Assembly (NCBI GenBank): GCA_965218975.1
Contig: OZ244717.1
Coordinates: 234,205 to 298,204 of the forward strand
Source of the DNA: Candidatus Oxydemutatoraceae bacterium
GTDB taxonomy: Bacteria > Pseudomonadota > Gammaproteobacteria > Poriferisulfidales > Oxydemutatoraceae
DNA: 64,000 bases
Reading direction: 5' to 3'
The notes beneath the pieces were generated by a model. The model saw nothing but the letters and a program-made list of their open reading frames with translations. It had not been told where the DNA came from and made no database searches. Made by a program: the position numbers and the translations under genes. Shown here piece after piece: positions 1-64,000 of the stretch. The number at the start of each line of letters is the position of its first letter. Position 1 is the first letter of the stretch.

Positions 1-217
1 CGATCACAATAATCCTTTCAACCTCTTCCGAGTGTACCGAAAAAGACACCGCAGAAAAAACGACAGCCAGCCCTGTCGTCAGGGTCCGCAGAAAAATTGA
101 CCTGCCACCCCCGTCACTACCTCCCATAACAGCTGTTCCTCTCCTTAATTATATTGTTAGTTGGGCATCCATTTGGCGGAGCGGACGAGGACGAATAATA
201 CCGTATGCTCATCCTGA

Positions 218-1096
218 CTAGTTGTTTCGTTCGAGCAGTTGCGCCACAGCGTGATGTCCCGCCGCGGCAGCCAGCTCAACGGCGGTTTTCCCGCTACGGT
301 CCTTAACGCTCGGGTCTGCCCTGTGCGCCAACAATAATTTCACCGTGCGCTCGGCGCCCGCCGCTGCGGCGAACATCAATGCACTGCGTCCGCGATTATC
401 CTGCAAATCCGGAACCGCACCGTTTCCCAGCAACGCCTGCGCGCACTCGGCCTGATCGTAAGCCGCGGCCCACATTAACAACGTCGTATCATTCCGATAA
501 CGCCGATTCAAATCGGGTATCTTTGCAAACAACAGACCAAATATGTCCATGTTGCACTGAGCGGCGGCATAAACAAGTGCCGATTTCCCGGTATCGTCTG
601 TCGCATCAACCGGCACGCCGTGACTTAGCAACAATTTAACCAACCCGATGTTTTGGTTATAGACAGCAACGGCAATCGGCGTCATTTTTTGAAGCGTCGC
701 ATGTTTCGGGTCGGCACCCATATCAATCAGCCAAGCGGCCATTTCCAAATGGCCATTTTTAACCGCACCGAACAATGCGGTTTCCCGGTTAACATTCGGC
801 CGGTCAAGTTTTGCCCCTTGTTTCAGCAACATCTTCGCAAGCGCCAGATGTCCGCCGCGCGCCGCATAAATTAAAGCAGTGTTGCCAAAACGGTTGCGCG
901 CCTCAACCGATGCGCCCTGTTCAAGCAACTGTTGTGCTCGCGGCAGGTCCCCTCCCTTTGCCGCGTCAAATAATGCAAAGTTCAGCTGCCGTTGTTCATC
1001 TGCTTGAGTCATGCATGTCGCAAACAAACAGTATACTGATAACAAGATTCGCACGGATAAAAATGCGGCAGGTTTAATGGAATGGCTGTACATCAT
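218..1096 (-). CDS. Secreted ankyrin-repeat protein. It has an N-terminal hydrophobic signal sequence and at least five ANK repeats.
   Basis: Repeated ANK consensus motifs (G-TALIYAARGGHLALAKMLLKQGA, ETALFGAVKNGHLEMAAWLIDMGAD, KSALVYAAAQCN, TTLLMWAAAYDQAECAQALLGNGA, RSALMFAAAAGAERTVKLLLAHRAD, KTAVELAAAAGHHAVAQLL). The N-terminus MMYSHSIKPAAFLSVRILLSVYCLFATC looks like a signal peptide. Confidence 0.7.
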   Translation of the reverse strand: MMYSHSIKPAAFLSVRILLSVYCLFATCMTQADEQRQLNFALFDAAKGGDLPRAQQLLEQGASVEARNRFGNTALIYAARGGHLALAKMLLKQGAKLDRPNVNRETALFGAVKNGHLEMAAWLIDMGADPKHATLQKMTPIAVAVYNQNIGLVKLLLSHGVPVDATDDTGKSALVYAAAQCNMDIFGLLFAKIPDLNRRYRNDTTLLMWAAAYDQAECAQALLGNGAVPDLQDNRGRSALMFAAAAGAERTVKLLLAHRADPSVKDRSGKTAVELAAAAGHHAVAQLLERNN

Positions 1097-1099
1097 TGT

Positions 1100-2086
1100 T
1101 TACGGTGCTTCCAACATAGTTTTCACGTGGATGGTTGCGGCGGCAGCCAAGCCCGGCAGGCTGTACCCGCCTTCCAGCAATGAAACCATACAGCCGTCGC
1201 AATACTCATCGGCAAACCCCTGCACGATGCGGGTCAACCTGGCAAAACCGTCATCCGTTACACTGAAGCAACCAAGTAAATCATCTTTGCGGCTGTCAAA
1301 CCCCGCGGAGATCAATATCAGGTCAGGCTTAAAACGCCGCACCGCCGGAGCCAATTTGTCATTGAACGCCGCCACGATATCGTCGTCGTTTGTATCGCAG
1401 CCAAGATGTACATTGATATTGTAGCCCACACCCCGACCGGCGCCAACTCTGGCGGGGTCGCCGCTCCTCGGATACGCATTATAGTCATGTGTTGAGAAAA
1501 AGAGCACCGATGGGTCTTCATAAAACGCCGCCTCCGTGCCGTTACCGTGATGGTAATCCCAATCCACTATCAGGATACGCTCGCGCCGATAGTGTTTCTG
1601 TGCATAACGGGCCGCAACCGCGACGTTATTGTAAAAACAAAATCCTTCTTCCTTGCCGGTATTCAATGCATGATGGCCGGGAGGTCTTGTTACACAAAAA
1701 GCACTGTTTTGATCACCGCTGCAAACCGCTCTGACAGCAGCCAGACCCGCACCGACGGCGCCTAACGCAACCTCGCCGGAACGGCCGTAATGCTGCTTGA
1801 TTTGTGCCACATGCTCGACAGTATGAATCTCTAATAATTCCGACTCAATTCCGGTCAGCAATTCCACCTTGGAAAGATTCTGCAGCAAACCGACTTTGGC
1901 GAAATTATCAACGATCGCCTGATATCGAAACGGCGACTCCGGATGCCCCGGTTGCAGCCAATGCTTAAAAAACAACGGGTCATAAACGACCCCGACTTTG
2001 CGGCGAGGTGCTGCACCGACATCCATACGGGTTGATGCAAACAAAGCCATGCTTGTTCCCATACTCAAAAACTGTCTTCGGTTCAT
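1100..2086 (-). CDS. Histone deacetylase / acetoin-utilisation (AcuC) / acetylpolyamine amidohydrolase family protein with a twin-arginine (Tat) signal peptide.
   Basis: HDAC-family signature block: FCFYNNVAVAARYA, ILIVDWDYHHGNGTE, FFSTHD, ISAGFDSRKDD, LEGGY. The N-terminus MNRRQFLSMGTSMALFASTRMDVGAA carries the Tat motif RRxFL. I chose the start at 2086 (MNRRQFL) rather than the ORF-track start at 2131. Confidence 0.7.
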   Translation of the reverse strand: MNRRQFLSMGTSMALFASTRMDVGAAPRRKVGVVYDPLFFKHWLQPGHPESPFRYQAIVDNFAKVGLLQNLSKVELLTGIESELLEIHTVEHVAQIKQHYGRSGEVALGAVGAGLAAVRAVCSGDQNSAFCVTRPPGHHALNTGKEEGFCFYNNVAVAARYAQKHYRRERILIVDWDYHHGNGTEAAFYEDPSVLFFSTHDYNAYPRSGDPARVGAGRGVGYNINVHLGCDTNDDDIVAAFNDKLAPAVRRFKPDLILISAGFDSRKDDLLGCFSVTDDGFARLTRIVQGFADEYCDGCMVSLLEGGYSLPGLAAAATIHVKTMLEAP

Positions 2087-2140
2087 TCCCAAGATTCCTA
2101 TAGAAAGGATAATGTAATACAAGCTGTACAAATTCTCAAT

Positions 2141-3110
2141 GTATTGTACGATGTATTGTACGATGCCACCCTAGTGGAATTCTTGAAGAGCTTCTAGGGA
2201 AGCGTTCGGCAGTAACATTCGGACCGGTGCTTTCTGTCCGTTGTCGGCATGAGGGCGGTGCAGGGTGAGACGCGCCCGGAAAACCGAACGGTTTTCAGCG
2301 GCAAACGACCCGACAAGGACGTCGGGCTGGTGCTCATTGACAGAACCAAGTCTCGTCATGGACGAGCAGGGTAAGACGCGCCCGGAAAACCGAACGGTTT
2401 TCAGCGGCGAACGACCCGACAAGGACGTCGGGGCTGGAGCTTGTTGACAGAACCCAATCGCGTCATGGGTGAGACGCGCCCGGAAAACCAATTGGTTTTC
2501 AGCGGTGAACGACCCGACAAGGACGTCGGGGCTGGAGCTTGTTGACAGAACCCAGTCCGTCATGGACGACAGGCACTTTGCCGACAATCCGGCACAATCC
2601 GCCGACAACCCACCAACAAACACAAAACGGTTTCACAACCGGTCATTGAATGCTTGCATATCGGTAAATAGCAGGTCTTCCGCATGATCGATACAATCTT
2701 CTTGGACCGTGCTGACAACGCACAATCGTATCCAGGGCGATGCAATGCCCAGGATTGCCGGATACTGTGCTTTGAAGTAACTCAGCTTGTACGTGCGACG
2801 ATGCTTGAACGGTCGTGCAAACTGCTCAACCCTCCCTGCCGATAGGCCAGGGGCGTCATGCATACAGGGTCGAACGACTGACCTTGAATGCGTTCGGGAG
2901 TTACAACTATCCCAAAATGAGGGCATCATATTTCTGTTGAAGCTTAGAGTGCTCATGAGCCTCCATTTTTGAAGCAAAATTGGCTCATATAGAAACCTTT
3001 GATGCGGTGGCCGATGTGCTGGTATTGCATGCCGGTCACCTTTTTATTGACGTCCAAGAATCCAGTATGTATCTGGGCACGTACACATAAGTGTATGAGT
3101 CCACCACAGC
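2141..3110 (-). mobile_element. Degenerate IS481-family element, minus orientation. Contents: a 3'-end inverted repeat with a duplicated tip (2141-2185), three internal palindromic repeat units, a transposase remnant with an internal deletion (2633-2977), a leader with RBS, and the left-end region at about 3040-3110.
   Basis: The 3' end ...HRPHADNGQKAPVRMLLPNASLEALQEFH followed by CCCTAGTGGAATTC / GGTGGCATCGTACA is the same terminus seen at 10801-10830, 16235-16262, 41680-41702 and 44960-44990. The rve C-terminal remnant VQEDCIDHAEDLLFTDMQAFNDRL matches 45266-45937. The 5' leader ...gggagttacaac...aatgagggcatcatatttctgttgaagcttagagtgctcatgagcctccat recurs at 44880-44950 and 46200-46300. Confidence 0.6.
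2265..2625 (-). repeat. Three tandem copies of a ~100-bp palindromic (REP-like) unit plus the conserved tail GCCGACAATCCGGCACAATCCGCCGACAA.
   Basis: Unit: ...GAGACGCGCCCGGAAAACCGAACGGTTTTCAGCGGCGAACGACCCGACAAGGACGTCGGGGCTGG.GCTTGTTGACAGAACC...GTCATGG. It contains two hairpins: GAAAACCG-AA-CGGTTTTC and CCCGAC-aaggac-GTCGGG. The same unit occurs at 7290-7990, 10640-10800, 41460-41600, 45060-45265 and 45820-46080. Confidence 0.8.
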
Positions 3111-3382
3111 TGCACATTAGCGTTGTTGGATGACAGCCTGAAACGGGGTTCAATCCCAGTCTTTGTGTGCGGGCATAATCCGTTGTACCGAACCAACCGG
3201 TCCGCCGGTTTTTCATTGAAACGATCAAGGTCCTCATGATAATCAACGTATTGCCTCTGAACGGTGTGATTAAACCGTGTTAGACGGGATGAGCGAAAGC
3301 AGCGCGTTTTGACAGAATGCTTGACTCTTTCTTGGGTAACATTCTTCCGGTAAAACTCCGAGTTTCGGACCTTCTATCTCTG

Positions 3383-4990
3383 CTACCGCTTCAGTAATAA
3401 CTTGCTTCGGGAAAGAAACGAGACAGTACGACTGCCAACAAGCAAGACAAGTCCTAATAACAATAGCAACCATAAATCCATGGCGCCGGAGCCTCCGCCG
3501 CCTCCACCGCCTCCGCTGCTATTGCTGTAAGCAGGACGTGCCCCATCATCGCAAACGGCAGTGTCATCAGGATAATAGTCATCGCCGTGTTCAAGAGCGC
3601 ATGCGACTCTCCCGTCTTCAAAGATTTTGCTCATCCTGGAAACCGTGCCTTCACAAGTATTAAGAATCTCATTAGTAAGCACGCCGGCAACTCGTGTGTT
3701 CTGCCTTAACCACATCGGACTCCCGGACGATCCTGACCCAGTACCCCCTGTTATATAATGGATTCCATAGTGGCTACAGTCGGAAGAGTTATTACAAGGA
3801 ACGAAAAGGCCATTTAACTCATGATGATACAACCCCACAATTTCCGCATTTAGGTAGTTTTGATCAGTACCTACCGCATGATGAAGCGTTTCAATTATTT
3901 CACCCCGAGACAAAGGAGCGAAGGTCAAACCTAATCGTGCAAATATTAAAACTGCTGTTGATTGGAACTCTAATGTATTCACTGACAGCAATGCATAATC
4001 TCCTAGCGTGTTAGCCGCAATGAATCTTGCGCCTGTCCCTCTAATCCTTTGATTAGCGGGAATGCAATCCGAAACACCGATCGTAAAAGAGATATTCACA
4101 AAAGTGCCTACCCGCATTTCAGGGCCAGTGCCACTGGCAATGCAGTGATACGCTGTCAAAAGATAAGCATGGTCATCATCGGCACCGGTGCCGGTATTCA
4201 GCAGTCCTGCAGTGCACTGCCTCCCGCTTCCTTGACCAGGGGGCGGAGTATAATTTATAAGGGCCACGCCTCTCCCTCGTTCAACTCCATCAGGAAAAGC
4301 ACACAGGTCGTTCTCAAAAGGGCAGTCGGAGTGGCTTTGCGGAACGGCAAAGGAGTGGCTATTGAGTTGCTGAATGTTACCGGCAGCATCTCTGAAGTGA
4401 TGGTCTAAATGATATATGGCAAACGGAAAAGCATCCGGGGACACAGCAGATTGAGTCCATACTTCAACAACCACTGTGTCATCCGGAATCAATGGCGACC
4501 AGAAGCCCGCGCCATCGGCCGGCCCTTTGCCGACATACTCACCGACAAAAGATGCGGGATTATCTTTCAGTCCATATACTTTTACAGACATTTCGTCATT
4601 CAGGTCAAACCCGGAAAACCATACCTTGACACCCAGCGCTTCGGGAGAATGAATGTGCAACTGCCAGATATTGAGACCATCTCGTTGTCCGACCGGATGC
4701 CAGTTGTTTTGATTAACACTTACCGCTCTGCTAATACTCGTATAGAGTTTGCGTTTATCTTGAATTAGACTGACAATTTTTCTCTCCTCATCTTCACTGA
4801 GTAAAGGCAACTCCAACCTGATGTCATCCGGGTATTTTGATGCCAGATCGCGGGCATGCTCTATCTCCTTCGGTTGCACTTCCACCTCTTCCGTTCTCAT
4901 TTCCGACATATCGGAATAAGCGATCTGAAAAAACGAAAGAATGAAAACCCCTGCCGGAATAAGCAAGGTTTTATATTTCATAGTATCCAT
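3383..4990 (-). CDS. Secreted trypsin-like (S1 family) serine peptidase with a C-terminal GlyGly-CTERM-like sorting signal.
   Basis: Signal peptide MKYKTLLIPAGVFILSFFQIAYS. The catalytic His context LLTAYHCI matches the trypsin TAAHC motif. The serine context GGTGSGSSGSPMW matches GDSGSP. The C-terminus is NSSGGGGGGGGSGAMDLWLLLLLGLVLLVGSRTVSFLSRSKLLLKR: a Gly run, then a transmembrane helix, then a basic tail. I moved the start to MDTMKYK (4990) or MKYK (4981). GGAGG lies at 4996-5000 on the minus strand. Confidence 0.6.
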   Translation of the reverse strand: MDTMKYKTLLIPAGVFILSFFQIAYSDMSEMRTEEVEVQPKEIEHARDLASKYPDDIRLELPLLSEDEERKIVSLIQDKRKLYTSISRAVSVNQNNWHPVGQRDGLNIWQLHIHSPEALGVKVWFSGFDLNDEMSVKVYGLKDNPASFVGEYVGKGPADGAGFWSPLIPDDTVVVEVWTQSAVSPDAFPFAIYHLDHHFRDAAGNIQQLNSHSFAVPQSHSDCPFENDLCAFPDGVERGRGVALINYTPPPGQGSGRQCTAGLLNTGTGADDDHAYLLTAYHCIASGTGPEMRVGTFVNISFTIGVSDCIPANQRIRGTGARFIAANTLGDYALLSVNTLEFQSTAVLIFARLGLTFAPLSRGEIIETLHHAVGTDQNYLNAEIVGLYHHELNGLFVPCNNSSDCSHYGIHYITGGTGSGSSGSPMWLRQNTRVAGVLTNEILNTCEGTVSRMSKIFEDGRVACALEHGDDYYPDDTAVCDDGARPAYSNSSGGGGGGGGSGAMDLWLLLLLGLVLLVGSRTVSFLSRSKLLLKR

Positions 4991-5415
4991 CTTAGCCTCC
5001 AAAGCACGTCGCACTTGAAAAGCGACAAAGTCGTGCGGCTGTTGAGTTTCGGGGTTGCCTGTGCCTGTGACCGGGACGCAGTGACTAGTTTATTACAAAA
5101 GAGTGATCTATAGCAACATTGATCGTCTATCATCTTCGTCCTCCTATTTAATTGGCAATGATATACTTGTTGACCCTGTATAGGTCCATAACATTTGGCA
5201 CTCCGGGTGGTGAGTCAGGAGCGATTGTATCGGGGATTGCCCCCCGTTCAAGCCGTCATTCAACAACATAGCGTGCGGTTGCAGCAGACCCATGCCTTTG
5301 TGCGACCTGCTATGCTATTATGCGTCCCGCACCTGGCTCAAACAGGGGAAGAGACTGTTCCGAAATCAAGCGGGCGCCGATAAATCGCCTGCATGAAAAA
5401 TAAAGGAGGCGCGAA

Positions 5416-6978
5416 ATGACGGTAAAGCGAACGAAGAGCAGTAAAACTGTTGAGGAAGAAACACAACCTGATTGGGAAAAGTCACCCGGGCGGGTGAGCC
5501 CAAGAGAGCGGCAACCGTTTATTACAGGCGTTGATTCTTTCGCCTTTGAAGCCCCCGTTCAAAGAGCAGGCGGTTCAACCAAGACGATGGGGCGAAAAAC
5601 GCAGCCCGCAGGAAGAATCGGAGGTTCGGAGAATATGCGCATCGCAGACGGTCGTCGTGCTGTTGATAACAGGGCTGTCAAGCGACACTCTGAACGGACC
5701 GACTCATGGCGGGCATCAATCAATCGTTTGAAGTCGGAAGCGGGCCTGCCAGATCAGGCGGCTTGTCGCGCCTCAAATGAGTTAAAGAGTCGGTCAAGCG
5801 GAAGAATTTCGGCGCTATGGTTATTATTGCTGATAGCGATCGTCGGCATCGGGCCTTGGCAATCGGGTATTTGCGATTCATTGTCCGAACCCGGTCAATC
5901 AGTCAAACAAGCGCAATGGCTGCTGAAAGAACTTGGCTACGACGTTGTGCCGGACGGTATCTTAGGCCCCCGGACGAAAGCCGTCATCCGCAATTACGAA
6001 CGCGAAAACAATATGGTTGAGACCGGGCAAGTCACTGTCGAATTAATTGCATCGCTGCAAGCAAAGCCTAAACAAAAAGGCAAAGTATTCCGGGATTGCG
6101 CGGAATGCCCGGAAATGATCGTGATTCCGGCCGGCTCATACCGGATGGGTTCGCCTGCGCATGAGGTGGGGCGCTATAGTGATGAAGGCCCGGTCCATCG
6201 CGTGACGATCGCAAAGCCGTTTGCAGTAGGACGTTATGAAGTCATGCGCGCCGAATTCGCCCATTTTGCGGATGAGGTGGGATTTTTGCAGGAGGACGAA
6301 AATTGCGATTGGTTGAATCCGCTGGAGCCGGAGTTCCGTCAAGGCGAGCGCGATCCTGTGGTATGCGTGATGGGATTTTGGCCGGAGGACGAAAATTGCG
6401 ATTGGTTGAATCCGCTGGAGCCGGAGTTCCGTCAAGGCGAGCGCGATCCTGTGGTATGCGTGGATTGGAACGACGCGCAGGCATATGCAGAGTGGCTGTC
6501 AAGGAAGACCGGAAAGGCGTACCGGCTGTTGAGTGAATCGGAATGGGAGTATGCGGCACGCGGAGGGACGAGCACGGCACGATACTGGGGGGAGCACGAG
6601 GATGAGCAGTGCCGGTATGCGAACGGGATAGATGCGGCTTATAAGAAACATAACCCTAGTTTGAAGTATCCAGTAGCTCCATGTAACGACGGCCATGTGT
6701 ATACATCTCCGGCGGGTTCGTTCTTACCGAACGAGTACGGTTTGTACGACATGCTCGGGAATGTCAATGAGTGGGTAGAAGACTGCTGGAATGATGATTA
6801 TGCCGCAGCGCCGTCCGATGGCAGTGCATGGTTGCAGGGTGATTGTTCCGCTCGTATGTTCCGCGGCGGGTCGTGGGGCGACATTCCGAGGTATCTGCGT
6901 TCTGCGATCCGCTACGCGTACACCACCGGAGACCGGGACGACTATATCGGTTTTCGAGTCGCTAGGACATTGGATTGA
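5416..6978 (+). CDS. Membrane-anchored protein with a peptidoglycan-binding domain and a formylglycine-generating-enzyme (FGE/SUMF1) domain. The N-terminal ~120 aa are disordered.
   Basis: RBS AAAGGAGGcgcgaaATG. Transmembrane segment ISALWLLLLIAIVGIGPW. PG_binding_1-like segment LLKELGYDVVPDGILGPRTKAVIRNYERENNMVETGQVT. FGE-domain blocks: GSYRMGS, VHRVTIAKPFAVGRYEVMRAEF, DAQAYAEWLSRKTGKAYRLLSESEWEYAARGG, YGLYDMLGNVNEWVEDCW, RGGSW, GFRVAR. Confidence 0.75.
   Translation: MTVKRTKSSKTVEEETQPDWEKSPGRVSPRERQPFITGVDSFAFEAPVQRAGGSTKTMGRKTQPAGRIGGSENMRIADGRRAVDNRAVKRHSERTDSWRASINRLKSEAGLPDQAACRASNELKSRSSGRISALWLLLLIAIVGIGPWQSGICDSLSEPGQSVKQAQWLLKELGYDVVPDGILGPRTKAVIRNYERENNMVETGQVTVELIASLQAKPKQKGKVFRDCAECPEMIVIPAGSYRMGSPAHEVGRYSDEGPVHRVTIAKPFAVGRYEVMRAEFAHFADEVGFLQEDENCDWLNPLEPEFRQGERDPVVCVMGFWPEDENCDWLNPLEPEFRQGERDPVVCVDWNDAQAYAEWLSRKTGKAYRLLSESEWEYAARGGTSTARYWGEHEDEQCRYANGIDAAYKKHNPSLKYPVAPCNDGHVYTSPAGSFLPNEYGLYDMLGNVNEWVEDCWNDDYAAAPSDGSAWLQGDCSARMFRGGSWGDIPRYLRSAIRYAYTTGDRDDYIGFRVARTLD
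6291..6462 (+). repeat. Perfect in-frame tandem duplication inside the FGE-domain CDS. Two identical 79-bp segments at 6291-6369 and 6384-6462 give a 93-bp (31-aa) period.
   Basis: GGAGGACGAAAATTGCGATTGGTTGAATCCGCTGGAGCCGGAGTTCCGTCAAGGCGAGCGCGATCCTGTGGTATGCGTG appears twice. The protein reads EDENCDWLNPLEPEFRQGERDPVVCV-MGFWP-EDENCDWLNPLEPEFRQGERDPVVCV. Confidence 0.9.
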
Positions 6979-7244
6979 ATCTTGAAGCTTGGTATCTTGC
7001 GATGGGTGACGGAGCCTTGCCCCGGCTGATTTCTCTGCAGCTGAGGATAGTTCGTTGAGGCAGGCTTCGTGTAGATGCGGGCATGCCTTGGCGCTGAGTA
7101 TTTTCATCTTGAGCGAGTAGTCGCATAACGCCGGATACATACGGGACTCACGGCTTAATCTAAATCGGTTTGCCGTTTCGGGGGAAACTACGGACCGGAT
7201 GTCACCGGGCGCATTCTCGGCAGCCCTAAGCTCTTCGAACCGAT

Positions 7245-7990
7245 GAAACCGTTTTGTGTTTGTTGGCGGATTGTGCCGGATTGTCGGCAAAGTGCCTGTC
7301 ATCCATGCCGCGACTAGGTTCTGTCAACAAGCCCCAGCCCCGACGTCCATGTCGGGTCGTTCGCCGCTGAAAAGCAATTGCTTTTCCGGGCGCGTCTCAC
7401 CCTGACGAGACTGGGTTCTGTCAACAAGCCCCAGCCTCGACGTCCTTGTCGGGTCGTTCACCGCTGAAAACCAATTGGTTTTCCGGGCGCGTCTCATCCA
7501 TGCCGCGACTGGGTTCTGTCAACAAGCCCCAGCCCAGACGTCCATGTCGGGTCGTTCGCCGCTGAAAAGCAATTGCTTTTCCGGGCGCGTCTCACCCTGA
7601 CGAGACTGGGTTCTGTCAACAAGCCCCAGCCTCGACGTCCTTGTCGGGTCGTTCACCGCTGAAAACCAATTGGTTTTCCGGGCGCGTCTCATCCATGCCG
7701 CGACTGGGTTCTGTCAACAAGCCCCAGCCCAGACGTCCATGTCGGGTCGTTCGCCGCTGAAAAGCAATTGCTTTTCCGGGCGCGTCTCACCCTGACGAGA
7801 CTGGGTTCTGTCAACAAGCCCCAGCCCCGACGTCCTTGTCGGGTCGTTCACCGCTGAAAACCAATTGGTTTTCCGGGCGCGTCTCACCCATAACGAGACT
7901 TGGTTCTGTCAATGAGCGCCAGCCTCGACGTCCTTATCAGGCCGTTCGCCGCTGAAAACCGATCGGTTTTCCGGGCGCGTTTCATCCCTG
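7245..7990 (+). repeat. Tandem array of palindromic REP-like units: three full 195-bp periods plus a partial one. Each period is two diverged ~97-bp half-units. The array is preceded by the conserved tail GAAACCGTTTTGTGTTTGTTGGCGGATTGTGCCGGATTGTCGGCAAAGTGCCTGTC.
   Basis: ATCCATGCCG recurs at 7301, 7496 and 7691, a 195-bp period with near-perfect identity between periods. Half-units carry the hairpins GAAAAGCAATTGCTTTTC / GAAAACCAATTGGTTTTC and CCCGACGTCC.TGTCGGG, then CCGGGCGCGTCTCA. This is the same family as 2265-2625, in the opposite orientation. Confidence 0.85.
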
Positions 7991-8250
7991 CCCGAGTGTC
8001 CGCACGATTGCGTGCCTGATCGCGGATGCGCCGAATAAAATGCGCTGTATTCCGCAGCGGCTGAATGCCAAAGGACAAACAAAACGACTGTTCAAGCACC
8101 GTTGCAGGGTACGCAAGCCGAAACACTTCAAAGCATAGTATCCGGGGCATTGCATCGCCCTGGATACGATTGTGCGTTATCAGCACGGCCGCATTCCTGC
8201 GCCTGGCAGAATTTCGGCAACAGTAAAGTCTTTGAGCTAATGAAACCATT
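7990..8250 (+). pseudogene. IS481-family transposase fragment. It covers the region homologous to ...KDFKAQYPEHCIALDTIVRYQHG...AAFLRL, has an in-frame stop and frameshifts, and ends at the junction ...TCTTTGAGCTAATGAAACCATT, where the IS1595 element is inserted.
   Basis: Translation K-H-F-K-A-stop-Y-P-G-H-C-I-A-L-D-T-I-V-R-Y-Q-H-G matches the 45266-45937 transposase. The tail matches 41420-41450. Confidence 0.6.
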
Positions 8251-8335
8251 CGTGATTGTATAGTTGACACAAGTACGAATACATGGTACCAATACTGCAC
8301 TAAAATAGTCAATGGGATAGGCCGCTTGACTACAA

Positions 8336-8695
8336 ATGCAGCACTTACTTCGCGAAATTATTATATCCGCTACTGGTTTAAGTTTTGTCTGCGGTGTTGT
8401 GTTGGGGGTGTTAGTCATGTGGCTCCCTAAATTCATTAAACGTAGACTTTTGCGTAAGAAGGTAGAAGCTGCATACTCAATGCTTAGGATGGTATGTGAG
8501 CCTAAAACTTTGAACCCTGCTCAACTTGGCAACAGAGAATACATGATTTCTGAATCCAGGGATCTTGTTAATGCAATTAGTCTTAAAAGCGCAGGTTTTC
8601 GTCCACCTCAAAAATGTGATCGTAGCGAAAAGTCTTTGAATGAATGGTTTACTTTTCTCCAAGATGTTCGAATTGAATTAGCATCTTGGTTTTGA
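8336..8695 (+). CDS. Hypothetical small membrane protein; passenger ORF 1 of the IS1595-family element.
   Basis: 119-aa ORF with one transmembrane segment (IIISATGLSFVCGVVLGVLVMWL). No family is recognisable and there is no strong RBS. Confidence 0.35.
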   Translation: MQHLLREIIISATGLSFVCGVVLGVLVMWLPKFIKRRLLRKKVEAAYSMLRMVCEPKTLNPAQLGNREYMISESRDLVNAISLKSAGFRPPQKCDRSEKSLNEWFTFLQDVRIELASWF

Positions 8696-8773
8696 TTTAT
8701 AAGGATGACTTGTTTTCCCTAATAGGATATTTAGGTACTCAGTTAATAGAAGTAAACATGAACTACAATTAAG

Positions 8774-9004
8774 ATGCATACGGGTTTGAGTGTACCAAAG
8801 GCTGATAACCAGACAATTCTAAATTGGAAGTATGATATTGAAAATGCTTCTGTGCTATATGGAACACGTATGGGTGATTTGAAAATCCGGTTAATCACTA
8901 CAAGAATGGTAACAGAGGATAGACAGGACTGGCTAACCAAGAATGACTTGTGGGATGTATTAGATTCATACAGGGGTAATCATGTGGGGGATGGGGGTAA
9001 GTAA
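8774..9004 (+). CDS. Hypothetical protein; passenger ORF 2.
   Basis: 76-aa ORF, weak RBS, no recognisable domain. Confidence 0.25.
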   Translation: MHTGLSVPKADNQTILNWKYDIENASVLYGTRMGDLKIRLITTRMVTEDRQDWLTKNDLWDVLDSYRGNHVGDGGK

Positions 9005-9008
9005 AAAA

Positions 9009-9575
9009 ATGAGAGTTATTTTGCTGGCCATGGTCATGATGATAGTGATCTTTGTTCTCTCTGCGTGTTACATCACACCTTACATCACACCGGACTGGCC
9101 CCGGTTGAAGGAATTTTCTGAACATCAGGTAAGGTGGAAATCATACGAGACCACGCGCTACCGGATGCGACTTGAGCGAAACTGTTTTTGCGGTGAAGAT
9201 TATCTACGGCCACTCATTGTTGAAGTTCAGGTGGGGAAGACGATGGAGTTGCCTGTATACGGCAGTAAAGAATTTTTACAGCCTCGTACAACTGTAGTCC
9301 GAATCGAAGATGTAGAGTCGGCCGTATACGAGGATGATGGAAAGCCAGTCCCTTTGGACGAGCTCCAAAGGATTGCATCAATCGATTCCCTGTTCCATAG
9401 GATATACATTGCAAGTTTACGGAATCCAAGCCTTACTCAGCGCATCATGGATGACCTGGTACAGGTTGATTACAATGCCGAGTACGGCTACCCAGAGTTT
9501 GTGGTATTTGATTCAGATGCGATGACTGATGCTTACATTAGCTACGATGTTGAACTTTTGGATATAATCCGTTGA
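9009..9575 (+). CDS. Hypothetical lipoprotein; passenger ORF 3.
   Basis: MRVILLAMVMMIVIFVLSAC has the LSAC lipobox. An SD-like GGGGGTAAG lies 8-10 nt upstream. The ORF is 188 aa with no recognisable family. Confidence 0.5.
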   Translation: MRVILLAMVMMIVIFVLSACYITPYITPDWPRLKEFSEHQVRWKSYETTRYRMRLERNCFCGEDYLRPLIVEVQVGKTMELPVYGSKEFLQPRTTVVRIEDVESAVYEDDGKPVPLDELQRIASIDSLFHRIYIASLRNPSLTQRIMDDLVQVDYNAEYGYPEFVVFDSDAMTDAYISYDVELLDIIR

Positions 9576-9702
9576 ATAAGTATGGCTATAGGTAAATACT
9601 TGAGCCTCGAAGAAGCTCGCAAAAAGAATTTGCTGGATCGTTTTGCCAAGGAACATCCATCCGTAGCGGACGGGCGTTTCTGGCCTTTGCTTAATTCTAT
9701 AA

Positions 9703-10560
9703 TTAAAGGGAAGCAATCAAGTCAGGAAACATCTGTTCAGGCTTGTCCCGATAGTTGTAGCGAAACTCAAACTCCTTCAGATACTTCCGAAGATGCTTCT
9801 TAGACACATGGATATGTGTACCACGAATGCTCAACTTAAGGCGTGCCCAAAAACCTTCAATGCTATTGACATGAGAGCCACCGCTTACCCATTTGCCAGC
9901 ACCATGATTGACCCTCTTATGCTCAAACCCTTCTTTGTCCAGCCCGGAGTAAGAACGAAGCTCATCCGTATGGACTGTGCTTCCCTGCTCAACATTTTCC
10001 TTAATGATCGACTGCAAAGTGCGCTTTTTGACGTTCGGAACAATTTTGGTCATTACATCCCCATCCCTGTCCAACATGCCAAAGGCTATAGCCTTGTTCG
10101 GAGCACCGCGACCGCGCTTTCCGCCAGAAGTCTTACCGCCAATATAGGTTTCGTCAGCTTCAACATGCCCGTCAAGAGGGTTTTCACCGTCCGTATCAGA
10201 CATGTGCTCACGTATCTTGTGAGCCATTCTCAAAGCAGTTGGATAGGCAACTCCAAGCTGGCGTTGCAGTTCCAAGGCGGGCACTCCGTGTCTTGTGGTG
10301 GTGAACAAGTAAATAGCATAGAACCACTTCTGCAAGGGGGTATGGGAGTTTTCAAAGATCGTTCCTACCATCGGATGAATTTGATGTCCGCACCAAGCAC
10401 ACCCATAAGCAGTGTCACGTTTGACTCTGTGAAACTTCCCGTGCTTCCCGCACTTGGGGCAGTCCATAGTCTCCCCATGCTGCTTGTGCATCAGGAACTC
10501 AAGACAGGCTTCATCATCCGGGAACTGTTTCATAAACTCTTGAATTGTTGTGGGTTTCAT
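9703..10560 (-). CDS. IS1595-family DDE transposase with an N-terminal zinc ribbon.
   Basis: CPKCGKHGKFHRVKRDTAYGCAWCGHQ zinc ribbon. Blocks DGHVEADETYIGG, VHTDELRSYSGL, HKRVNH, NSIEGFWARLK and FRYNYR are typical of the ISXO2/IS1595 group. RBS AGGAGatacaccATG. Confidence 0.85.
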   Translation of the reverse strand: MKPTTIQEFMKQFPDDEACLEFLMHKQHGETMDCPKCGKHGKFHRVKRDTAYGCAWCGHQIHPMVGTIFENSHTPLQKWFYAIYLFTTTRHGVPALELQRQLGVAYPTALRMAHKIREHMSDTDGENPLDGHVEADETYIGGKTSGGKRGRGAPNKAIAFGMLDRDGDVMTKIVPNVKKRTLQSIIKENVEQGSTVHTDELRSYSGLDKEGFEHKRVNHGAGKWVSGGSHVNSIEGFWARLKLSIRGTHIHVSKKHLRKYLKEFEFRYNYRDKPEQMFPDLIASL

Positions 10561-10626
10561 GGTGTATCTCCTATCGTTGAAGAAATATTACCATGAATAC
10601 TTACTTGTGTCAACTATATAATCACG

Positions 10627-10830
10627 AAACCATTTTGTGTTTGCTGCCGGATTGTCGGCGGATTGTGCCGGATTGTCGGCAAAGTGCCTGTCACCCATGA
10701 CGAGACTTGGTTCTGTCAATAAACCCCAGCCTCGACGTCCTTGTCAGGTCGTTCGCCGCTGAAAAGCAATTGCTTTTCCGGGCGCGGCTCACCCTGCAAG
10801 AATCCCATTTAAGGTGGCATCGTACAAAGT
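10627..10830 (+). repeat. One REP-like palindromic unit followed directly by the IS481-family 3' inverted repeat (AATCCCATTTAAGGTGGCATCGTACA). This is the distal part of the IS481 remnant split by the IS1595 insertion.
   Basis: The sequence continues the 8243-8250 junction. It carries the tail TTGTGTTTGCTGCCGGATTGTCGGCGGATTGTGCCGGATTGTCGGCAAAGTGCCTGTC, then a unit with the GAAAAGCAATTGCTTTTC hairpin, then the inverted repeat. Confidence 0.75.
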
Positions 10831-11031
10831 GTAGAGTTTCTCAATCAGTCATTGTACAATGCAAGGTTTATATTCGTGGTCGTACCACGAATAGAACATA
10901 AAGCACAAGTCCCTATGTTATTATTTCGTTCGTAATGAAGATTGCTGTTTTAGCATATAAATTATTGCTTATACATAACTTCGGCATTACATGATGCCTC
11001 TTTATAAGTACACTGATGCCCGTTTTTTAGG

Positions 11032-13968
11032 ATGACGCCTCCATTAAAGTCCTCCCGTGCTTTTAGCGAGTCTGCAAACGAGGGTAAATCGCTGCCCGAG
11101 TTTGAGAATCACGCACGGCAGGTAACTAAATACACGACCTGTTATATGTGTGCGTGTCGTTGCGGAATTAAAGTAACGATTGAAAATAATAAGGTGCGCT
11201 TTATACAAGGCAATCGCAGACACCCCGTTAATCAAGGCGTTTTATGTGCTAAAGGCAATGCCGGGATTATGAAGCAGGAGTCACCGGCGAAACTGCGCAC
11301 ACCGCTGCGCCGCAAGCCCGGCAGTGAACGCGGCACAAGCGAGTTTGAACCGATTTCTTGGGATGAGGCATTAGATTTACTCACTAAACGTTTACAGAAA
11401 ATCCGCGAAACCGATCCTAAAAAACTGGCATTTTTTACCGGACGCGATCAAATGCAAGCCTATACCGGACTGTGGGCACAGCAATTCGGTACGATTAACT
11501 GGGCGACACACGGCGGTTTTTGTTCGGTCAACATGGCCGCCGCAGGTCTATATACCATGGGGTATTCGTTTTGGGAGTTTGGTGACCCAGACTGGGATAG
11601 AACCAAATACTTTATGTTGTGGGGGGTGTCCGAAGATCATTCGTCCAACCCAATAAAAATTGGGTTGGAAAAACTCAAACGCTCGGGTGCAAAGTTTGTC
11701 GCAATTAATCCGGTACGTACCGGATATCAAGCGATTGCCGACGAATGGATTCCGATTAAACCCGGTAGCGATGCAATGCTTGCGTTATCTATGGTGCATG
11801 TCCTGCTAAAACATGAGTTGTTTGACTGGGAATTTTTGATTCGCTATACCAACGCGCCGAATCTGGTCTATTGTACTCCCGGAGAGAAAACCGACGGATT
11901 GTTTTATCGCAATGACAACGGTGAGGTGTTGGTTCATGACCAAGGCTCGGGGGAATTTCGTAGCGCGATGCAAAGCGGTATTCAGCCCGCTTTGCTTGGG
12001 GAATTTCAGACAGTTGAAGGAGATACTGTCAAGACCGCATTTACATTGCTTGCCGAGCGATATTTAGACCAACAGTATGCACCGGAAAATGCGGCGCGCG
12101 TGTGCGGGGTTGCGGCGGAAGACATTACGCGCTTGGCTTTGGAGATGGCGCATGTCGCATTCAAGGAGACAATTGAGATTAATTGTCAGTGGACGGACTG
12201 GACCGGTCGCCGCCACGACAAGTTTATCGGACGACCGGTATCAATGCATGCGATGCGTGGTATTTCAGCGCATTCCAACGGATTTCAGACATGCCGAGCG
12301 TTGCATTTTTTACAGATTTTACTAGGTACGATTGATTGCCCTGGCGGATACCGTGCCAAAGCACCCTATCCGAAGCACATTCCGCCGCCCATTAAGCCTG
12401 CCGTCAATACCGTCGCGCAGACACCGCTAAACTCGCCGCCATTGGGTTTCCCTACCTGCCCCGAGGATTTGGTTGTGGATGATGACGGTCGTCCCCGGCG
12501 AATTGACAAAGCCTATTCTTGGGAGGCGCCGCTGGCGATTCATGGGTTATTGCATATGGTAATTACCAACGCGGTCAATGGTGACCCATATCCGATTGAC
12601 ACCTTGATTTTGTTTATGGCAAACATGGCGTGGAACTCTTCCATGAACACAATGCAAGTGCGTGAAATGCTATCCGCCAAAGACGAACATGGCAACTATA
12701 AATTGCCATTTCTAGTAGTGGTTGATGCATTTTATTCCGAGACGGTTGCGTATGCCGATTTAGTGTTACCGGATACCACGTACCTCGAACGCTTTGACAC
12801 TATCTCTATTTTAGACCGTCCGATTGCCGAGCCTGATGCGGTCTGCGACGCAATCCGTGCTCCGGTGTTGGATGTCGACCGCGATGTTTGCGCATGGCAG
12901 GAAGTAATGACTGAGTTGGCGAGCCGTTTGCAATTTCCCGCTTTCACTAACGAGGATGGTAGTCGCAAATATAAAGATTATAAAGATTTCATTGTTCGCT
13001 TTGAAAAAGCGCCGGGGCTTGGTTTCCTTGCCGGCTGGCGGGGGGAAAACGGCGAATCGCATATCCGCGGTGCGCCCAACCCTAAGCAATGGGAGCGTTA
13101 CATTGAAAACGAATGCTTCTTTCACTTTCCTTTGCCGGAAAATCAAAGATTTTATCGTTTCGCCAATAAAGATTACCTTGCCTTTGCCAAGGAAGCAGGA
13201 TTCAATACTTGTGATGATCCGATCTTACTGTCGCTGTACTCGGAAGAGTTGCAGAAGTTCAGATTAGCGGCAGCGGGTTTGACCGACGGTCCTCAACCGA
13301 ATAACGATCAAGATCGCAAACGTATTCAAACTTTTTTTGACCCCTTGCCTTTTTATTATCAGCCCCTGGAACAAGTGCGCACAAATTTAGGGGAGTTTCC
13401 TTTTTTTGCACTGACTCAACGTCCGATGATGATGTATCACTCATGGGATTCACAAAATGCTTGGTTGCGGCAGATTCTGGCGCAAAACATGTTGTTCATG
13501 AATCGTGGGCGAGCACAAGCGCTTGGTATTGAAGATCTGTCGTGGGTTTGGATTGAATCGCGACAGGCGCGAGTATGTGCGCAAGTCAAGTTAATGGAAG
13601 GAGTGCAACGCGATACGGTATGGACTTGGAATGCTATTGGCAAACAACGCGGTGCTTGGGGGTTGGAACCGGATGCCAACGAATCAAACAGCGGCTTTTT
13701 GCTAAATCATCTGATCTCAGAATTACTGCCGCAAACTGACGGTGACCGTCCGATTACGAACTCCGACCCAATTACCGGACAAGCGGCATGGTACGATTTG
13801 CGCGTTAAAATTTACCCTGCCGATAAACCCGGCACAGCGCCGGTATTTAGTAGCATACCTCCGCTAGCAGGACAAGCGGCACAAGAATCAACCTTGCGTT
13901 ACCAAACGCATCCTGCGGTTAATTTGCGCCGCTCATTTCGGGACATTTTAAGTCGCGGGTGGAAATAA
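11032..13968 (+). CDS. soeA: Molybdopterin (bis-MGD) oxidoreductase catalytic subunit without a Tat signal: sulfite dehydrogenase SoeA-type.
   Basis: N-terminal 4Fe-4S motif CYMCACRCGIKV...CAKG. The 978-aa size fits. There is no RRxFL Tat motif at the N-terminus. It is followed by a 4x[4Fe-4S] subunit and an NrfD/DmsC-type anchor, and sits in a genome with reverse dsr. This is the architecture of cytoplasmic SoeABC from purple sulfur bacteria (established knowledge). Confidence 0.7.
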   Translation: MTPPLKSSRAFSESANEGKSLPEFENHARQVTKYTTCYMCACRCGIKVTIENNKVRFIQGNRRHPVNQGVLCAKGNAGIMKQESPAKLRTPLRRKPGSERGTSEFEPISWDEALDLLTKRLQKIRETDPKKLAFFTGRDQMQAYTGLWAQQFGTINWATHGGFCSVNMAAAGLYTMGYSFWEFGDPDWDRTKYFMLWGVSEDHSSNPIKIGLEKLKRSGAKFVAINPVRTGYQAIADEWIPIKPGSDAMLALSMVHVLLKHELFDWEFLIRYTNAPNLVYCTPGEKTDGLFYRNDNGEVLVHDQGSGEFRSAMQSGIQPALLGEFQTVEGDTVKTAFTLLAERYLDQQYAPENAARVCGVAAEDITRLALEMAHVAFKETIEINCQWTDWTGRRHDKFIGRPVSMHAMRGISAHSNGFQTCRALHFLQILLGTIDCPGGYRAKAPYPKHIPPPIKPAVNTVAQTPLNSPPLGFPTCPEDLVVDDDGRPRRIDKAYSWEAPLAIHGLLHMVITNAVNGDPYPIDTLILFMANMAWNSSMNTMQVREMLSAKDEHGNYKLPFLVVVDAFYSETVAYADLVLPDTTYLERFDTISILDRPIAEPDAVCDAIRAPVLDVDRDVCAWQEVMTELASRLQFPAFTNEDGSRKYKDYKDFIVRFEKAPGLGFLAGWRGENGESHIRGAPNPKQWERYIENECFFHFPLPENQRFYRFANKDYLAFAKEAGFNTCDDPILLSLYSEELQKFRLAAAGLTDGPQPNNDQDRKRIQTFFDPLPFYYQPLEQVRTNLGEFPFFALTQRPMMMYHSWDSQNAWLRQILAQNMLFMNRGRAQALGIEDLSWVWIESRQARVCAQVKLMEGVQRDTVWTWNAIGKQRGAWGLEPDANESNSGFLLNHLISELLPQTDGDRPITNSDPITGQAAWYDLRVKIYPADKPGTAPVFSSIPPLAGQAAQESTLRYQTHPAVNLRRSFRDILSRGWK

Positions 13969-14663
13969 TGCGTTTAGGACTTGCTATTGATTTAGACACT
14001 TGCGTCGGTTGTAACGCCTGCGCAGTCGCATGCAAACAGTGGAATACTTCGGGAACGACGGGGCCTTTGTCCGATTATCGTCCGTTTGGTAAAGACCCTA
14101 GTGGCGTATGGTTTAACCGCATCCGCAACTATGAAGTCGACGATTATCCGCACAGCAAGACGGTGCACTTCCCGATGTCGTGTATGCACTGCGAAGATGC
14201 CGATTGCGTCACCGTGTGCCCGACGGGCGCCTCATATAAACGTCCTGAAGATGGAATCGTGCTGGTCGATCAAGATAAGTGTATAGGGTGTAACTATTGC
14301 GCATGGGCGTGTCCGTACGGCGCACGTGAACTAGACGAAGTGGACGGGGTGATGAAGAAATGCACGTTGTGTATCGATCGAATTTACGATACGGAACTGC
14401 CTGAGGAGGATCGCCAACCTGCATGTGTGTTGACTTGTCCGACCCACGCACGTTTCTTTGGCGACTACGATGATCCGGATTCGGAAGTGTCGCGTTTGGC
14501 GCGAATGCGCGGAGGCAAACAACTAATGCCGGAGCTTGGTTACAACCCGACGAACCTATATTTCCCACCGCGCAACCAAGTAAACACTCCGATGCATGAT
14601 GCACAACCCAAAAGTTTGATGGATAAAGTCAAAGATTGGGTTAATCGACCTATTACTCGTTAG
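13959..14663 (+). CDS. soeB: 4Fe-4S ferredoxin-type electron-transfer subunit (SoeB / DmsB-like).
   Basis: Four Cys clusters: CVGCNACAVAC, CMHCEDADCVTVCP, CIGCNYCAWACP and CTLCIDRI...CVLTCP. The ORF-track start at 13959 is a GTG. An ATG at 13968 overlaps the soeA stop (TAATG). Confidence 0.75.
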   Translation: MEIMRLGLAIDLDTCVGCNACAVACKQWNTSGTTGPLSDYRPFGKDPSGVWFNRIRNYEVDDYPHSKTVHFPMSCMHCEDADCVTVCPTGASYKRPEDGIVLVDQDKCIGCNYCAWACPYGARELDEVDGVMKKCTLCIDRIYDTELPEEDRQPACVLTCPTHARFFGDYDDPDSEVSRLARMRGGKQLMPELGYNPTNLYFPPRNQVNTPMHDAQPKSLMDKVKDWVNRPITR

Positions 14664-14679
14664 ACCCATTTATAGACTC

Positions 14680-15609
14680 ATGCGTCCGGCGCTTTCGGTT
14701 ATTTTCTTCACGGTTATCTCGGGTGCGGGCTATGGCTTATTTATGCTTCTTGCCATTGTCGGGTTGTTTGATCAGTTTCTACCGGCACGTGTGGGTGTTC
14801 CGGCTAGTATTTTAGGATTGATTCTGGTTACACTTGGGTTATTTTCATCAATGTTACACCTCGCAAATCCGAAAAATGCTTGGCGCTCCTTTAGTCGATT
14901 CCGTACCTCATGGCTATCACGTGAAGGTGTATTTGCCATCCTATTTTATTTCCCCGCATTATTGTATTTAACGGGATGGTGGTTTTCCGGTTATCGTGGA
15001 AGTGGTTGGATGATCTTATCGTTGATCGTTTTTCTACTCGCAGCCATAGTCGTTTTCAGCACGGGGATGATTTATGCTTGCTTGAAAACCATCCGGCAAT
15101 GGAACACAGCATTGGTTCCGACTAATTATCTAGTGTTGGCGCTCATGTCGGGCGCGTTACTATTATTGTTCTTACAAACTCAACTGATGAATATACCGCT
15201 TGAGCCGTTGCGTTTGACAGTGTTGGCTATGCTTGCATTGGCATTAACAATGAAATGGATTTATTTTAGTTGGGCCGACCAACATGCGGGCTCGACTATC
15301 AATACCGCCACCGGTTTTACCCAAGCGCAAGTACGCTTGCTTGATGTCGGACATACCGGCGGCACTTTTCTTACTTCCGAGTTTGACTACCGGACTACGT
15401 TGACAAGGCCACTGAAATGGGCTTCGATGTTGTTTGCTTTTATCGCGCCTTTTATTTTGATCATAACCATTCCGTCGGTTGAATATCCCAATCTTGCTTG
15501 TTTTGCCGCGGTGGTATCGGCAGGGATCGGATTGTTCATTGAACGATGGCTGTTTTTTAGCCAAGCTCGCCATGTAGTCAATTTGTATCATGGCGCCAGT
15601 AGCGTTTGA
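14680..15609 (+). CDS. soeC: Integral membrane anchor subunit (DmsC/NrfD-like), SoeC.
   Basis: 309 aa with about 8 predicted transmembrane helices, immediately downstream of soeAB. Confidence 0.7.
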   Translation: MRPALSVIFFTVISGAGYGLFMLLAIVGLFDQFLPARVGVPASILGLILVTLGLFSSMLHLANPKNAWRSFSRFRTSWLSREGVFAILFYFPALLYLTGWWFSGYRGSGWMILSLIVFLLAAIVVFSTGMIYACLKTIRQWNTALVPTNYLVLALMSGALLLLFLQTQLMNIPLEPLRLTVLAMLALALTMKWIYFSWADQHAGSTINTATGFTQAQVRLLDVGHTGGTFLTSEFDYRTTLTRPLKWASMLFAFIAPFILIITIPSVEYPNLACFAAVVSAGIGLFIERWLFFSQARHVVNLYHGASSV

Positions 15610-15854
15610 TTTGTGTGATGCCTTATTTCATCTATCAAATTGATCGCACTCAAGATACTCCGGCCTTAACTTATTTGAAAACATTCGATAAATTTCGCGA
15701 TGCTAAAGCATATGCGCGACTACACCGCGCCGAGATGACACCGGAGGCGGCAGACCAACAGATAAAGATAATTTTTACTACCGATGCCCATGAAGCCGAA
15801 ACCCTTTTAACCGAACACCGTGAGGCGCCCATTTTGAAAGAGTGGGAGAAATAA
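15606..15854 (+). CDS. Small hypothetical protein. The ORF-track start is a TTG overlapping the soeC stop; the first ATG is at 15618.
   Basis: 82-aa ORF overlapping the soeC stop. No recognisable family. Confidence 0.3.
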   Translation: MICVMPYFIYQIDRTQDTPALTYLKTFDKFRDAKAYARLHRAEMTPEAADQQIKIIFTTDAHEAETLLTEHREAPILKEWEK

Positions 15855-15945
15855 TTGCTCTTAATCGTATCCGGTTTTGTTGCTGTACATCTATAAGCTT
15901 TAAGTTTCGCTGTTGCGTTTTTGCTTCGACGGCTAAATAAAAAAG

Positions 15946-16262
15946 ATGAATACTTTTGTATATCTTCTTAATGCGGCTTCCAATCCATGTGTCCGCTCAA
16001 GGCGTGGTTTCGTCTGTGGAATGCGATTCTTACCCCTTGAGCGTTTCAACCGTACTCTGCAAAAAGACTTTGCGGACCACAATGAGGAACTATTGTTTAC
16101 GAATTCGGATAAATTCAACGAGCGTTTATGGTCATATTCGGAGTGGTACAATATGCGCCGACTGCATGCCGACAACGGACAGAAAGCACCGATCCGAATG
16201 TTACTGCCGGGCGCTTCCCTCAAAGCTCTTTAAAAATCCCATTTAGGGTGGCATCGTACAGC
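15946..16262 (+). pseudogene. IS481-family transposase C-terminal fragment plus the 3' inverted repeat.
   Basis: ERFNRTLQKDFADHNEELLFTNSDKFNERLWSYSEWYNMRRLHADNGQKAPIRMLLPGASLKAL, then AAAATCCCATTTAGGGTGGCATCGTACAG. Confidence 0.7.
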
Positions 16263-16345
16263 TGATGGATTATAATGGATACCGACAAATTGTACTACTT
16301 AGGGCAAAGTTCGTTCGCCAAGGCGCTCCCGGATAACAGTGAGAT

Positions 16346-17440
16346 GTGAATTTATTGATGATTGAAACCATAGAAAAATCTTTAGGACAAATTCAGGACC
16401 CCAATACGCGCAAAGATCTGCGTGCCTCTAAATCCCTCAATAAAGTGCATATTGAAGGTAATAAGGTGATTGTTGATATCGTTCTTGGTTATCCGGCGAA
16501 ATCGTTTATTCCCGTATTAGAAAAACTGATCCGCAACGAGCTGAAGGGAATGACCGATGGCATGGAACCGGAGCTACATGTCCGTAGTGAAATTCAATCG
16601 CATACAGTGCAGAAAAACTTAAAGCCGTTGCATAATATTAAAAATATTATTGCGGTTGCTTCAGGCAAAGGGGGGGTCGGAAAATCAACCACCGCGGTTA
16701 ACCTCGCGTTAGCTTTATCGGTGGAAGGAGCTAATGTCGGAATGTTGGATGCCGATATTTACGGCCCGAGTCAGCCGAGTATGCTTGGTATAAAAGGGCA
16801 AAAGCCCGAATCAAAAGATGGTAAAACTTTAGAACCGATCAAAAGTTACGGATTGCAGTCGATGTCTATCGGATTTTTAGTGGAGGAGGACACACCTATG
16901 ATTTGGCGGGGGCCGATGGTGACACAAGCTCTGGAGCAGTTGCTTGTAGACACTAACTGGCGCGATTTGGATTATTTAGTTGTCGATTTGCCGCCGGGTA
17001 CAGGCGATGTACAACTTACTCTGGCACAAAAAATTCCGGTCAGCGGTGCAGTTATTGTAACAACACCGCAGGATATTGCGCTGTTGGATGCCCGCAAAGG
17101 TATCAAGATGTTTGAGCGTGTCGATGTGCCGATACTGGGCGTTGTGGAAAATATGAGCATTCATATTTGTAGCCAATGTGGCTACGAAGAGCACATTTTC
17201 GGTTCGGGCGGCGGCGAATTAATGGCGCGCGATCACAACATCCGTTTGCTGGGATGTTTACCTTTGGATCGTTCTATCCGCGAGCAAGCAGACGGCGGTA
17301 ATCCGACGGTGATCGCGGATTCGGATAGTCGTTGCGCTAGAATTTATTGCGAAATTGCTTGGCAGACAGCCGCGCAATTGGCGGTGCAGGGTAAAGACTA
17401 TTCGGCGAAGTTTCCTAAAATTGTTATTCAAAATACTTAG
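16346..17440 (+). CDS. apbC: Fe-S cluster carrier ATPase ApbC/Mrp (NBP35 family).
   Basis: P-loop IAVASGKGGVGKSTTAVNLALAL. CxxC motif CSQCGYEEHIFG. The N-terminal DUF59-like region is typical of Mrp. The ORF-track start is a GTG; the first ATG is at 16358. Confidence 0.85.
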   Translation: MNLLMIETIEKSLGQIQDPNTRKDLRASKSLNKVHIEGNKVIVDIVLGYPAKSFIPVLEKLIRNELKGMTDGMEPELHVRSEIQSHTVQKNLKPLHNIKNIIAVASGKGGVGKSTTAVNLALALSVEGANVGMLDADIYGPSQPSMLGIKGQKPESKDGKTLEPIKSYGLQSMSIGFLVEEDTPMIWRGPMVTQALEQLLVDTNWRDLDYLVVDLPPGTGDVQLTLAQKIPVSGAVIVTTPQDIALLDARKGIKMFERVDVPILGVVENMSIHICSQCGYEEHIFGSGGGELMARDHNIRLLGCLPLDRSIREQADGGNPTVIADSDSRCARIYCEIAWQTAAQLAVQGKDYSAKFPKIVIQNT

Positions 17441-17457
17441 ATTCTCATTAAGTTCGA

Positions 17458-18024
17458 ATGTCTGTTAAGCCCGATTCGTGGATCCGTGCTATGGCTCATG
17501 AGTATCGGATGATTGAGCCGTTTGAACCCCAACAGATCAGTCGTGTCGGCGACCGTCGAGTTATTTCGTACGGCATTTCAAGCTATGGCTATGACGTTCG
17601 TTGCAGCGACCGATTCAAAATATTTACGAATATCAACTCAGCGATCGTCGATCCGAAACATTTTGATGAAAATAGTTTTGTCGATCAACAATCGGAAGTT
17701 TGTATTATTCCGCCGAATTCATTCGCGCTTGCCGGAACGGTTGAATATTTTCGCATCCCACGGTCGGTACTAACGATTTGCTTAGGTAAATCAACCTACG
17801 CTCGTTGCGGCATTATTGTAAATGTCACACCGCTTGAACCGGAATGGGAAGGGCATATTACGCTTGAATTCTCTAATACGACACCTTTGCCGGCAAAGAT
17901 TTATGCCAACGAGGGCGTTGCCCAAATTGTTTTTTTTGAGTCCGATGAAGTTTGTCAAACTTCTTACAAAGATCGCGATGGGAAGTATCAGAAACAAGCG
18001 GGTGTAACCTTGCCGAAGGCGTAA
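17458..18024 (+). CDS. dcd: dCTP deaminase.
   Basis: 188 aa. Blocks [79 protein letters not shown] are a near-canonical Dcd signature. Confidence 0.9.
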
Positions 18025-18199
18025 ATCCCAGCCGGCGCGATATTCCTTACAGCGGTTCGCTACCGCCTCAGATTGATTCCTAGCGCGAAATAAGTTTACC
18101 GACACTGTACAGTTTTCGGTTTGTTTGGTTTACGGACGACTCATCTGCGGACCCTTTGTCATCAAGCAGTAGCTGACCCATCCCAAGGAGCCGAAAATG

Positions 18200-18440
18200 A
18201 ACGCGCATATCAAACGTTTGACCGAACCGTGCAGGAAGATTGTATCGATCAAGACCTATTATTCACCAATATCAAAGCATTCAATGACCGGTGATGTGAG
18301 TATTAGAGTTGACCGTAATCTGCACCCGTCCGCATGACGGCAACGGACAGAAAGCGCCGATGATCCGAATGTCGTGCCGGACACTTCCTCCGAAGCGCTG
18401 CAAAAATCCCATTTAGAGTGGCATCGTATAGTATTCATGT
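18200..18440. mobile_element. Scrambled IS481-family fragments: a transposase C-terminal piece (...DCIDQDLLFTNIKAFNDR) and a 3' inverted repeat (AAAATCCCATTTAGAGTGGCATCGTATAG).
   Basis: Sequence identity to the other IS481-family ends in this window. Confidence 0.55.
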
Positions 18441-18500
18441 TCCGTTTGTTAAAATTCGGTATAATTATGGGAAGTAGTAGTTGCTATAAGGAGGTCTATT

Positions 18501-19109
18501 ATGAAGAACCCTCTCAATTCCATTACAGGAACGATTGTCAGCGGTTTTATTCTTGCAGTTATAGTTAGTATAGTCCTTGCCGACGTAACCGTGACACCGA
18601 TCAATGCGCTCATTATATGGCTGCATGTGTTATTTGGTATTGTCTGGATTGGGTTATTGTATTACTTTAACTTTGTACAAATGCCGGCGGTCGCTAAAGC
18701 GTTGGAAGACGGGGACCCCGGCCCCGGTGCAATTAATCAATATGTTGCGCCTAAAGCATTGGCATGGTTTCGTTATACCGCTTTGCTAACTTGGTTAAGC
18801 GGCGCTGCCGCTATTGAAATTCTTTATGGTCCGGGTAGTTTTTTAAGCGTATTTGCCCTGCAAAAACAGGTTGTATTGGGCGTCGGAGCTTGGCTTGGAA
18901 CAATCATGCTATTGAACGTCTGGGGCTTGATCTGGCCAAACCAGAAAAAAATACTCGGGCTTGATGGAGTTAACGCGACCGATGAACAAAAAGCATCGGC
19001 AAAGAAAATTGCCATGCTGGCATCACGCACCAACACTTTGCTGTCTATTCCGATGATCCTATGTATGATCGGAGGCGGAATGGGACACGGCTTGCCTTTA
19101 GCGTTTTAA
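18501..19109 (+). CDS. Hypothetical integral membrane protein with 4-5 transmembrane helices.
   Basis: RBS TAAGGAGGtctattATG. Hydrophobic helices ILAVIVSIVLA, IIWLHVLFGIVWIGLLYYF, ALLTWLSGAAAIEILYG, LGVGAWLGTIMLLNVWGLIW. No confident family. It is followed by a strong terminator. Confidence 0.6.
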   Translation: MKNPLNSITGTIVSGFILAVIVSIVLADVTVTPINALIIWLHVLFGIVWIGLLYYFNFVQMPAVAKALEDGDPGPGAINQYVAPKALAWFRYTALLTWLSGAAAIEILYGPGSFLSVFALQKQVVLGVGAWLGTIMLLNVWGLIWPNQKKILGLDGVNATDEQKASAKKIAMLASRTNTLLSIPMILCMIGGGMGHGLPLAF

Positions 19110-19146
19110 TACGCTCTTCATTTATCTACCGCGCGAAACAAGCTGA

Positions 19147-19178
19147 CCGGCGGCTATGATAGCCGCCGGCTTTTTTTA
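19147..19178 (+). terminator. Rho-independent terminator.
   Basis: CCGGCGGCT-atgat-AGCCGCCGG is a 9-bp GC-rich stem. It is followed by TTTTTTT. Confidence 0.8.
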
Positions 19179-19200
19179 TTTATACAGCACACTGTTGACC

Positions 19201-20361
19201 ATGAGCTACCTATTCCCAAATTATGATCGCCTTCCGGTCACTTTTGCCAAAGGACAAGGTGTCTGGTTAGAAGACACTAACGGCAAACGTTATCTTGACG
19301 CATTGTCGGGTATCGCTGTATGCGGACTGGGACATGCTCATCCCACGATTGTTCAAGCGATTAACAACCAAAGTCGAAATCTATTGCATACTTCAAATAT
19401 CTACTATATTGACCGGCAAGAAGCGCTTGCCGAACGATTAACCGCTGTGGCAAACATGGATGCCGCTTTTTTCTGCAACTCCGGCACTGAAGCCAATGAA
19501 GCGGCAATCAAGTTGGCACGACTATATGCGCACCATCAAGGAAATAAGCGCCCGGCAATTCTGGTCATGCAGGGAGGATTTCACGGACGTACGTTAGGTT
19601 CACTGGCAGCTTCGGATATGCAAACCGATCAATTCGGGCCATTGCCGGACGGCTTTGTTCGCATTCCGTTTAACGACATTACTGCTGCGGAAAATGCGAT
19701 AGAAAGCGACAAGAACATTTGCGCCGTGTTGGTCGAACCGATACAAGGCGAAGGCGGTGTCCGTATTCCCGCACCGGACTACTTGCCCGCATTGCGGCAA
19801 TTATGTGATCAACACCAATTATTATTGATGCTTGACGAAGTGCAAACCGGCGTGGGAAGAACCGGGCATTGGTACTGCTATCAACAGTACGCATGGCGCC
19901 CCGATATCCTGACTACTGCAAAAGCGCTTGGTAACGGAATACCTATAGGTGCGTGCTTGGCAAATGAGAATGTTGCCTCAATCTTTACACCCGGCACCCA
20001 TGGTTCCACTTTCGGCGGTAACCCACTGGCATGCGCTGTCGGCTATTCCGTTTTAGAAACGATCGCAAACCGGAATCTATGTGTTCACGCCGGCAACATC
20101 GGTAATTATTTGTTAACGGAACTACAATCAAAACTCAGCGCAATGGATGGCATCGTTGAAATACGCGGTGCCGGATTAATGATCGGTATCGAACTCAAAC
20201 AAGCTTATCCGACTTTATCTTCGGCCGCACTGGAATCTGGCTTGCTAATCAATGTCATATCCGGTACGGTAGTCCGTCTATTGCCTCCGCTCATCATTGA
20301 ACATGAACACGCTGATATGATCGTTGAAAGGCTGGCGGAAAGCATACAAAAAGTCATTTAA
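19201..20361 (+). CDS. argD: Acetylornithine aminotransferase (class III PLP aminotransferase).
   Basis: Blocks LDALSGIAVCGLGHAHP, FFCNSGTEANEAAIKLAR, LLMLDEVQTGVGRTG, TTAKALGNGIPIGA, THGSTFGGNPLACA. Start taken at MSYLFPNYD (19201), downstream of the terminator. Adjacent to argF. Confidence 0.85.
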   Translation: MSYLFPNYDRLPVTFAKGQGVWLEDTNGKRYLDALSGIAVCGLGHAHPTIVQAINNQSRNLLHTSNIYYIDRQEALAERLTAVANMDAAFFCNSGTEANEAAIKLARLYAHHQGNKRPAILVMQGGFHGRTLGSLAASDMQTDQFGPLPDGFVRIPFNDITAAENAIESDKNICAVLVEPIQGEGGVRIPAPDYLPALRQLCDQHQLLLMLDEVQTGVGRTGHWYCYQQYAWRPDILTTAKALGNGIPIGACLANENVASIFTPGTHGSTFGGNPLACAVGYSVLETIANRNLCVHAGNIGNYLLTELQSKLSAMDGIVEIRGAGLMIGIELKQAYPTLSSAALESGLLINVISGTVVRLLPPLIIEHEHADMIVERLAESIQKVI

Positions 20362-20366
20362 TTATC

Positions 20367-21281
20367 ATGCAAACAAACCGACATTTTTTATCGCTTCTGG
20401 ATTTTTCACCTGAAGAATTGCAGGTTTTAATTCGGCGGGCAGCGGAATTAAAAAACATGTCGACTGATGCCGAATACATGCCGTTGAGAGGCAAATCATT
20501 GGTGATGATCTTTGAAAAATCTTCAACCCGTACACGTATTTCATTTGAAATCGCGATGCGTCAGTTAGGCGGGTACGCGATTTTTCTCTCAATGCGCGAT
20601 ACTCAACTCGGGCGCGGCGAGCTCATTGAAGACAGTGCGCGTGTTTTATCAAGACTCGCCGATGTGATTATGCTGAGAACCTTTGAACATCAGCGGTTGA
20701 TAGACTTTGCCGAACATTCGGGCAAGCCGGTGATTAACGGGTTAACCGACTACTTACACCCCTGCCAGTTGCTTGCCGACATGTTGACTTATTATGAAAG
20801 GAAAGGCGACATCAAAGGACGGATTGTCGCATGGGTAGGCGACGGCAACAATATGTGCCACTCATATATCAACGCGGCAAAACAATTCGGCTTCCGCTTA
20901 CGCGTTGCCTGCCCCAGCGGCTTCAGCCCGGACGATAAAATCCTCAGCGACAACCATGCCGTCGAGATCAGCGCTTCTCCTCAAGCGGCCGTTGCAGGGG
21001 CGGATTTGGTCGTGACCGACGTGTGGGTAAGCATGGGACAGGAAGCAGAACGCACCGAACGCTTACAAAAACTTGCTGATTATCAGGTGAACAGCAAACT
21101 AATGGCTAGCGCTGACAAAGATGCTATATTTTTACATTGCTTGCCGGCGCACCGCGGCGAAGAAGTCAGCGCCGAAATATTGGAAAGCGCACAAAGCGGC
21201 GTTTGGGATGCGGCGGAAAACCGGATGCATTCGCAAAAAGCGCTTTTGGAATTTCTATTGATCGGTCGAAACCAAACTTAG
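20367..21281 (+). CDS. argF: Ornithine carbamoyltransferase.
   Basis: Carbamoyl-phosphate binding motif STRTRISFE. Blocks HPCQLLADMLT and CLPAHRGEEV. 304 aa. Confidence 0.9.
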   Translation: MQTNRHFLSLLDFSPEELQVLIRRAAELKNMSTDAEYMPLRGKSLVMIFEKSSTRTRISFEIAMRQLGGYAIFLSMRDTQLGRGELIEDSARVLSRLADVIMLRTFEHQRLIDFAEHSGKPVINGLTDYLHPCQLLADMLTYYERKGDIKGRIVAWVGDGNNMCHSYINAAKQFGFRLRVACPSGFSPDDKILSDNHAVEISASPQAAVAGADLVVTDVWVSMGQEAERTERLQKLADYQVNSKLMASADKDAIFLHCLPAHRGEEVSAEILESAQSGVWDAAENRMHSQKALLEFLLIGRNQT

Positions 21282-21330
21282 CTTGTTAACTATCCTAAGC
21301 ACTTTGTCCGGGGCCGTTACGCCAACCTGC

Positions 21331-22077
21331 TCAATGCTTACCGGAAGTTTTGGGATGCTTTGTATGGCGAATATCTTTGCCCGCCAGCAAGTACACGGTA
21401 TATTCACTAATGTTCTTAGCGTGATCACCAATGCGCTCAAGGGCACGAACACACCAAATCACGCTTAAAAGCGGTTGAACATCGCTGGGACACTCGGACA
21501 TTTCGGATAGCAGGGCACTCATCACCGCCTGACACTCATCATCAAGCACTTGATCTTGCCGATGTAGCTTTGTGCTTGAATCTTCCAAACGCGCAAAACT
21601 ATCTAACGCGAGACGTAGCATACTAGTAACGGTATTACCAAGCACTTCCACTCGTTGCAGAAGGCTTTTTGCAATATGGCTTTGCTCAATAATCGCAACT
21701 TGCTTTGCAATTTTTTGCGCTTCATCGCCAATGCGCTCCAAGTCGGCGATCATCTTCAACGCAGTGGTTACTAATCTTAAATCGCGCGCAACCGGCTGAT
21801 GCAGAGCAAGTATCTTAGTACATTCGGCATCAACTCTGACCTCCATGATATTCACTTTATGATCAGACTGAGCAACGTGTTTCGCTTGCTTAACGTCTCC
21901 TTTATGCAATGCAGCAATCACTTCAGAGAGTCGCTTTTCAACTAGTCCGGCCATTTCCAAAACCAAACTACACATTGCCTCTAAGTCATCAGAGAATTGA
22001 GTCGCAGTATGGCTGCCGATCTCACCTATTGAATGAGGAAAATTGTCAATCGGATTTTTAATTTCACCTGAACTCAT
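21331..22077 (-). CDS. phoU: Phosphate signalling complex protein PhoU.
   Basis: Two PhoU repeats, each with the ERIGDxAxNI motif (DLERIGDEAQKIAK and LERIGDHAKNISE). Start taken at MSSGEIK. Confidence 0.85.
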   Translation of the reverse strand: MSSGEIKNPIDNFPHSIGEIGSHTATQFSDDLEAMCSLVLEMAGLVEKRLSEVIAALHKGDVKQAKHVAQSDHKVNIMEVRVDAECTKILALHQPVARDLRLVTTALKMIADLERIGDEAQKIAKQVAIIEQSHIAKSLLQRVEVLGNTVTSMLRLALDSFARLEDSSTKLHRQDQVLDDECQAVMSALLSEMSECPSDVQPLLSVIWCVRALERIGDHAKNISEYTVYLLAGKDIRHTKHPKTSGKH

Positions 22078-22201
22078 GCTGATATTGTTATATATTATAA
22101 GAAAAGGCACAAGCTTTACCGTGTCATGAATATGACACATTTATTACATAGAATTCATTTTTCAATCATTTGGCGCTTAACAATAGTGAAACTAATTTTC
22201 A

Positions 22202-23566
22202 GTGAATAGTTGGAACTTTATTATTTTGAGCTTGGCCGTCGGCACTGTTTGCTTCTTATTAAGCAATCGGCGCATCGTCGGCGCTGAGGCAAGCGGCGTT
22301 CAATTCCCCTCGCGTCCTATTTACTATAACTGGTATTGTGCTTTGTGGTGCATTGTCCCTGCACTGATCGTACTCGCAATATGGCACTGGGCTGAGACAT
22401 ATATACTTGATTATTTTATTTCGCTTGAATTGACAGAGGTTAAAAATCTTTCTAAACGAAGTATGCTACTCGGACAAATACCGCAGATGGCAGACGGCAC
22501 AATTAAGCCTAACCCTAAAGCCACAGCCGCTATTGCCGCCTACCAGAATTTGCGACATACCAGCAATGCTGCGCTTACGGTTGTTTTTCTAATCATACTC
22601 GCTATCGGAGCCGGCTGGGGATTAAGCCGAGTGCGGCAGAGTAGCATTAATGCACAAATAAAAATTGAGAAATTCCTGAAGCTGATACTTCTAACTTGTT
22701 CGGTCGTCGCAGTTTTTACCACCATTGGAATCGTGTTATCGGTTTTGTTCGAAAGTTTAAGATTCTTTCAGTTAGTATCCCCGTTTGAGTTTTTTTTCAG
22801 CACAACTTGGAGTCCGCAAACAGCAATTCGTCCGGATCAAGTCGGTTCCAGCGGTTCATTCGGTGCGGTGCCATTATTTACCGGCACGCTACTGATCACG
22901 GGAATCGTCATGTTGGTATCCGTACCCATCGGATTGATGACGGCATTGTACTTATCGGAACTTGCGCACCCGCGCACTCGCGCGATTGTCAAACCTCTAC
23001 TTGAAATACTTGCGGGGATACCAACCGTTGTTTATGGATTCTTTGCCGTACTCGCCGTTGCCCCGCTAATTCGAGATCTGGGCAATTCGCTGGGATTGCA
23101 AACCTCCTCGGAAAGCGCGTTAGCGGCAGGTTTGGTCATGGGTATTATGATTATCCCGTTTATCTCATCGTTATCCGATGACGTGATCAATGCCGTTCCT
23201 CAATCGTTGCGCGACGGATCTTACGCGCTAGGGGCGACACACGCGGAAACTATTCTGAAAGTTATCTTCTTGGCGGCATTACCGGGGATTGTCGGCAGTA
23301 TTTTGCTGGCAATTTCACGTGCAATCGGTGAAACTATGATCGTTGTTATGGCGGCAGGGCTTGCGGCAAACTTGACTGCTAACCCGCTGGAATCCGTCAC
23401 AACCGTCACAGTCCAAATCGTCACTTTATTAAAAGGCGATCAGGAATTTGACAGCCCCAAAACTTTGGCAGCCTTCGCGCTGGGATTGACGCTATTTTTT
23501 ATCACATTAGTACTCAATGTCATCGCATTAAAAGTGGTACGGAAATATCGTGAAAAATACGAATAA
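22202..23566 (+). CDS. pstC: Phosphate ABC transporter permease PstC (long form).
   Basis: ABC permease signature region around ALYLSELA. Multiple transmembrane helices. Position is upstream of pstA-pstB. Confidence 0.8.
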   Translation: MNSWNFIILSLAVGTVCFLLSNRRIVGAEASGVQFPSRPIYYNWYCALWCIVPALIVLAIWHWAETYILDYFISLELTEVKNLSKRSMLLGQIPQMADGTIKPNPKATAAIAAYQNLRHTSNAALTVVFLIILAIGAGWGLSRVRQSSINAQIKIEKFLKLILLTCSVVAVFTTIGIVLSVLFESLRFFQLVSPFEFFFSTTWSPQTAIRPDQVGSSGSFGAVPLFTGTLLITGIVMLVSVPIGLMTALYLSELAHPRTRAIVKPLLEILAGIPTVVYGFFAVLAVAPLIRDLGNSLGLQTSSESALAAGLVMGIMIIPFISSLSDDVINAVPQSLRDGSYALGATHAETILKVIFLAALPGIVGSILLAISRAIGETMIVVMAAGLAANLTANPLESVTTVTVQIVTLLKGDQEFDSPKTLAAFALGLTLFFITLVLNVIALKVVRKYREKYE

Positions 23567-24824
23567 CCAGTTGACCCAAACCGTTTTATCTCGTCAATTC
23601 CAGCGGCGTTTGGCAAAAAACCAACGTTTCAAATGGTATGGCGTCTTATCTATCGGTCTGGCAATTAGTTTCTTGTTGATAATTTTTATGGTTATTTTAG
23701 GAAACGGATACAGTGTCTTGCGACAAACAAGTATTGAATTGGAACTGGATTTTTCCGATCTTCGTTATGACCCGGCAAATCCGGCCCGAACCGATTTCAG
23801 CTTACCGATTAAACAAGCGCTATATAGGATGTTCCCGGAAGCGCAGTCGCGCGAAGATAAATTACAATTGCGCGCGTTATTGAGCCGTCATGCTCAATAC
23901 GAATTACGCAATGCGGTAGAGGATAATCCTTCCTTGCTCAATAAAAAAATAAATTTTCGTTTTACTGCGGACAGCGAAGTTGATTTGTACAGGAAAGGGA
24001 AAATAGATATTGATTTGCCCGAATCGGACCGGCGCATCAGCAATCGACAAATTGAATGGATAAACACATTGATTGCTGAAAACAAACTTCAACTATCATT
24101 CAATACTAATTTTTTTACCTCCGGATCATCGCGTAATCCGGAACAAGCCGGAATACTCGCCGCATTAATCGGTTCGCTTTATGCGATGATGATTACATTT
24201 GTACTGGCATTTCCTTTAGGCATCGGGGCGGCGATTTATCTTGAAGAATTTGCTCCTTCGAACCGATTCACCGATTTGATTGAAGTCAACATCAATAACC
24301 TCGCCGCAGTTCCTTCGATTATTTTTGGCCTGTTAGGGCTGGCAATTTTTATCAACTTTTTTGATTTGCCAAGATCCACTCCGCTAGTCGGCGGTATCGT
24401 GTTGGCATTGATGACATTACCGACAATCATTATTTCGAGCCGTGCCGCGATTAAAGCGGTACCGTGTTCCATACGCGAAGCGGCTTTTGGCCTTGGCGCA
24501 TCGCACATGCAGGTTATTTTTCATCACATCGTTCCGTTAGCAATGCCGGGCATGTTGACCGGATCAATTATCGGAATGGCGCAAGCTCTAGGTGAAAGCG
24601 CACCATTGATGATGATCGGAATGGTCGCATTTATCGCCGACATCCCCAACAACATCACTGACCCTTCAACAGCGCTCCCAGTGCAAATTTTCATGTGGTC
24701 AAAGTACCCGGAGGCCGGTTTTGCCGAACGAGCCGCAGGTGCGATTATCGTGCTTTTGATAATGTTGTTTACGATCAACGCATTTGCAATATTTCTTAGA
24801 AAACGTCTGGAAAAACGCTGGTAA
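23550..24824 (+). CDS. pstA: Phosphate ABC transporter permease PstA (long form).
   Basis: EAA-loop region AAIYLEEFAPSNRFTDLIEVNINNLAAVPSIIFG. Gene order is pstC-pstA-pstB. Confidence 0.8.
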   Translation: MKNTNNQLTQTVLSRQFQRRLAKNQRFKWYGVLSIGLAISFLLIIFMVILGNGYSVLRQTSIELELDFSDLRYDPANPARTDFSLPIKQALYRMFPEAQSREDKLQLRALLSRHAQYELRNAVEDNPSLLNKKINFRFTADSEVDLYRKGKIDIDLPESDRRISNRQIEWINTLIAENKLQLSFNTNFFTSGSSRNPEQAGILAALIGSLYAMMITFVLAFPLGIGAAIYLEEFAPSNRFTDLIEVNINNLAAVPSIIFGLLGLAIFINFFDLPRSTPLVGGIVLALMTLPTIIISSRAAIKAVPCSIREAAFGLGASHMQVIFHHIVPLAMPGMLTGSIIGMAQALGESAPLMMIGMVAFIADIPNNITDPSTALPVQIFMWSKYPEAGFAERAAGAIIVLLIMLFTINAFAIFLRKRLEKRW

Positions 24825-24833
24825 GGACAACAA

Positions 24834-25640
24834 ATGGAAATCATTGACGAAAACTTCGTGACAGTCGGCAATGTAAAAGCGGACAACCCGAGAATGCAAA
24901 TTCGTGATGTGAATGTGCACTATGGCGAAAAACATGCCATTAAAAATGCCACTCTGGAGATCGGTGAACATCAAGTAACCGCAATGATTGGCCCTTCGGG
25001 TTGCGGTAAATCAACTTTGCTGCGTTGCCTGAATAGAATGAACGATACGATACCTGATTGTCGAGTCACCGGCGACATTCTGCTGGACGGCAAATCTATC
25101 AACAGTGCGGAAACCAATGTTTTTGCATTACGCACTCGCGTCGGAATGGTGTTTCAAAAACCCAATCCTTTCCCTAAATCGATTTATGATAATGTCGCTT
25201 ATGGCCCGCGCATTCACGGTTTGGCAGCAAATCGTGCCGAATTGGATGATGTTGTCCGCACCAGTTTGGAAAAAGCCGGATTATTAGACGAAGTCGATAA
25301 TAGACTGGATTTACCCGGAACCAGCTTATCGGGCGGACAACAACAGCGTCTTTGCATTGCCCGAACTATTGCAATCAATCCGGAAGTAATTCTGATGGAT
25401 GAACCATGCTCGGCTTTGGATCCGATTGCCACCGCCAAAATTGAAGAATTAATTAATGAGTTGAGGGAAAACTATACCATCGTCATCGTGACGCACTCAA
25501 TGCAACAAGCGGCAAGGATCTCCCAACGTACCGCATATTTCCACCTTGGGCATTTGGTGGAGATGGATGATACCGACACAATATTCACCAATCCGAAGCA
25601 CCATTTGGCCGAGGAGTACATTACCGGCCGCTTCGGCTAA
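24834..25640 (+). CDS. pstB: Phosphate ABC transporter ATP-binding protein PstB.
   Basis: Walker [13 protein letters not shown] signature LSGGQQQRL. Walker B ILMDEP. RBS AAGGAcaacaaATG. Confidence 0.9.
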
Positions 25641-25666
25641 GGTTAAAACGCAAATAATCGTTCCCG

Positions 25667-26947
25667 TCAATTCAGGCGTAAATTGCTAGCGGAAAACTTA
25701 CACAGGAAGGTGCTACCCTCTCCCACAACGCTTTGGATGTCAAGCTCGGCGTTATGCCGCTTCAGCACATGTTTGACAATGGCAAGTCCGAGGCCGGTCC
25801 CTCCGGCTTCATGAGAACGTCCTTCATCAACGCGATATAAGCGTTCGGTCAGACGAGGAATATGTTTGGCGGCGATACCGCAACCTTCATCCGATACTGA
25901 AAAATAACCATGCGTATCATCGGTATGCCAACGCAAGGTCACCTTGCCTTGTGACGGCGAATAACGCAATGCATTATGTACTAAATTAAAAAATGCGCTT
26001 CTGAGCTCAAAAAAACTCCCGTAAAGACAAGCATCGGATTCTATCCGCTTTTCCAAAACACATCGTTTCTCAATGAAAAGCATCTTTGCACTACCACTCA
26101 CTTCGTCAACTAATCGAGCGACGTCGATAACTTCAAGCTCCTTATCGGTTAAGGGCGAATCTTCCAGTTTCTCAAGTGAAACCGTATCATTGATGATATA
26201 TTCCATTTGATTGACATGCCGGACGATTTCCTTGGTGGCTGCGGCCAATTGCTCAGGCTCAACCAATTGCTCAGGTTCGACAGGTAATGCATCCTTTAAA
26301 ATTTCCGCATACCCCTTAATAACTGTCAGAGGTGAACGCAACTCGTGTGACATATTGCTCAACAACTCGCGACGCACTTTTTCCAAATGATGCAAACGTG
26401 TCACATCTTGAATAATCACGAGTTGTCTATTCTGAAAGTCACTCACATGAACCATCAATTTTTTGGCGCCAAGACGCAGTACTACTGCTTCCTCACTTTG
26501 GCTAGTTTGCAGACATTCGGCAAAGTCCGGTTCTCTTAACAAGTGAGTGATATTTCTTCCCACATCTTGAGATTTGAGATTGATCATTTGCATTGCATGA
26601 TCGTTGAACCATTCGATATGATGATTTTCTGTAAGTTGAATGATACCGAAAGGCAAGGTTGCAATTCCATCGCGAAAATGTTGCAGAATTCTCGCTTGGT
26701 TCACTTTTAACTTTTCATTCTGCAGGCGGTTGATCCGGGCGCAGATTTCATTCCAGGCATGATGGAATGTCTCCGTCGGTTGATGTCCTAATTTCAAACA
26801 AGCAAGTACCCGGTGTAAACAACTGACGTGCCACAAGTGCAACAAAACCGAAGCAACCAACGCGCCTAGCAAGGAATAGCCGAATTGAAAACCGACCCAA
26901 TAACCTCCCGCTATAAAAACGGCATAAATAAAAATGTCTGAGATCAC
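25667..26947 (-). CDS. phoR: Phosphate regulon sensor histidine kinase PhoR.
   Basis: N-terminal transmembrane segment and PAS region. H-box SHELRSPLT. G-boxes DEGCGI and GGTGLGLAIV. Confidence 0.85.
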   Translation of the reverse strand: MISDIFIYAVFIAGGYWVGFQFGYSLLGALVASVLLHLWHVSCLHRVLACLKLGHQPTETFHHAWNEICARINRLQNEKLKVNQARILQHFRDGIATLPFGIIQLTENHHIEWFNDHAMQMINLKSQDVGRNITHLLREPDFAECLQTSQSEEAVVLRLGAKKLMVHVSDFQNRQLVIIQDVTRLHHLEKVRRELLSNMSHELRSPLTVIKGYAEILKDALPVEPEQLVEPEQLAAATKEIVRHVNQMEYIINDTVSLEKLEDSPLTDKELEVIDVARLVDEVSGSAKMLFIEKRCVLEKRIESDACLYGSFFELRSAFFNLVHNALRYSPSQGKVTLRWHTDDTHGYFSVSDEGCGIAAKHIPRLTERLYRVDEGRSHEAGGTGLGLAIVKHVLKRHNAELDIQSVVGEGSTFLCKFSASNLRLN

Positions 26948-26955
26948 TGATTGCT

Positions 26956-27663
26956 TTACACCGAAGAACCTTTTGTCAGGTTACGCATACGATAACCAAA
27001 TCCGTGTACGGTTTCGACGGCTGAATGCAAGCCATAGGGGTTCAGAACTTTTCGCAGACGGCGAATATGCACATCAATCGTGCGCTCCTCGATAAATTTA
27101 TTCACCCCCCAAACATGATCCAAAATTTGCGTACGTGAATAAGCCCGCCCGGGATGCTTGATGAAAAAGAGCAGTAAGTTAAACTCGGTTGATGTAATGG
27201 ACACAACGTGATTATTAATCATCAAGCAACGTTCCGCCGGCTGCAAAGTAATCGGACCGAAAATCACCTCATCGGTAACCGCATGCGGTTTTGCTCGCCG
27301 CAGAAGAACTTTAATCCGCGTCATGACTTCTCGTGGCGAAAACGGCTTGGTAATGTAATCGTCGGCGCCGCCGAGCAATGCTTTTATCTTATCCTCTTCT
27401 TCTGTTTTGGCAGTCAGCATAATGACCGGAATATGTCGTGTTGTTTCTTGCGAGCGCAAACGCATCATCGCGTCATAACCACTCATACCGGGCATCATCC
27501 AATCCAGCAAAATAATATCGGGCAATTTCTTATTGAGTAAATCAAAGGCTTGTTTTGCATCATTAGCGGAATAAACAACATAGCCTTCGCTTGATAAAAA
27601 AAATTTCAGCATCTGACGAACGCTAAGGTTGTCTTCAACAATTAAAGCTGAAGGACCGGGCAT
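26956..27663 (-). CDS. phoB: Phosphate regulon response regulator PhoB (OmpR family).
   Basis: Receiver domain ILLDWMMPGMSG. Winged-helix C-terminus VHGFGYRM. Immediately downstream of phoR on the same strand. Confidence 0.85.
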   Translation of the reverse strand: MPGPSALIVEDNLSVRQMLKFFLSSEGYVVYSANDAKQAFDLLNKKLPDIILLDWMMPGMSGYDAMMRLRSQETTRHIPVIMLTAKTEEEDKIKALLGGADDYITKPFSPREVMTRIKVLLRRAKPHAVTDEVIFGPITLQPAERCLMINNHVVSITSTEFNLLLFFIKHPGRAYSRTQILDHVWGVNKFIEERTIDVHIRRLRKVLNPYGLHSAVETVHGFGYRMRNLTKGSSV

Positions 27664-28673
27664 GAATCGGAAGATTTTTTATTGAAACGTGCAAACAGCA
27701 GAGAAAAATATTCATTTTTTGGAATGAAATGACGTACAATTTCACAGAAACTTGCGCTTAGCAAATTGTTTAATCTCTTGCAAGTGAATTTTTGGCTCAC
27801 TTCAGTCAAAACATGTTCTTCTTTGTCAAAATCAACGGATAAATTTAGATCTTTCAAGTGAACCGTATGTTGCAGATTAGAAACCAAATACATTTCAACG
27901 CGTTCTTTTTCAGTATTATAAACAGCGCAGTATGAAAAATTTTTCAGGGAAAAATTAGCATTTAACTTACGGTTGAGAACATTCAGCACATTCAGGTTGA
28001 ATTGCCTCGTAACACCTCCGGCATCGTCATAAGCCGCTTCGAGCACTTTCCCGGACTTAACGCGATCAACACCCATTAACAAATTGCTTCCGTCACCCAA
28101 CAGTTGTTGTATTTCGAGCAAAAACTTCAAGGATTCGTTCAGCGCCATATTTCCAATTGTGCTACCAAACAATAACGCCAAAGTGCGTTCCTGCGGAAGC
28201 TGAATATTGCTCAGCCCCGCATGATAATCACCTACCATCGGATAAACTTCCAACCACGAATAACGTTGACACAAACTCCGGCTTACTTCTTCCAATACTT
28301 CGGCACAAATATCCATTGGCCAGTATGTGCTATAGATTCCCTGACGTTCGCAGGCATCCAATAACATGCGGGTTTTACGCGACATGCCGCTACCAAACTC
28401 AATAATATGCTGAGGTTTTGCCAATGCAATAATTTCATCGGCGTTATCAAGTAAAAGCTTTTCCTCAGCACGGGTCAAATAATACTCTTCAGTATCACAA
28501 ATCTCATTAAATAAGCGTGACCCTTCCTCATCATAAAGATACTTAGGAAGGAGCCGGCGCGGAGGATATCTAAAGTTGTAGTAGATGTCTTGGGTGAGAG
28601 TTGTGTTTGGTATTGTAGGCTTGATGACAACACATTCGCCTTTTTTCTCTTTTCTCTTTAGTTTGCTTTGCAT
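27642..28673 (-). CDS. egtD: L-histidine N-alpha-methyltransferase (ergothioneine biosynthesis EgtD).
   Basis: The N-terminal block LPPKYLYDEEGSRLFNEICDTEEYYLTRAEEKLL aligns with the EgtD signature YDxxGSxLFxxIxxLPEYYxTRxE. SAM-binding motif EFGSGMSRKT. The true start is probably internal to the ORF-track call. Confidence 0.8.
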   Translation of the reverse strand: MQSKLKRKEKKGECVVIKPTIPNTTLTQDIYYNFRYPPRRLLPKYLYDEEGSRLFNEICDTEEYYLTRAEEKLLLDNADEIIALAKPQHIIEFGSGMSRKTRMLLDACERQGIYSTYWPMDICAEVLEEVSRSLCQRYSWLEVYPMVGDYHAGLSNIQLPQERTLALLFGSTIGNMALNESLKFLLEIQQLLGDGSNLLMGVDRVKSGKVLEAAYDDAGGVTRQFNLNVLNVLNRKLNANFSLKNFSYCAVYNTEKERVEMYLVSNLQHTVHLKDLNLSVDFDKEEHVLTEVSQKFTCKRLNNLLSASFCEIVRHFIPKNEYFSLLFARFNKKSSDSCPVLQL

Positions 28674-28745
28674 GATATTATCCGGTCTTGAATGCGAATA
28701 AAATATTATGAGCAGCAGCCGAGCTTGTTTATGTAAAAGTCCGTC

Positions 28746-29528
28746 ATGTGCAGATTAGTCGCTTACTGCGGGAATTCAATCGCTCTAAGAGGATTGCTAT
28801 TTGACCCGAATCATAGCCTGTATAAACAATCTTGGCAACCAAAGGAGATGAATTACGCGAAGCTGAATGCCGACGGTTTTGGCTTTGGTTGGTACAACTT
28901 AAACGGCAAGGCAGTAACTTACCGTAACCCAGCGCCTATTTGGACCGACATCAATCTCGAAACATTAAGCGATGTGCTACATGCACCGTTGTGGTTGGCA
29001 ATGGTACGTAGTGCGACTGCCGAATACGGCACTTCACCGCATAATCTGCAACCGTTTACGTACCGGAATTATTTATTTATGCATAATGGCTTTATTCGGG
29101 ATTTCAATCAGGGCATTTTGCAAAAATTGATCGCGATATTGCCGACGAATATTATCGACAATATCCGCGGGCTGACCGATTCGGAGTATTTATTCGGATT
29201 GATTTGCTATTATCTAAACAAAGCAAACGATGATTTGCAAGCAGCGCTGACACAAACGATCGAATGGTGCAAACAGCATCTCTCCGACCACAAAGCCATG
29301 TTAAACATTATACTCAGCGATGGCATCGAGATTGTCGCGGTACGGCTTGCCATCAACGAAACGCCACCGACACTATACCTCGCGTGTAATGATCAAACTC
29401 ATCTTCCCGAAGGTGCAAAAATCATTGCATCGGAGCCATTTTCAGAAACCCAAAATTGGCAAGAAATTCTGCCGGGGGAAATGATTATCTGCCATCAACA
29501 TCAGCGGCCGCGTGTTATCGGATTATGA
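28746..29528 (+). CDS. egtC: Class II glutamine amidotransferase EgtC (gamma-glutamyl-hercynylcysteine sulfoxide hydrolase).
   Basis: N-terminal nucleophile MCRLVAY.. (Cys2). NADGFGFGWY. Overall Ntn-hydrolase pattern matching EgtC. Confidence 0.75.
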   Translation: MCRLVAYCGNSIALRGLLFDPNHSLYKQSWQPKEMNYAKLNADGFGFGWYNLNGKAVTYRNPAPIWTDINLETLSDVLHAPLWLAMVRSATAEYGTSPHNLQPFTYRNYLFMHNGFIRDFNQGILQKLIAILPTNIIDNIRGLTDSEYLFGLICYYLNKANDDLQAALTQTIEWCKQHLSDHKAMLNIILSDGIEIVAVRLAINETPPTLYLACNDQTHLPEGAKIIASEPFSETQNWQEILPGEMIICHQHQRPRVIGL

Positions 29529-30706
29529 ATCTTGCCACGTCAAACGTCATGCGCAGGAAACACCCGATTGAGCATCTGGCATCATTACAATCCCGACTGA
29601 TTGCAATAACCGGTCGGTTCAACGACCGCGACTACCGCCGACAGTTCTATTCCGACACGAGTCCCGCCGGATGGCATTTGGGACATACCGTTTTTGTGGA
29701 AAATTTCTGGATTCATGAAACCATACTCGGCAAGCCGAGTTCACCTGCTACCCGACAACTATACTTGCCGGAAAACAGCCCTCGCAGTTGCCGCGGCGAG
29801 CAATTACCAAGTAAGAAGGAACTTCTGGACAGCAACGCAAAGCGACAACAAGAAAACCTGATTTTACTACAGGGTCCGCCGCGCGAACTGAGAGACCATA
29901 CGTTAATGAAAAACAACTATCTTGTTTTATTTTTAGCGCAGCATCATGCCATGCACCTGGAAACTCTGTATATGATTATGACCGAGCGCAATTTACGAAA
30001 TAATTATCGCGATTATCGCCCGACACAAAAGTTAAGCGCGCGAAAAATTGTCAGAGCAAGCGACAGCTTCACCGGCGGACAGTATCGGGTCGGAATGCAA
30101 AAACCTGAATGCTTTGATAATGAAATGCCGCCGTTTGAATGTAATTTGCCGGATTTCTCCATCCAAAAAACTCCCGTCAGCAATGCCGAATTTCTAGGGT
30201 TTATTCACGCCGGCGGATACTACAATTCTCATTATTGGAGCACCACCGGTTGGCAATGGCGAATTCAAACGAAAGTGTGCGCACCGCATCATTGGCGCGC
30301 TAACGATGCCGGTGATTGGTTCGGCATTAACGATACCGGACCTTATACTCTGTTACCCGATGCACCGGTATACGGTATCAGTTATTATGAAGCCGAAGCT
30401 TTTGCCGAATGGGCAAAAGCGCGCTTGCCGCATGAGCATGAGATTGAAGTCGCGCAACGATCCGGCAATATGCCTGTAACTACCACTGTATGGGAATGGT
30501 GCCGTAACACTTTTCATCCATACGCCGGGTTTAAACCGTTCCCTTATGAACGCTACTCAACACCCTGGTTTGATCACCGTCATTTCGTGCTTAAAGGCGG
30601 CAGCCACCACACCGATAAGATACTCAAACGTCCTTCTATCAGAAACTTTTATACGGCGGAAAAACGGCATATTTTCTCGGGATTACGGCTTGCTTTTGAC
30701 AAATGA
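29525..30706 (+). CDS. egtB: Hercynine oxygenase / sulfoxide synthase EgtB (DinB_2 plus FGE-sulfatase domains).
   Basis: DinB-like metal-binding N-terminal half (HLGHTVFVENFW, HHAMHLETL). C-terminal FGE-like half (NAEFLGFIHAGGYYNSHYW, YYEAEAFAEWAKARLPHEHEIEVA, LKGGS). The ATG at 29525 overlaps the egtC stop (ATGA). Confidence 0.75.
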   Translation: MNLATSNVMRRKHPIEHLASLQSRLIAITGRFNDRDYRRQFYSDTSPAGWHLGHTVFVENFWIHETILGKPSSPATRQLYLPENSPRSCRGEQLPSKKELLDSNAKRQQENLILLQGPPRELRDHTLMKNNYLVLFLAQHHAMHLETLYMIMTERNLRNNYRDYRPTQKLSARKIVRASDSFTGGQYRVGMQKPECFDNEMPPFECNLPDFSIQKTPVSNAEFLGFIHAGGYYNSHYWSTTGWQWRIQTKVCAPHHWRANDAGDWFGINDTGPYTLLPDAPVYGISYYEAEAFAEWAKARLPHEHEIEVAQRSGNMPVTTTVWEWCRNTFHPYAGFKPFPYERYSTPWFDHRHFVLKGGSHHTDKILKRPSIRNFYTAEKRHIFSGLRLAFDK

Positions 30707-30801
30707 CGGGAAAATAGCATATAAAAGGGAACCAAATAAAAGCACATACCGTGTAAAAGCTCTATTACTAAACAGATAAACGAACTGATCCGGAAAATAT
30801 T

Positions 30802-32190
30802 ATGGAGCAATCGCTGAACGATTTATTCAATCTGCTTGAGCGCGCTTTGATCGAAACCAACGAAATCGCTTGGGGACCGGTGATGCCGATCACGTTGCTT
30901 GCTGTCGGCACATACTTAACATTCGGCTTGCAGTTTATGCCCTGGCGCTATATCGGTGTTGGTTTCAAACAAGCTTTCTTGGGACACAAAGCGACCACCG
31001 AGAAAGGACAGATTACGCCGCTGCGTTCACTAGCTACGGCGTTATCGGCAACTATCGGCAGCGGCAATATTGCCGGAGTGACGGTTGCCATATTAATCGG
31101 AGGCCCCGGCGCTATTTTTTGGATGTGGGTGACCGCACTGCTTGGCATGGCAACCAAATATGCCGAAGCAGTCCTTGCAGTACATTACCGCGAAATCGAT
31201 ACCCAAAATAATTATATCGGGGGCCCAATGTATTACATTAAAAACGGACTCTCTGAAAAGTGGCATATTCTTGCTTTTCTGTTCGCTTTATTCGGAACGG
31301 TCGCGGGATTTGGTATTGGAAACATGACGCAGAGCAACTCGGTAACCGACTCGGTGCAATTTATCTTGCAACCCGCCGTGCAAATACCTGACTGGAGTAT
31401 CGGCGTATTCATGGCCGCTATTGTCGGCTTTGTTATCATCGGCGGCATCAAACGTATCGCTAGATTTGCGGCAAAGCTGGTTCCCTTGATGGCATTGATT
31501 TATCTTTCTATCGGAATTATCTATATTCTGATGAATCTTGCCGAAGTGCCGTCTGCGTTTACGTTAATTATTGACAGCGCATTTAACGGCATCGCCGCAA
31601 CCGGAGGATTTGCCGGTGCGACGGTTTGGGCGGCAATCCGCTTCGGTGTCGCACGCGGCATTTTTTCAAATGAAGCGGGATTGGGTTCGGCACCCATCGC
31701 CCATGCCGCAGCAAAAACGGATAGCCCGGTGCGGCAAGGCAGCATTGCCATGCTCGGCACTTTTATTGACACCATCATTATCTGCACAATCACCGCGCTG
31801 GTTATTCTGTTAAGCGGCGCATGGACGATGGGCAATGTCCTTGAAGGTGTCGCCATTGCCAATAAGGCATTTGAAACTATTTTCACCGGAGGGAGCTATG
31901 TTGTAACCGTTTCGTTGATTTTGTTTTCTTTTACCACAATTCTCGGTTGGAGCTATTATAGCGAACGCTGTTTTTGTTATTTGTTTAATGTGAAATATGT
32001 CGTCATATTTCGCGTCTTTTGGGTATTAGCAGTTGTTGTGGGGGCATCAATCCAGCTGAACTTCGTATGGCTGCTATCAGATACGATGAATGCACTGATG
32101 GCATTACCAAATCTGGTTGCATTACTGTTATTAAGTCCGATAGTCTTTAAGCTGACACGGCGCGACCTCCCTCTCCTGCGCACAAGCTGA
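30802..32190 (+). CDS. Alanine/glycine:cation symporter (AGCS family).
   Basis: AGCS blocks: MPWRYIGVGFKQAF, ITPLRSLATALSATIGSGNIAGV, GPGAIFWMWVTALLGMATKYAE, GLGSAPIAHAAAKT. About 11 transmembrane helices. Confidence 0.85.
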   Translation: MEQSLNDLFNLLERALIETNEIAWGPVMPITLLAVGTYLTFGLQFMPWRYIGVGFKQAFLGHKATTEKGQITPLRSLATALSATIGSGNIAGVTVAILIGGPGAIFWMWVTALLGMATKYAEAVLAVHYREIDTQNNYIGGPMYYIKNGLSEKWHILAFLFALFGTVAGFGIGNMTQSNSVTDSVQFILQPAVQIPDWSIGVFMAAIVGFVIIGGIKRIARFAAKLVPLMALIYLSIGIIYILMNLAEVPSAFTLIIDSAFNGIAATGGFAGATVWAAIRFGVARGIFSNEAGLGSAPIAHAAAKTDSPVRQGSIAMLGTFIDTIIICTITALVILLSGAWTMGNVLEGVAIANKAFETIFTGGSYVVTVSLILFSFTTILGWSYYSERCFCYLFNVKYVVIFRVFWVLAVVVGASIQLNFVWLLSDTMNALMALPNLVALLLLSPIVFKLTRRDLPLLRTS

Positions 32191-33056
32191 TGCAACTTGA
32201 ATGTGGCGCGCCCTCTGCCGCACTTCTCACATCCGTCATCAGACAAGTACGCCAAGCTCTGGAAGAAGACGGATACGATCATGATCTTTCAACGCTGGCT
32301 TTATCGGATCAAACTGCTCATGCTTCGGTCATTGTCTACGACCAAGGAATATTGTGCGGGACTATATGGTTTGATGAAGTCTTTGCCGAAATTGACGATA
32401 CTGTCGTCGTCGATTGGTTCGCAGTTGACGGAGATACTATCGTCGCAAAACAAAAACTGTGTACCCTAACCGGCCGGGCACAAAGCTTATTATGCGGAGA
32501 ACGTTGTGCATTAAATTTTTTGCAGAGCCTATCGGCAACCGCCACTGCTGCCGCAGCGTTTGTCAACCAAGTTAAAAAAGCAGCGCTAACGCCCAAACAA
32601 GTCGCCGTAACCGACACTCGAAAAACCCTGCCCGGATTGAGGTTGGCACAAAAATATGCGGTGGTGTGCGGAGGCGCAACAAACCATCGTCAAGGACTAT
32701 CAGACGCCATTTTATTAAAAGAAAATCATCTACGTGCTTATGGTTCGTTAATGGTCGCGGTACGAGCAATTCGTCGGCAATACCCCAATCTTTCGATTGA
32801 AGTAGAAGCGGAGAATTTAGACGAAGTCCGAGCAGCACTGGCAGCAAAAGTCGAGATAATTATGTTAGACAACTTCTCTTTGACAGAAATTCATGATGCG
32901 GTTGCGCTAATTAGCGGAAGAGCGGAAATTGAAGCTTCAGGTAACATCACGCTAGATAATATTGCCGCGATTGCACAAACCGGAGTCGACCGTATATCGG
33001 TCGGTGCAATTACCAAGCATATTCATGCGTTAGATATGTCAATGCGCCTTGATTGA
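32190..33056 (+). CDS. nadC: Nicotinate-nucleotide pyrophosphorylase (quinolinate phosphoribosyltransferase).
   Basis: Blocks CGERCALNFLQSLSATATA, DTRKTLPGLRLAQKYAVVCGGATNHR, LLKENH, IMLDNFS. The ATG overlaps the upstream stop (TGATG). Confidence 0.85.
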   Translation: MQLECGAPSAALLTSVIRQVRQALEEDGYDHDLSTLALSDQTAHASVIVYDQGILCGTIWFDEVFAEIDDTVVVDWFAVDGDTIVAKQKLCTLTGRAQSLLCGERCALNFLQSLSATATAAAAFVNQVKKAALTPKQVAVTDTRKTLPGLRLAQKYAVVCGGATNHRQGLSDAILLKENHLRAYGSLMVAVRAIRRQYPNLSIEVEAENLDEVRAALAAKVEIIMLDNFSLTEIHDAVALISGRAEIEASGNITLDNIAAIAQTGVDRISVGAITKHIHALDMSMRLD

Positions 33057-33131
33057 CAGGCTGCGAACGGCGTCTGCATAAAACTTATACCATTCATCAT
33101 ATACTTGAAGTAAGCGAAATCGAAAAAATCT

Positions 33132-34793
33132 CTATTTATATAATGGTTCCAACGGAGAAGAATAGGAAGTCTCCTTGGGCAATTTCGTTCCCGTCGCTTC
33201 CGCCGGTTCATACAACACCGCTTGCCACAAAGAATCGGGGTCCAACCGACCATGCCCGTAAGCCGCTTGATCAAATGCCTGAATGCGCTTTTTAAGACCC
33301 GGAGTGCATCGCTGCATAATATCATCTAAGCTCCGCGGCGGGTAATCCCGCCACATAACACGCGCCCACTTGAGCAAAGCATCACGTACGGCGCAAGTGT
33401 CTCGCGCCATGCAAGCGGCCTCAACATCCTTGCGAACTTTCTTCAATTCGACGGCATGTGACTGTCCCGCGCTACGCCGCTGTATATACTCAAGAAACCG
33501 CTCACGAGTAATCCAGATTAATGTTACAAGCCAGCCAAAACCCAATATACCGCTTATCCAAATCCAAATATAGTCGATAGCATCCACTTTAACGCTATCC
33601 TGATTCATCTCTTGCGGAAATACCGAAGGTGGTGTCTCCATCGTCAATTGGCCCACAGCCGCAGGTTGAATTTGCACATTTTGCTCGGCTAATATCGCGT
33701 ATTCCAGCTGATCCGTGCGTGTATTCCACCAAGGAATTTTGATTTCAGGGAACACATGTTCTCCGCTTTGTGTCGGAATAAGAACAAACTTTTGAGCCCT
33801 TTCGCCACGTAAACCGGAGCCATCAGGGATGGTCTGTAACACGGGCTTGGCATCGGTGTAAACGTTAAAGCCCTCCGGTTGCGGTATTTCCACCGCCGGT
33901 AGCTGGCTCGCCAACAGACTTTTACCGATTAGCTTAATTGTCCATGTCAACGGATCACCTTGCACCCATTGCGACAAATCGTCCGACCATTTCTGCTGCA
34001 ACCGTACTCCGTTCGCCGGTAGCCAAAAGCTGCCGGTAAAATCCAACGGAACCGGACGCACGTTCAACTGTAGCGTTTTCGATCGCTTAGTTACTGAAAA
34101 TCTTCTGCCCTTCTCAGTGTATTGCCCGGTCAGCACTATCGGATTAATTCTAACCGCTCCGCTCGCTTGCGGATATAGCATGTAGATGCGTTCATGGACC
34201 CGATAATTTCTACCCTTCCGATTGATCCGATAATTCTTCTCAGGCAAAGGTTCCGATGTAACATTCCCTTTGAACGAAGGCTGGGTTAAATTTCCTCTTA
34301 AATTCTTTGTCATAAATACCTTAAAAACAAACCGCACTTGCTGTTGCACATAAGGGTTGCGCGGACCAGCGGATACCTCGATGTAAATATCCTCCTTGCC
34401 TCGCTTTTTTGCCGAAGAGATTGATCGGACACGTATTTTCCGCGGTTTGCTCGCCTGTCGACCGAACAATAGTGACGGTAACATTAAATGACCGCTACGC
34501 CTCGGCATCAATTCAAGATTCCAAGCCGTGACCGATTGCTGCTGCCCGTTGATACTTTGAAAAGAGTACGATTTGCTTTTTTTTAATATTTTAAAATCCT
34601 GCCGCAAAGGCGTCCAATCCGGCTCAGCGGCATTTGTTGCGCTAAAAACCTTAAAAGTAACAAGAAATCTTTCATTTTCCGCAATATTATTTTTTTTTAA
34701 CTCAACATGAACCTCCGGTACGGCAACTATGGGAGTCGCCGCAAGCGCCATCGCGAGCAACAACAAACACTGAAATAGAAATCGTTTTACCAT
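33132..34793 (-). CDS. batD: BatD-family protein (aerotolerance operon) with a signal peptide and a C-terminal transmembrane segment.
   Basis: Signal peptide MVKRFLFQCLLLLAMALAATPIVA. Size and position after the vWA/TPR BatB-like gene. Single C-terminal transmembrane segment ISGILGFGWLVTLIWI. Confidence 0.6.
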   Translation of the reverse strand: MVKRFLFQCLLLLAMALAATPIVAVPEVHVELKKNNIAENERFLVTFKVFSATNAAEPDWTPLRQDFKILKKSKSYSFQSINGQQQSVTAWNLELMPRRSGHLMLPSLLFGRQASKPRKIRVRSISSAKKRGKEDIYIEVSAGPRNPYVQQQVRFVFKVFMTKNLRGNLTQPSFKGNVTSEPLPEKNYRINRKGRNYRVHERIYMLYPQASGAVRINPIVLTGQYTEKGRRFSVTKRSKTLQLNVRPVPLDFTGSFWLPANGVRLQQKWSDDLSQWVQGDPLTWTIKLIGKSLLASQLPAVEIPQPEGFNVYTDAKPVLQTIPDGSGLRGERAQKFVLIPTQSGEHVFPEIKIPWWNTRTDQLEYAILAEQNVQIQPAAVGQLTMETPPSVFPQEMNQDSVKVDAIDYIWIWISGILGFGWLVTLIWITRERFLEYIQRRSAGQSHAVELKKVRKDVEAACMARDTCAVRDALLKWARVMWRDYPPRSLDDIMQRCTPGLKKRIQAFDQAAYGHGRLDPDSLWQAVLYEPAEATGTKLPKETSYSSPLEPLYK

Positions 34794-36487
34794 GGCATAT
34801 CGCTATTGTTTTTCCGCTTGCCGCTTTTACGTTGCAATTGACGAAACTTACGCTTTAGCAAGGCATGCGGGTCATCTTGTACTCGTTGCAATGCCTGCTC
34901 AAGCGCTTGCGTCTGCTCATCCATTGTTTCTTCTGCGGAAGGAGGCGACATATCAGACTCTGGGTCCGACTCGTCCGATGTCGCATTACTACTCTCCTTA
35001 TTGTTATCCTTTTCGTCATTGCTATTCTCGTCATCGCTTTGATCCTGCGGAATCGACTTCCCATTCTCCGGCTGTTCGCTTGTCTGACTTTGCTCACCTT
35101 GCTCCTGCCTCTGCATATTTTGCTCTTGCAAAATCTGTTTTATTATCTGCTGATTATGAATAGCATCTTCCATTTTAGAGTTTAGTTCCAGCGCTTTGTT
35201 ATACGCTTTGAGTGCGGCTTGAAAATCTCCGGCATTAGCAAGCGCATTCCCTTTATTGTAGAAATCATCCACTTCTTGTAACGATTCTAATGTTTGCGCC
35301 GCAGCGGCATAATCACGATTACGATATTGCGCGACAGACTTCCACCGAGGGTCCTCAAACTCTTGCACGGCAGCACTTGCATCGTCTTCATTCAGCGATT
35401 GTAATCCGCGTTGATCGGGTTTTAACCATAGATCTCTCCATTCAAATGCTTCGCTAGGAAACGGGAACAATAAAATCAACATCGCAATGACCAACACTCC
35501 TCGACGAAAACTCAGCAATGCAATCGGCAATAATAATAAAACTAACCAAGGCCCTTGTTCGCGCCAAACATCGGTCAGACGATTAGTTTCGCTTACATCG
35601 GTATGGGTCGGCAAGATTAATTCCGACCATGCGAGCAATGTGTCAATGTCATCGTTTTGCAGACCGCTCAACCTACGATAAATACCCCGGCCTGCTGCCG
35701 CAAGACGTTGCAGTTCCTCTTCCTTTAATCGAGAAACAACTGTTTTACCTTGATCTTTTAGGATGTCGCCGGACGGTAAAAATATAGGCGACCCTTGCAA
35801 TGTCCCTACACCTAGTACCGTAACTTGAAAGTTCTCGCGCGCTAAACGTTGCGCCTCGGCGATCGCCGATTCGTCGGCAAAGTCGGTCACTAATAAAATC
35901 CGCCCATGCGTCAAACCCGTTCGTTTAATCAATTTACTTGCTTCCTGCAAAGCAATATCCGGGCGGCTTCCTTGGCTCGGCATCAAGCTCGTATCCACCG
36001 CTTGCAAAAATGTTTTGACTGACGAAATGTCATGCGTGAGCGGCACAACTGGAAATGCTCGATTACTATATACAAGCAACGCCACTTGGCCGCCCTGTCG
36101 TCGGGTTAAAAAGTCATCGATCTTAAACCGAGCACGCACAATCCGCGACGGTTCAACATCAACCGCGGACATTGACCGAGACAAATCCAGCGCAATGACC
36201 AAACCGGTTTCATCGCGCAGAACCGGCTGTGGCAAACGCTCCCATGCAGGTCCTGCCAGCGCAATGATGGTAACGACTCCGGCAATTCCGATACAATACA
36301 AGAAACCTCTATTCTCAGCCAACGATCCCTGTAATAAGACAAACGGCAACAAATGCACGTCACAGGCTTTACGCCAAGCATCCGCTGTCAAACGTTTATT
36401 TATCAGGTACCACATCAGCAAACCAAATGGTATCAGTGCAAAAAACCACAGCGGACGGACAAAGTTTAACTGAGACAAAATATTCAT
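34787..36487 (-). CDS. batB: vWA-domain plus TPR protein (BatB/BatC-like) with an acidic, low-complexity C-terminal tail.
   Basis: N-terminal transmembrane helices. vWA MIDAS motif DLSRSM...LLVYS...VTD. TPR block YNKGNALANAGDFQAALKAYNKALELN. An E/D/Q/S-rich tail. Confidence 0.65.
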   Translation of the reverse strand: MNILSQLNFVRPLWFFALIPFGLLMWYLINKRLTADAWRKACDVHLLPFVLLQGSLAENRGFLYCIGIAGVVTIIALAGPAWERLPQPVLRDETGLVIALDLSRSMSAVDVEPSRIVRARFKIDDFLTRRQGGQVALLVYSNRAFPVVPLTHDISSVKTFLQAVDTSLMPSQGSRPDIALQEASKLIKRTGLTHGRILLVTDFADESAIAEAQRLARENFQVTVLGVGTLQGSPIFLPSGDILKDQGKTVVSRLKEEELQRLAAAGRGIYRRLSGLQNDDIDTLLAWSELILPTHTDVSETNRLTDVWREQGPWLVLLLLPIALLSFRRGVLVIAMLILLFPFPSEAFEWRDLWLKPDQRGLQSLNEDDASAAVQEFEDPRWKSVAQYRNRDYAAAAQTLESLQEVDDFYNKGNALANAGDFQAALKAYNKALELNSKMEDAIHNQQIIKQILQEQNMQRQEQGEQSQTSEQPENGKSIPQDQSDDENSNDEKDNNKESSNATSDESDPESDMSPPSAEETMDEQTQALEQALQRVQDDPHALLKRKFRQLQRKSGKRKNNSDMPW

Positions 36488-37461
36488 TGTCGCCCCCGGC
36501 CTATTACTCGAATCAATAAAATCATCACCGCAATCAATGCCGACGCAAATAAGGGATAGTAGTACAGCGCCATTTGCGTTCGGAAAAACTCGGCATCGCG
36601 CTCAATCGGCTCCAATTGATCCAAAAGAGCGTATATTTTCCTTAATTCGGTTGTGTTCCTTGCTCGAAAATAACGTCCGCCGGTTTTATTTGCAATCATT
36701 TTAAGCGTTTTCTCATCCAAGGCATTATTCTGACGAACAAAAAAGCCTCTCTGCATTACATCAGAACCTACTCCAATCGTATAAATTTTCAAACCTTCTT
36801 CAGCAGCAAACTCTGCCGCTTCTTGCGGCGATATCCCGGCATTGCTTGCACCGTCCGTAAGCAAAATCAATACTCGGTTCGTTCTATCATGCTTTTGCAA
36901 CTGCTTTAAGCTCAAGAGAACCGCATCGCCGATAGCAGTCTTTGTTTCTTCAGCAAGCCCGATAAAAGTTTCTTCCAGCATTTCCTGTACCGCATGTAAA
37001 TCAAAACTAAGCGGCATCATTGAGTAAGGATGAAGAGCAAATACCGTTAAACCGATACGATCGCCTTGACGTTGCTCGATAAACTCTTTTGCGACCTCTT
37101 TAGCTGCTTCCAATCGTGTAACACGCCTACCGTTTAGTATAAAATCATCCTCTTCCATGCTACCGGATAAATCCAATGCCAGCATTAAATCGCGCCCGCT
37201 TATCGGCACTTGTCTTATTTCTCCGGTCCACTGCGGCCTTGCCGCCGCGGTAATCAGCAAAGCCCAACTTAGCAGCGCTAAAATCAGTAAAAGTTTTTTT
37301 GAAAAAATTCCGGCATGAGAGCGATGGGGGAGTTGGAAATCTCCGAGAAAAGGCAGACGCAACGCCGCCTGTTTCATCGGTTCGATCGGTTTGACGAATC
37401 GTCGCACTAAAAATGGCAACGGCAATAGCAAAAAAACCCAAATCCATTCAAATTCAAGCAT
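36484..37461 (-). CDS. batA: vWA-domain membrane protein BatA.
   Basis: Two N-terminal transmembrane helices. vWA MIDAS motif DLSGSM...ILLTDGASN. C-terminal transmembrane helix. Confidence 0.7.
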   Translation of the reverse strand: MLEFEWIWVFLLLPLPFLVRRFVKPIEPMKQAALRLPFLGDFQLPHRSHAGIFSKKLLLILALLSWALLITAAARPQWTGEIRQVPISGRDLMLALDLSGSMEEDDFILNGRRVTRLEAAKEVAKEFIEQRQGDRIGLTVFALHPYSMMPLSFDLHAVQEMLEETFIGLAEETKTAIGDAVLLSLKQLQKHDRTNRVLILLTDGASNAGISPQEAAEFAAEEGLKIYTIGVGSDVMQRGFFVRQNNALDEKTLKMIANKTGGRYFRARNTTELRKIYALLDQLEPIERDAEFFRTQMALYYYPLFASALIAVMILLIRVIGRGRQ

Positions 37462-37463
37462 TA

Positions 37464-37970
37464 CTATCTTTTATCTTTTTCAAAAACGATCTTCAACCAT
37501 TCTTCGCAAATTTGCAGAACGGCGTCCGCCTCGAATGCTGCATTTACTTGATAGTGCGCAGAAGCAAATACGCGACCTTTATCCGACATAAACAATACTT
37601 TACCCGCATGTTGATCCAGCCAATTCAACCATACATCACCGGTTAACTTTGCGACCTCCTCTCGTGTGCTAAGCGTCATTGCTGCTTGACGAATTAATGC
37701 TGATAATCCTGCCAGTAAACGAATCGTATCGGCATTATCGGCATAATTCGAACGCAAATGATCAAGCTGAATCCGTACTTGCTGGTAAGGAGCAATCGCA
37801 GGTCGGCGGCGCTTACGCCGACGTACGTATTGCCACAAAACGACTATCCCGAACAGCAACCCGATAAGCACCCACCAACCGGCTGCGGGCGGCCACCACG
37901 AAGGTTCCGGCGGCAAATGAAGATCGCGTAGCTGCTCCAACAAGTCGTGCGGGCCCGATACCATCAACAT
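37464..37970 (-). CDS. DUF4381-like small membrane protein of the moxR/bat operon.
   Basis: 168 aa. One transmembrane segment WWVLIGLLFGIVVLWQYV followed by an RRRKRRRP basic stretch. Position between the DUF58 gene and batA. Confidence 0.5.
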   Translation of the reverse strand: MLMVSGPHDLLEQLRDLHLPPEPSWWPPAAGWWVLIGLLFGIVVLWQYVRRRKRRRPAIAPYQQVRIQLDHLRSNYADNADTIRLLAGLSALIRQAAMTLSTREEVAKLTGDVWLNWLDQHAGKVLFMSDKGRVFASAHYQVNAAFEADAVLQICEEWLKIVFEKDKR

Positions 37971-38896
37971 GCACCAAAATTTCTACGTAAAATTTCAAAT
38001 GGCTCTTCGGTAGTCCGGCATTGAATAAAACCGATTCGCAATTTCCGCGCAAAAGACTTTAGATGCATTGCTCTTTTCCTAAATTGAGCGGTATATTTAC
38101 GCACAAAGTCGACATCGGTAGTGTTAATACAGATGCTATGTTCACCGTCGCTGATACTATACTCACCGGGCGGCGGGACTGTTTCTTCCAACGGATCATA
38201 TACTTGAATAAAAACAACTTCACTATGAGCGCTTAATCCACGAATCTGATTTTCAATTGTTTTTATCTCACGAAAATCGCTGATCAAAAAAATCAAACTG
38301 CCGGGACGCACAATATGTGCCAAACGCATCAATGCTTCGCTTCCGTCATTGCTGCGATCGGGATACGCTTTTGTCAACCCACTGTTTGTAAAATCAGCAA
38401 GTTGATGAATCAGCCGTAAAATTCCTTGTTTACCGCGCTGGGGTTTTATTTCGGTGTGTGTATCGTCACTGAATAAAATCCCACCGACACGATCTCCCTC
38501 ATGCACCGCGCTCCATGCAAGCAATGCAGCGATATTTGCCGCTTCAACCGATTTGAAACACCGCCGCGTAGCGAAAAACATCGGAGCACGATAGTCTACA
38601 CAAAAATATACCGGTCGTTCGCGCTCTTCACAGAACAGTTTTGTGTATGCTTCTCCGGTACGTGCCATAACCCGCCAATCGAGATGACGAACATCATCGC
38701 CAGGATAATACAAACGTGACTCGTCATATTCCATCCCCCGCCCCTTGAAGACCGAACGGTAGGCATCGGTTTTGCCGGCACGAATCCGATTGCGCCGCAA
38801 AGACAAGTTTCTTGCCGGATGCGCCAATGCGATTAGATTCTCTTGGCGAACTTGCACCGCGTCATTTGCAATTGGCTCCGGAAAAGTTTGACTCAT
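37964..38896 (-). CDS. DUF58-family protein (vWA-like, MoxR partner).
   Basis: 310 aa. Block YYPGDDVRHLDWRVMARTGE...KxFxEE is typical of DUF58. Immediately downstream of moxR. Confidence 0.7.
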   Translation of the reverse strand: MSQTFPEPIANDAVQVRQENLIALAHPARNLSLRRNRIRAGKTDAYRSVFKGRGMEYDESRLYYPGDDVRHLDWRVMARTGEAYTKLFCEERERPVYFCVDYRAPMFFATRRCFKSVEAANIAALLAWSAVHEGDRVGGILFSDDTHTEIKPQRGKQGILRLIHQLADFTNSGLTKAYPDRSNDGSEALMRLAHIVRPGSLIFLISDFREIKTIENQIRGLSAHSEVVFIQVYDPLEETVPPPGEYSISDGEHSICINTTDVDFVRKYTAQFRKRAMHLKSFARKLRIGFIQCRTTEEPFEILRRNFGAC

Positions 38897-38901
38897 CTCA
38901 C

Positions 38902-39864
38902 CTAAGGGACAGCGACACGCGCAACCAATTCATCAATCACTTTATCGGGAGTGACTCCTTCCGCTTCCGCCGCATAATCAAGGATCAGGCGATGGCGTAA
39001 AACATCGGTGCACACCGCTTGCACATCGTCAGGCGATACATAATCGTTGCCGTTTAACCAAGCATGCGCCCGAGCGCATCGATCAAGCGCGAGCGTCGCG
39101 CGAGGGCTGCCACCATACAATAGCCATTGCTTGAAGTCGTCACCATAAGCGCTGGGGTTGCGGGTCGCTAGCACCAGCTGTAACAAGTATTGCTCGACTT
39201 CCTTCACCATATGTATATTCAATATTTCCTGCCGTGCAATAAAAATCTGCTCTTGTAAAGCAACCGTTTCAATTTCCGCCGTCTCCGTTGATTTCTCCCG
39301 CTCCTCACTACGTACCAAATGCAAAATACGTTCTTCATCCGCCGCCGCCGGATAACCAATGCGAACATACATCAGAAACCGATCCAACTGTGCTTCGGGC
39401 AAAGGATAAGTCCCTTCTTGCTCAATCGGATTCTGTGTTGCCATCACTAAGAAAAGTGGGGGCAAGGAATAAGTAGTGCCGCCGACAGTAATTTGTCTTT
39501 CAGCCATTGCTTCAAGCAAAGCGGATTGCACTTTTGCCGGCGCACGATTAATCTCATCGGCTAAAACCAAGTTATGAAACAAAGGACCGCGGCGAAAAGC
39601 GAATGAACCTTCTTGCGGTCTATAAACTTCGGTGCCGGTTAAATCTGCGGGCAATAAGTCCGGAGTAAATTGGATCCTCTGAAAACTGCCCTCGATTACA
39701 TCGCCTAATGTCTTTATGGCGCGTGTTTTGGCAAGACCCGGGGCGCCTTCCACAAGTAAATGCCCGTCGGCAAGCAGTGCAATAATCAAGCGATCGATCA
39801 GTAGCTCCTGACCAATAATATGCGCGCGCATATACTCCCTTAAACGGCGGATCGCATTTTCCAT
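38902..39864 (-). CDS. moxR: MoxR-family AAA+ ATPase.
   Basis: Walker A LLVEGAPGLAKTRA. Walker B VLADEINRAPAKVQSALLEAM. 320 aa. Confidence 0.9.
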   Translation of the reverse strand: MENAIRRLREYMRAHIIGQELLIDRLIIALLADGHLLVEGAPGLAKTRAIKTLGDVIEGSFQRIQFTPDLLPADLTGTEVYRPQEGSFAFRRGPLFHNLVLADEINRAPAKVQSALLEAMAERQITVGGTTYSLPPLFLVMATQNPIEQEGTYPLPEAQLDRFLMYVRIGYPAAADEERILHLVRSEEREKSTETAEIETVALQEQIFIARQEILNIHMVKEVEQYLLQLVLATRNPSAYGDDFKQWLLYGGSPRATLALDRCARAHAWLNGNDYVSPDDVQAVCTDVLRHRLILDYAAEAEGVTPDKVIDELVARVAVP

Positions 39865-39947
39865 TTATCTTATTTGCCACACAAAAAATGACTTGAGAGA
39901 TAACTCCCCATCCGTTCACTTTACCTTTTTGCTAAGGTTATTTTAGG

Positions 39948-40973
39948 TTATTCCGCTGTTGCAGTGTAGGCGCCGTCCGATGCTGCACCGTTCATCTTTG
40001 CACGCCTCAGTACCGCTGCCTGCGCCACAGAAACATTCGCTGCGGAACCACCCCAAGTTTTCATCGCATGGTGTTGCAATGCGCGACCGTATGAAAAAGT
40101 AATCCGCCACGGCGACTGTCCGCGGTGTTGCCGCGCTAATAAATTAATCGTATTCAGATTAGCAGTGGCATCCTCATCGCTCATTCCGCCCGATAAGAAT
40201 GCAATCCCCGGAACCACTGCGGGCACAACATCTAATAAACAATGTAAAGTCAGCTTCGCGATTTCCTCAGTGCTTGCCTTGTGCGGACATTCGTTTCCTG
40301 AAACGACCATGTTCGGCTTCAACACAATACCGCGCAAATCAACCTTTTGACGCCGCAATTCGTTAAATACGCAAGTTTGTGCCGCCACAGTGGCTTGATA
40401 GCATTGATCAATCGTATGAGCGCCGTCCATCAATACTTCGGGTTCAACAATCGGCACCAATCCGGCCTCCTGACATAGCGATGCATATCGCGCCAATGCG
40501 TGAGCATTGGCGGAAATACAAGCACCCGACGGAATAATCTTGCCAATCGTAATTACCGCCCGCCATTTTGCAAAACGCGCGCCTAAGGCACGGTATTCTT
40601 CAAGCCGTTCACGTAAACCATCCAAGCCCTCAGTGATTTTTTCATTCGGAAATCCGGCAAGTGGTTTCGCGCCTTTATCGACCTTGATGCCCGGAATAAT
40701 TCCGGCGGCGGCAAGCTGTTCGGCAAAAGGGTTTCCATCAAGCGTGGTTTGCCGAATCGTTTCATCAAACAAAATCGCAGCCGAAATATAGCTGCCCAAA
40801 TCGCGAGTCGTTACCAACATACTGCGATAAGCGCATCGGTTTTCTTTGTTCATCGCAATACCTAATTTCTCAAATCGTTTTCGGCAAGTCGGATGACTTT
40901 CATCCATTGCCAAAATACCGCGCCTAGGAGCAACCATTGCCTGCGCGGTTTTATACAAAACCTCCGTATTCAT
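39948..40973 (-). CDS. fba: Fructose-bisphosphate aldolase, class I.
   Basis: GILAMDESHPTCRKRFEKLGI is the hallmark ILAADES-type block of class I FBA. LLKPNMV with the Schiff-base lysine context. 341 aa. Confidence 0.85.
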   Translation of the reverse strand: MNTEVLYKTAQAMVAPRRGILAMDESHPTCRKRFEKLGIAMNKENRCAYRSMLVTTRDLGSYISAAILFDETIRQTTLDGNPFAEQLAAAGIIPGIKVDKGAKPLAGFPNEKITEGLDGLRERLEEYRALGARFAKWRAVITIGKIIPSGACISANAHALARYASLCQEAGLVPIVEPEVLMDGAHTIDQCYQATVAAQTCVFNELRRQKVDLRGIVLKPNMVVSGNECPHKASTEEIAKLTLHCLLDVVPAVVPGIAFLSGGMSDEDATANLNTINLLARQHRGQSPWRITFSYGRALQHHAMKTWGGSAANVSVAQAAVLRRAKMNGAASDGAYTATAE

Positions 40974-41204
40974 TCAATTTCTCCTTGCTCAACTTATTAT
41001 TCGTCGGATTGTAATAGTATGCCGGCATCAATGCCGATGATTCCGACATTTCGGATTCAGGTAAACATATTAAAAGGAAATCCTCCGATCGTCCAGAACC
41101 ACGATCAAAATCGGACAATCGTACACCTCCGGCAGCAAAAGGAAAAGCACCGTCCTCTTTTACTACGGGCAAAATACAGACCGGATAAATGCTCTCCTAT
41201 AAAA

Positions 41205-41702
41205 CGAGATCAGATATGCAGTATCAACACATTGGCCACCGCATCACCTGTCTGCGTGGAACGCACAGGCAGATATGATGCCCTATTATTTTGGAAGAGT
41301 TGTAGCTCCCGAACGCATTCAAGGTCGGTCGCAGTACTTTGTACCGCTGGCGGCGGCGGACCTGGCCGCAATTGATTCAGCGTGAAATCAAACGTCTGCG
41401 CCAAGATCATTTGAATCTCGGCAGCAGTAAAATCTTTGAGCTAATGAAACCGTTTTGTGTTTGGTGGCGATGCTCGGCACAGTGTTTGTCATCCATGACG
41501 AGACTTGGTTCTGTCAACAAGCCCCAGCCCCGACGTCCTTGTCGGGTCGTTCGCCGCTGAAAACCGATCGGTTTTCCGGGCGCGTCTCACCCTGCACCGC
41601 CCTCATGCCGGCAACGGACAGAAAGCACCGATCCGAATGTTACTGCCGAACGCTTCCCTCAAAGCACTTCAAAAATCCCATTTAGGATGGCATCGTACAT
41701 GA
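41205..41702 (+). mobile_element. MITE-like deletion derivative of the IS481-family element: left-end region and transposase N-terminal HTH, one REP-like unit, the last ~35 codons of the transposase, and the 3' inverted repeat.
   Basis: ...FKVGRSTLYRWRRRTWPQLIQREIKRLRQDHLNLGSSKIFELMKPF, then GAAACCGTTTTGTGTTTGGTGGCG..., a palindromic unit, then HRPHAGNGQKAPIRMLLPNASLKALQKSHLGWHRT, then AAAAATCCCATTTAGGATGGCATCGTACAT. Confidence 0.7.
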
Positions 41703-41771
41703 ACACGTATAAAACAGTTGTAAAATGGTTAATGGTCTTTAATAGGACAATCCGTAGTTTAATGAAATAAC

Positions 41772-43196
41772 ATGAATCAATCAGCATTAAACAAACAAAT
41801 AAATAAAGAGCAGATTGATAGTTTGAAAAATGACGCAAAAGCTCTTTCAGCTTTTTTACAAGATCGGAGCGATGGCGCAATTATTTATGTACTAAAAAAG
41901 TTAGGGAGACTAAAGAATGGATATAACAAGCAGCCATTACTAAATCTTTTAAACAATAGTAACGAGACAATCAGGTCGCTTGCAATAAAAAATCTTGCAA
42001 AAATAAGTGATACTTCTTTATTAAACACTTTTATAGAATTTGCTAAACAAGATGAAAGCAGCGAAGTTAGACGGGAGTCCGTTTCCGCTATTGGGAGGTT
42101 AAGAAATGAAAAAACGATTCCGGTGCTGACTCAATTGTTGTCGGATAAAGATCCGAAAGTTGTCATGCAAGCTATAAGGGGATTACTTGTTTTTTCAAAA
42201 AAAAGCCAAGTAAGGGGAGAATTATCAAGATTGCTTGATCATCCGAATGAATTAATCAAAGAAGTTATCAGTAAAGAAATAAATGGGGCAAGCCATAGAT
42301 CGAAAGATAATGGGAAGCATGATGAGTTTCCGGTTTATCTTAAGAATACGATTGTTCACGGTAATGTTGTAGAGATATTAAAACACGTTCCTGATGAGTC
42401 TGTTCATCTCACTTTTACTTCACCACCTTATTATAATGCCAGAAATTATTCAATTTACCAAAGTTACAATGAGTATTTGCAGTTTCTAGAAGAAGTTTTT
42501 AAGGGAATTCATCGGGTTACAAAAGAAGGCAGATTTTTTATACTTAATACATCACCGATCATTATTCCAAGGATAAGCAGATCTCACGCTAGCAAAAGGT
42601 ACCCTATCCCTTATGATATTCATCCGTTATTAATAAAAATGGGATGGGAATTTATTGATGATATTGTGTGGGTAAAACCAGAAGCAAGTGTGAAAAATAG
42701 AAATGCGGGTTTTCTGCAGCACAGGAAGCCATTGGCTTATAAACCAAATGCGATTTCTGAAATGTTAATGGTTTATAGAAAAGAAACGGACAAGTTAATT
42801 GATTGGAATATGCATAAGTATGGTCGGGGTAAAGTTGAGAGGAGTAAGGTTACAGGCAAATATGAAACTACAAATGTTTGGTATATTGACCCGACTTTTG
42901 ATAGGGTCCATAGTGCAGTTTTCCCTTTAGAGTTATGTGATCGTGTTATCAAATATTATTCATTTGTTGATGATTTAATTTTTGACCCGTTTGCAGGGAG
43001 CGGAACTCTTGGCAAAGCAGCCGTTAATTTAAACCGACATTTCTTTTTAACGGAAAAAGACTCAAGATATGTCAGTTATATGAAAGAAGATTTAATTAAG
43101 GGGTATGGCTTATTTAACGGGAGAGACTCGCAACCGAACTTCGTAGATATTAATAGTTTCATAACTTTAATTAAAGAAAAATATGACAATAACTGA
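41772..43196 (+). CDS. Type II DNA methyltransferase (beta-class N4-cytosine/N6-adenine) with an N-terminal HEAT/PBS-lyase repeat domain.
   Basis: Motif IV LTFTSPPYYNARNY precedes motif I IFDPFAGSGTLGKAA. The N-terminal ~170 aa carry repeated HEAT-like units (NETIRSLAIKNLAKI, ESSEVRRESVSAIGRL, SDKDPKVVMQAIRGL). The gene is strongly AT-rich and overlaps the next ORF by 14 nt. Confidence 0.7.
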   Translation: MNQSALNKQINKEQIDSLKNDAKALSAFLQDRSDGAIIYVLKKLGRLKNGYNKQPLLNLLNNSNETIRSLAIKNLAKISDTSLLNTFIEFAKQDESSEVRRESVSAIGRLRNEKTIPVLTQLLSDKDPKVVMQAIRGLLVFSKKSQVRGELSRLLDHPNELIKEVISKEINGASHRSKDNGKHDEFPVYLKNTIVHGNVVEILKHVPDESVHLTFTSPPYYNARNYSIYQSYNEYLQFLEEVFKGIHRVTKEGRFFILNTSPIIIPRISRSHASKRYPIPYDIHPLLIKMGWEFIDDIVWVKPEASVKNRNAGFLQHRKPLAYKPNAISEMLMVYRKETDKLIDWNMHKYGRGKVERSKVTGKYETTNVWYIDPTFDRVHSAVFPLELCDRVIKYYSFVDDLIFDPFAGSGTLGKAAVNLNRHFFLTEKDSRYVSYMKEDLIKGYGLFNGRDSQPNFVDINSFITLIKEKYDNN

Positions 43197-44094
43197 ACAG
43201 ACAGTAAAAAATATAATAAGGAATCTTTTAAAAGGAAAGGATTACAGAATTGAAATTATTACTCTTATTGATACTAGATTTTTACAGTTCGCCATTTATT
43301 TTTTCAAGCTTATAGTTGACGCAAAATTAAAAAGCGAAGATATCACTGTCGATTGGTATAAAAAATCTTTTTTGAATCCGAGTTTGCCGACAAAAGAAAT
43401 CGCCATCAATTCCGGCTTAAATAAAAAGACAATTCATAACATGTTTAATTCCTCGACAAAAGAAATCGTCATTGATGCTTCAAATAAACATTATGATCTT
43501 TTACATAAATCCATTAAAGATTTAGTTGATGCTAAACACGAGATTGAATTAGTTTTAACAATTAAATTTAAAGGAATTAGCGTTGATCTTAATATCAATG
43601 AAAGCTTAATTGTAATAAATGCCTTAGCTGTGAAAAGATCAGAGTTGAGGGGTGGGTTTTGGAGCACTGCCGGGAAAAGAGTTGAAAAACCATTGATGCA
43701 GACACTTTGTAAGCTGTACAGTGTATCCGAAAGAAACTATTTTTTAAAAATAAAAGGAGAAAACACGAAAGATGACTTTGAGAGAGAAGTAGACTTTTAT
43801 TTGGTGGGCGGAAACAACCGACATAAATGCGAAGTAAAATTAATGGGACGAGGAAATCCGGAAAGTGCCGATGCCGTTATAGCAAGGGGGAGTAAGGTTT
43901 TTGTGGCCGATAAATTATCCGATACTAATAAAAAGCAGTTGGATAGTTTAAATGTTGAGTGGGTTGAATTAAGGAGTAGTGGTGGATTTGAGAAATTTGA
44001 TACGGTATTAGAAAATTTGAAAATTCCACATATAAGATCACTCAGTAACATAGATGAAAGATTAGAAGTAGCATTGAAAGAGATTTTTCATTAA
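43183..44094 (+). CDS. Candidate Type II restriction endonuclease, partner of the upstream methyltransferase.
   Basis: 303-aa ORF translationally coupled to the methyltransferase. Composition is AT-rich and foreign. No recognisable family, so the endonuclease assignment is by context only. Confidence 0.4.
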   Translation: MTITEQTVKNIIRNLLKGKDYRIEIITLIDTRFLQFAIYFFKLIVDAKLKSEDITVDWYKKSFLNPSLPTKEIAINSGLNKKTIHNMFNSSTKEIVIDASNKHYDLLHKSIKDLVDAKHEIELVLTIKFKGISVDLNINESLIVINALAVKRSELRGGFWSTAGKRVEKPLMQTLCKLYSVSERNYFLKIKGENTKDDFEREVDFYLVGGNNRHKCEVKLMGRGNPESADAVIARGSKVFVADKLSDTNKKQLDSLNVEWVELRSSGGFEKFDTVLENLKIPHIRSLSNIDERLEVALKEIFH

Positions 44095-44404
44095 AAAGAA
44101 TTTGCTGCCAAGCCAAGCAAGGTTTTGGATACTTTTAGTGCGGCCGCTAAGAAAGCTGTTCCCACTGTTGTTCGCCGTTAAGCACGAGAAAAAAATAAAA
44201 ATTTTCCAGTATTGGAGTTGAAGAATAGTGGAGAGGGAAGGGGTCGAACCCCGGACCCCGTGAAGGATCAATGGTTTTCAAGGCCATCGTTTCTTGACTT
44301 CGTAGGTTTTGGCTCATAAGCGATTGCCCATGAGTGATTGAGCCAGTGCCCTCAGGATTCTCAGGGGCACTACATTTATAGTGTTGCTTGCAACGCTCCC
44401 GTGC

Positions 44405-46420
44405 TCAGTTTCCTCCGGGGCGCGACTTGCTCGGAAGCGGGAACGGAGCTTCGTCCCATTTCAAACCTACGCTACGGTAGGTCCTGTTGACGTCCGCACT
44501 CGCGCCGGATCCGCCACCCTGTCCCGCTTGATAGACCCGGTCGAGATTCAGTAGAACGCCGCCGCTTCGCTCCAGCCCGTACACCGTGGCGCGCTTGCTC
44601 TGCGGCTGTGCGATACGCGCCAGTACCAGCTCGCGCAGGATGCGATTGGCCGCCATACGGCGCGCACCCAACACCTAGTTCCATCCGAGGTGCGAATAAA
44701 TCTGCGCGAACGCCTCGTGCACCCCAAGCGTCAGACGCGTTTCCTCACGGCATTTAGCCAGATCCGCCGATGCCTCTTGCACGGCGCTTTGCCGCGGTCA
44801 TGCAAGGCGCTGAGCCCAGTGCGGCGATAACGCTGGCGCCAGCGGTACAAAGTACTGCGACCGACCTTGAATACGTTCGGGAGTTATAACCTCCCAAAAT
44901 AATAGGGCAGTATATTTCTGTTGAAGCTTAGAATGCTCATGAGCCTCCATTATTGAAGTATACGATGCCACCCTAAATGGGATTTTTGAAGCGCTTCGAG
45001 AGAAGCGTTCGACAGTAACATTCGGGGATCGGTGTTTTCTGTCCGTTGCCGACATGAGGGCGGTGCGGGGTGAGACGCGCCCGGAAAACCAATTGGTTTT
45101 CAGCGGTGAACGACCCGACAAGGACGTCGGGGCTGGGGCTTGTTGACAGAACCCAGTCGCGTCATGGACGACAGGCACTTTACCGACAATCCGGCACAAT
45201 CCGCCGACAATCCGGCACAATCCGCCGACAATTCGCACAATCCACCACCAAACTACAAAATGGTTTCATAACCGGTCATTGAATGCTTCCGTATCGGTAA
45301 ATAGCAGGTCTTCTGCATGATCGATACAATCTTCTTGGACGGTGCGGCTGAAGCGCTTGATGTGCGCGTTCATTTTCGGACACTTGGGATAGGTCAGCCA
45401 CTGCTCAATCACGGGCGATTCCCGGATGAGCCGGGCAAACTGTCCTTGAAACTCACTACCGCCGTCCGTCAAGATATATTTTACCGGTGGCGGTAGCACC
45501 GCCAGGGTCAAGCGCAGAAATGCGGCAGCACTGCGGCTGTTACAGCAGTTGGTTGCCACTGCCGTTGCCATGCGGGTATAGACATCAATGGCCGTTAAGA
45601 CGGTGCGGCGCATCCCGTGCTGATAACGCACAATTGTATCTAGGGCGATGCAATGCTCCGGATACTGTGCTTTGAAGTCTTTCGGCTTGTGTGCCCTGCA
45701 ACGGCGCTTAAACGGTCGTTTTGTTTGTCCTTTGGCATTCGTGCGCTGCGGAACACGGCGCATTTTATCCGGCGCATCCGCGGTCAGGCGCGCAATCGTG
45801 CGGACACTCGGGCAGGGTGAGACGCGCCCGGAAAACCGATCGGTTTTCAGCGGCGAACGACCCGACAAGGACGTCGGGGCTAGGGCTTGTTGACAGAACC
45901 AAGTCTCGTCATGGGTGAGACGCGCCCGGAAAACCAATTGGTTTTCAGCGGCGAACGACCCGACAAGGACGTCGGGGCTGGGGCTTGTTGACAGAACCCA
46001 GTCGCGTCATGGACGACAGGCACTTTGCCGACAATCCGGCACAATCCGCCGACAATCCGGCAACAAGCGCAAAACGGTTTCACACTGAATCGGTTGGCTA
46101 GGTCCGTCGGCGCCTCTTGCGCGGCGCTCTGGTGCGGCCATGCAAGGCGCTGAACCCAATGCGGCGATAGCGCTAGCGCCAACAGCACTAAAGTACTGCG
46201 ACCGACCTTAAATGCGTTCGGGAGTTACAACCCTCCTAAAATAATAGGGCAGCATATTTCTGTTGAAGTTTAGAGCGCTCATGAGCCTCCATTCTTGAAG
46301 CTAAATTGGCTCATATAGAAACCTTTGATGCGGTGGCCGATGTGTTGATATTGCATATCGGTCACCTTTTTGAGTTAAGCCGTGAGTCCCATACGTATCT
46401 GGCACTATACAGTGCCAAGC
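44405..46420 (-). mobile_element. Two abutting degenerate IS481-family copies in minus orientation. The first is a full-length but disrupted copy (44960-46420: left end at 46420, transposase remnants, two REP-unit insertions at 45060-45265 and 45820-46080, 3' inverted repeat at 44960-44990). The second is a 5'-truncated copy (44405-44955) containing the transposase N-terminal HTH region.
   Basis: 3' end: ...HRPHVGNGQKTPIPECYCRTLLSKRFKNPI, then GGTGGCATCGTATAC. Left end: GGCACTGTATAGTGCCAGATACGTATGGGACTCACGG (reverse complement of 46384-46420). HTH-like translation FKVGRSTLYRWRQRY and ARRMAANRILRELVLARIAQP in 44405-44900. Confidence 0.65.
45266..45937 (-). pseudogene. IS481-family transposase integrase-core (rve) remnant, truncated by REP-unit insertions.
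   Basis: LTAIDVYTRMATAVATNCC...ILTDGGSEFQGQFARLI...VQEDCIDHAEDLLFTDTEAFNDRL is the DDE/rve core of IS481-type transposases. The N-terminus reads through repeat sequence. Confidence 0.65.
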
Positions 46421-46557
46421 ACTAATTCCGAGTAGTGCGCAATAGAGTGGCATTATGCAAAGGATCATAGCTAAATCATTAGGGCCATACGAAAGTTATC
46501 TCATCGTCTTGTGTAGACATTAGTAAATGTTTTTGACATTAAAGTTGACCTTGCCAC

Positions 46558-47748
46558 TTATTTTTTACTTGAAGATGTACCGGATAGCTTGTTCAATGCT
46601 TTATCTATTAAGGCTATTGCCTCATCAATGTTTTGATCGGAAGTATTAAATCCAAGACTGAATCTGATTGACGACTCAGCCTCATCACTTGTCAACCCTA
46701 TGGCTTTGAGAACATGAGATGGCTCTTGAGTGCCCGAAGCGCATGCCGAACCGATTGATGCCGCAAGACGTGGTTGCAACACATTCAGGATATCATGTGC
46801 TGTAAACCCCTTGAATCCGATGTTGGCATTGCCCGGGTGTCTGTATTCGACAGGGGGGCCGCACAGCGTCATGGGCCATGACAACGCCAACAGTTTGTCG
46901 ACAAATCGGTCCCGGTGTCTGCACAATTGTTCACGCTTATTCCTTGCTTGATCAGAACATAAGTATTCTGCTGCCGCTCCCATTCCAACGCATAACGGTG
47001 TAGGCAAAGTTCCGGAACGCAGTCCGTTCTGTTGTCCGCCACCGTAGATCAGAGGTTCAATGCTTTCTTGTAAGTCACGACGGATATAGAGCGCGCCAAT
47101 TCCCTTGGGACCATATATTTTATGCCCTGAAAGACTCAACAGGTCGGTATCATTTGCAAAGTTTTGCATATCTATCGCAATAGGCGCCTGAGCGGCATCA
47201 CAATGAAAGATGGCGCCGGATTGTCTGATTAAGCCGGATAAATTCGCGATATCCTGTATGGTTCCTATCTCATTGTTTACCGCCATAATCGAGACGATCA
47301 GCACGTCATCAGTGAGGCTGCGTTCCAAGTCCGGCAGTAAGATGTGTCCGGATTCGTCAACCGGAAGCAATTCGACCTGAAAACCGAGCTGCTCGTTCAA
47401 TACGCGCCCGACGGCGAGCACACTCTTGTGCTCAATTGCGCTAAGAAGGATTTTTTTTCTTGCAGCGCCCTCTGCCGCCGCATGTTTTGCTAACCCTAGC
47501 AAAGCTAAATTGTTGGACTCGGTTGCCCCGGACGTGAACACGATTTCATCGGCATCGGCGGCGATCAAGCGGGCAACTTGCTGCGCCGCTTTTTCCACAG
47601 CGCGAAAACTTTCCCAACCAGGCGCATGATCTGCCGAATGCGGACTGGCATAGGATTCCGAGAAGTACGGACGCATTTCACGCAACACTCTGTCGGAAAC
47701 CGGCGTCGTTGCCTGATAGTCAAAATACAGATATTCTGATGCGTTCAT
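46558..47748 (-). CDS. sspA: Cysteine desulfurase (class V aminotransferase, NifS/IscS-like). Candidate SspA/DndA-type sulfur donor of the adjacent phosphorothioation module.
   Basis: PLP blocks LSLSGHKIYGPKGIGALYIR and TSGATESNNLAL. Active-site loop GSACASG. Start taken at MNASEYLYFDY (47748). Divergent from the DUF4007 gene. Confidence 0.7.
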   Translation of the reverse strand: MNASEYLYFDYQATTPVSDRVLREMRPYFSESYASPHSADHAPGWESFRAVEKAAQQVARLIAADADEIVFTSGATESNNLALLGLAKHAAAEGAARKKILLSAIEHKSVLAVGRVLNEQLGFQVELLPVDESGHILLPDLERSLTDDVLIVSIMAVNNEIGTIQDIANLSGLIRQSGAIFHCDAAQAPIAIDMQNFANDTDLLSLSGHKIYGPKGIGALYIRRDLQESIEPLIYGGGQQNGLRSGTLPTPLCVGMGAAAEYLCSDQARNKREQLCRHRDRFVDKLLALSWPMTLCGPPVEYRHPGNANIGFKGFTAHDILNVLQPRLAASIGSACASGTQEPSHVLKAIGLTSDEAESSIRFSLGFNTSDQNIDEAIALIDKALNKLSGTSSSKK

Positions 47749-47849
47749 CGGTAAGTCTTCAATCTTGAAATATCCTATAATACCAGAGACAGTCTTCAGG
47801 AATATAACCTTGAGACTATAATACATGTTCCGATAACAGGACGACGAAT

Positions 47850-48824
47850 ATGACACGACGCGGCCCCCTATGTAGACAGGATTACAAACCGCACTTTTTA
47901 GGACACGAAACATTTCCCCTGCGCTATGGGTGGCTGAAAAAAGTCTATGACCGTGTGTCCCGCACCGAGAGAAATAAAAACAACAAAGCCCTGTGTTGGG
48001 GTGATAACGCTATTGCCTTGTTTGGTGTCGGTAAAAATATGGTTGCGTCAATGCGCCATTGGTCAATTGCGGCGGGAATAATTGAAGAGCCTTTAGGCGC
48101 AAATAAGGTGATTACAACCAAGATTGGCCGACAACTGTTCGGCAACGGCGGCCTTGATCCTTACTTGGAGCACCAAACATCTCTATGGCTAATCCATTGG
48201 AAGCTGGCAACGGAGTGGAAAAAAAAGACCACTTGGTTTTGGGCTTTCAATCACTACTACGCCGTACAGTTTGAGCAGGATAAGTTTGTCAAAAGACTTG
48301 AGCGCCTGGCAAAACATCTCGGGTGGCCACATGCCGCACATAGGACCATCAAAAATGACGTTGTCTGTTTTATTCGAACCTATACGACTCATCCCCTTGC
48401 CTCAAAAACGGGATGCGATGATTTACTCGGGTCGCCCCTAGCAGAGCTAGGCCTCATAAAGCCGTTCTCTCGAAAGGGTGAGTTCAGATTTGTTCACGGC
48501 CCGAAATCAACCTTGGGCAAAGGCGCTTTTGTTTATGCTCTTCTTGAGTTTTGGTCAAATTTTTCTCCCGCTACTTCAACACTTTCGTTTGAGGCGATTA
48601 CCTACGAGCCCGGGTCGCCGGGACGCGCTTTTCTGCTTGATGAGAACGACGCGGCCGAGAGATTATCTGACATTGACGATATTACCGGCGGTGCGCTGCG
48701 GTGGTCGGAGACGGCAGGATTGAAGCAGGTCGTGCGGAACCCCGGCTTTGCGATAGATTCTGATTATGCTCTTCGGCTCATAAAAAATGATTATGACGAT
48801 TCTGCTTGCATGAAGGCAGCGTAG
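47850..48824 (+). CDS. sspB: DUF4007-like protein; candidate SspB of a single-strand DNA phosphorothioation system.
   Basis: N-terminal GHETFPLRYGWLKKVYD and the overall 324-aa size match my recollection of the DUF4007 family that defines SspB. It is first gene of an overlapping three-gene operon with a large P-loop ATPase and a PAPS-reductase-like protein. An HMM search is needed to confirm. Confidence 0.55.
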   Translation: MTRRGPLCRQDYKPHFLGHETFPLRYGWLKKVYDRVSRTERNKNNKALCWGDNAIALFGVGKNMVASMRHWSIAAGIIEEPLGANKVITTKIGRQLFGNGGLDPYLEHQTSLWLIHWKLATEWKKKTTWFWAFNHYYAVQFEQDKFVKRLERLAKHLGWPHAAHRTIKNDVVCFIRTYTTHPLASKTGCDDLLGSPLAELGLIKPFSRKGEFRFVHGPKSTLGKGAFVYALLEFWSNFSPATSTLSFEAITYEPGSPGRAFLLDENDAAERLSDIDDITGGALRWSETAGLKQVVRNPGFAIDSDYALRLIKNDYDDSACMKAA

Positions 48825-51800
48825 TGGCACTAATTGATCAAATTCATATCGCGCGGCGTTTCCAAAAATCAATCCGCATTGATGCCGATTTCGGCGAACG
48901 CGATGCGCTGCACGGATTTATATGCCCTCGGTCATCGGGGAATACTCTGCTATCCATGGCCCGGCACGTGTCGGAGACCAACCAAGGCGCTTTTACTTGG
49001 ACCGGTCCGTACGGCAGCGGAAAATCTAGTCTTATCGTTGCTTTAAGCGCATTGCTCGGCGGTAATCCGCATTTGCGAGAACAAGCCGCCGCGATTTTTG
49101 GCCGAACGCTTACTAATGCGATACGAGGAATGCTTCCGGCAGGGATGAAGGGTTGGCGGGTAGTGCCGGTGATAGGGAGGCGAGATGACCCTGTTGATGT
49201 TATCGGACGCACCTTAGAGACAACGGGGCTTGTCGCTCGCCGGCCTCGCGGCGGCTGGACCGAAGATCTTCTTATTACCAATTTGATGGAAGGCGCGACA
49301 AACAAGGTTTACGGCGGGTTGATCTTATTCGTTGACGAGATGGGAAAATTCCTTGAGGCGGCCGCACAAGACGAGGTGGATATTTATATTTTCCAGCAAC
49401 TTGCCGAAACCGCCTCGCGAAGCAACGGGCGACTCCTCGTCATTGGTATATTGCACCAGGCGTTTGAAGAATATGCGCACCGCTTGTCTTACGAAATGCG
49501 CGATGAGTGGGCCAAGATACAAGGACGCTTCATTGATCTTCCGGTTAACACGACCGGCGAAGAACAAATTGACCTTATTTCCCGCGCAATCGGAAACAAC
49601 CGCCGTGCCGGTAAACCGAGCGCGCCATCTGTAACCGTGGCACAGTCGGTATATCGCGGTCGCACCGGCGATGCTCGGCAATTAGCCCGGATGCTGGAAA
49701 ATTGCCGGCCGTTGCATCCTGTTGTCGCGTGTTTGCTCGGGCCGATATCGCGCCGGCGCTTTGGCCAAAACCAACGCAGTATATTTGGCTTTCTCAATTC
49801 AGCCGAACCTCACGGTTTTCAGGATTATCTGCGCACCGCAAACGGAAACAGTCGCTACGGGCCCGAAAAGCTTTGGGATTATTTGCAGACAAATCTCGAG
49901 CCGTCCATTCTCGCCTCGCCGGACAGTCATCGATGGGCATTTGCGGCGGAAGCCATAGAGCGCTGTGAGTCTGTCGGGGGAGATATCTTCCATGTCAATT
50001 TATTAAAAACGATCGCGGTTATCGATCTTTTTAAGGAACGATCGGGACTCGTAGCCGGTTTCGATCTGCTTAAATCATGTTTTCCCGGTATCACGGCAAA
50101 ATCTTTAAAGCAAGGTCTAAAACGGCTGGACGATTGGTCGTTGACCGTATTCAAAAAATTTCAGGATGCATACGCCGTATTTGCCGGCAGCGACTTTGAT
50201 ATTGACCGGGCTGTCGGCAAGGCATTGGAGGAAATTGACGAAATTGATTTTGCCGCACTGAAATCGTTGGCGGGGCTTCAGCCGATTCTTGCCAAGCGCC
50301 ACTATTACGAAACCGGAGCAATGCGCTGGTTTGACGTAGATATCACTTCGGCGTGTGATGTTGCGGAATCCGTAGCTCGGTTCGAAACGAAAAACGATGT
50401 GATCGGTCAGTTCCTGTCGGTAATCCCGACAAAAGGAGAAGATGAAGATACGGTTAAAAAATTGTGCCGCGACGCAGCAAAGTCGCACGGTCAATGGGGC
50501 ATCATCGTCGGGTTTTCCGAGTACTCCCGGGCTGTTGTTGCCCTCGCGCGCGAGCTGCTGGCGACGGATAAAGTAAATAACGAATCTCCCGAGTTGGCGG
50601 GCGATACCGTTGCGCGCCGCGAAGTGTCCGCCCGTCTTGCTGAGTTGCAAGCCCTGCTTGAGCGCGAGCTGAATAAGTCTTTTGACCGAGCCGAATGGTA
50701 TCGCAAACATTGCGTTCCCAAGCCGTATCGCCGAGCCGATTTGAATAATCTGGTTTCTAAGCTTGCCGATAAGCGCTTTGATCAGTGCCCCAAGATTCGT
50801 AACGAACTTTTAAATAGACAAAAACCTTCCGGCAGCGCCGCCGGCGCGCGGAATGCCTTGTTACGTTGTATGGTCCGGAACGAGGGCAAGCCTCGCCTCG
50901 GAATAGAGGGCTACCCTGCTGAAGGCGGTTTGTTCGCATCTATACTCGAGACGACAGGCCTGTATTCCGAAGCGCGTGCAGGAAAATGGCATTTTACGGC
51001 ACCACCCCAAGGCAAGACTGACAAGTGCAGGATATTTCCTATGTGGAATGCGGCTGTCCGACACATCAAAAAAAATAATCAGCGTCCCGTGCCGGTATCG
51101 GAACTCTACGACAAGATTTGGTCTCAACCGCCCTACGGGGTCAAGGCGGGATTGGTGCCCGTTTTATCCGTTGCATTTATATTGTCGCAGCGTAACAACG
51201 TAGCGGTATATCGCGAGAGTATTTTTCGTGCCCGTTTTGACGATATTGACATGGAATATATGGTCAAGAACGCTGCGGCCATACAGTTGCGCTGGATGAG
51301 GCTCAACAGTACGTCGCGCCGCTTATTGTCCGATATGACCGAGGTCGTGCGCGACTTGAACAAGAACAACAAACTGCTTCATCCGGAGCCGATTGACGTG
51401 GCGCGCGGTTTGGTTGCAATTTACGAACGATTGCCTCAGTGGGCTAAGCGCACGATGAGGCTCTCGGCAAACGCGATCAGAGTGCGCGATATTTTTAAGC
51501 ACGCATACGACCCTAATAAATTCTTGTTTGACGATATTCCTACATTGTCGGAAGGGAAGAGGACGGGCCCTTCAGGCGCAAAAGCTATTCGGAAAATTGT
51601 TTCCTTGGTAAATGAAGGCTTGCAAGAGCTTGTGCAGGCCTATCCTTTGATGCTCCGTCGTATGCGCGACGTTATGTTGGCAGAATTGCAGGTTCCGAAC
51701 GCATCAAGGCAATCTCTTGCGGAATTAAGAGACCGAGCTACCAATATAAAAGAGTTGGCGGGTGATTTCCGTCTGGATGCTTTTATCGGGAGAATCGCCC

Positions 51801-52225
51801 GATACGACGGCAGCGACGCCGGATTTGAGGGGATTGCCAGTCTTGCAGCGAATAAACCGCCTCGCGACTGGGTTGATCCGGATTTGAACCGCGCCGCAAT
51901 AGAGATTGCGGACATGGCGCAGAAGTTTTTAAGAGCCGAAACTTTTACCCGTATCCGCGGACGGCCTGAGAAACGCCAGGCCATGGCTGTCTTTATCGGC
52001 GTGAAGGGGCGACCCGTGCCTTTGCTGGAAGAGTTTGATGTCATTGACTCCGACCGAGCGGCAATTGATGATCTTATTGAGCATGTCTCTGCCGTGCTTG
52101 AGACGGTTGATACAAATAGCCGGAGTATCGTATTGGCCGCATTGGCCGAACTTGGCGCCCGGTATATGCAAAAGCCGGACCAAGCCAAGCGAAAAAGGAA
52201 GAACGGAAAACCTACCGATGCCTGA
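48806..52225 (+). CDS. sspC: Large P-loop NTPase (1139 aa); candidate SspC.
   Basis: Walker A WTGPYGSGKSSLIVAL. Walker B LILFVDEMGKFLE. The start overlaps the DUF4007 gene and the end overlaps the PP-loop gene. No transmembrane segments. Confidence 0.55.
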   Translation: MHEGSVVALIDQIHIARRFQKSIRIDADFGERDALHGFICPRSSGNTLLSMARHVSETNQGAFTWTGPYGSGKSSLIVALSALLGGNPHLREQAAAIFGRTLTNAIRGMLPAGMKGWRVVPVIGRRDDPVDVIGRTLETTGLVARRPRGGWTEDLLITNLMEGATNKVYGGLILFVDEMGKFLEAAAQDEVDIYIFQQLAETASRSNGRLLVIGILHQAFEEYAHRLSYEMRDEWAKIQGRFIDLPVNTTGEEQIDLISRAIGNNRRAGKPSAPSVTVAQSVYRGRTGDARQLARMLENCRPLHPVVACLLGPISRRRFGQNQRSIFGFLNSAEPHGFQDYLRTANGNSRYGPEKLWDYLQTNLEPSILASPDSHRWAFAAEAIERCESVGGDIFHVNLLKTIAVIDLFKERSGLVAGFDLLKSCFPGITAKSLKQGLKRLDDWSLTVFKKFQDAYAVFAGSDFDIDRAVGKALEEIDEIDFAALKSLAGLQPILAKRHYYETGAMRWFDVDITSACDVAESVARFETKNDVIGQFLSVIPTKGEDEDTVKKLCRDAAKSHGQWGIIVGFSEYSRAVVALARELLATDKVNNESPELAGDTVARREVSARLAELQALLERELNKSFDRAEWYRKHCVPKPYRRADLNNLVSKLADKRFDQCPKIRNELLNRQKPSGSAAGARNALLRCMVRNEGKPRLGIEGYPAEGGLFASILETTGLYSEARAGKWHFTAPPQGKTDKCRIFPMWNAAVRHIKKNNQRPVPVSELYDKIWSQPPYGVKAGLVPVLSVAFILSQRNNVAVYRESIFRARFDDIDMEYMVKNAAAIQLRWMRLNSTSRRLLSDMTEVVRDLNKNNKLLHPEPIDVARGLVAIYERLPQWAKRTMRLSANAIRVRDIFKHAYDPNKFLFDDIPTLSEGKRTGPSGAKAIRKIVSLVNEGLQELVQAYPLMLRRMRDVMLAELQVPNASRQSLAELRDRATNIKELAGDFRLDAFIGRIARYDGSDAGFEGIASLAANKPPRDWVDPDLNRAAIEIADMAQKFLRAETFTRIRGRPEKRQAMAVFIGVKGRPVPLLEEFDVIDSDRAAIDDLIEHVSAVLETVDTNSRSIVLAALAELGARYMQKPDQAKRKRKNGKPTDA

Positions 52226-53048
52226 AAAGCATGTTTTAGGATTATCCGGCGGCAGAGACAGCGCTGCGTTGGCTGTTTACATGCGGCAACATTATCCCGA
52301 GCTTGAGTTGGAATATTTCTTTACCGATACCGGCAAAGAATTACCCGAAGTTTATGAGTATCTAGGACGGTTGGAAGGGTTTCTCGGGCAGCCGATTTTG
52401 CGCCTTAATCCGGATCGCGATTTTGACTTCTGGTTAAAGCAATATGACGGTTTCCTTCCTTCTCCTCAAACGAGATGGTGCACGAGACAATTAAAACTTC
52501 GTCCGTTTGAAGACTGGATTCGACCGATGCTTGAAAACGGAACAAAAGTGTATAGTTACGTCGCTATTCGCGGGGATGAGGCGTATAGAAAAGGGTATTC
52601 TCCTAAATACGAGAATTTGAAAATCAAATTGCCTTTTAAGGAGGCAGGTATAGACAAAGCCGGGGTGCTTGAAATTCTTGACGGTGCCGGGCTCGGCTTG
52701 CCCGAATATTACTCATGGCGGACTAGGAGCGGGTGCACGTTTTGTTTCTTTCAGCAGAAAATTGAGTGGGTGCGGCTGAAGGAGCGGCACCCGGACGCAT
52801 TTGAAGAAGCCAAGGCATACGAGAAAGACGCCGTTAACCACGGTTCCCCTTTCACCTGGAGTCAAGGTGAGTCCTTAGAAGAGCTGTCACAGCCGGAGCG
52901 TATTGACCAGATCAAAGAAGAACATGCGCGACGTCTTCTGCGCTTGAGGGGTAAAGTGCAGAATAATCCTTTGCGTTCCGATAGCGAGCCCTTGGATATT
53001 GACGATTTATACGGCAAGGCAAAAGTTTGCTTGGCATGCCATAAGTAG
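52218..53048 (+). CDS. sspD: PAPS-reductase / PP-loop ATP pyrophosphatase family protein; candidate SspD (DndC-like).
   Basis: PP-loop motif VLGLSGGRDSAALAV immediately after the start at MPEKHV (52218, 8-nt overlap with the previous gene). C-terminal CxxC motif CLACHK. Confidence 0.65.
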   Translation: MPEKHVLGLSGGRDSAALAVYMRQHYPELELEYFFTDTGKELPEVYEYLGRLEGFLGQPILRLNPDRDFDFWLKQYDGFLPSPQTRWCTRQLKLRPFEDWIRPMLENGTKVYSYVAIRGDEAYRKGYSPKYENLKIKLPFKEAGIDKAGVLEILDGAGLGLPEYYSWRTRSGCTFCFFQQKIEWVRLKERHPDAFEEAKAYEKDAVNHGSPFTWSQGESLEELSQPERIDQIKEEHARRLLRLRGKVQNNPLRSDSEPLDIDDLYGKAKVCLACHK

Positions 53049-53191
53049 ACTTTGACTGCTTTTCGGAAATAGTTGGTAGGCACTTCGGCAACGGCTTACT
53101 TGGGGATGTTCTTGCGGGGAGGTGTGCTTGAATCTTGAAACCGAACGGATTGTCGCATACGGACGTGCGGGCACACCCACAGCGATGCAAC

Positions 53192-53662
53192 TTAGTGCTT
53201 TCTCAGCATCTTGTCGATTGCCTCCGACAGATTCCAGATCGGTTCCGCACCACCGTCCTTCAGCATCTCCAAAACATGCGGCAGCCCGGCCGCGGCAAGG
53301 CCGTTTGCGAGCGTCATCATCTTTCGCGGTTCTGACACAATATCTACGTTACCTGATTTGCTGATCGCGATTAGCATGAGCGTGTGAATACGCCACGGAT
53401 CGCTGATGAATATCGACCCGTCAACTATCTTTTTTATCTTCTTCCGCGTACTGTGTTTCGCAGTGTCAGCAGGTTTTAAGCCTAGTCGTGCCGCGATGCA
53501 GACGGACAGAAACCAGAGATCAACCATGCGTGGAAACGGGCTTTGGTCTATTACGGTGTCGGCTTCGGCGCTTCGGCAATATCGCGTGAACGCCTCGTGG
53601 AATTCCACTGGCACGTTGATGTCAATGGTTTGAAAAGGATTGAAATATCGGTCTGCCATCAT
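53192..53662 (-). CDS. Hypothetical 156-aa protein; last gene of the four-gene operon convergent with sspBCD.
   Basis: The ORF starts 7 nt after the stop of the SMC-like gene. No recognisable family. Confidence 0.5.
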   Translation of the reverse strand: MMADRYFNPFQTIDINVPVEFHEAFTRYCRSAEADTVIDQSPFPRMVDLWFLSVCIAARLGLKPADTAKHSTRKKIKKIVDGSIFISDPWRIHTLMLIAISKSGNVDIVSEPRKMMTLANGLAAAGLPHVLEMLKDGGAEPIWNLSEAIDKMLRKH

Positions 53663-53668
53663 CGCCTC

Positions 53669-55810
53669 CTATGACGCCACGCCTGGTTCGACTCGCGGGT
53701 CTGGGCGGCGCCGGCAGAGCTGGCATTCGTCCTTGTGATCGCATTCGCAGCGGAGGACCCTGCGTTCTTCAATGCCGGGATCGTTCACGAGCATTTTCGG
53801 GTAGTGTGCGGAGTTCGTCAGGGTAAATACCACTCCGGCGGACTGATCGATAATTTCCTCGCAGCCCGTAATTTCATCGTGTGTCAGGAACAGAATCAGT
53901 TGCGCGCTTTCACGTACGGATGTGTGCAGGACCGAGCGCTTCACAAAGCCACTCGTCATGCCGAGCGGTGTGTCAATCACGTTCGGCGCTTCAACCTCGC
54001 TCACTTTCGTTAGGGCGAGGATGAATGCGAGCGTCAGCGCGCGGCGAGATGCGCCGTTTAGGTCGCGGTCGGGGTTGAGTGTCCTGTCATTCGGGCCGTA
54101 GGCGATGATGTCAAATTCCCGGCTGATCTCAGCGCGCTGGATAATCGCGCCCTGTTTCGGGTCCGCGCCGATCATTTCCAGGAATATGTTGTTCATTAAA
54201 TCGCTGACCTTCCGCAATTCCTTGTTGGTGATTCGCTCATACGCGCTTTGCAGCACCTTCCTGACGTCTTGCGTGACTTCAAGTTCGGCCCGAACCCGCG
54301 CTCCACTTTTCTGTTTGCGCAAGAGGCGGTCGCGCTCGGTTTCTAACTTTATGCGATCGCGGTGCAGCTCGGTGAGCTGGGTTTTGATGGCCGACTGTTC
54401 CGACAGGTAGTGGTCACGCCGGTCATTGAACTGGCGGCGCGCTTTGCGCAGACCCTGGATATCCGTGTTGGGAAGCGAGTCGAGTTGCAATTCCAGCGCA
54501 CGCAACTTCCGACCTTCTTCGTTGCGCAGGGTTCCGAGATCGTCGCGCCGCTCGGCGACTTTCTTGTAGTCCTCAAGCCATCCACTTGACCCGGCGTCAC
54601 CGCTGGTCTGTAAGGGCTTCGCGTAGTACAACAGTTCGGCGACGACCTCCTGGATTTCTTCGGGATGCCGGCTGTCGTTGATCAGCTTCTGAATACGTGC
54701 GCGGCGCTTGTCGCCGCCGGGACCGTCGGGTTCCAACGTTTCGCCGCAGATGCAGATTTCCGCTGAGAGACATCCCTCAAGCACCGGGATCGTTATGTAC
54801 GGGATCTTGCCCTGCTCGCGCAGCTCTTCGAGTTTGTCGAATGCCTGACCGAGCATCGGCGCAAGCAGGTCGGTTGCAACGGACCGGCTGCGAAACAGTG
54901 CTGAGTGTTCCTCGTTCGCCACCTTGACCCGTCTGTCGAGCTGACGGATCATGTTCTTCGCATATTCGAGGTCCTTGCGCAGCTTTTCCTTGTCACCTTT
55001 CTGGAGGGCCGCGTCAATCTCGCGGTCTCTCTTATTGACGTATTCATCGAACGTCCTGAACTGTTGTTTGGCGTCCGCAAGAGCGTCTTCGGATTTCTTG
55101 CAGTCGTTCTCTAGCGTTTCGAGGCGCGAGGCGGTCTTGTTCAGCTCACTGCCGGACCCGAGTTGCTTTGCTTGCTTATTCACTTCCGCCGCCGATTTGC
55201 CCACATGCTTGATCGCGTCGTTGATTACTTCGAGTCCCAGAAGAGAACATATCGCCTGTTCCACGCGGTCGCGTTTGGTGGATAGGATAACATCCGCTTC
55301 GATGAAGCTTAGCGCGCGGTCACCATCTGTGAAAAAGACCTCCCTTAGCTGCGGTGGCAGGTTTTCGTTGATGAACGCTTCTGGGGTGCTCATGGGACTT
55401 GCGCCGGTATCGTTCAGCTGAAGCAGGTCCACGGTCGAGGCGGAACGACGGGCCTGGCTGTCTATATCCTCGAACGCCGAGCGTACGAGGCGATAGTGCC
55501 GGCGGGTTTCGCGCCATTCCTCGCCGACTCGTCGGTGGGTCGTCAGCTCGAATTCAACCACGGCCATGATCGGGACCCGCTTCCCATCGCTCGCGACCCA
55601 GTCAATGGGATGCAGCCGAAATCCCTCGCCCTTGTCGGGCAGCGCCCCGTCGCCGTAAAGTGCCCATTGAAGGCCGTGCAGGATCGTGGTTTTCCCGGAT
55701 TCGTTCGCGGCGCGGATAACGGTTAGTTTTTTGTCGGGGTCGGTGGAGAATTCCAGCTCCAGATCGCGGAGCAGCCGGAAGTTCTTAAATTCGGCGCGGA
55801 GCAGCTTCAT
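53669..55810 (-). CDS. SMC/RecF/DndD-like AAA ATPase with a long central coiled-coil and Cys clusters.
   Basis: N-terminal Walker A IRAANESGKTTILHGLQWALYG. C-terminal signature/D-loop region RRALTLAFILAL...LILFLTHDE. About 400 aa of heptad-rich sequence between them. Central CLSAEICICGETLEPDGPGG and C-terminal CECDHKDECQLC Cys clusters. Start taken at MKLLRAEF (55810), which overlaps the upstream small-ORF stop as ATGA. Confidence 0.65.
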   Translation of the reverse strand: MKLLRAEFKNFRLLRDLELEFSTDPDKKLTVIRAANESGKTTILHGLQWALYGDGALPDKGEGFRLHPIDWVASDGKRVPIMAVVEFELTTHRRVGEEWRETRRHYRLVRSAFEDIDSQARRSASTVDLLQLNDTGASPMSTPEAFINENLPPQLREVFFTDGDRALSFIEADVILSTKRDRVEQAICSLLGLEVINDAIKHVGKSAAEVNKQAKQLGSGSELNKTASRLETLENDCKKSEDALADAKQQFRTFDEYVNKRDREIDAALQKGDKEKLRKDLEYAKNMIRQLDRRVKVANEEHSALFRSRSVATDLLAPMLGQAFDKLEELREQGKIPYITIPVLEGCLSAEICICGETLEPDGPGGDKRRARIQKLINDSRHPEEIQEVVAELLYYAKPLQTSGDAGSSGWLEDYKKVAERRDDLGTLRNEEGRKLRALELQLDSLPNTDIQGLRKARRQFNDRRDHYLSEQSAIKTQLTELHRDRIKLETERDRLLRKQKSGARVRAELEVTQDVRKVLQSAYERITNKELRKVSDLMNNIFLEMIGADPKQGAIIQRAEISREFDIIAYGPNDRTLNPDRDLNGASRRALTLAFILALTKVSEVEAPNVIDTPLGMTSGFVKRSVLHTSVRESAQLILFLTHDEITGCEEIIDQSAGVVFTLTNSAHYPKMLVNDPGIEERRVLRCECDHKDECQLCRRRPDPRVEPGVAS

Positions 55811-56051
55811 GAGTCCGGTTTCTCTGTTCCCGCGTCTTGACCGCGTTGAGACGCGAGGAACCGTGCAGCGGCATTGCACTTGTTGTTTATCTTCTGTTGT
55901 ATGTTTGTCGCTGAGATGCGATGCTCTCGTTCATATTCCCGAATATCGTTAATCACTTTGAAGATCTCTTTCCTATAGCCCTCACACCGTTCCTCTATCC
56001 CGGTGCACTCCTCAAGGATGATCGAGATTATCTTTTTGTCGTTTAGCGGCA
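55807..56051 (-). CDS. Small hypothetical protein (81 aa), translationally coupled between the helicase and the SMC-like gene.
   Basis: Strong RBS GGAGAGGGAGGacaaATG on the minus strand. The TGA stop overlaps the ATG of the next gene. The protein is charged and helical, with no family. Confidence 0.5.
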
Positions 56052-56068
56052 TTTGTCCTCCCTCTCCT

Positions 56069-58237
56069 TTACAAGTACGCGGCGTCAACCATTCTGTCAA
56101 TCGTCGCCAGCGGCCCGTCCGTCCGGCCCGCGTTTTTCGCTAGCCGGGCAAACTCCTGCGCCCGATGCAATTCTGAACGTACAAGGCTACGTGCATCAGG
56201 GTCAAGCTCCTCTTCCATCTTCGGCGGCAAAGCTAGTAAATCGTGAATAATGCTGTGCGTTTTGCCAATATTACTACAAGTGCGTAAAAGGCGTCCGCGC
56301 CGTTGCACCCATTGCCGTTCGACCGTCGTGCTCGCGAGAATGAACGCCTTGCATATCTGCGGGATATTCACTCCTTCGTCGAGCACGCGCTTTGCCGTCA
56401 GCATCTGAATTTCCCCGTCCTGGAAGGACTTGATGATCCGCTTAGTCTGCTCGCGGTTCGCCGTCTCTTCGGCGGTGAGCTGGTGGAATAAGATATTCCG
56501 GTCGCGCAGCAACCGATTCACGTCGTCGAGCTGATCCGGTCCCTTGTCGGAGGTGTAAACGAGCGTGTGCCGCAGGTTGCCGGTATCCTCTTTATCAAGC
56601 AGAGTCCTCAGCATCGAAACCTTGCCGGAGGCGGTTTCCAGCAACGCGCGCCGATCCCGCAAAAGCTTGGCGAGGTACTCGTCCGGCTTATCTCCGTCGC
56701 TGCGCCAAGCATTCCGCTTGATTTTGCCCGTCAGCTCGAACCAGTCGTCCATTTCGGTGTCTGTCAGGGACACGGGATGGACGTAGTAATCGTATTCGAC
56801 AAGACAGCGGCCGATGGCCTCTTCTAGTGCGAAACGGAAAACAATGGGTCCGAAGAATCCGAATAGCGCTTTTGTCCCTTCCTCGTCATACTGACGTATC
56901 GGTGTGGCCGAGAGACCGAGACGATGTTCAAAGAATTCCGGCGGATTCCTGACAAACGAGGCGCGGCCTAGATTGTGAGCTTCATCAGCAATGAGTAGGC
57001 GGTCGCAATCAAACTTCTCAACTGCGACGAGAAATTCTGGAGTGCACAACGTATCGTGACTGACGACGATGACTTCAACATCCGACAGATTGGTACGCAG
57101 TCGCCGTTTCAGTTTTTGCAGCTCGCGCGCACGCTTCGCCGCACCGCCAGCTGTCGTGAGATTGACCGGCTTTATCCCGAACGGAACGATTTCATTGCAC
57201 CACTGTTCAATCAATGGTACATAGGGCGCGGCGACGACGATGAATAGCGGTCTGCGCTCTTCGTAGAGACGGTGTGCGCTGATCATTGAAGTGATTGTCT
57301 TCCCTGAGCCGGTCGCCATTTCCAGAATGCCTCGATACCGGGTCTCGCACCATGCATTGACTGCCTTTCCCTCGTGTTTGAATGGCCCGTCTTCGTATCG
57401 AAGCCAGCTTGGTATTACGAATTCCGTCTTCGGGACCGGAACGGGCTCGTACAATGCGGGCTCTTCCGCAATGCCGGTTGCGCGCACGTAGAGAGCACGC
57501 AGATCATCTTCGGTCGGAGGCGATTCGGAGCCGTAGGTGCGCAAGAGACGCTGTCTGATGGCATCTGGCATCGCGATAACGATACAGTTGTCGTCCTTGT
57601 TTTCCCACAGTCGGCGGAACTCGTAATGAAGCTTATCGGTGATGTAATGTTGATTCGAGTCCTGCCATGACCTTGATATGGTGGTCTGTTCGATGTTCTT
57701 CCGAATGCCTGCAAAGGTTACGTTGCTCGAACCGTGCGCCGCGACGACATCGCTACCGTTCTCGAAGAGCCAAACCTTGGGATGAAAGAGAGCATCTTTC
57801 ATCAGGGCGGTCCTGATTTCGATTCGGTGCTTCCGAACCAGCCACGTAAGGCATTTTAGCGTGTAGCGTTGTAGTAGGTCTTCGGTGACGATCAGCTCTT
57901 CTAGAATCTTGTCGGCGACCTCTTCGGCTGACTTCAACCCGTCCTCAATTGCGGCTTTATCCTCGGCACGGAGCAGGGGACTCACAACAAGCCGGAAACT
58001 ATTTTGCGACCCTGCGATGTAGGTCGCTAGACCCGGGGCAAGCGAAGCTAGTACTTCGCTTGAAAAGAAACCGGTCATGCAATCTACGCTATCCGCTGCC
58101 CGGAATCCCGGAATCAACACTTCCTCGGCAAATGGGTCTGCCGGCAGCATGTAAAGCGGACGGGCCGACCCCAGCGACCGAAGCGTTTGTGTCACCACAG
58201 TCGCAGTTTTGTCCTGTATTGCCGTATCATGCACCAC
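56069..58237 (-). CDS. Fusion of a PLD-family (HKD) nuclease domain and an SF2 DEAD/DEAH-box helicase; a restriction-type effector.
   Basis: HKD motif FHPKVWLFENGSDVVAAHGSSNVT at about aa 150. Helicase motif I LEMATGSGKTITS, motif II LLIADEAHNLG, motif III SATPIRQ, motif VI QWVQRRGRLLR. 722 aa. Confidence 0.7.
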   Translation of the reverse strand: MVHDTAIQDKTATVVTQTLRSLGSARPLYMLPADPFAEEVLIPGFRAADSVDCMTGFFSSEVLASLAPGLATYIAGSQNSFRLVVSPLLRAEDKAAIEDGLKSAEEVADKILEELIVTEDLLQRYTLKCLTWLVRKHRIEIRTALMKDALFHPKVWLFENGSDVVAAHGSSNVTFAGIRKNIEQTTISRSWQDSNQHYITDKLHYEFRRLWENKDDNCIVIAMPDAIRQRLLRTYGSESPPTEDDLRALYVRATGIAEEPALYEPVPVPKTEFVIPSWLRYEDGPFKHEGKAVNAWCETRYRGILEMATGSGKTITSMISAHRLYEERRPLFIVVAAPYVPLIEQWCNEIVPFGIKPVNLTTAGGAAKRARELQKLKRRLRTNLSDVEVIVVSHDTLCTPEFLVAVEKFDCDRLLIADEAHNLGRASFVRNPPEFFEHRLGLSATPIRQYDEEGTKALFGFFGPIVFRFALEEAIGRCLVEYDYYVHPVSLTDTEMDDWFELTGKIKRNAWRSDGDKPDEYLAKLLRDRRALLETASGKVSMLRTLLDKEDTGNLRHTLVYTSDKGPDQLDDVNRLLRDRNILFHQLTAEETANREQTKRIIKSFQDGEIQMLTAKRVLDEGVNIPQICKAFILASTTVERQWVQRRGRLLRTCSNIGKTHSIIHDLLALPPKMEEELDPDARSLVRSELHRAQEFARLAKNAGRTDGPLATIDRMVDAAYL

Positions 58238-58479
58238 ACGTTCCTCCTGTTTTTCTAGTTGCCTAGAGATTCCGACCCGGGCCGATACAATGGGAAATTA
58301 ACCACGATGCCGTTGCAGTGCCGGTCCAAGAATTTCGCGACAACACGCCAGATCATCGGGTTGCCGACGGTTCGAATCCGGTGGCGAGGTATGTTGGTTC
58401 CTTGCGCACTCCTTCGTTGATGGTCTACAGAGAAGCGAACACCACATCTCTCGGGCTTTGAATACAGCAAGTTCCTTCA

Positions 58480-58545
58480 CTCCTCTTGAAACTTACCTTT
58501 TCGAGTCGTATCGTGAGTCCAATATGTATCCGGCACTATACATTA
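58480..58545 (-). mobile_element. Solo left-end fragment of the IS481-family element.
   Basis: CGTGAGTCCAATATGTATCCGGCACTATACA matches the 46384-46420 terminus (CGTGAGTCCCATACGTATCTGGCACTATACAGTGCC) in the same orientation. It lies immediately upstream of the dsrA promoter region. Confidence 0.55.
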
Positions 58546-58749
58546 CATTGTTATCCGGTAGTAGGCAATAAGATGTACATGCCATTAGTACGGAGCACAG
58601 AAATTAATCGGCGCCCTTATCTACATTGGGATATAAAGCTAGACTCAAAATATATTAGAATGGCAGTTTGTTTGAGAGGTTGATAGTCATAAAATGTGCA
58701 ACTCTCGAAAGTTTGTGAAACGATGATTAACACGGAGGAGGTATAAGTA

Positions 58750-60012
58750 ATGGCGAATAAACATCATGATACGCCCATGCTTGACGAACTGGAGAATGGC
58801 CCTTGGCCAAGTTTTATCTCCGGAATTAAACGGTTGAGAGATGAGCATCCTGATCAACGTGTCAGCGGTGTTGCCGACGATTTACTTGGGCAACTTGAAC
58901 ACTCCTATGAAACACGTAAAGGTTATTGGAAGGGTGGTACGGTTAGCGTATTTAGGTATGGCAGCGGTATCATTCCGCGGTTTTCGGAAGTAGGTCATGC
59001 TTTCCCAAAATCCAAAGAATTTCATACTCTGCGTGTACAACCTCCTGCAGGAAATTATTACACAACAGACATGTTGCGTAACCTTGCCGAAAGCTGGGAG
59101 AAATGGGGTTCGGGGCTAGTAACTTTTCATGGTCAGACCGGCAATATTATGTTTATCGGCGCAAATACTGAAAACACCCAACACTTTTTTGATGAAATCA
59201 ATGATTATGGTTGGGACTTGGGCGGTGCGGGCCCTTGTGTGCGGACGGGTCAGTCGTGTGTGGGTTCGGCGCGTTGCGAGCAGTCCAACATTGATGAAAT
59301 GAGAATTCATCGCACTTTGCTGAATAACTTTACCGATGATGTGCATCGTCCTTCTCTCCCGTATAAATTCAAGTTCAAAGTTTCAGGTTGCAGCAATGAT
59401 TGTATGAACTCGATTGAGCGTGCCGATTTCTCGATCATCGGAACTTGGTGCGATGATATGAAAGTAGATCAGAACGAGGTAAAAGCTTTCCTTAAGAAGA
59501 AAGGGCATCAGTATATGATTGACAACGTGATTACACGCTGCCCGACAAAAGCTTTGTCGCTGAGCGATGATGACGAACTAAAAGTTGATAACCGAAACTG
59601 CGTGCGATGTATGCACTGCTTGAACGTTATGCCGAAAGCTTTGTCGCCGGGCGATGATAAGGGTATTACCGTCCTGATCGGAGGAAAGCGCACGCTTAAA
59701 ATCGGCGACATGATGGGAACGGTGATTATGCCGTTTATGAAGCTGAAAACAGAGGAAGATTACGAGAAGCTTGTTGAGCTTGCTGAGGAGACGATTGATT
59801 TCTGGGCTGAAAACGGTTTGGAACATGAGCGTTGCGGCGAGATGATCGAACGAATCGGTTTGGTTAACTTCCTAGAGGGTATCGGTGTTGAAGTTGATCC
59901 GAATATGATTACCGACCCGCGTACCAGTTCCTATGTGCGCACCGACGGCTGGGATGAAGAAGCGATCAAATGGCTACAGCGTAAAGCCGAGAATAAGCAA
60001 GCAGTTGCTTAG
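58750..60012 (+). CDS. dsrA: Dissimilatory sulfite reductase alpha subunit (reverse/oxidative type in this gene context).
   Basis: RBS GGAGGAGGtataagtaATG. Siroheme/4Fe-4S Cys motifs CVRTGQSCVGSARC and CSNDC. Ferredoxin-like insert CPTKAL...CVRCMHC. 420 aa, followed by dsrB, dsrEFH and dsrC. Confidence 0.85.
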   Translation: MANKHHDTPMLDELENGPWPSFISGIKRLRDEHPDQRVSGVADDLLGQLEHSYETRKGYWKGGTVSVFRYGSGIIPRFSEVGHAFPKSKEFHTLRVQPPAGNYYTTDMLRNLAESWEKWGSGLVTFHGQTGNIMFIGANTENTQHFFDEINDYGWDLGGAGPCVRTGQSCVGSARCEQSNIDEMRIHRTLLNNFTDDVHRPSLPYKFKFKVSGCSNDCMNSIERADFSIIGTWCDDMKVDQNEVKAFLKKKGHQYMIDNVITRCPTKALSLSDDDELKVDNRNCVRCMHCLNVMPKALSPGDDKGITVLIGGKRTLKIGDMMGTVIMPFMKLKTEEDYEKLVELAEETIDFWAENGLEHERCGEMIERIGLVNFLEGIGVEVDPNMITDPRTSSYVRTDGWDEEAIKWLQRKAENKQAVA

Positions 60013-60058
60013 GCGCAATCGCGGTACTACAATCAATAATTCATAAGGATACTTAAGA

Positions 60059-61135
60059 ATGCCAACACAACAACATCGTGAACCTATTGAATCCGGTTGC
60101 CCCGACGGGTTTCAGTACATGCATCCCGTGATGCGTAAGAATTATGGGAACTGGGCATACCATGAAGACCCGCGCCCGGGTGTTTTGCGTCACGTTTCTA
60201 AAGACGGCGATGCGATTTGGACAGTACGTGTCGGTACACAGCGGATTCTTGACGTTTTTACTTTACGCAAGCTATGTGACATCGGCGACAAATATGCCGA
60301 AGGCTATGTACGTTTTACGATTCGCAGCAATATCGAATACATGGTCGCAGACGGCACGAAAGTCGAGCCTTTAATTGTAGCGCTGGAAGCCGAAGGATTT
60401 GTCGTCGGCGGAACGAAAAACTCGGTAGCGATGATTTCTCATACTCAAGGGTGGTTGCATTGTGATATTCCCGGAACGGATGCTTCGGGTGTGGTAAAAG
60501 CAATGATGGATGAGTTAATCGAAGAATTCAAGGGCTGGAACATGCCGAACCGCGTGCATATAACGACTTCATGCTGCCAGATTAATTGCGGTGGACAAGG
60601 TGATATCGCAATCAATGTGCAGCACACTAAGCCGCCTAAAATCAATCATGATCTGGTTTCTAACGTTTGTGAGCGCCCGTCGGTGGTCGCGCGCTGTCCG
60701 GTTGCGGCGATTCGTCCGGCAATGGTTAACGGCAAACCCTCGTTAGAGGTGGATGAGAAGAAATGCATTTGTTGCGGTGCTTGTTATCCGCCGTGCCCCC
60801 CGATGCAAATTAACGATCCCGAACATACCAAACTTGCGATCTGGGTCGGCGGGAATCATTCCAATGCACGCGGCAAGCCTACGTTTCAGAAGTTGGTTGC
60901 CGCCGGGATTCCGAATAACCCTCCGCGCTGGCCGGAAGCGACTGCAATTGTTAAAAGTATTTTGCAAGTGTATCGTGAAGATGCCAAAGATTGGGAACGG
61001 ATAAATGATTGGATCGAACGAATTGGTTGGCCGCGTTTCTTTGAATTGACCGAGCTGCCGTTTACTAAATTTCATATTGATAATTGGTTGGGCGCACGTC
61101 AAAGTCTGAATGCTTCAGCCCACATTCGTTTCTAA
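60059..61135 (+). CDS. dsrB: Dissimilatory sulfite reductase beta subunit.
   Basis: Cys motifs CCQINCGGQGD and CPVAAI...CICCGACYPPCP. 358 aa. Directly follows dsrA. Confidence 0.85.
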   Translation: MPTQQHREPIESGCPDGFQYMHPVMRKNYGNWAYHEDPRPGVLRHVSKDGDAIWTVRVGTQRILDVFTLRKLCDIGDKYAEGYVRFTIRSNIEYMVADGTKVEPLIVALEAEGFVVGGTKNSVAMISHTQGWLHCDIPGTDASGVVKAMMDELIEEFKGWNMPNRVHITTSCCQINCGGQGDIAINVQHTKPPKINHDLVSNVCERPSVVARCPVAAIRPAMVNGKPSLEVDEKKCICCGACYPPCPPMQINDPEHTKLAIWVGGNHSNARGKPTFQKLVAAGIPNNPPRWPEATAIVKSILQVYREDAKDWERINDWIERIGWPRFFELTELPFTKFHIDNWLGARQSLNASAHIRF

Positions 61136-61163
61136 AATTAATCGTTAGTTGAAGGAATGAAGT

Positions 61164-61556
61164 ATGAAGTTTGGCGTTTTAGTCAACGAAGGACCTTATA
61201 CACACCAAGCTACGGATACCGCCTACCACTTCGTTAAAGCAGCATTGGAAAAAGGACACGAAATATTTCGGGTCTTTTTTTATCACGACGGCGTTAATAA
61301 CGGCACCCGTTTGATGGTGCCGCCTCAAGACGAACGCAATATCACGCAGCTTTGGAGCGAACTTGCTGAGAAGCATCAGCTGGATTTGGTCTTGTGCGTC
61401 GCCGCGGCACAAAGGCGCGGTATGCTGGATGCCGACGAAGCAAAGCGACATGGTAAAGATACGGATAACATCGCCCCCGGGTTTCGCATTTCCGGTTTGG
61501 GGCAGCTGATTGAAGCCGGGATACAATCCGATCGGCTAATCGTGTTCGGAGATTGA
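61164..61556 (+). CDS. dsrE: Sulfurtransferase DsrE.
   Basis: 130-aa DsrE/DsrF-fold protein in dsrEFH order after dsrAB. Conserved Cys in LCVAAAQRRG. Confidence 0.8.
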   Translation: MKFGVLVNEGPYTHQATDTAYHFVKAALEKGHEIFRVFFYHDGVNNGTRLMVPPQDERNITQLWSELAEKHQLDLVLCVAAAQRRGMLDADEAKRHGKDTDNIAPGFRISGLGQLIEAGIQSDRLIVFGD

Positions 61557-61978
61557 CCCGAATGCCCGCAAGCGGCCAAGTCAAGAAGTTCCTATACGTA
61601 AATCGGAAAGCGCCGTACGGAACAATTTATGCTTTGGAATCGCTTGAAGTTGTACTGACCGGTGCTGCGTTTGAGCAGGACGTTAGCCTTGCCTTTATTG
61701 ATGACGGCGTTTATCAGTTAAAAAAGAATCAAAACACGCAAGGCATCAACATGAAGAATTTTTCACCGACCTATAACGCTTTAGGCGATTACGATGTCCG
61801 TAAGGTGTACGTAGAAAAAGAGTCGCTGGAAATGCGTGGTCTAACCAAAAGTGATTTACTAGACCTAAAATACGAGGATGAAGATGACGATTGGACGGAA
61901 AAAGACTCTATCCGTATCGTCGATAAAGAAGAGCTCGCCGGCATTATGGATGGTCAGGACGTGGTGTTGAGTTTCTAA
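61553..61978 (+). CDS. dsrF: DsrF (DsrE/F-like subunit).
   Basis: 141 aa. Overlaps the dsrE stop. Position between dsrE and dsrH. Confidence 0.75.
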   Translation: MTRMPASGQVKKFLYVNRKAPYGTIYALESLEVVLTGAAFEQDVSLAFIDDGVYQLKKNQNTQGINMKNFSPTYNALGDYDVRKVYVEKESLEMRGLTKSDLLDLKYEDEDDDWTEKDSIRIVDKEELAGIMDGQDVVLSF

Positions 61979-61979
61979 C

Positions 61980-62288
61980 ATGTCAGTGTTGCACACCGTC
62001 AATAAGTCCCCTTTTGAGCGCAATACTGCCGCTTCGTGCTTGCGTCTGGCAAAGCTCGGTAGCGCTATTTTGTTTATTGAAGATGGAGTCACTGCCGCAT
62101 TAAAAGAGACCAAGTTTGCGCAAAAAATAATTGTTGCCGATAACCGTTTCAAATTTTATGTGCTTGTTTCGGATTTAATAGCGCGTGGTTTTGATGAAAG
62201 CAATATAATAACGGGAGTAACGGCTGTCGATTATGGCGGTTTTGTTGACTTGGTTGCCGAGTATGACAGTGTTCACGCTTGGCTGTAA
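61980..62288 (+). CDS. dsrH: DsrH.
   Basis: 102 aa. N-terminal MSVLHTVNKSPFERN..L is typical of DsrH/TusB. Position is dsrEFH. Confidence 0.75.
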   Translation: MSVLHTVNKSPFERNTAASCLRLAKLGSAILFIEDGVTAALKETKFAQKIIVADNRFKFYVLVSDLIARGFDESNIITGVTAVDYGGFVDLVAEYDSVHAWL

Positions 62289-62332
62289 AGTGAATTATTT
62301 ATTTCTTTAATTTAATATAGGAGAACGAAATC

Positions 62333-62665
62333 ATGGCTCTGGAAGTAGATGGTAAAAGCTATGAGACCGACGAAGAAGGATATCTCGCCAACCTCAGCGA
62401 TTGGAGACCTGAGTTGGCTACGGCAATGGCAAAAGCCGATAATGCCGAACTAAGTGAGAATCACTGGAAAGTAATTAACTTTTTGCGCGAGTACTATGAA
62501 GAATATCAAATCGCGCCGGCAGTTCGTGTTTTAACTAAGGCAATCGGCAAGCGGCTGGGTAAAGATAAAGGGAATAGCAAATACTTGTACGAATTGTTTC
62601 CGTACGGTCCGGCAAAGCAGGCTTGCAAATATGCGGGTCTGCCTAAGCCGACAGGTTGCGTTTAG
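62333..62665 (+). CDS. dsrC: DsrC, sulfur-carrier substrate of DsrAB.
   Basis: C-terminal conserved arm ...CKYAGLPKPTGCV with two Cys residues (penultimate Cys). 110 aa. Confidence 0.9.
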   Translation: MALEVDGKSYETDEEGYLANLSDWRPELATAMAKADNAELSENHWKVINFLREYYEEYQIAPAVRVLTKAIGKRLGKDKGNSKYLYELFPYGPAKQACKYAGLPKPTGCV

Positions 62666-62728
62666 TTATCGATATTCGATTATTACAGTGGTGCTCTCAG
62701 TTTTGAGAGCGGTGAGTTGAGAGGAAGC

Positions 62729-63466
62729 ATGTCGGTTATGACGGTTGTGTACACGGCGCTTTTTTACATTGCGACTGCGGTGTTAGTGTTCGGTAGCGGG
62801 TGGAAAATTTGGTGCTACATGCGTATCCCCGCACCTCTGATAATTCCCACGACACCCGCGCCGACAAGTCGACGAGGAGTTGTTTTTAGAATTTTCAAAG
62901 AAGTGGTTATGTTTGAGAGTTTGTTTAAATCAAACAAATGGATTTGGTTATTCGGTTGGTTGTTTCATTTCGGTTTATTTCTTGTTCTGCTACGTCACCT
63001 GCGTTATTTTACCGAACCGGTTTGGTTTTGGGTTGAGTGGCTGCAGCCATTCGGCAAGTACGCCTCGTTTATGCTTATAGCCGGTCTTGTCGGATTGTGG
63101 TTGCGTCGTCTGGTTGTAGATCGGGTGAGGTATATTTCTTCTCCCTCCGACCACTTAATGTTGTTATTGCTGTTTGCGATCGGCGTCAGTGGGATGATGA
63201 TGACTTTCGCTTTCAAAGTCGACATCGTTGCGACCAAAGCGTTTTTTGTCGGTTTAATGCGGTTCGACTTGCATCCTTTGCCTACCGACGGATGGATGAT
63301 TTTTCATATTACTTTGGTTGCTTTGCTGATGATGGTGTTTCCGATAAGCAAGCTTTTGCATGCACCGGGGCTGTTTTTTAGCCCGACACATAATCAAGTT
63401 GATAATCCGCGTGAGAAGCGTCATGTTACTGCGTGGGCATTAAAGCTTGAATCAAAGGCAAAATGA
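62729..63466 (+). CDS. dsrM: DsrM, membrane dihaem cytochrome b (NarI-like) of the DsrMKJOP complex.
   Basis: About 5 transmembrane helices with His residues in helices (HFGLFLVLLRHLRYF, HLMLLLLFAIG, HITLVALLMM, LLHAPG). Start taken at the ATG at 62729 with a GAGG RBS; the ORF-track start is a TTG at 62717. Confidence 0.75.
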   Translation: MSVMTVVYTALFYIATAVLVFGSGWKIWCYMRIPAPLIIPTTPAPTSRRGVVFRIFKEVVMFESLFKSNKWIWLFGWLFHFGLFLVLLRHLRYFTEPVWFWVEWLQPFGKYASFMLIAGLVGLWLRRLVVDRVRYISSPSDHLMLLLLFAIGVSGMMMTFAFKVDIVATKAFFVGLMRFDLHPLPTDGWMIFHITLVALLMMVFPISKLLHAPGLFFSPTHNQVDNPREKRHVTAWALKLESKAK

Positions 63467-63478
63467 TAAGGAGAATTC

Positions 63479-64000
63479 GTGGCTAATACAGAGTTTCAAA
63501 CCCCCGAGTTTCGTGAATATCGCATCATTCCTAAATTACGGAAAAATGTGATGCGCCACAGCGCTCCATACACCGCCAAGCCGGAATTTCAAAAACCGCT
63601 TGGTTTCCCGGGTGAGTTGGTTGATAACTGGGAGGAAGTCGCGGTTACCAAGCTTGGCGAAATGACGCAAAAATATCGCTCGCTTAAGGTATTTCTTGAT
63701 TCGTGCGTAAAATGCGGCGCTTGCACGGATAAATGCCATTATTACTTGGGCACGGCTGATCCCAACAATATGCCGGTTGCGCGCCAAGATCTGTTGCGCA
63801 AAGTATACCGGCGTTATTACACTTTCAGCGGCAAGTATTTTCCGAAGCTAGTCGGTGCGGAGGATATGACAAAAAAAGTTTTGGACGAATGGTGGACCTA
63901 TTTTCATCAGTGTTCACAATGTCGGCGTTGTTCGGTTTATTGTCCGTATGGAATCGATACCGCAGAGATTTCTATGGCGGCACGTGAGATTATGGATCAT
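63479..64000 (+). CDS. dsrK: DsrK, catalytic CCG-domain/HdrD-like subunit. Partial: it runs off the window end.
   Basis: RBS AAGGAGaattcGTG. Two ferredoxin-type Cys clusters CVKCGACTDKC and CSQCRRCSVYCPYG. The reading frame is open to position 64000. Confidence 0.7.
   Translation, partial: MANTEFQTPEFREYRIIPKLRKNVMRHSAPYTAKPEFQKPLGFPGELVDNWEEVAVTKLGEMTQKYRSLKVFLDSCVKCGACTDKCHYYLGTADPNNMPVARQDLLRKVYRRYYTFSGKYFPKLVGAEDMTKKVLDEWWTYFHQCSQCRRCSVYCPYGIDTAEISMAAREIMDH

Follow-up and report, generated by a model that had tools for sequence, protein, structure and literature searches.

A probable hairpin-bearing minisatellite embedded in transposase pseudogenes and probably dispersed with an IS481-type element in a sponge-associated gammaproteobacterium

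A stretch of 64,000 nucleotides (the window) from the chromosome of a Candidatus Oxydemutatoraceae bacterium, a sponge-associated and sulfur-oxidising member of the Gammaproteobacteria, carries a short unit with two palindromes that is repeated, in places in tandem, within remnants of an insertion sequence (IS). How did such a repeat come to lie in these remnants, and does it have a role there? A sequence-only reading had proposed either a nested non-autonomous element that colonised the IS and is being amplified, or an array acting as a structured RNA or as a set of protein-binding sites. The analysis reported here leads to another answer: the unit is probably a hairpin-bearing minisatellite of a known general kind, here embedded in a transposase gene and dispersed with the IS.

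The unit is 97/98 bp long and is present as 15 copies across six loci of the window (Table 1), in agreement with the first description of a unit of about 97 bp at six places. A 31-nt pattern of the unit matches 15 times in a scan of the window, where 0.00 matches are expected, and an nhmmer profile recovers exactly the same 15 copies and no degenerate extras. The six loci are paralogous and carry 1, 1, 1, 2, 3 and 7 units. Besides the main array, Tandem Repeats Finder delineates smaller arrays at 2263-2565 and 45815-46012. The copies thus have the features of a minisatellite or VNTR: a head-to-tail unit in the range of 10-150 bp with high identity, a copy number that differs among the six loci and palindromes inside the period. 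A short direct repeat, TCAYCC(A)TG, brackets a single unit, and two of the three reading frames of the unit are open. The sequence types of the first unit (F-type) and of the last unit (L-type) are preserved from array to array, as unequal exchange inside arrays would predict.

Table 1. Unit loci, modules and IS481-like remnants in the window
Feature	Position	Strand	Description
Unit locus	2261-2561	-	3 units
Unit locus	7308-7990	+	7 units
Unit locus	10700-10796	+	1 unit
Unit locus	41498-41594	+	1 unit
Unit locus	45066-45162	-	1 unit
Unit locus	45813-46007	-	2 units
IS481-like copy B, diverged left end and N-terminal remnant	7120-7244	+	Ends ..LGSPKLFEPM, site-a left flank
Main-module head	7245-7307	+	GAAACCGTTTTGTGTTTG, two 11-bp repeats GGATTGTSNCG, then GCAAAGTGCCTGTCATCCATG; first 12 nt after G are the KPFC transposase codons
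Main array	7308-7990	+	Seven tandem 97/98-bp units, order A-B-A-B-A-B'-L
Transposase core fragment (CPSVRTIA...LDTIVRYQHG)	7991-8188	+	Abuts last unit directly; right junction type ii
Second site-a left flank (..AAFLRL/AEFRQQ..SKVFELMKPF)	8189-8250	+	Rearrangement junction, cut by IS1595 insertion
Rest of the 8189-8250 module beyond the IS1595 element	10627-10796	+	Head 10627-10699 (three 11-bp repeats) and unit 10700-10796; IS right end next (..GGTGGCATCGTACA at 10826)
Site-b module, IS copy A (3085-2157)	2261-2633	-	Head 2633-2562 and three units 2561-2261; flanks ..EAFNDRL on one side, HRPHADNGQ.. on the other
IS copy E module	41447-41594	+	Short head without 11-bp expansion and one unit
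Module c/a, near-full-length IS copy F (46411-44959)	45813-46080	-	Head 46080-46008, F-type and L-type unit; CPSVRTIARL... comes next
Module b, IS copy F	45066-45266	-	Head 45266-45163 with six 11-bp repeats, unit 45162-45066, then HRPH...
IS481-like C-terminal remnant	16039-16260	+	Site b uninterrupted (FNERLWSYSEWYNMRRLHADNGQ); reveals what the module replaced
Second C-terminal remnant	18160-18430	+	Site b uninterrupted, degenerate

In the main array, Tandem Repeats Finder reports both a period of 97 bp repeated 7.0 times (7312-7990, 89% matches) and a period of 195 bp repeated 3.5 times (7299-7990, 95% matches), the latter as had been described from the sequence. The longer period is that of the A-B dimer, and the final unit is the most degenerate. 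At an offset of 195, a run of 290 bp (7342-7631 against 7537-7826) shows no difference at all, and 7405-7599 is identical to 7600-7794. This identity bears out the proposal that the array has been amplified and indicates that the amplification is recent; the main array would be the most recent expansion of the unit. As the chromosome is metagenome-derived, the copy number of this near-identical array could reflect mis-assembly.

All six unit loci of the window lie inside remnants of an IS481-type transposase gene, and elsewhere in the same 2.08-Mb genome a protein-based census, which sees units only in called ORFs, found 11 further unit-bearing ORFs, each of them (11/11) fused to transposase sequence. 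These ORFs bear out the earlier observation that the unit rides inside IS481-family copies, although units outside IS copies may exist in the rest of the genome. One unit-containing ORF, P0036, is encoded at 44801-45238, which places the window on the contig of 2,081,000 bp. The host element has inverted ends (TGTAYRGTGCC.. and ..GGCATCGTAYA), a length near 1 kb and a single transposase of the DDE (rve) type, some 300 aa long, and we take it to be IS481-like. Its fragments share 42-49% identity with transposases of 264-315 aa that carry PF00665 and PF13683, the alignments covering these transposases over their whole length; the rve match of the fragment itself stays under the Pfam cutoff (24 vs 32.6 bits). 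The near-full-length copy F measures 1453 bp, or about 1.0 kb once its two interruptions are subtracted. The closest transposases outside this genome (about 50% identity) are uninterrupted by such sequences. The transposase matches from this genome are all fragments, none longer than 157 aa, and stops and frameshifts interrupt the IS copies of the window; the IS481-type family is dead in this genome. Four other remnants of this IS lack the unit (16039-16260, 18160-18430, 44754-44958 and 3092-3277).

Every array is preceded on its 5' side by a head made of 17 bp, an 11-bp microsatellite repeated 1-6 times and GCAAAGTGCCTGTC. The sequence-only reading had noticed this constant part as a fixed tail shared by the copies; it is real, since a 33-mer of it recurs at five loci with at most one mismatch, the sixth (41447-41497) having a shorter, diverged version, and it is renamed head here because it lies 5' of the units. 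The identification of 7120-7244 as a remnant of IS copy B draws in part on the resemblance between 7215-7404 and 41416-41594. The possibility that the head is a degenerate partial unit was dropped, as the local alignment is not significant past a 9-nt junction, TCATCCATG. Head and units together form a module, with about 135 nt of inserted DNA, whose orientation is always that of the transposase pseudogene that it interrupts.

Modules are found at three sites of this gene. Alignment with the transposases of 42-49% identity leaves a gap of 6-7 residues at site a, where the module stands in for the codons between KPFC and CPSVRTI, and of 9 residues at site b, near the C-terminus, where it stands in for WEYLAWYNL; at site c, about 12 nt are replaced. 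Target nucleotides are missing at all three sites, the loss amounting to 12-25 nt per insertion. A single IS copy can carry modules at both sites c and a (P0033 and P0035), and site b is uninterrupted in P0023 and P0025 as well as in the C-terminal remnants. The same alignment identifies KPFC and CP as native residues: the left end of the module, AAACCGTTTTGT, consists of the 12 nt that encode K-P-F-C and aligns with homologous transposases. Modules at sites b and c also begin with these site-a codons, which implies that they are copies made from site a together with its IS flank rather than products of transposition. The module ends are constant in many contexts (left RTG/AAACC, right CACCCTG/), with at least three left flanks and at least five right flanks (HRPH, CPSVRTI, LQESHL, LTDGGSEF and RQAxxNLGSSK). 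In IS copy E, the left flank is that of site a and the right flank that of site b, pointing to a deletion of the DDE core between two module positions. This copy and the paired modules of P0033 and P0035 look like products of recombination. A TGA is found at the left junction of site b, and every module has a stop within its units or at the head-unit junction; these stop codons rule out an in-frame insertion of the Rickettsia palindromic element (RPE) or intein kind. At 45.9 kb and in P0026, no stop separates the F-type plus L-type dimer (195 nt, 65 codons) from the transposase frame, but the unit has two open frames out of three in any case.

Both hairpins that had been described are present in the unit, and they have evolved differently. 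The first palindrome, P1 (18 bp, GAAAACC-NNNN-GGTTTTC), is perfect in 15/15 units, pairs at 100% and occurs nowhere else in the window. The second, P2 (CCCGAC..GTCGGG), departs from perfect symmetry in a number of units and pairs at 94.9%, so that only P1 answers to the original description of two perfect hairpins. The same split appears when the hairpin potential is compared across copies. P1 has undergone two independent double substitutions and stayed symmetric: at both of its variable position pairs the two sides change together, as in the central AATT to GATC change, and the stem shows one compensated G-C/C-G swap; the chance of one such symmetric double substitution is about 0.03 per lineage. 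The centre is asymmetric (GTTC) in two units. P2, for its part, decays without compensation (4 broken and 3 wobble cells). Symmetric double substitutions in palindromes are a signature of template switching that requires no selection (PMC7202029, PMC8794818). Quasipalindrome template-switch mutagenesis, a mutational process and not a family of elements, would account for P1 staying perfect, and its symmetry is most simply explained by such hairpin-templated correction; it could also mark selection for a hairpin or a dimer-binding site instead of a mutational bias. A native quasi-palindrome of the transposase gene, AAACCGTTT, may be the source of P1.

The unit is private to this genome among the collections searched. 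Exact-pattern scans gave no match in species-representative genomes or in viral contigs, two independent patterns gave none in JGI metagenomes and BLAST gave none in plasmids and phages; in 80 loci of related sulfur-oxidiser genomes, the best match of the nhmmer profile reached only E = 1.3. Rfam 15 has no match at gathering score in the window and, for 7100-8100 at E <= 10, just a narK match of 13.9 bits (E = 8.8). A self-cleaving ribozyme and a fragment of a group II intron were discarded on this basis. An integron attC site was likewise set aside, as the consensus unit has neither a GTTRRRY nor an RYYYAAC core on either strand and no integrase is encoded nearby. The array contains no promoter or terminator consensus site, the region 6900-8400 having one of each downstream of the array, and a role as terminator or promoter was not retained.

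The constancy of the module ends could suggest a non-autonomous mobile element in its own right (MITE-, REP/REPIN- or IS200/IS605-PATE-like), mobilised by an enzyme whose gene lies elsewhere in the genome and repeatedly targeting the IS481 transposase gene. The same ends do recur in at least three left and five right contexts and at three or more positions of one gene, many small mobile repeats carry hairpins, and the least-expanded head forms with the P1 region an imperfect inverted repeat of 24 nt (17/24, 71%) that was equalled in 2/5000 shuffles, a post hoc test and hence suggestive only. Such an element is nevertheless unlikely, as the left 12 nt of the module are native transposase codons taken along to other sites and its target is replaced instead of duplicated. 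This inverted repeat, being subterminal, is the only one that a MITE could claim; neither terminal inverted repeats at the true module ends nor a target-site duplication were found, and the flanks differ from copy to copy. P1 and P2 are unrelated to each other, whereas an IS200/IS605 element has related hairpins at its left and right ends and would not cause the loss of target seen at a, b and c. On inspection, the stem feet (GCT/GAAAACC..GGTTTTC/CGG and GCC/CCGAC..GTCGGG/TCG) carry neither the GTAG nor the CGTC tag by which REPs are recognised (PMC3733652). Finally, 17/17 known contexts are IS481 sequence, always in gene orientation, which also speaks against the element favoured by the sequence-only reading. 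The precision of the ends still deserves attention: breakpoints set purely by random microhomology should be more scattered, and a dedicated cutting or joining activity is conceivable. The module would then be an undescribed kind of 'parasite of a parasite', a small hairpin-bearing cassette with the ends RTG/AAACC...CACCCTG/. An active process would copy it into the transposase genes of IS481 elements wherever short ends match, at the cost of 12-25 nt of target and of the activity of the IS, with P1 selected as a recognition or priming site; we regard this scenario as very improbable.

A function of the repeat itself has also to be considered. P1, perhaps with the whole array, could be a functional DNA site, either an operator-like palindrome for a dimeric protein (a host factor, an IS-encoded HTH protein or a methylase/restriction component), the array being a multi-site binding platform, or a cruciform affecting replication or supercoiling. 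The perfection of P1 in all units, its absence from the rest of the window and the symmetrical change of its two variable pairs fit this idea; since the AATT to GATC pair falls in the hairpin loop, the symmetry even agrees better with double-stranded DNA than with RNA pairing. There is, however, little chance that this is the explanation: the central and sixth stem positions are free to vary, so that any recognition would necessarily be loose, the two GTTC centres break the symmetry, the dead IS offers only pseudogenes as locations for the sites, whose number varies from 1 to 7, template switching is known to leave symmetric double changes behind (PMC7202029, PMC8794818), and no candidate binding protein was identified. 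Transcription of the units into a structured small RNA or a cis-regulatory RNA array is the least probable reading, and an extremely doubtful one. It could draw on the P1 stem present in all copies, with its compensated swap, and on multi-unit stretches whose folding surpasses that of shuffles (z = -3.5 and -5.3), as would be expected of any palindrome-containing repeat. For single units the advantage over shuffles is slight (z from -1.1 to -2.5), RNAalifold gives a covariation term of -0.27 kcal/mol with 1/29 pairs compensated, P2 is uncompensated, the array is devoid of promoter-like and terminator-like sites, the two strands are equivalent because of the palindromes, Rfam offers no matching family even at E <= 10 and every other genome searched lacks homologues. 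A further stem, CTGGG/CCCAG in the 5' part of the unit, was rejected, its variants being uncompensated and RNAalifold not predicting it. The RNA or protein-binding array of the sequence-only reading thus receives little support.

Among known systems, the unit appears structurally closest to Wolbachia VNTR-105, which can be considered a close precedent: each period of 105 bp contains two hairpins with 9-bp palindromic stems, and hairpin-triggered slippage together with concerted evolution is how its authors explained its expansion (PMC3287509). VNTR-105 and VNTR-141 share with the unit a period of about 100 bp, head-to-tail arrays of few copies, some with internal deletions, and an IS-rich host with a reduced symbiont genome (PMC3287509). 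The Wolbachia loci are single and intergenic, whereas the unit sits in a transposase ORF, is dispersed with the IS to at least 17 places, is preceded by a fixed non-repeated head and shows reassortment of its flanks.

Other families of small repeats are more distant. REPs are extragenic sequences of 20-40 bp associated with genes for RAYT (Y1) transposases. Of the roughly 90 window ORFs of at least 100 aa, roughly 30 were compared with Pfam, and these had no Y1 domain. Like REPs, BIMEs and REPINs, the unit has short GC-containing palindromes, many copies, some tandem clusters and a lineage-specific distribution, but it is 97 bp long with two unrelated palindromes, untagged, and confined to IS481 pseudogenes in the 6 loci of the window and the 11 ORF contexts, with no extragenic dispersal. 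Pneumococcal BOX elements (boxA-(boxB)n-boxC) are intergenic, always end in boxC and have complementary termini. The module resembles them in combining a fixed end module with a variable number of tandem internal units; it differs in lacking a fixed 3' module and in interrupting a gene. RPEs lie in frame in many different genes and are translated within functional proteins. Although the module is also a palindromic repeat of about 100-150 bp inside ORFs of a host-associated bacterium, it brings stops, replaces codons and is found in the transposase gene of one IS only.

Taken together, the unit is probably a genome-private, non-coding hairpin minisatellite that has hitch-hiked in IS copies, has been recombined among them and expands by slippage or unequal crossing-over, an account in which we place moderate confidence. 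The anatomy, the junctions, the copy numbers and the restriction to this genome are direct observations; the order of events and the mechanisms that we infer are as follows. The minisatellite would have been born inside an IS481-family transposase gene, between its KPFC and CPSVRTI codons (site a). It would then have spread passively, both by being carried along as module-bearing IS copies multiplied and by copying or recombination between IS copies, which may have placed the module with its 12 nt of site-a flank elsewhere in the gene. Recombination would also account for the new combinations of left and right flanks and for the loss of the DDE core between two direct modules. Changes in unit number would result from replication slippage or unequal crossing-over, which are favoured by the two palindromes per unit, the TCAYCC(A)TG bracket and the 195-bp dimer. 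The visible effects are that the transposase ORF is permanently broken and that a dead IS family is made more prone to rearrangement and deletion. On the whole, the unit seems to be a selfish or neutral piece of repetitive DNA and not a novel functional system.

These data have some practical consequences. The repeat is an annotation hazard, as it generates spurious short ORFs (e.g. P0003, P0010 and P0033-P0038), and near-identical arrays of this kind are prone to mis-assembly in genomes of sponge symbionts while offering a possible VNTR for strain typing. P1 is a caution against taking covariation in DNA palindromes as RNA structure. A new biological question would arise only if the precise module ends reflect a dedicated copying mechanism. 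The locus illustrates how a repeat may behave in a decaying symbiont genome: born in a transposase gene and multiplied by the IS, it then helps to destroy this IS, and it goes on expanding by slippage after the death of the IS family.

The window carries 15 copies of the 97/98-bp unit with its palindromes P1 and P2, distributed over six loci (table), the number given by the sequence-only reading. A 31-nt pattern across the main palindrome matches the window 15 times for 0.00 matches expected, and a profile built from the 15 units recovers exactly these and no degenerate copy in the window. According to Tandem Repeats Finder, the main array contains 7.0 copies of a 97-bp unit (7312-7990) or 3.5 copies of a 195-bp super-period (95% matches), with smaller arrays of that unit on the other strand (2263-2565 and 45815-46012). 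In arrays of at least two units, the first and the last units have distinctive sequences (ACTGGG, CCAATTGG and ..CCCATG for the first; ACTTGG, CCGATCGG or CCGTTCGG and ..CCCTG for the last). The seven-unit array has the order A-B-A-B-A-B'-L; its type A units carry a private palindrome variant, GCAATTGC, and the A-B dimer measures 195 bp. As 7405-7599 and 7600-7794 are identical and the sequence shows no difference over 290 bp at offset 195, the A-B dimer was very recently duplicated, which bears out both the 3.5 periods of 195 bp and the ongoing amplification suggested from the sequence alone.

Loci carrying the unit in the window
Positions	Strand	Units
2261-2561	-	3
7308-7990	+	7
10700-10796	+	1
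41498-41594	+	1
45066-45162	-	1
45813-46007	-	2

The 1 to 7 units of a module follow a head made of three parts, AAACCGTTTTGTGTTTG, an 11-bp microsatellite (GGATTGTSNCG) and GCAAAGTGCCTGTC(R)TCCATG, and the array always ends with ...GCGCGTCTCACCCTG. The head corresponds to what had been described as a fixed tail: it is indeed present at five loci with at most one mismatch, but it precedes the units and is shorter and diverged at 41.4 kb. Its microsatellite (GGATTGTCGGC / GGATTGTGCCG; 45183-45243, 10648-10680 and 46027-46059) counts 1 to 6 copies depending on the locus. On either side of a single unit stands a short direct repeat, TCAYCC(A)TG, found once at the end of the head and once at the end of the unit, the type of substrate that would give rise to a first tandem duplication. 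Outside of this 9-nt repeat, head and unit share no significant similarity; an imperfect 24-nt inverted match was found between the least-expanded head and the P1 region.

Flank translation, tblastn with full-length relatives, self-comparison of the window and protein alignment agree: all modules are embedded in pseudogenes of a single IS481-type transposase and share the orientation of that gene. Copy F of the IS, which is the most complete (46411-44959, minus strand, 1453 bp; ends TGTATAGTGCC.. and ..GGCATCGTATA), holds two modules, one in the N-terminal third, followed by CPSVRTIARL..., and the other between EAFNDRL and HRPHADNGQ. Protein alignment with intact relatives (P0004, P0006, P0008, P0013 and P0017; 42-49% identity) shows that the first occupies a 6-7-residue gap between KPFC and CPSVRTI (site a) and the second a 9-residue gap, WEYLAWYNL (site b). 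Two other remnants in the window (16.1 kb and 18.3 kb) and the proteins P0023 and P0025 of the same genome keep site b uninterrupted; therefore, about 25 nt were replaced by the module. Site c (after IQRE) is occupied at 46080 and in two other proteins of this genome, P0033 and P0034, with the replacement of about 12 nt; the native RQ(D/A)..NLGSSKIFELMKPFC resumes downstream of the array in P0033 and P0035. About 2 bp or less from the right end of copy F starts the left part of a further IS481-like element (G, 44754-44959), whose site c is uninterrupted; copies F and G are thus nested or adjacent. The right inverted end of copy A (..GGCATCGTACAATACATCGTACAATACAT) is overlapped by 2.2 repeats of a 12-bp motif, ATGTATTGTACG (2139-2165). 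At 58515-58530 (minus strand), about 220 bp upstream of dsrA, a short match to the conserved IS481-like left-end motif GATACATATTGGACTC may represent a further eroded remnant.

The boundaries of the modules are sharp: the left one is invariably RTG|AAACC and the right one falls at one nucleotide, CACCCTG|, in five contexts (HRPH, CPSVRTI, LQESHL, LTDGGSEF and RQAxxNLGSSK). In the four right contexts whose native sequence is known, a leucine codon (CTG, TTG or CTT) natively precedes the junction, so that junctions and donor share 2-5 nt as microhomology. Such precision nevertheless exceeds what is expected for random breakpoints and is the main evidence that the module could be a mobile element copied by a dedicated mechanism with defined ends. 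The first 12 nt of the head, AAACCGTTTTGT, encode K-P-F-C in the transposase frame, and the aligned residues are present in relatives (KPF in P0004; F-C in P0008, P0013 and P0017; W-C in P0006), so K-P-F-C is native IS sequence at site a. The same 12 nt stand ahead of the module at sites b and c, where they are foreign; the modules there thus derive from a site-a module that was copied along with adjoining transposase sequence. Ectopic recombination, gene conversion or template switching among IS copies would give such a product, whereas a transposase acting on the ends of an element would not. The loss of target nucleotides and the lack of target duplications and of true terminal inverted repeats at the modules point in the same direction, away from transposition. 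A mobile module, or "mobile cassette", is therefore unlikely, its most far-reaching form, a cassette actively copied into IS481 transposase genes, is very improbable, and the nested non-autonomous element proposed by the sequence-only reading is not supported.

In the copy at 41.2-41.7 kb, one unit separates a site-a left flank from a site-b right flank; the entire DDE core between two direct modules has been deleted. The rearrangement goes further in copy B (7.1-10.8 kb), where the left end and a diverged N-terminus are followed by the seven-unit module and a core fragment (7991-8188). At 8189, a junction with CTGCGC microhomology (..AAFLRL|AEFRQQ*) leads from the core back to the left flank of site a in the N-terminal region; then come a head, one unit and the far right end of the IS. 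This junction recurs in P0003, P0009 and P0031, so the rearranged form itself multiplied. An IS1595-family element (8251-10626) sits in the KPF codons of the second head of copy B, flanked by an 8-bp duplication (AAACCATT), and is thus younger than the module. This element, apparently intact, has 24-bp inverted ends, a transposase gene (9703-10560, minus strand; DDE_Tnp_IS1595 and zinc-ribbon domains) and two passenger ORFs (8336-8695, without Pfam match, and 8982-9575, DUF6174). The most likely mechanism, in which we have moderate confidence, can be viewed as follows: the unit would spread passively, along with IS copies and between them, and its copy number would change by slippage or unequal crossing-over.

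The 15 units were aligned, giving 13 distinct rows. In this alignment, the cells of P1 (GAAAACC-AATT-GGTTTTC) are 100% paired, whereas P2 (CCCGAC/GTCGGG) reaches 94.9%, with 4 broken and 3 wobble cells; of the two hairpins thought to be perfect, only P1 is. P1 underwent two symmetric double changes: a C-G pair became G-C at stem position six in 3 distinct rows, and the central AATT became GATC in 5 rows. Its only one-sided changes are a GTTC centre in two units; no compensation was found for P2 among the 13 rows. Across copies, hairpin symmetry is thus kept in P1 and decays in P2. In a simple simulation, a lineage with 10 random substitutions gains at least one compensated P1 pair with a probability of about 0.03. 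Two such events are hardly expected by chance, which implies that some process keeps P1 symmetric. Selection for a cruciform, a hairpin or a dimer-binding site is possible. A mutational process is favoured, as one double change falls at the would-be hairpin loop and intrastrand template switching is known to "correct" DNA palindromes (PMC7202029, PMC8794818). Whether treated as RNA or as single-stranded DNA, one unit folds only slightly better than shuffled sequences (z from -1.1 to -2.5), the RNAalifold covariation term is negligible, and no Rfam family matches, which argues against a structured RNA; no promoter- or terminator-like site was found within the array.

The closest structural analogue is VNTR-105 of Wolbachia, with a 105-bp period, two hairpins with 9-bp stems and 4-6 tandem copies, whose expansion was ascribed by its authors to hairpin-induced slippage and concerted evolution (PMC3287509). 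The unit has the defining features of such a hairpin-bearing minisatellite; unit and module lack tested defining features of REP/REPIN, MITE, IS200/IS605-type and Rickettsia-RPE-type repeats. What is unusual is its several positions within a transposase ORF, its fixed head and its dispersal by an IS.

The host is a sulfur-oxidising gammaproteobacterium, as indicated by a reverse-type dissimilatory sulfite reductase cluster (58750-63466; dsrA, dsrB, then small DsrEFH/DsrC-sized ORFs, dsrAB-EFHC-MK), in which dsrA was checked by Pfam and relatives and the other names follow from ORF size and order. Its DsrA is at best 87% identical to those of MAGs named Candidatus Oxydemutatoraceae or Candidatus Porisulfidus (sponge-associated, 1.6-2.1-Mb chromosomes). 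Elsewhere in the window, a low-GC island (41772-44094; 34% vs about 48%) encodes a type II restriction-modification pair (N4/N6 DNA methylase with HEAT repeats and CfrBI-like endonuclease) and is bracketed by module-bearing IS481 remnants (41.2-41.7 kb and 44.7-46.4 kb). A probable defence island (46558-58237) encodes a class-V aminotransferase (cysteine-desulfurase-like), DUF4007, a 1139-aa P-loop protein, an AAA_23 ATPase and a ResIII/SNF2 helicase with a PLD domain; this putative island resembles DNA-phosphorothioation-dependent restriction modules. The ORF 5416-6978 (FGE-sulfatase/peptidoglycan-binding protein) contains a 93-bp tandem duplication (6278-6462; 2.0 copies, 97% identical), in frame since it spans 31 codons.

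Besides P0036, encoded at 44801-45238, 11 ORFs of the same genome have unit-derived peptides (P0003, P0009, P0010, P0026, P0031-P0035, P0037 and P0038), and all 11 are fused to IS481-type transposase sequence, in agreement with the claim that the unit rides in IS481 copies. Searches of species-representative genomes, JGI metagenomes, viral contigs, plasmids and phages gave no hit to the unit, and the nearest transposase relatives elsewhere, about 50% identical, lack the module; within the genome, all transposase fragments are at most 157 aa. The repeat looks private to this genome, and the IS481-type family that carries it looks extinct there.

Follow-up and report, generated by a model that had tools for sequence, protein, structure and literature searches.

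A cargo-carrying IS1595-family element inserted in a probable IS481-family remnant of a Candidatus Oxydemutatoraceae bacterium

Boundaries and target of the element

Within the 64-kb stretch of DNA analysed here (the window), an IS1595-family element occupies positions 8251-10626, bounded by terminal inverted repeats and 8-bp direct repeats. The cargo-side repeat (8251-8288, + strand) and the transposase-side repeat (10589-10626, - strand) were each delimited by pairing with the opposite end: the former matches the reverse complement of the latter at 34 of 38 nt. The sequence-only reading had described imperfect inverted repeats at both ends, and re-alignment bears it out, with a repeat length of 38 nt. 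When the window was searched with the 25-nt repeat core, allowing up to 3 mismatches, only two sites were returned in the 64 kb, namely the two ends of the element (0 matches expected by chance, from 100 shuffles). Direct reading shows perfect copies of the octamer AAACCATT directly abutting both repeats, on the left at 8243-8250 and on the right at 10627-10634, and the sequence between these direct repeats confirms the length of 2376 bp reported earlier. There is a single copy of the element within the window.

The interrupted target is a decayed, internally deleted remnant, probably of the IS481 family. Its left part (7990-8250, + strand) was recognised by identity to paralogues in the window and its right part, the end of the remnant (10635-10700, + strand), by comparison with paralogues; behind it, at 10705-10794, stands one 97-bp repeat unit. 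When the empty site is restored by joining ..8250 to 10635.., it aligns without a break through the junction to four uninterrupted paralogues, at 7199-7320, at 41400-41520 and, on the reverse complement, at 2540-2670 and 45990-46110, in agreement with the clean single insertion originally proposed, and AAACCGTT is found once in each. Because all four carry the octamer only once, we consider the 8-bp target-site duplication to be real, as had been claimed; that the octamer might instead be part of the repeat unit is ruled out by the same observation.

The left part of the target is 92% identical to 45851-45615 and 77% identical to 2816-2467. The protein encoded by the target copy itself had no family match in a profile search. 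A paralogue (reverse complement of 45150-45700) matches the NCBIfam model transpos_IS481 (NF033577) at 1.4e-20 and Pfam rve at 2.3e-05, the IS3 match being weaker at 1.3e-07; the NF033577 score of 74 bits falls short of the cut-off of 224, as a fragment would. This match, together with the 92% identity of the target to that repeat family, supports the earlier view that the insertion is into an IS481-type remnant. The host chromosome is small and symbiont-like, with abundant ankyrin-repeat and FGE-sulfatase genes and numerous IS481 wrecks and 97-bp repeats. Scans of the window with Rfam models and for tRNAs gave no match.

The transposase and a convergent 73-aa gene

The transposase (285 aa; 9703-10560, - strand) has a zinc ribbon (C34/C37/C54/C57) and the catalytic residues D136, D199 and E235, plus K242. 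It matches Pfam DDE_Tnp_IS1595 (PF12762) at 1.4e-44, covering domain positions 2-153 of 153, and NCBIfam transpos_IS1595 (NF033547) at 2.7e-71 (239.9 bits against a cut-off of 75), and its N-terminus matches Zn_ribbon_IS1595 (PF12760) at 2.7e-07 (30.9 bits against a cut-off of 25.4). The D-D-E-K residues and the four zinc-ribbon cysteines are invariant among 39 relatives, and all are present here; these residues and the domain matches uphold the assignment to the IS1595 family made from the sequence alone. The ends of the element (CGYGATTAT...) and its D-D-E-K pattern may resemble those of the ISNwi1 subgroup. Members of the family duplicate 8 bp of target and combine a DDE domain with a zinc finger, the zinc ribbon being missing only from the IS1016 group (PMC8101967); our element combines the DDE domain, the zinc ribbon, the 8-bp duplication and terminal inverted repeats. 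The named subgroups are ISPna2, ISH4, IS1016, IS1595, ISSod11, ISNwi1 and ISNha5 (PMC8101967).

A gene for a 73-aa protein (9582-9803, + strand) converges on the transposase gene and shares its final 101 nt. Nearly every relative with at least 54% transposase identity has this gene, and in metagenomes 78 of 80 loci show it linked to a transposase of this kind. The protein is conserved in an alignment of 23 relatives, the codon-position test gives 0.28/0.19/0.61, and synonymous codon differences outnumber non-synonymous ones (2906 vs 1999). Judged by this sequence conservation, the ORF is a protein-coding accessory gene of the clade rather than the passenger that the sequence-only reading had taken it for. 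That reading had counted three passenger ORFs: there are indeed extra genes within the repeats, but the ORFs other than the transposase number four (8336-8695, 8774-9004, 8982-9575 and 9582-9803). The 73-aa protein is widespread, with at least 1676 sequence clusters, none of whose representatives has a Pfam domain or a name. Its structural model is a low-confidence three-helix arrangement (pLDDT 63) with no Foldseek match in the PDB, and a profile search against PDB sequences gave no significant match.

We also asked whether a long stop-free antisense frame across the transposase (9793-10596) might be a gene, possibly continuous with the 73-aa ORF. The transposase codons complementary to stops are strongly depleted, but so are all A-ending codons, CGA to an equal degree, and the transposase shows no drop in synonymous divergence (0.619 vs 0.658); for these reasons we judge the frame to be a by-product of codon usage, which does not fully explain it.

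A core of 1045 bp comprises the transposase-side repeat together with the transposase gene and its convergent 73-aa neighbour. In blastn comparisons with six relatives, homology extends over element positions 1-1045 and the last 25 nt only; it ends exactly at the start codon of the 73-aa gene, beyond which lies a variable slot. Both ends also contain promoter-like sites. On the transposase side (10585-10613, - strand), a predicted site has a -35 box TTGACA inside the repeat, a 17-nt spacer and a TG-extended -10 TAATAT, with 10 of 12 matches and conservation across relatives; AGGAGA and then an ATG follow downstream of the -10. On the cargo side, the predicted inward site (+ strand) combines a -35 TTGACA (8264-8269) with a TG-extended -10-like hexamer, TACCAA (8287-8292), that matches at 3 of 6 positions only; TTGAC and the 17-nt spacing to the -10-like hexamer are conserved across the clade, and in four relatives (L002, L003, L016 and L058) the cargo ATG stands 6 nt past this hexamer. 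We infer from these motifs that each end has an inward promoter whose -35 box lies in the repeat; one would serve the transposase and the other an operon running from the cargo into the 73-aa gene.

The cargo genes and the variable slot

Three ORFs fill the slot of this element, all on the + strand. The one nearest the repeat (8336-8695) encodes 119 aa with an N-terminal transmembrane helix by hydropathy, and has weak relatives at the same position in two related elements (L015 and L018). An iterative profile built from these three proteins recruited no further cargo proteins, and we therefore do not regard the cargo proteins as one recognisable family. The next is a putative orphan ORF of 76 aa (8774-9004), the only member of its protein cluster, which may not be a gene. 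Neither of the two matched anything in Pfam, NCBIfam, PADLOC or PHROGs, and PADLOC and PHROGs gave no match for any ORF of the element.

The third ORF (8982-9575) is a lipoprotein gene whose probable start is at 9009 (MRVILLAMVMMIVIFVLSAC), from which the product would have the lipobox LSAC. The lipoprotein gene noticed in the initial reading is thus real: its product matches Pfam DUF6174 at 2.7e-18, of which it appears to be a divergent member. The homology search suggested at that stage returned only the protein itself when word-indexed and, when exhaustive, only distant DUF6174 proteins, the nearest of which are fused or adjacent to FGE-sulfatase-domain genes. The predicted model shows a tentative resemblance to the LolA/LprG fold, whose lipoproteins are marked by an unclosed beta-barrel with a helical lid and by a lipoprotein signal, whereas there is no sequence similarity to the LolA/LolB/LprG superfamily (3-11% identity). 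The lipoprotein may be exported to the cell envelope and bind a hydrophobic ligand.

Related elements share this layout, with unrelated, mostly membrane-anchored proteins in the slot beyond the 73-aa gene. The 58 that could be delimited measure 1.56-3.08 kb (the shortest is 1560 bp), and none is without cargo, in a sample that was drawn through the 73-aa gene and so cannot contain elements without that gene. The element had been described as about twice the length of a plain IS1595 member, which holds against the family as in the literature but not within its own clade, where these 58 relatives include no plain members. The 76 cargo ORFs fall into 64 unrelated blastp families, and about 7 of 55 cargo proteins have any Pfam domain. 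In three genomes, whole units including their cargo are present in 3-4 copies with 99.94-100% identity, at unrelated sites and with 8-bp duplications; since these identical multi-copy units include the cargo, we conclude that units move together with it in the relatives. Duplications of 8 bp were also read at relatives. Capture of cargo through a surrogate outer repeat is unsupported, with no internal copy of the repeat left beside the 73-aa gene. The relatives form a natural series, with a shared 1-kb core, 64 cargo families and a boundary exactly at one start codon, that could help ask how small transposons acquire and exchange genes and what role the 73-aa protein has.

A transporter IS and its alternatives

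The interval 8251-10626 is very probably a single, autonomous, cargo-carrying transposable element of the IS1595 family, that is, a transporter IS (tIS). Its DDE transposase would recognise both terminal inverted repeats (about 25-38 nt), cut the target with an 8-bp stagger and insert the whole 2376-bp unit; insertion into the dead IS481-family remnant would have produced the duplication of AAACCATT. The layout would run from the conserved 1045-bp core through a variable cargo slot, here holding a small membrane protein, the 76-aa orphan ORF and the DUF6174 lipoprotein, to a short distal repeat. Transcription of the operon from the cargo into the 73-aa gene would reach the end of the transposase gene in antisense orientation. 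The 73-aa protein might modulate transposition or expression, a role that we offer as a guess. It seems highly improbable that this is not one element, but an IS of about 1.1 kb plus adjacent DNA whose end resembles the repeat by chance, or else a nested pair of elements. The G+C content is uneven in a way that could suggest a composite (about 0.35-0.41 at 8300-9000, 0.45-0.48 in the lipoprotein gene and 0.47-0.51 in the core), but the 8-bp duplication flanks the full 2376 bp, the flanks rejoin to match four paralogues, the repeat does not recur inside the unit, and all relatives have this layout.

Whether the tIS is still active is a separate matter. We find it plausible that it is recent and possibly still mobile, because the duplication is perfect, the transposase gene is intact, and relatives have 3-4 identical copies with cargo. 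It is less likely to be a fixed relic, the product of one clean insertion that is now immobile, for instance with host factors missing or the element silenced. The single copy in the window would fit a relic, as would the record of the exact transposase and cargo proteins from one contig only and the differences between the repeats at 4 of 38 positions. Against this, the duplication has no mismatch, while members of the surrounding repeat family have drifted apart to 77-92%, the transposase is full-length with all clade-invariant residues, and relatives whose repeats are about as imperfect (20-24 of 24 matches) form identical multi-copy sets. In the host genome the element marks a well-defined recent insertion event, showing that the symbiont-like chromosome continues to take up mobile DNA and, with it, envelope proteins.

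A further question is what the slot is for. It could be an obligatory functional module, encoding a rapidly evolving membrane protein that works for the element or its host (in addiction, exclusion or phage defence, for example), with the three ORFs here filling that role; we regard this as possible but somewhat doubtful. Besides the absence of cargo-free elements (0 of 58), it would account for the hydrophobic segment found by a crude hydropathy rule in the first 110 residues of 57 of 68 cargo proteins of at least 100 aa (13 of 42 host ORFs; Fisher p = 3.6e-8), for the orientation of the cargo, always that of the 73-aa gene whose start codon it abuts or overlaps, and for the retention of the cargo-side -10-like hexamer at the right spacing despite non-homologous sequence; a few cargo proteins also match defence-candidate models. 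Set against these points are the 64 unrelated families with few Pfam domains, among which no common biochemical function is visible, the lack of any PADLOC or PHROGs match for the cargo of this element, and a sampling route that cannot reveal elements without the 73-aa gene. More tentatively still, the clade might be an undescribed IS1595 subgroup of fixed three-part design (transposase, conserved small convergent gene without a known domain, and an always-occupied slot transcribed from the distal repeat and encoding unrelated proteins, most of them anchored in the membrane by their N-termini). In such a design both the small protein and the variable membrane protein would act on the element's behalf, be it in maintenance, in regulation or in protecting the host, and would be no accidental passengers.

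The kind of element is already known: ours is a new member of the tIS of the IS1595 family. These were defined from that family as IS with passenger genes (PMC3129680, PMC11891212, bioRxiv 10.1101/2021.05.26.445724), with an IS-like structure whose repeats also enclose passenger genes that have no part in transposition (PMC3129680, bioRxiv 10.1101/2021.05.26.445724); an example is ISNha5, from Siguier, Gagnevin & Chandler 2009 as cited in PMC11891212. Like them, our element has a zinc-ribbon DDE transposase, inverted repeats, an 8-bp duplication and unrelated genes inside the repeats: the repeats, and with them the duplication, enclose the DUF6174 lipoprotein gene along with two more ORFs. The one clean insertion of the whole 2376 bp suggests that this copy moved jointly with its passengers. 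What its clade may add is the conserved convergent 73-aa gene and a cargo slot never empty in our sample; the nearest annotated transposases in a plasmid collection are only 48-49% identical and named just "IS1595 family transposase".

Unit transposons such as the Tn3 family likewise hold passenger genes within their terminal repeats and transpose as a whole. They are much larger, with a different transposase plus a resolvase and 5-bp duplications, whereas our element is IS-sized and without a resolution system. The IS66 family, whose transposase belongs to an unrelated family, has conserved accessory ORFs beside the transposase, co-oriented and upstream, of unclear function. Besides IS1595, no family but IS66 is described as including tIS (bioRxiv 10.1101/2021.05.26.445724). 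In contrast to the situation in IS1, the 73-aa gene is separate from the transposase gene, on the opposite strand and without a zinc motif. IS1 (InsA / InsAB') is also a small element with a short regulatory protein besides its transposase and promoter elements in the terminal repeat; that protein corresponds to the N-terminal portion of the transposase frame, is produced when no frameshift occurs, and attaches to the repeats via a zinc finger and a helix-turn-helix. The 2009 paper on the IS1595 family, as far as its title goes, relates the family to IS1 (cited in PMC3129680).

The element and its insertion site

The 285-aa transposase encoded on the minus strand at 9703-10560 matches Pfam DDE_Tnp_IS1595 (1.4e-44) and Zn_ribbon_IS1595 (2.7e-07) as well as NCBIfam transpos_IS1595 (2.7e-71), and it retains every residue that proves invariant when 38 relatives are aligned with it (C34, C37, C54, C57, D136, D199, E235 and K242). 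Domain matches and intact Cys and D/D/E/K residues thus agree with the assignment, made in the sequence-only reading, to the IS1595 family with its zinc-ribbon DDE transposase. Members of this family produce 8-bp duplications and have a single transposase gene, with a zinc finger and a DDE domain (PMC8101967). The term transporter IS (tIS) stands for IS-like elements that carry passenger genes; they came to light first in the same family and in 2021 were described as confined to IS1595 and IS66 (PMC3129680; PMC11891212; bioRxiv 10.1101/2021.05.26.445724). Because tIS are defined in the literature from the IS1595 family, this kind of element is already known, and ours is an unnamed member of it; in a plasmid collection, the nearest annotated transposases share 48-49% identity with its own and bear just a generic family name. 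More interesting is the design that its clade has in common.

The terminal inverted repeats at 8251-8288 and 10589-10626 match at 34 of 38 nt when the ends are aligned, and lie directly inside flanking octamers. The only long inverted pair reported by a repeat finder pairs 8249-8299 with 10578-10628 (region 7800-11100 was also read directly). With up to 3 mismatches allowed, the 25-nt core of the repeat occurs at just two sites in the 64-kb window, both of them element ends, and in 0 of 100 shuffled sequences. The octamer AAACCATT, read directly at 8243-8250 and 10627-10634, abuts both repeats, leaving 2376 bp between the copies. These octamers could instead have been part of the surrounding repeat unit, so we rebuilt the empty site by joining both flanks with one octamer kept, and compared it against the window. 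The rebuilt site is collinear over the junction with paralogues at 2816-2467, 7217-7404 and 41413-41596, and in a multiple alignment each of four paralogues carries the octamer once (...TGAAACC(G/A)TTTTGTGTTTG...). Since the rebuilt site is unbroken and each paralogue has a single octamer, the insertion is clean and the octamers are a real 8-bp target-site duplication. The original observation is confirmed and its interpretation supported, both with corrections.

The interrupted sequence is part of a repeat family that occurs at least five times in the window. One copy (reverse complement of 45150-45700) translates to an integrase-core fragment that matches NCBIfam transpos_IS481 (1.4e-20, under the full-length cut-off, as expected of a fragment) and Pfam rve (2.3e-05), with an IS3 match that scores below the IS481 one. 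The interrupted copy is internally deleted and, unlike this paralogue, gives no family match in its own translation, but it is 92% identical to the family over 238 nt, in keeping with the earlier description of the target as an IS481 remnant. Seven 97-bp units follow a remnant end in tandem at 7312-7990 and a single one does so at 10705-10794, with further 97/98-bp units at 2221-2530, 44964-45256 and 45773-46101. They always come after an IS481-type remnant end and a short GGATTGTGCCGGATTGTCGGC motif, and a GAAAAGCAATTGCTTTTC hairpin is present in each (folding z = -2.2); the units resemble a MITE- or REP-like array linked to IS481 ends.

A small gene shared by the clade

Scanning one genome per species, a collection that lacks the window's own species, yielded 56 loci, the best with 81-86% transposase identity and hosted by uncultured Gammaproteobacteria, Candidatus Oxydemutatoraceae and Opitutales genomes; the exact transposase protein is on record from one contig only (2.081 Mb). 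From these loci and two metagenome contigs we delimited 24 elements by their repeats, all of 1.56-3.08 kb and many with readable 8-bp duplications. Compared by blastn with six relatives, our element shows homology over positions 1 to 1044-1046 and over its final 25 nt, and none in between; a 73-aa ORF (9582-9803, plus strand) has its start codon at position 1045.

This ORF was found in 24 of 24 delimited elements. Its first 26 codons lie clear of the transposase gene; there, pairs of sequences differ on average by 0.28, 0.19 and 0.61 at the first, second and third codon positions, synonymous differences outnumber non-synonymous ones (2906 vs 1999), and the other frames, the mirror frame excepted, have about 10-fold fewer synonymous differences. 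These substitution patterns mark it as a protein-coding gene under purifying selection. Among the loci examined, it lies beside every transposase of at least 54% identity except one, is faintly detectable at 48-49% and is absent at 45% or below; conversely, 78 of 80 metagenome loci retrieved via the small ORF alone have an adjoining, convergent transposase. The sequence-only reading had listed three passenger ORFs; rather than a passenger, the 73-aa ORF is a clade-specific accessory gene. A profile search retrieved 1676 cluster representatives, none with a Pfam domain and the named ones all "hypothetical". Its low-confidence model consists of three short helices, and the protein matches no solved structure by structure or sequence. 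We suggest, as a candidate role, that it regulates transposition or the repeat promoters. The one transposase without it is in a Rickettsiaceae genome (L052, 5929-8164; 57% transposase identity); judged by eye, the cargo there resembles a TPR-like protein of 242 aa whose N-terminus carries a signal or anchor.

In 12 of 13 close relatives, no stop interrupts the codon-aligned antisense frame of the transposase over its full length (here 9793-10596, plus strand, with a matching frame in L001-L018 and L058). It is open because TTA, CTA and TCA are rare in the transposase: across 58 transposase genes they make up 4.1% of Leu and Ser codons, six-fold less than the 24.2% in the cargo genes. We considered and rejected a second gene in this frame, since CGA, like A-ending codons generally, is depleted too and synonymous divergence is not reduced. 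Depletion of the three codons goes roughly three-fold beyond the general A-ending avoidance; together, the controls point to codon usage.

The cargo slot

Three genomes hold 3 or 4 copies of the whole unit, cargo included, with 99.94-100% identity among them; the copies occupy unrelated sites, each with its own 8-bp duplication; therefore, in this clade, the cargo travels with the element. The closest relative (L057, 3023-4770; its transposase shares a 90%-identity cluster with ours) adjoins cas7-cas4-cas1-cas2 genes, and its unmatched flanking 8-nt sequences (AAATACTA vs TTAATCTA) suggest rearrangement or deletion at the CRISPR-Cas locus after insertion.

In a survey of 58 elements sampled through the transposase and small gene (the 24 above and 34 more from metagenomes), every slot is filled, with 1-4 ORFs on the same strand as the small gene, the last of which usually abuts or overlaps its start codon. 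No cargo-less element was seen among the 58; on this rests a less likely reading, in which the clade would form an undescribed subgroup whose slot is always occupied. The contents vary widely: 76 cargo ORFs form 64 blastp families, and only about 7 of 55 proteins have any Pfam domain (DUF4747, ankyrin, M78/IrrE peptidase, DUF6174, a holin-like domain and others), while a few match candidate defence proteins. By a simple, crude hydropathy rule, 57 of 68 cargo proteins of at least 100 aa have a membrane-like segment within the first 110 residues, vs 13 of 42 long host-window ORFs (Fisher p = 3.6e-8). Recognisable cargo in three relatives (L069, L084 and L024) includes a membrane-anchored ankyrin-repeat protein, an M78/IrrE-type peptidase beside a four-helix membrane protein, and a protein matching many RmrA defence-candidate models, presumably the 535-aa L084 protein, which has a P-loop-like motif.

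Both repeats are predicted, from pattern matches, to contain promoter-like sites. On the transposase side, a consensus scan found TTGACA, a 17-nt spacer and a TG-extended TAATAT, then AGGAGA and ATG; the cargo side reads an identical TTGACA with a TG-extended TACCAA 17 nt on. Throughout the clade, the TTGAC box belongs to both repeats and a TAnnAT-like hexamer follows it by 16-18 nt on both sides, even where the cargo-side sequence is otherwise unrelated. The cargo start codon lies six nt past this hexamer in L002, L003, L016 and L058, a spacing that suggests leaderless transcripts.

In our element, the slot holds a 119-aa ORF with one N-terminal hydrophobic helix (8336-8695; weak relatives at the equivalent position in two other elements), a 76-aa orphan (8774-9004) and the lipoprotein gene noted at the outset (8982-9575), which is borne out by a Pfam DUF6174 match and, read from Met10 (MRVILLAMVMMIVIFVLSAC), a lipoprotein signal with lipobox LSAC. 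A word-indexed search with this protein found no match beyond itself; an exhaustive one found 99 distant relatives. Of the nearest three, one is a DUF6174-FGE-sulfatase fusion, another sits among clustered FGE-sulfatase-domain genes, and the last is on a 693-bp contig of uninformative context. A model built with 56 of the distant relatives has pLDDT 84; with moderate confidence, we read the protein as a lipoprotein of the envelope whose ligand-binding fold is LolA-like. Just past the lipobox cysteine, a perfect 12-bp tandem duplication (TTACATCACACC twice, 9068-9091), which encodes YITP-YITP, looks like a recent slippage event.

The host itself has an FGE-sulfatase-domain gene in the window (5416-6978), whose product also has a peptidoglycan-binding domain, and an ankyrin-repeat gene (218-1096); with the 2.08-Mb chromosome, these suggest that it may be a host-associated, symbiont-like bacterium. 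A 57-nt motif ending ...AAATCCCATTTAGGGTGGCATCGTACA occurs at 10771-10827, 16205-16261, 18375-18431 and 41644-41700 (63-89% identical to the reference copy); all four copies are intergenic and lie ahead of a plus-strand ORF, and the motif may be a common promoter or regulatory box.

Follow-up and report, generated by a model that had tools for sequence, protein, structure and literature searches.

The window, a stretch of 64,000 nucleotides from the chromosome of a gammaproteobacterium with a GC content of about 48%, contains a compact cassette of two genes on the plus strand. They code for proteins of 474 and 303 amino acids (aa) and overlap by 14 nt, and the coordinates given for them in the initial annotation were confirmed. 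The first is a DNA methyltransferase (MTase, M) gene and the second a restriction endonuclease (REase, R) gene, whose ATG falls within the last 14 nt of the MTase reading frame. The two are thus adjacent but separate genes, as in Type II restriction–modification (R-M) systems. The base composition of the cassette is foreign to its surroundings. The GC content is 0.30–0.36 over positions 41750–44000, compared with 0.47–0.52 upstream and 0.55–0.60 downstream, which agrees with the earlier remark that it falls below that of the neighbouring DNA (around 0.5). The features of the locus are listed in Table 1.

Table 1. Features in and around the R-M cassette (window coordinates)
Feature	Position	Strand	Remarks
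Internally deleted IS481-like derivative, MITE-like	41213..41699	+	Both element ends and one repeat of ~98 nt
3'-end remnant of a controller-like HTH gene (last codons and stop)	41755..41770	+	16-nt exact match
MTase gene (474 aa)	41772..43196	+	HEAT-like solenoid, then predicted beta-class N4/N6 MTase core
CfrBI-family Type II REase gene (303 aa)	43183..44094	+	Pfam PF09516; PADLOC PDLC03496; >4500 homologs
Decayed tRNA-Ser(UGA)-like 3' fragment	44230..44293	-	Aligns pairwise with genuine tRNA-Ser(UGA) genes
Partial 5' region of a second IS481-like copy	44754..44958	-	Direct repeats D2, D4, D5 match 46094-46300, 81-91% identity
Degenerate IS481-like copy, ~1.4 kb	44961..46359	-	Transposase remnant ORF 45266-45937

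The two genes and their products

The catalytic core of the MTase comprises residues 189–445 (nt 42336–43106). Pfam family N6_N4_Mtase (PF01555) matches residues 211–438 with an E value of 2.7e-37 and 129 bits (cutoff 26.7), and the PADLOC model PDLC03276 covers the clade to which the enzyme belongs. Motif IV is present as SPPY (S217–Y220) and lies N-terminal to the SAM motif I, FAGSG (aa 407–411, within DPFAGSGT), which is the arrangement of the beta class. SPPY and FAGSG are both invariant in 34 homologs. The motif order IV, TRD, I points to a beta-class SAM-dependent DNA MTase.

In front of the core, at aa ~10–170 (nt ~41799–42281), the MTase carries a HEAT-like solenoid of about 170 residues. 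The HEAT_2 profile matches this region with 63.3 bits (cutoff 27.7) and the HEAT profile with 44.3 bits (cutoff 23.5), and a PDB search returned alphaRep chains at an E value of 1e-26. A repeat register of 31 aa is discernible. The AF2 model has eleven helices, with pLDDT values of 83–95 for residues 10–170. Foldseek matches the modelled domain to alphaRep proteins at a target TM of 0.71–0.85, and the CpcE/F lyase was also matched. The HEAT repeats originally proposed for this region, for which structure prediction had been named as a check, are therefore borne out by profiles, alphaRep matches and model alike.

The same annotation regarded the fusion as unusual, and this view does not hold. 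There are more than 4500 database clusters, and the best 120 all combine HEAT repeats with PF01555. Judged from database sequences, the HEAT fusion is how the MTases of a very large clade, which spans domains and is annotated by both NCBI and PADLOC, are normally built. NCBI labels the members of this clade "HEAT repeat domain-containing protein" or "DNA methyltransferase" and their partners "CfrBI family restriction endonuclease".

The 303-aa product had been described as a candidate endonuclease with no recognisable family. The first part of this description is supported, the second is wrong. Residues 7–247 match Pfam RE_CfrBI (PF09516) with 82 bits (cutoff 25), over model positions 3–254 of 257, and the PADLOC model REase_II PDLC03496 matches the protein end to end (E 1e-104). 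The database homologs all belong to PF09516 as well. D204 and E217-x-K219 are candidates for the catalytic residues; in 32 homologs, D204 is almost without variation, and E217 and K219 do not vary at all. In the structural model, they fall on successive predicted strands within an alpha-beta-beta-beta-alpha-beta unit, an order that would fit a PD-(D/E)XK nuclease fold. The model is poor (pLDDT 57) because the underlying alignment is shallow and of low diversity. No significant nuclease match to the REase was found by Foldseek (none at E < 0.08) or by sequence and profile searches of the PDB.

Relatives and recognition site

Thousands of database proteins, at 72–82% identity, share the HEAT–MTase architecture. 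The clade extends over CPR bacteria, DPANN archaea and many phyla, and its members have the same gene order and overlapping junction as the window. Among 80 loci from reference genomes across Bacteria and Archaea, the REase gene directly follows the MTase gene on the same strand in 75. The M/R junction overlaps in 57 of the 65 loci scored, with a 4-nt overlap in 50 loci, and four of the 65 have an overlap of 14 nt like that in the window. The clade proteins have lengths of 471 and 304 aa, compared with 474 and 303 aa here. The window copy departs from the clade in overlapping by 14 nt rather than 4 nt and in lacking the controller gene found in 15 relatives. The locus is very probably an intact Type II R-M operon of this widespread family, with M and R in tandem and without a controller. 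One highly conserved R-M operon is shared between ultra-small organisms of the CPR and DPANN groups and ordinary Proteobacteria, and its circulation bears on the flow of defence genes across very distant lineages.

The proteins of the cassette are 80–82% identical to proteins of other phyla. At the DNA level, the cassette is 79.5% identical to CPR-bacterial loci, and this similarity covers window positions 41747–44111 only. For the host protein ArgD, no relative exceeds 74% identity, and the named matches are gammaproteobacterial, at 55–60%. Horizontal acquisition of the cassette by the gammaproteobacterium from a low-GC donor pool appears to be the best explanation, and the proposal of a Type II R-M cassette of horizontal origin is thereby supported. 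Viral contigs were searched as a possible vehicle, and no clade member above 70% identity was found among them. One viral contig (L085) carries an M–R pair at 54% and 68%, respectively.

The CfrBI R-M system of the Citrobacter freundii plasmid pZE8, which uses m4C and is directed, as StyI is, at CCWWGG, offers a point of comparison. It was represented here by the homologous system on the E. coli O26:H11 plasmid pO26_3 (NC_013363.1). Both partners belong to the same families as those of the window, a PF01555 beta-class MTase with SPPY and a PF09516 REase. Compared with the pO26_3 enzyme, the core of the window MTase shows 51% identity and 68% similarity, TRD included, and no gaps occur in the TRD. 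The REases are 26% identical over 238 aa and have the motifs GK..EK, RE.D, G.GN and D243 in common. The CfrBI-type REase is about 50 aa longer and has D-I-G at the position of ExK. In place of the HEAT repeats, the CfrBI-type MTase has an unrelated N-terminus of 110 aa; the idea that this is a cryptic HEAT domain was rejected, as profile comparison gives no alignment. M.CfrBI has been reported to make m4C, and plasmids carrying m4C of the CfrBI type to be difficult to transform (PMC6556831). The SPPY motif and the 51% identity to the CfrBI-type MTase suggest m4C as the most likely product of the window enzyme too.

The regulatory design differs between the two types. As published, the CfrBI genes are divergent and have one CCWWGG site in their shared promoter (PMC6556831; bioRxiv 10.64898/2025.12.04.692298), which provides methylation-dependent control (bioRxiv 10.64898/2025.12.04.692298). 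The pO26_3 system has the same divergent genes with a single CCWWGG site in the shared promoter and, like the window copy, no C protein, whereas the genes of the window are in tandem and overlap; the window has neither divergent genes nor a shared site-bearing promoter. CCWWGG occurs within 200 nt upstream of M in 4 of 53 loci, the window not among them, and no conserved operator, CCWWGG or other, was found upstream of M across the loci.

The MTase would mark a short palindrome identical or close to CCWWGG, most likely as m4C, and the 303-aa CfrBI-family enzyme would cut this palindrome when it is unmethylated. A CCWWGG-like specificity is plausible since the MTase core is 51% and the REase 26% identical to the CfrBI-type enzymes. 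Identity of about 51% across an MTase core lies in the range often met among iso-specific enzymes. Taken together, the chances that the site is CCWWGG itself are roughly balanced.

It is quite possible that the clade has a specificity of its own and that its kinship with CfrBI exists at the family level only. A REase identity of just 26% is consistent with this, and a tblastn search with the REase against plasmid and phage collections gave no match, at a threshold (E <= 1e-3) that misses the CfrBI-type enzyme among the plasmids; the CfrBI link of the REase is therefore at profile level only. In the pairwise alignment, MTase aa ~307–365 are visibly less conserved than the remaining core. The sequence CCWWGG shows no clear avoidance in the window (36 observed, 44.5 +/- 6.2 expected), and its observed/expected ratio of 0.81 over 763 kb of host loci has no control set and is accompanied by stronger depletion of other palindromes. 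A different site would thus fit the lack of both an avoidance signal and a conserved promoter site. However, the 51% identity extends across the whole MTase core, the TRD aligns without gaps, and both partners fall into the same two families as CfrBI, all of which speaks against a separate specificity.

Acquisition, expression and flanking sequences

The recurrent neighbour of the operon in related loci is a tRNA gene. Within 2.5 kb upstream and on the same strand, 27 tRNA genes, 15 of them tRNA-Ser, were found in 19 loci. The other three configurations of strand and side yielded only 5, 6 and 1 genes for equal numbers of bases examined. Overall, tRNA-Ser makes up 24 of the 55 tRNAs near relatives (binomial P 8e-10 against 11%). 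In two loci (L042 and L062), a truncated C gene directly adjoins the 3' end of a tRNA. In the window, the tRNA-Ser(UGA)-like fragment lies 135 nt past R. It covers the anticodon arm through to the 3' strand of the acceptor, has a 2-nt deletion in the T-loop and is without the 5' part. Directly downstream of the cassette is an SspABCD system, and the neighbours of the cassette form a defence island. Taken alone, the locus adds little, being a further example of a Type II R-M system that reached a defence island by horizontal transfer.

These observations can tentatively be read as the arrival of the cassette as part of an integrative island that targets tRNA genes, at a hotspot of the tRNA-Ser type. 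Later invasion by IS elements and 98-nt repeats would have eroded it, so that the controller gene and the 5' portion of the tRNA copy were lost. The strand and side bias of the tRNA genes, their predominant serine identity, the two truncated C genes at tRNA 3' ends, the fragment next to R and the defence-island neighbours all favour this route. On the other hand, no integrase recurs beside the cassette in relatives, and the window fragment lies past R on the other strand, the configuration met least often in relatives. Moreover, both ARAGORN and Rfam were negative on the tRNA-like stretch, and the fragment occurs once in the window, with no partner repeat. A metagenome scan with the flanking aldolase for an empty site in a sister genome gave a best identity of 61%, so no usable sister genome was available.

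About a fifth of the relatives (15) have a small HTH controller (C) gene upstream of M, which comes with a promoter and repeat elements. The window copy is missing this gene and its promoter region and retains the 16-nt tail TAGTTTAATGAAATAA, which stands at the same position in loci L001, L002, L003 and L006 and there ends an XRE-type ORF of 68–76 aa. An HMM search of the window for a C protein gave no significant match, the DNA tail being all that is left, and the operon in the window is not of the C-protein-controlled kind. The C-less form is viable, because 49 of 73 informative relatives are also without a C gene. Upstream of R, relatives have the SD-like sequence AAGGAA, where the window has AAAGAAAAAT. 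The overlapping stop and start codons would couple translation of the REase to prior translation of the MTase, and such coupling would bias expression towards protection.

The loss of the upstream region raises the question of whether the cassette is a remnant that has fallen silent or is decaying, in which truncation took the controller gene and native promoter and left the genes unexpressed or drifting, perhaps with residual methylase activity only. Several observations point in this direction. Of the C gene and the promoter/operator region, only 16 nt remain; a scan for consensus promoters and terminators upstream performed no better on the window than on shuffles and found no convincing promoter; relatives have a stronger SD-like sequence in front of R; and degraded IS copies abound nearby. 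In addition, the window deviates at 15 of 263 conserved columns in M and at 12 of 175 in R, compared with means of 1.6 and 1.5 in relatives, which makes it the most divergent at conserved columns among the sampled clade members. Nevertheless, both ORFs are full length, the residues of the catalytic motifs are all intact, and the deviations are mostly conservative substitutions. A REase without a working MTase would quickly be counter-selected, yet both ORFs are open. A silent remnant is for these reasons unlikely, and the operon may well be active in this host.

The cassette is flanked by degraded IS481-like derivatives with shared termini, none of which is an intact IS481. The 34-nt terminus of the left element (41213–41246) is 94% complementary to positions 46326–46359, and its segments 41273–41358 and 41469–41697 match the right-hand IS in inverted orientation. 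Alignments to other copies in the window stop at 41697–41699. The repeat of ~98 nt in the left element is a genome-wide repeat, and inserted 98-nt repeats, together with stops, also break the reading frame of the 1.4-kb copy on the right. The transposase remnant scores 75 bits with the NCBIfam IS481 model (cutoff 224) compared with 36 bits for IS3, and 24 bits with Pfam rve, which is under the cutoff. The initial annotation placed an IS481-derived element on the left and two IS481 copies on the right. IS-related sequence is indeed present on both sides, but the "two copies" are so only approximately: they consist of one degenerate copy, a 5' fragment and, between R and this IS-like sequence, a stretch (44405–44753) that is unclassified.

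The suggestion that the IS elements mediated acquisition finds no specific support. There is no target-site duplication, the transposase is a remnant, IS and repeat debris occurs throughout the window, DNA homology to donor-like loci is limited to the two genes, and a tRNA gene rather than an IS recurs beside the relatives. The cassette is very unlikely to be the cargo of an IS481-based composite transposon mobilised by the inverted elements at 41213–41699 and 44754–46359, for although these are related, share the 34-nt terminus at their outermost ends and include a transposase remnant most like IS481, the bases abutting positions 41213 and 46359 (...gagatca and ggtcacc, respectively) form no direct repeat, the transposase is broken, IS flanks do not recur in any related locus, and the same debris turns up at no fewer than six other sites in the window, which makes flanking by chance likely.

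The HEAT-like domain and the possible mobility of the operon

The HEAT-like domain is conserved nearly as well as the enzyme it precedes, with a mean identity to relatives of 76% compared with 78–84% in the catalytic segments. It is basic (pI 9.66), and its residues without variation in homologs include K73, K77, R100, R101, R109, K129 and R136. The solenoid may be a conserved basic accessory module that helps the MTase to hold DNA or a partner protein. A search of the collected literature for HEAT-fused DNA MTases found no relevant paper. Possible analogies for its role, in DNA binding or autoregulation, are offered by other MTases with an accessory domain fused to a Type II or orphan core, namely M.SsoII and M.EcoRII, with N-terminal autoregulatory HTH domains, and CcrM, with a C-terminal DNA-binding domain. 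For M.SsoII, the N-terminal region has been described as an autoregulatory HTH (PMC3978073). The CcrM structure 6pbd is among the PDB matches of the window MTase. The accessory module differs in kind, being a HEAT-like alpha-solenoid here and an HTH in M.SsoII and M.EcoRII. If the solenoid binds DNA or the REase, it would be an accessory or regulatory module of a kind new to R-M systems.

HEAT-less forms of the same MTase core predominate on viral contigs and are orphans in 76 of 80 loci, and HEAT-bearing MTases nearly always lie beside a CfrBI-family REase. This distribution hints that in the restriction-linked clade the HEAT domain serves as a dedicated partner module and is no passive appendage. 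Likewise, the strong asymmetry of the tRNA adjacency hints that C-M-R is a minimal mobile tRNA-targeting module, a unit that may land at the 3' ends of tRNA genes, mainly tRNA-Ser, without an integrase of its own. That both ideas hold jointly is unlikely. The HEAT domain might dock the cognate REase or clamp the DNA, so that modification outpaces cleavage in a new cell. If true, this role would help to explain the spread of the operon, at 60–82% protein identity, through CPR bacteria, DPANN archaea, Proteobacteria, Bacteroidota and others. The family is a handy test bed for the role of the HEAT domain, with the CfrBI-type enzymes as naturally HEAT-less counterparts for comparison.

A Type II cassette from a widespread clade

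The low-GC segment of the window is a real, ordinary Type II restriction–modification cassette, by which a large, already annotated clade gains another member. The core description in the initial annotation was right: both ORFs are present exactly where it had placed them, full length and with intact catalytic motifs, the ATG of the endonuclease (REase) gene lying 14 nt inside the methyltransferase (MTase) ORF. The drop in base composition was also recovered, with a GC content of 0.30-0.36 at ~41750-44000 compared with 0.47-0.52 on the upstream side and 0.55-0.60 in the IS-rich sequence that follows.

Features of the cassette, its surroundings and related loci (window coordinates; L numbers denote loci of relatives, L001-L080 in reference genomes and L085-L164 on viral contigs)
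Feature	Position	Strand	Remark
MTase ORF	41772-43196	+	474 aa
REase ORF	43183-44094	+	303 aa
C gene remnant	41755-41770		last 16 nt
Left IS-derived element	41213-41699		both IS termini present
Further 5' IS fragment	44754-44958
Fuller IS copy	44961-46359		inverted relative to left element
Transposase remnant	45266-45937		best match IS481
~98-nt repeat	2263-2565, 7312-7990, 10626-10826, 41469-41595, 45065-45217, 45815-46062		internal palindromes, e.g. GGAAAACCAATTGGTTTTC
SspA	46558-47913	-
SspB/DUF4007	47850-48824
SspC	48806-52225
SspD	52035-53048
PbeC/DndD-like	53669-55879	-
PbeA-like	56069-58237	-
XRE-type HTH gene in relatives	L001 1234-1449; L002, L003, L006, L008, L015, L024-L026, L031, L036, L044, L066, L069
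tRNA sites in relatives (examples)	L011 5886-5971; L053 5876-5963; L042 5057-5132; L062 5874-5949; L006 5223-5309

The 303-aa product, previously said to have no recognisable family, scores 82 bits with Pfam RE_CfrBI (PF09516; cutoff 25), covering nearly the whole model, and matches a PADLOC Type II REase model along its full length (E 1e-104). Its homologues form more than 4500 database clusters, all with PF09516, and several carry the NCBI name "CfrBI family restriction endonuclease". E217 and K219 never vary in the subfamily, and D204 hardly does; all three are placed on successive predicted strands of an alpha-beta-beta-beta-alpha-beta unit, as in the PD-(D/E)XK pattern. Since the structure model is weak overall (pLDDT 57) and Foldseek, sequence and profile searches returned no significant PDB neighbour, we go no further than to infer a putative PD-(D/E)XK fold.

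The MTase carries PF01555 (N6_N4_Mtase; Pfam, aa 211-438, E 2.7e-37). Its SPPY motif (217-220) lies N-terminal to FAGSG (407-411), the order of the beta class, and both motifs are invariant in 34 homologues. AlphaFold2 modelled this catalytic half poorly because the alignment is shallow. In the N-terminal third, HEAT_2 and HEAT repeats score above the Pfam gathering scores, a 31-residue register is visible, and the PDB matches are designed HEAT-like alphaRep proteins (E down to 1e-26). AlphaFold2 predicts eleven helices here (pLDDT 83-95), for which Foldseek found alphaRep proteins (target TM 0.71-0.85, rmsd 2.4-3.8 Å) and also the phycocyanin lyase CpcE/CpcF. The earlier description of this region as HEAT/PBS-lyase-like is therefore correct, in sequence and in predicted structure.

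Its portrayal as an unusual fusion does not hold. MTase homologues fill more than 4500 clusters, and all of the best 120 (72-82% identity, ~471 aa) have HEAT repeats plus PF01555. In a 50%-identity representative library, further clusters retain both parts at 37-56% identity with a variable number of repeats, and in others the N-terminal extension is absent or different. The PADLOC MTase model PDLC03276 covers part of the HEAT region, so the fusion is already catalogued; a literature search turned up no paper on it.

Scanning a single genome per species gave 80 loci, spanning Patescibacteria/CPR, DPANN and other archaea, Gamma-, Delta- and Alphaproteobacteria, Bacteroidota, Spirochaetes, Planctomycetota, Actinomycetota and others. 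In 75 of them, MTase and REase genes share a strand, with the REase gene downstream; most of the remaining five are cut off by the contig end. Of the 65 scorable loci, 50 have a 4-nt ATGA overlap at the junction, and the 14-nt overlap of the window recurs in four others; predicted translational coupling therefore characterises the family.

With 76% identity, the HEAT domain comes close to the conservation of the catalytic core (78-84%); it is basic (pI 9.66), with several invariant Lys and Arg residues. In cellular genomes the HEAT form nearly always adjoins the REase, an association that is confounded by phylogeny; on viral contigs the same core usually has neither HEAT nor a partner REase (76 of 80 loci). 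As speculation, these features would be compatible with a function linked to restriction, for instance in clamping DNA, docking the REase or regulation. Only one viral locus (L085) has both the HEAT-MTase and this REase, at 54% and 68% identity, and another (L086) has the HEAT-MTase alone. The orphan viral MTases, which lack HEAT and REase, are 44-64% identical to aa ~190-445, and in two viral loci (L091 and L092) a CfrBI-like REase accompanies a core-only MTase.

Relation to CfrBI

The MTase core is 51% identical and 68% similar to the 376-aa MTase of small enterobacterial plasmids, with an ungapped TRD. The published CfrBI design combines CCWWGG recognition and m4C methylation with divergent promoters under methylation control (PMC6556831; bioRxiv 10.64898/2025.12.04.692298). 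The E. coli O26:H11 plasmid pO26_3 (NC_013363.1) has this layout: its MTase gene diverges from the gene of a 355-aa "CfrBI family" REase, and the single CCWWGG site on the plasmid lies inside the 76-bp intergenic region. The two REases have the motifs GK..EK, RE.D, G.GN and D243 in common. However, they are only 26% identical, the ExK position of the window REase reads D-I-G in pO26_3, and the MTase N-termini are unrelated. For these reasons, CCWWGG/m4C specificity is treated as a lead and not a result, and the chances that the cassette shares it are about evenly balanced. Neither site-avoidance tests nor a search for a promoter-embedded CCWWGG site gave support. In the 80 loci pooled (763 kb, without a control set), GGCC was the most depleted 4-mer palindrome (O/E 0.51), and GGWWCC (0.63) was more depleted than CCWWGG (0.81).

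Foreign origin and loss of the controller

DNA similarity to CPR loci (79.5%) is confined to 41747-44111, a span that adds ~25 nt of upstream and 17 nt of downstream sequence to the two genes. The host gammaproteobacterium is poorly sampled; no relative of its ArgD exceeds 74%, the named matches at 55-60% being Chromatiaceae, Alkalilimnicola and similar, and its PhoR is of the proteobacterial type. Because the cassette proteins, by contrast, share 80-82% identity with proteins of other phyla, and because GC drops, sequence comparison establishes a foreign origin.

In 15 relatives, the MTase start codon is preceded, at a distance of 2-6 nt, by the end of an XRE-type HTH gene of 68-76 aa; fragments of this gene occur in nine others, and 49 are without it. 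Its product is probably a controller (C) protein, and the promoter-like hexamers and repeat/palindrome elements that relatives share upstream of it, e.g. ATACTAnTACTATCATACT or AATTTAATGTTATTAAATT, are expected for one. Conserved motifs, TTTCGCTTTGCGAAATGCGCCGCCAA or GGCCAAAAGCGGGC, also occur farther upstream. The window keeps only the end of this gene (TAGTTTAATGAAATAA), beyond which an IS-derived element ending at ~41699 replaces all upstream sequence. The cassette is thus the C-less form, which is the majority state, and no native promoter is evident upstream of it.

The loss of controller and promoter bears on whether the cassette may be silent or decaying. At columns with 95% or higher conservation in the relatives sampled, the window MTase is off-consensus at 15 of 263 (relatives' mean 1.6) and the REase at 12 of 175 (mean 1.5), a comparison biased by the choice of relatives as matches to the window. 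The deviations are mostly conservative, and the intact reading frames and catalytic motifs speak against decay. Together, these points leave silence or decay rather unlikely, at roughly one chance in five.

Genomic setting

The cassette is part of a defence island, since a complete SspABCD phosphorothioation module lies immediately downstream, followed by PbeC/DndD-like and PbeA-like genes (46558-58237).

Counted over the 80 loci, the 2.5 kb upstream of the MTase contain 27 same-strand tRNA genes, of which 15 are tRNA-Ser, spread over 19 loci; the other three configurations give 6, 5 and 1 for equal sequence examined. tRNA-Ser makes up 24 of the 55 tRNAs. tRNA-adjoining cassettes occur in unrelated phyla, and in some loci nothing separates the tRNA 3' end from the MTase gene or from a truncated C gene. 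This positional bias suggests that the cassette travels in tRNA-targeted islands, through tRNA-targeted integration of a small module; the relatives' loci contain no recurrent integrase near it. In the window, a tRNA-Ser(UGA)-like sequence lies 135 nt past the REase stop on the opposite strand. It aligns from the anticodon arm to the 3' end, has a T-loop deletion, lacks the 5' half, and was not called by ARAGORN or Rfam. The arrangement is atypical, and the case for a tRNA island in the window itself is weak.

The initial annotation had instead proposed IS-mediated acquisition, between an IS481-derived MITE and IS481 copies. The family is roughly right, but the copies are wrecks: the transposase remnant reaches 75 bits for IS481 against a cutoff of 224 (IS3 36 bits; Pfam rve sub-threshold) and is broken by stops and the ~98-nt repeat. 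This repeat is found both singly and in tandem arrays, the largest with 7 copies, and is also inserted in the IS481-like transposase gene. The IS-bounded segment is not flanked by a target duplication, and similar IS debris lies at several other window sites. Delivery by IS is therefore possible but unsupported, and the acquisition as proposed is unproven.

A GC-rich stretch (~0.6) at 44405-44753 separates the tRNA-like fragment from the IS copies. An 89-aa ORF within it (44405-44674, minus strand) has no Pfam match; its segment RILRELVLARIAQPQSKRATV resembles transposase N-termini by eye only. Elsewhere, the 520-aa ORF at 5416-6978 contains a 93-nt tandem duplication (6278-6462) in two copies that are 97% identical.
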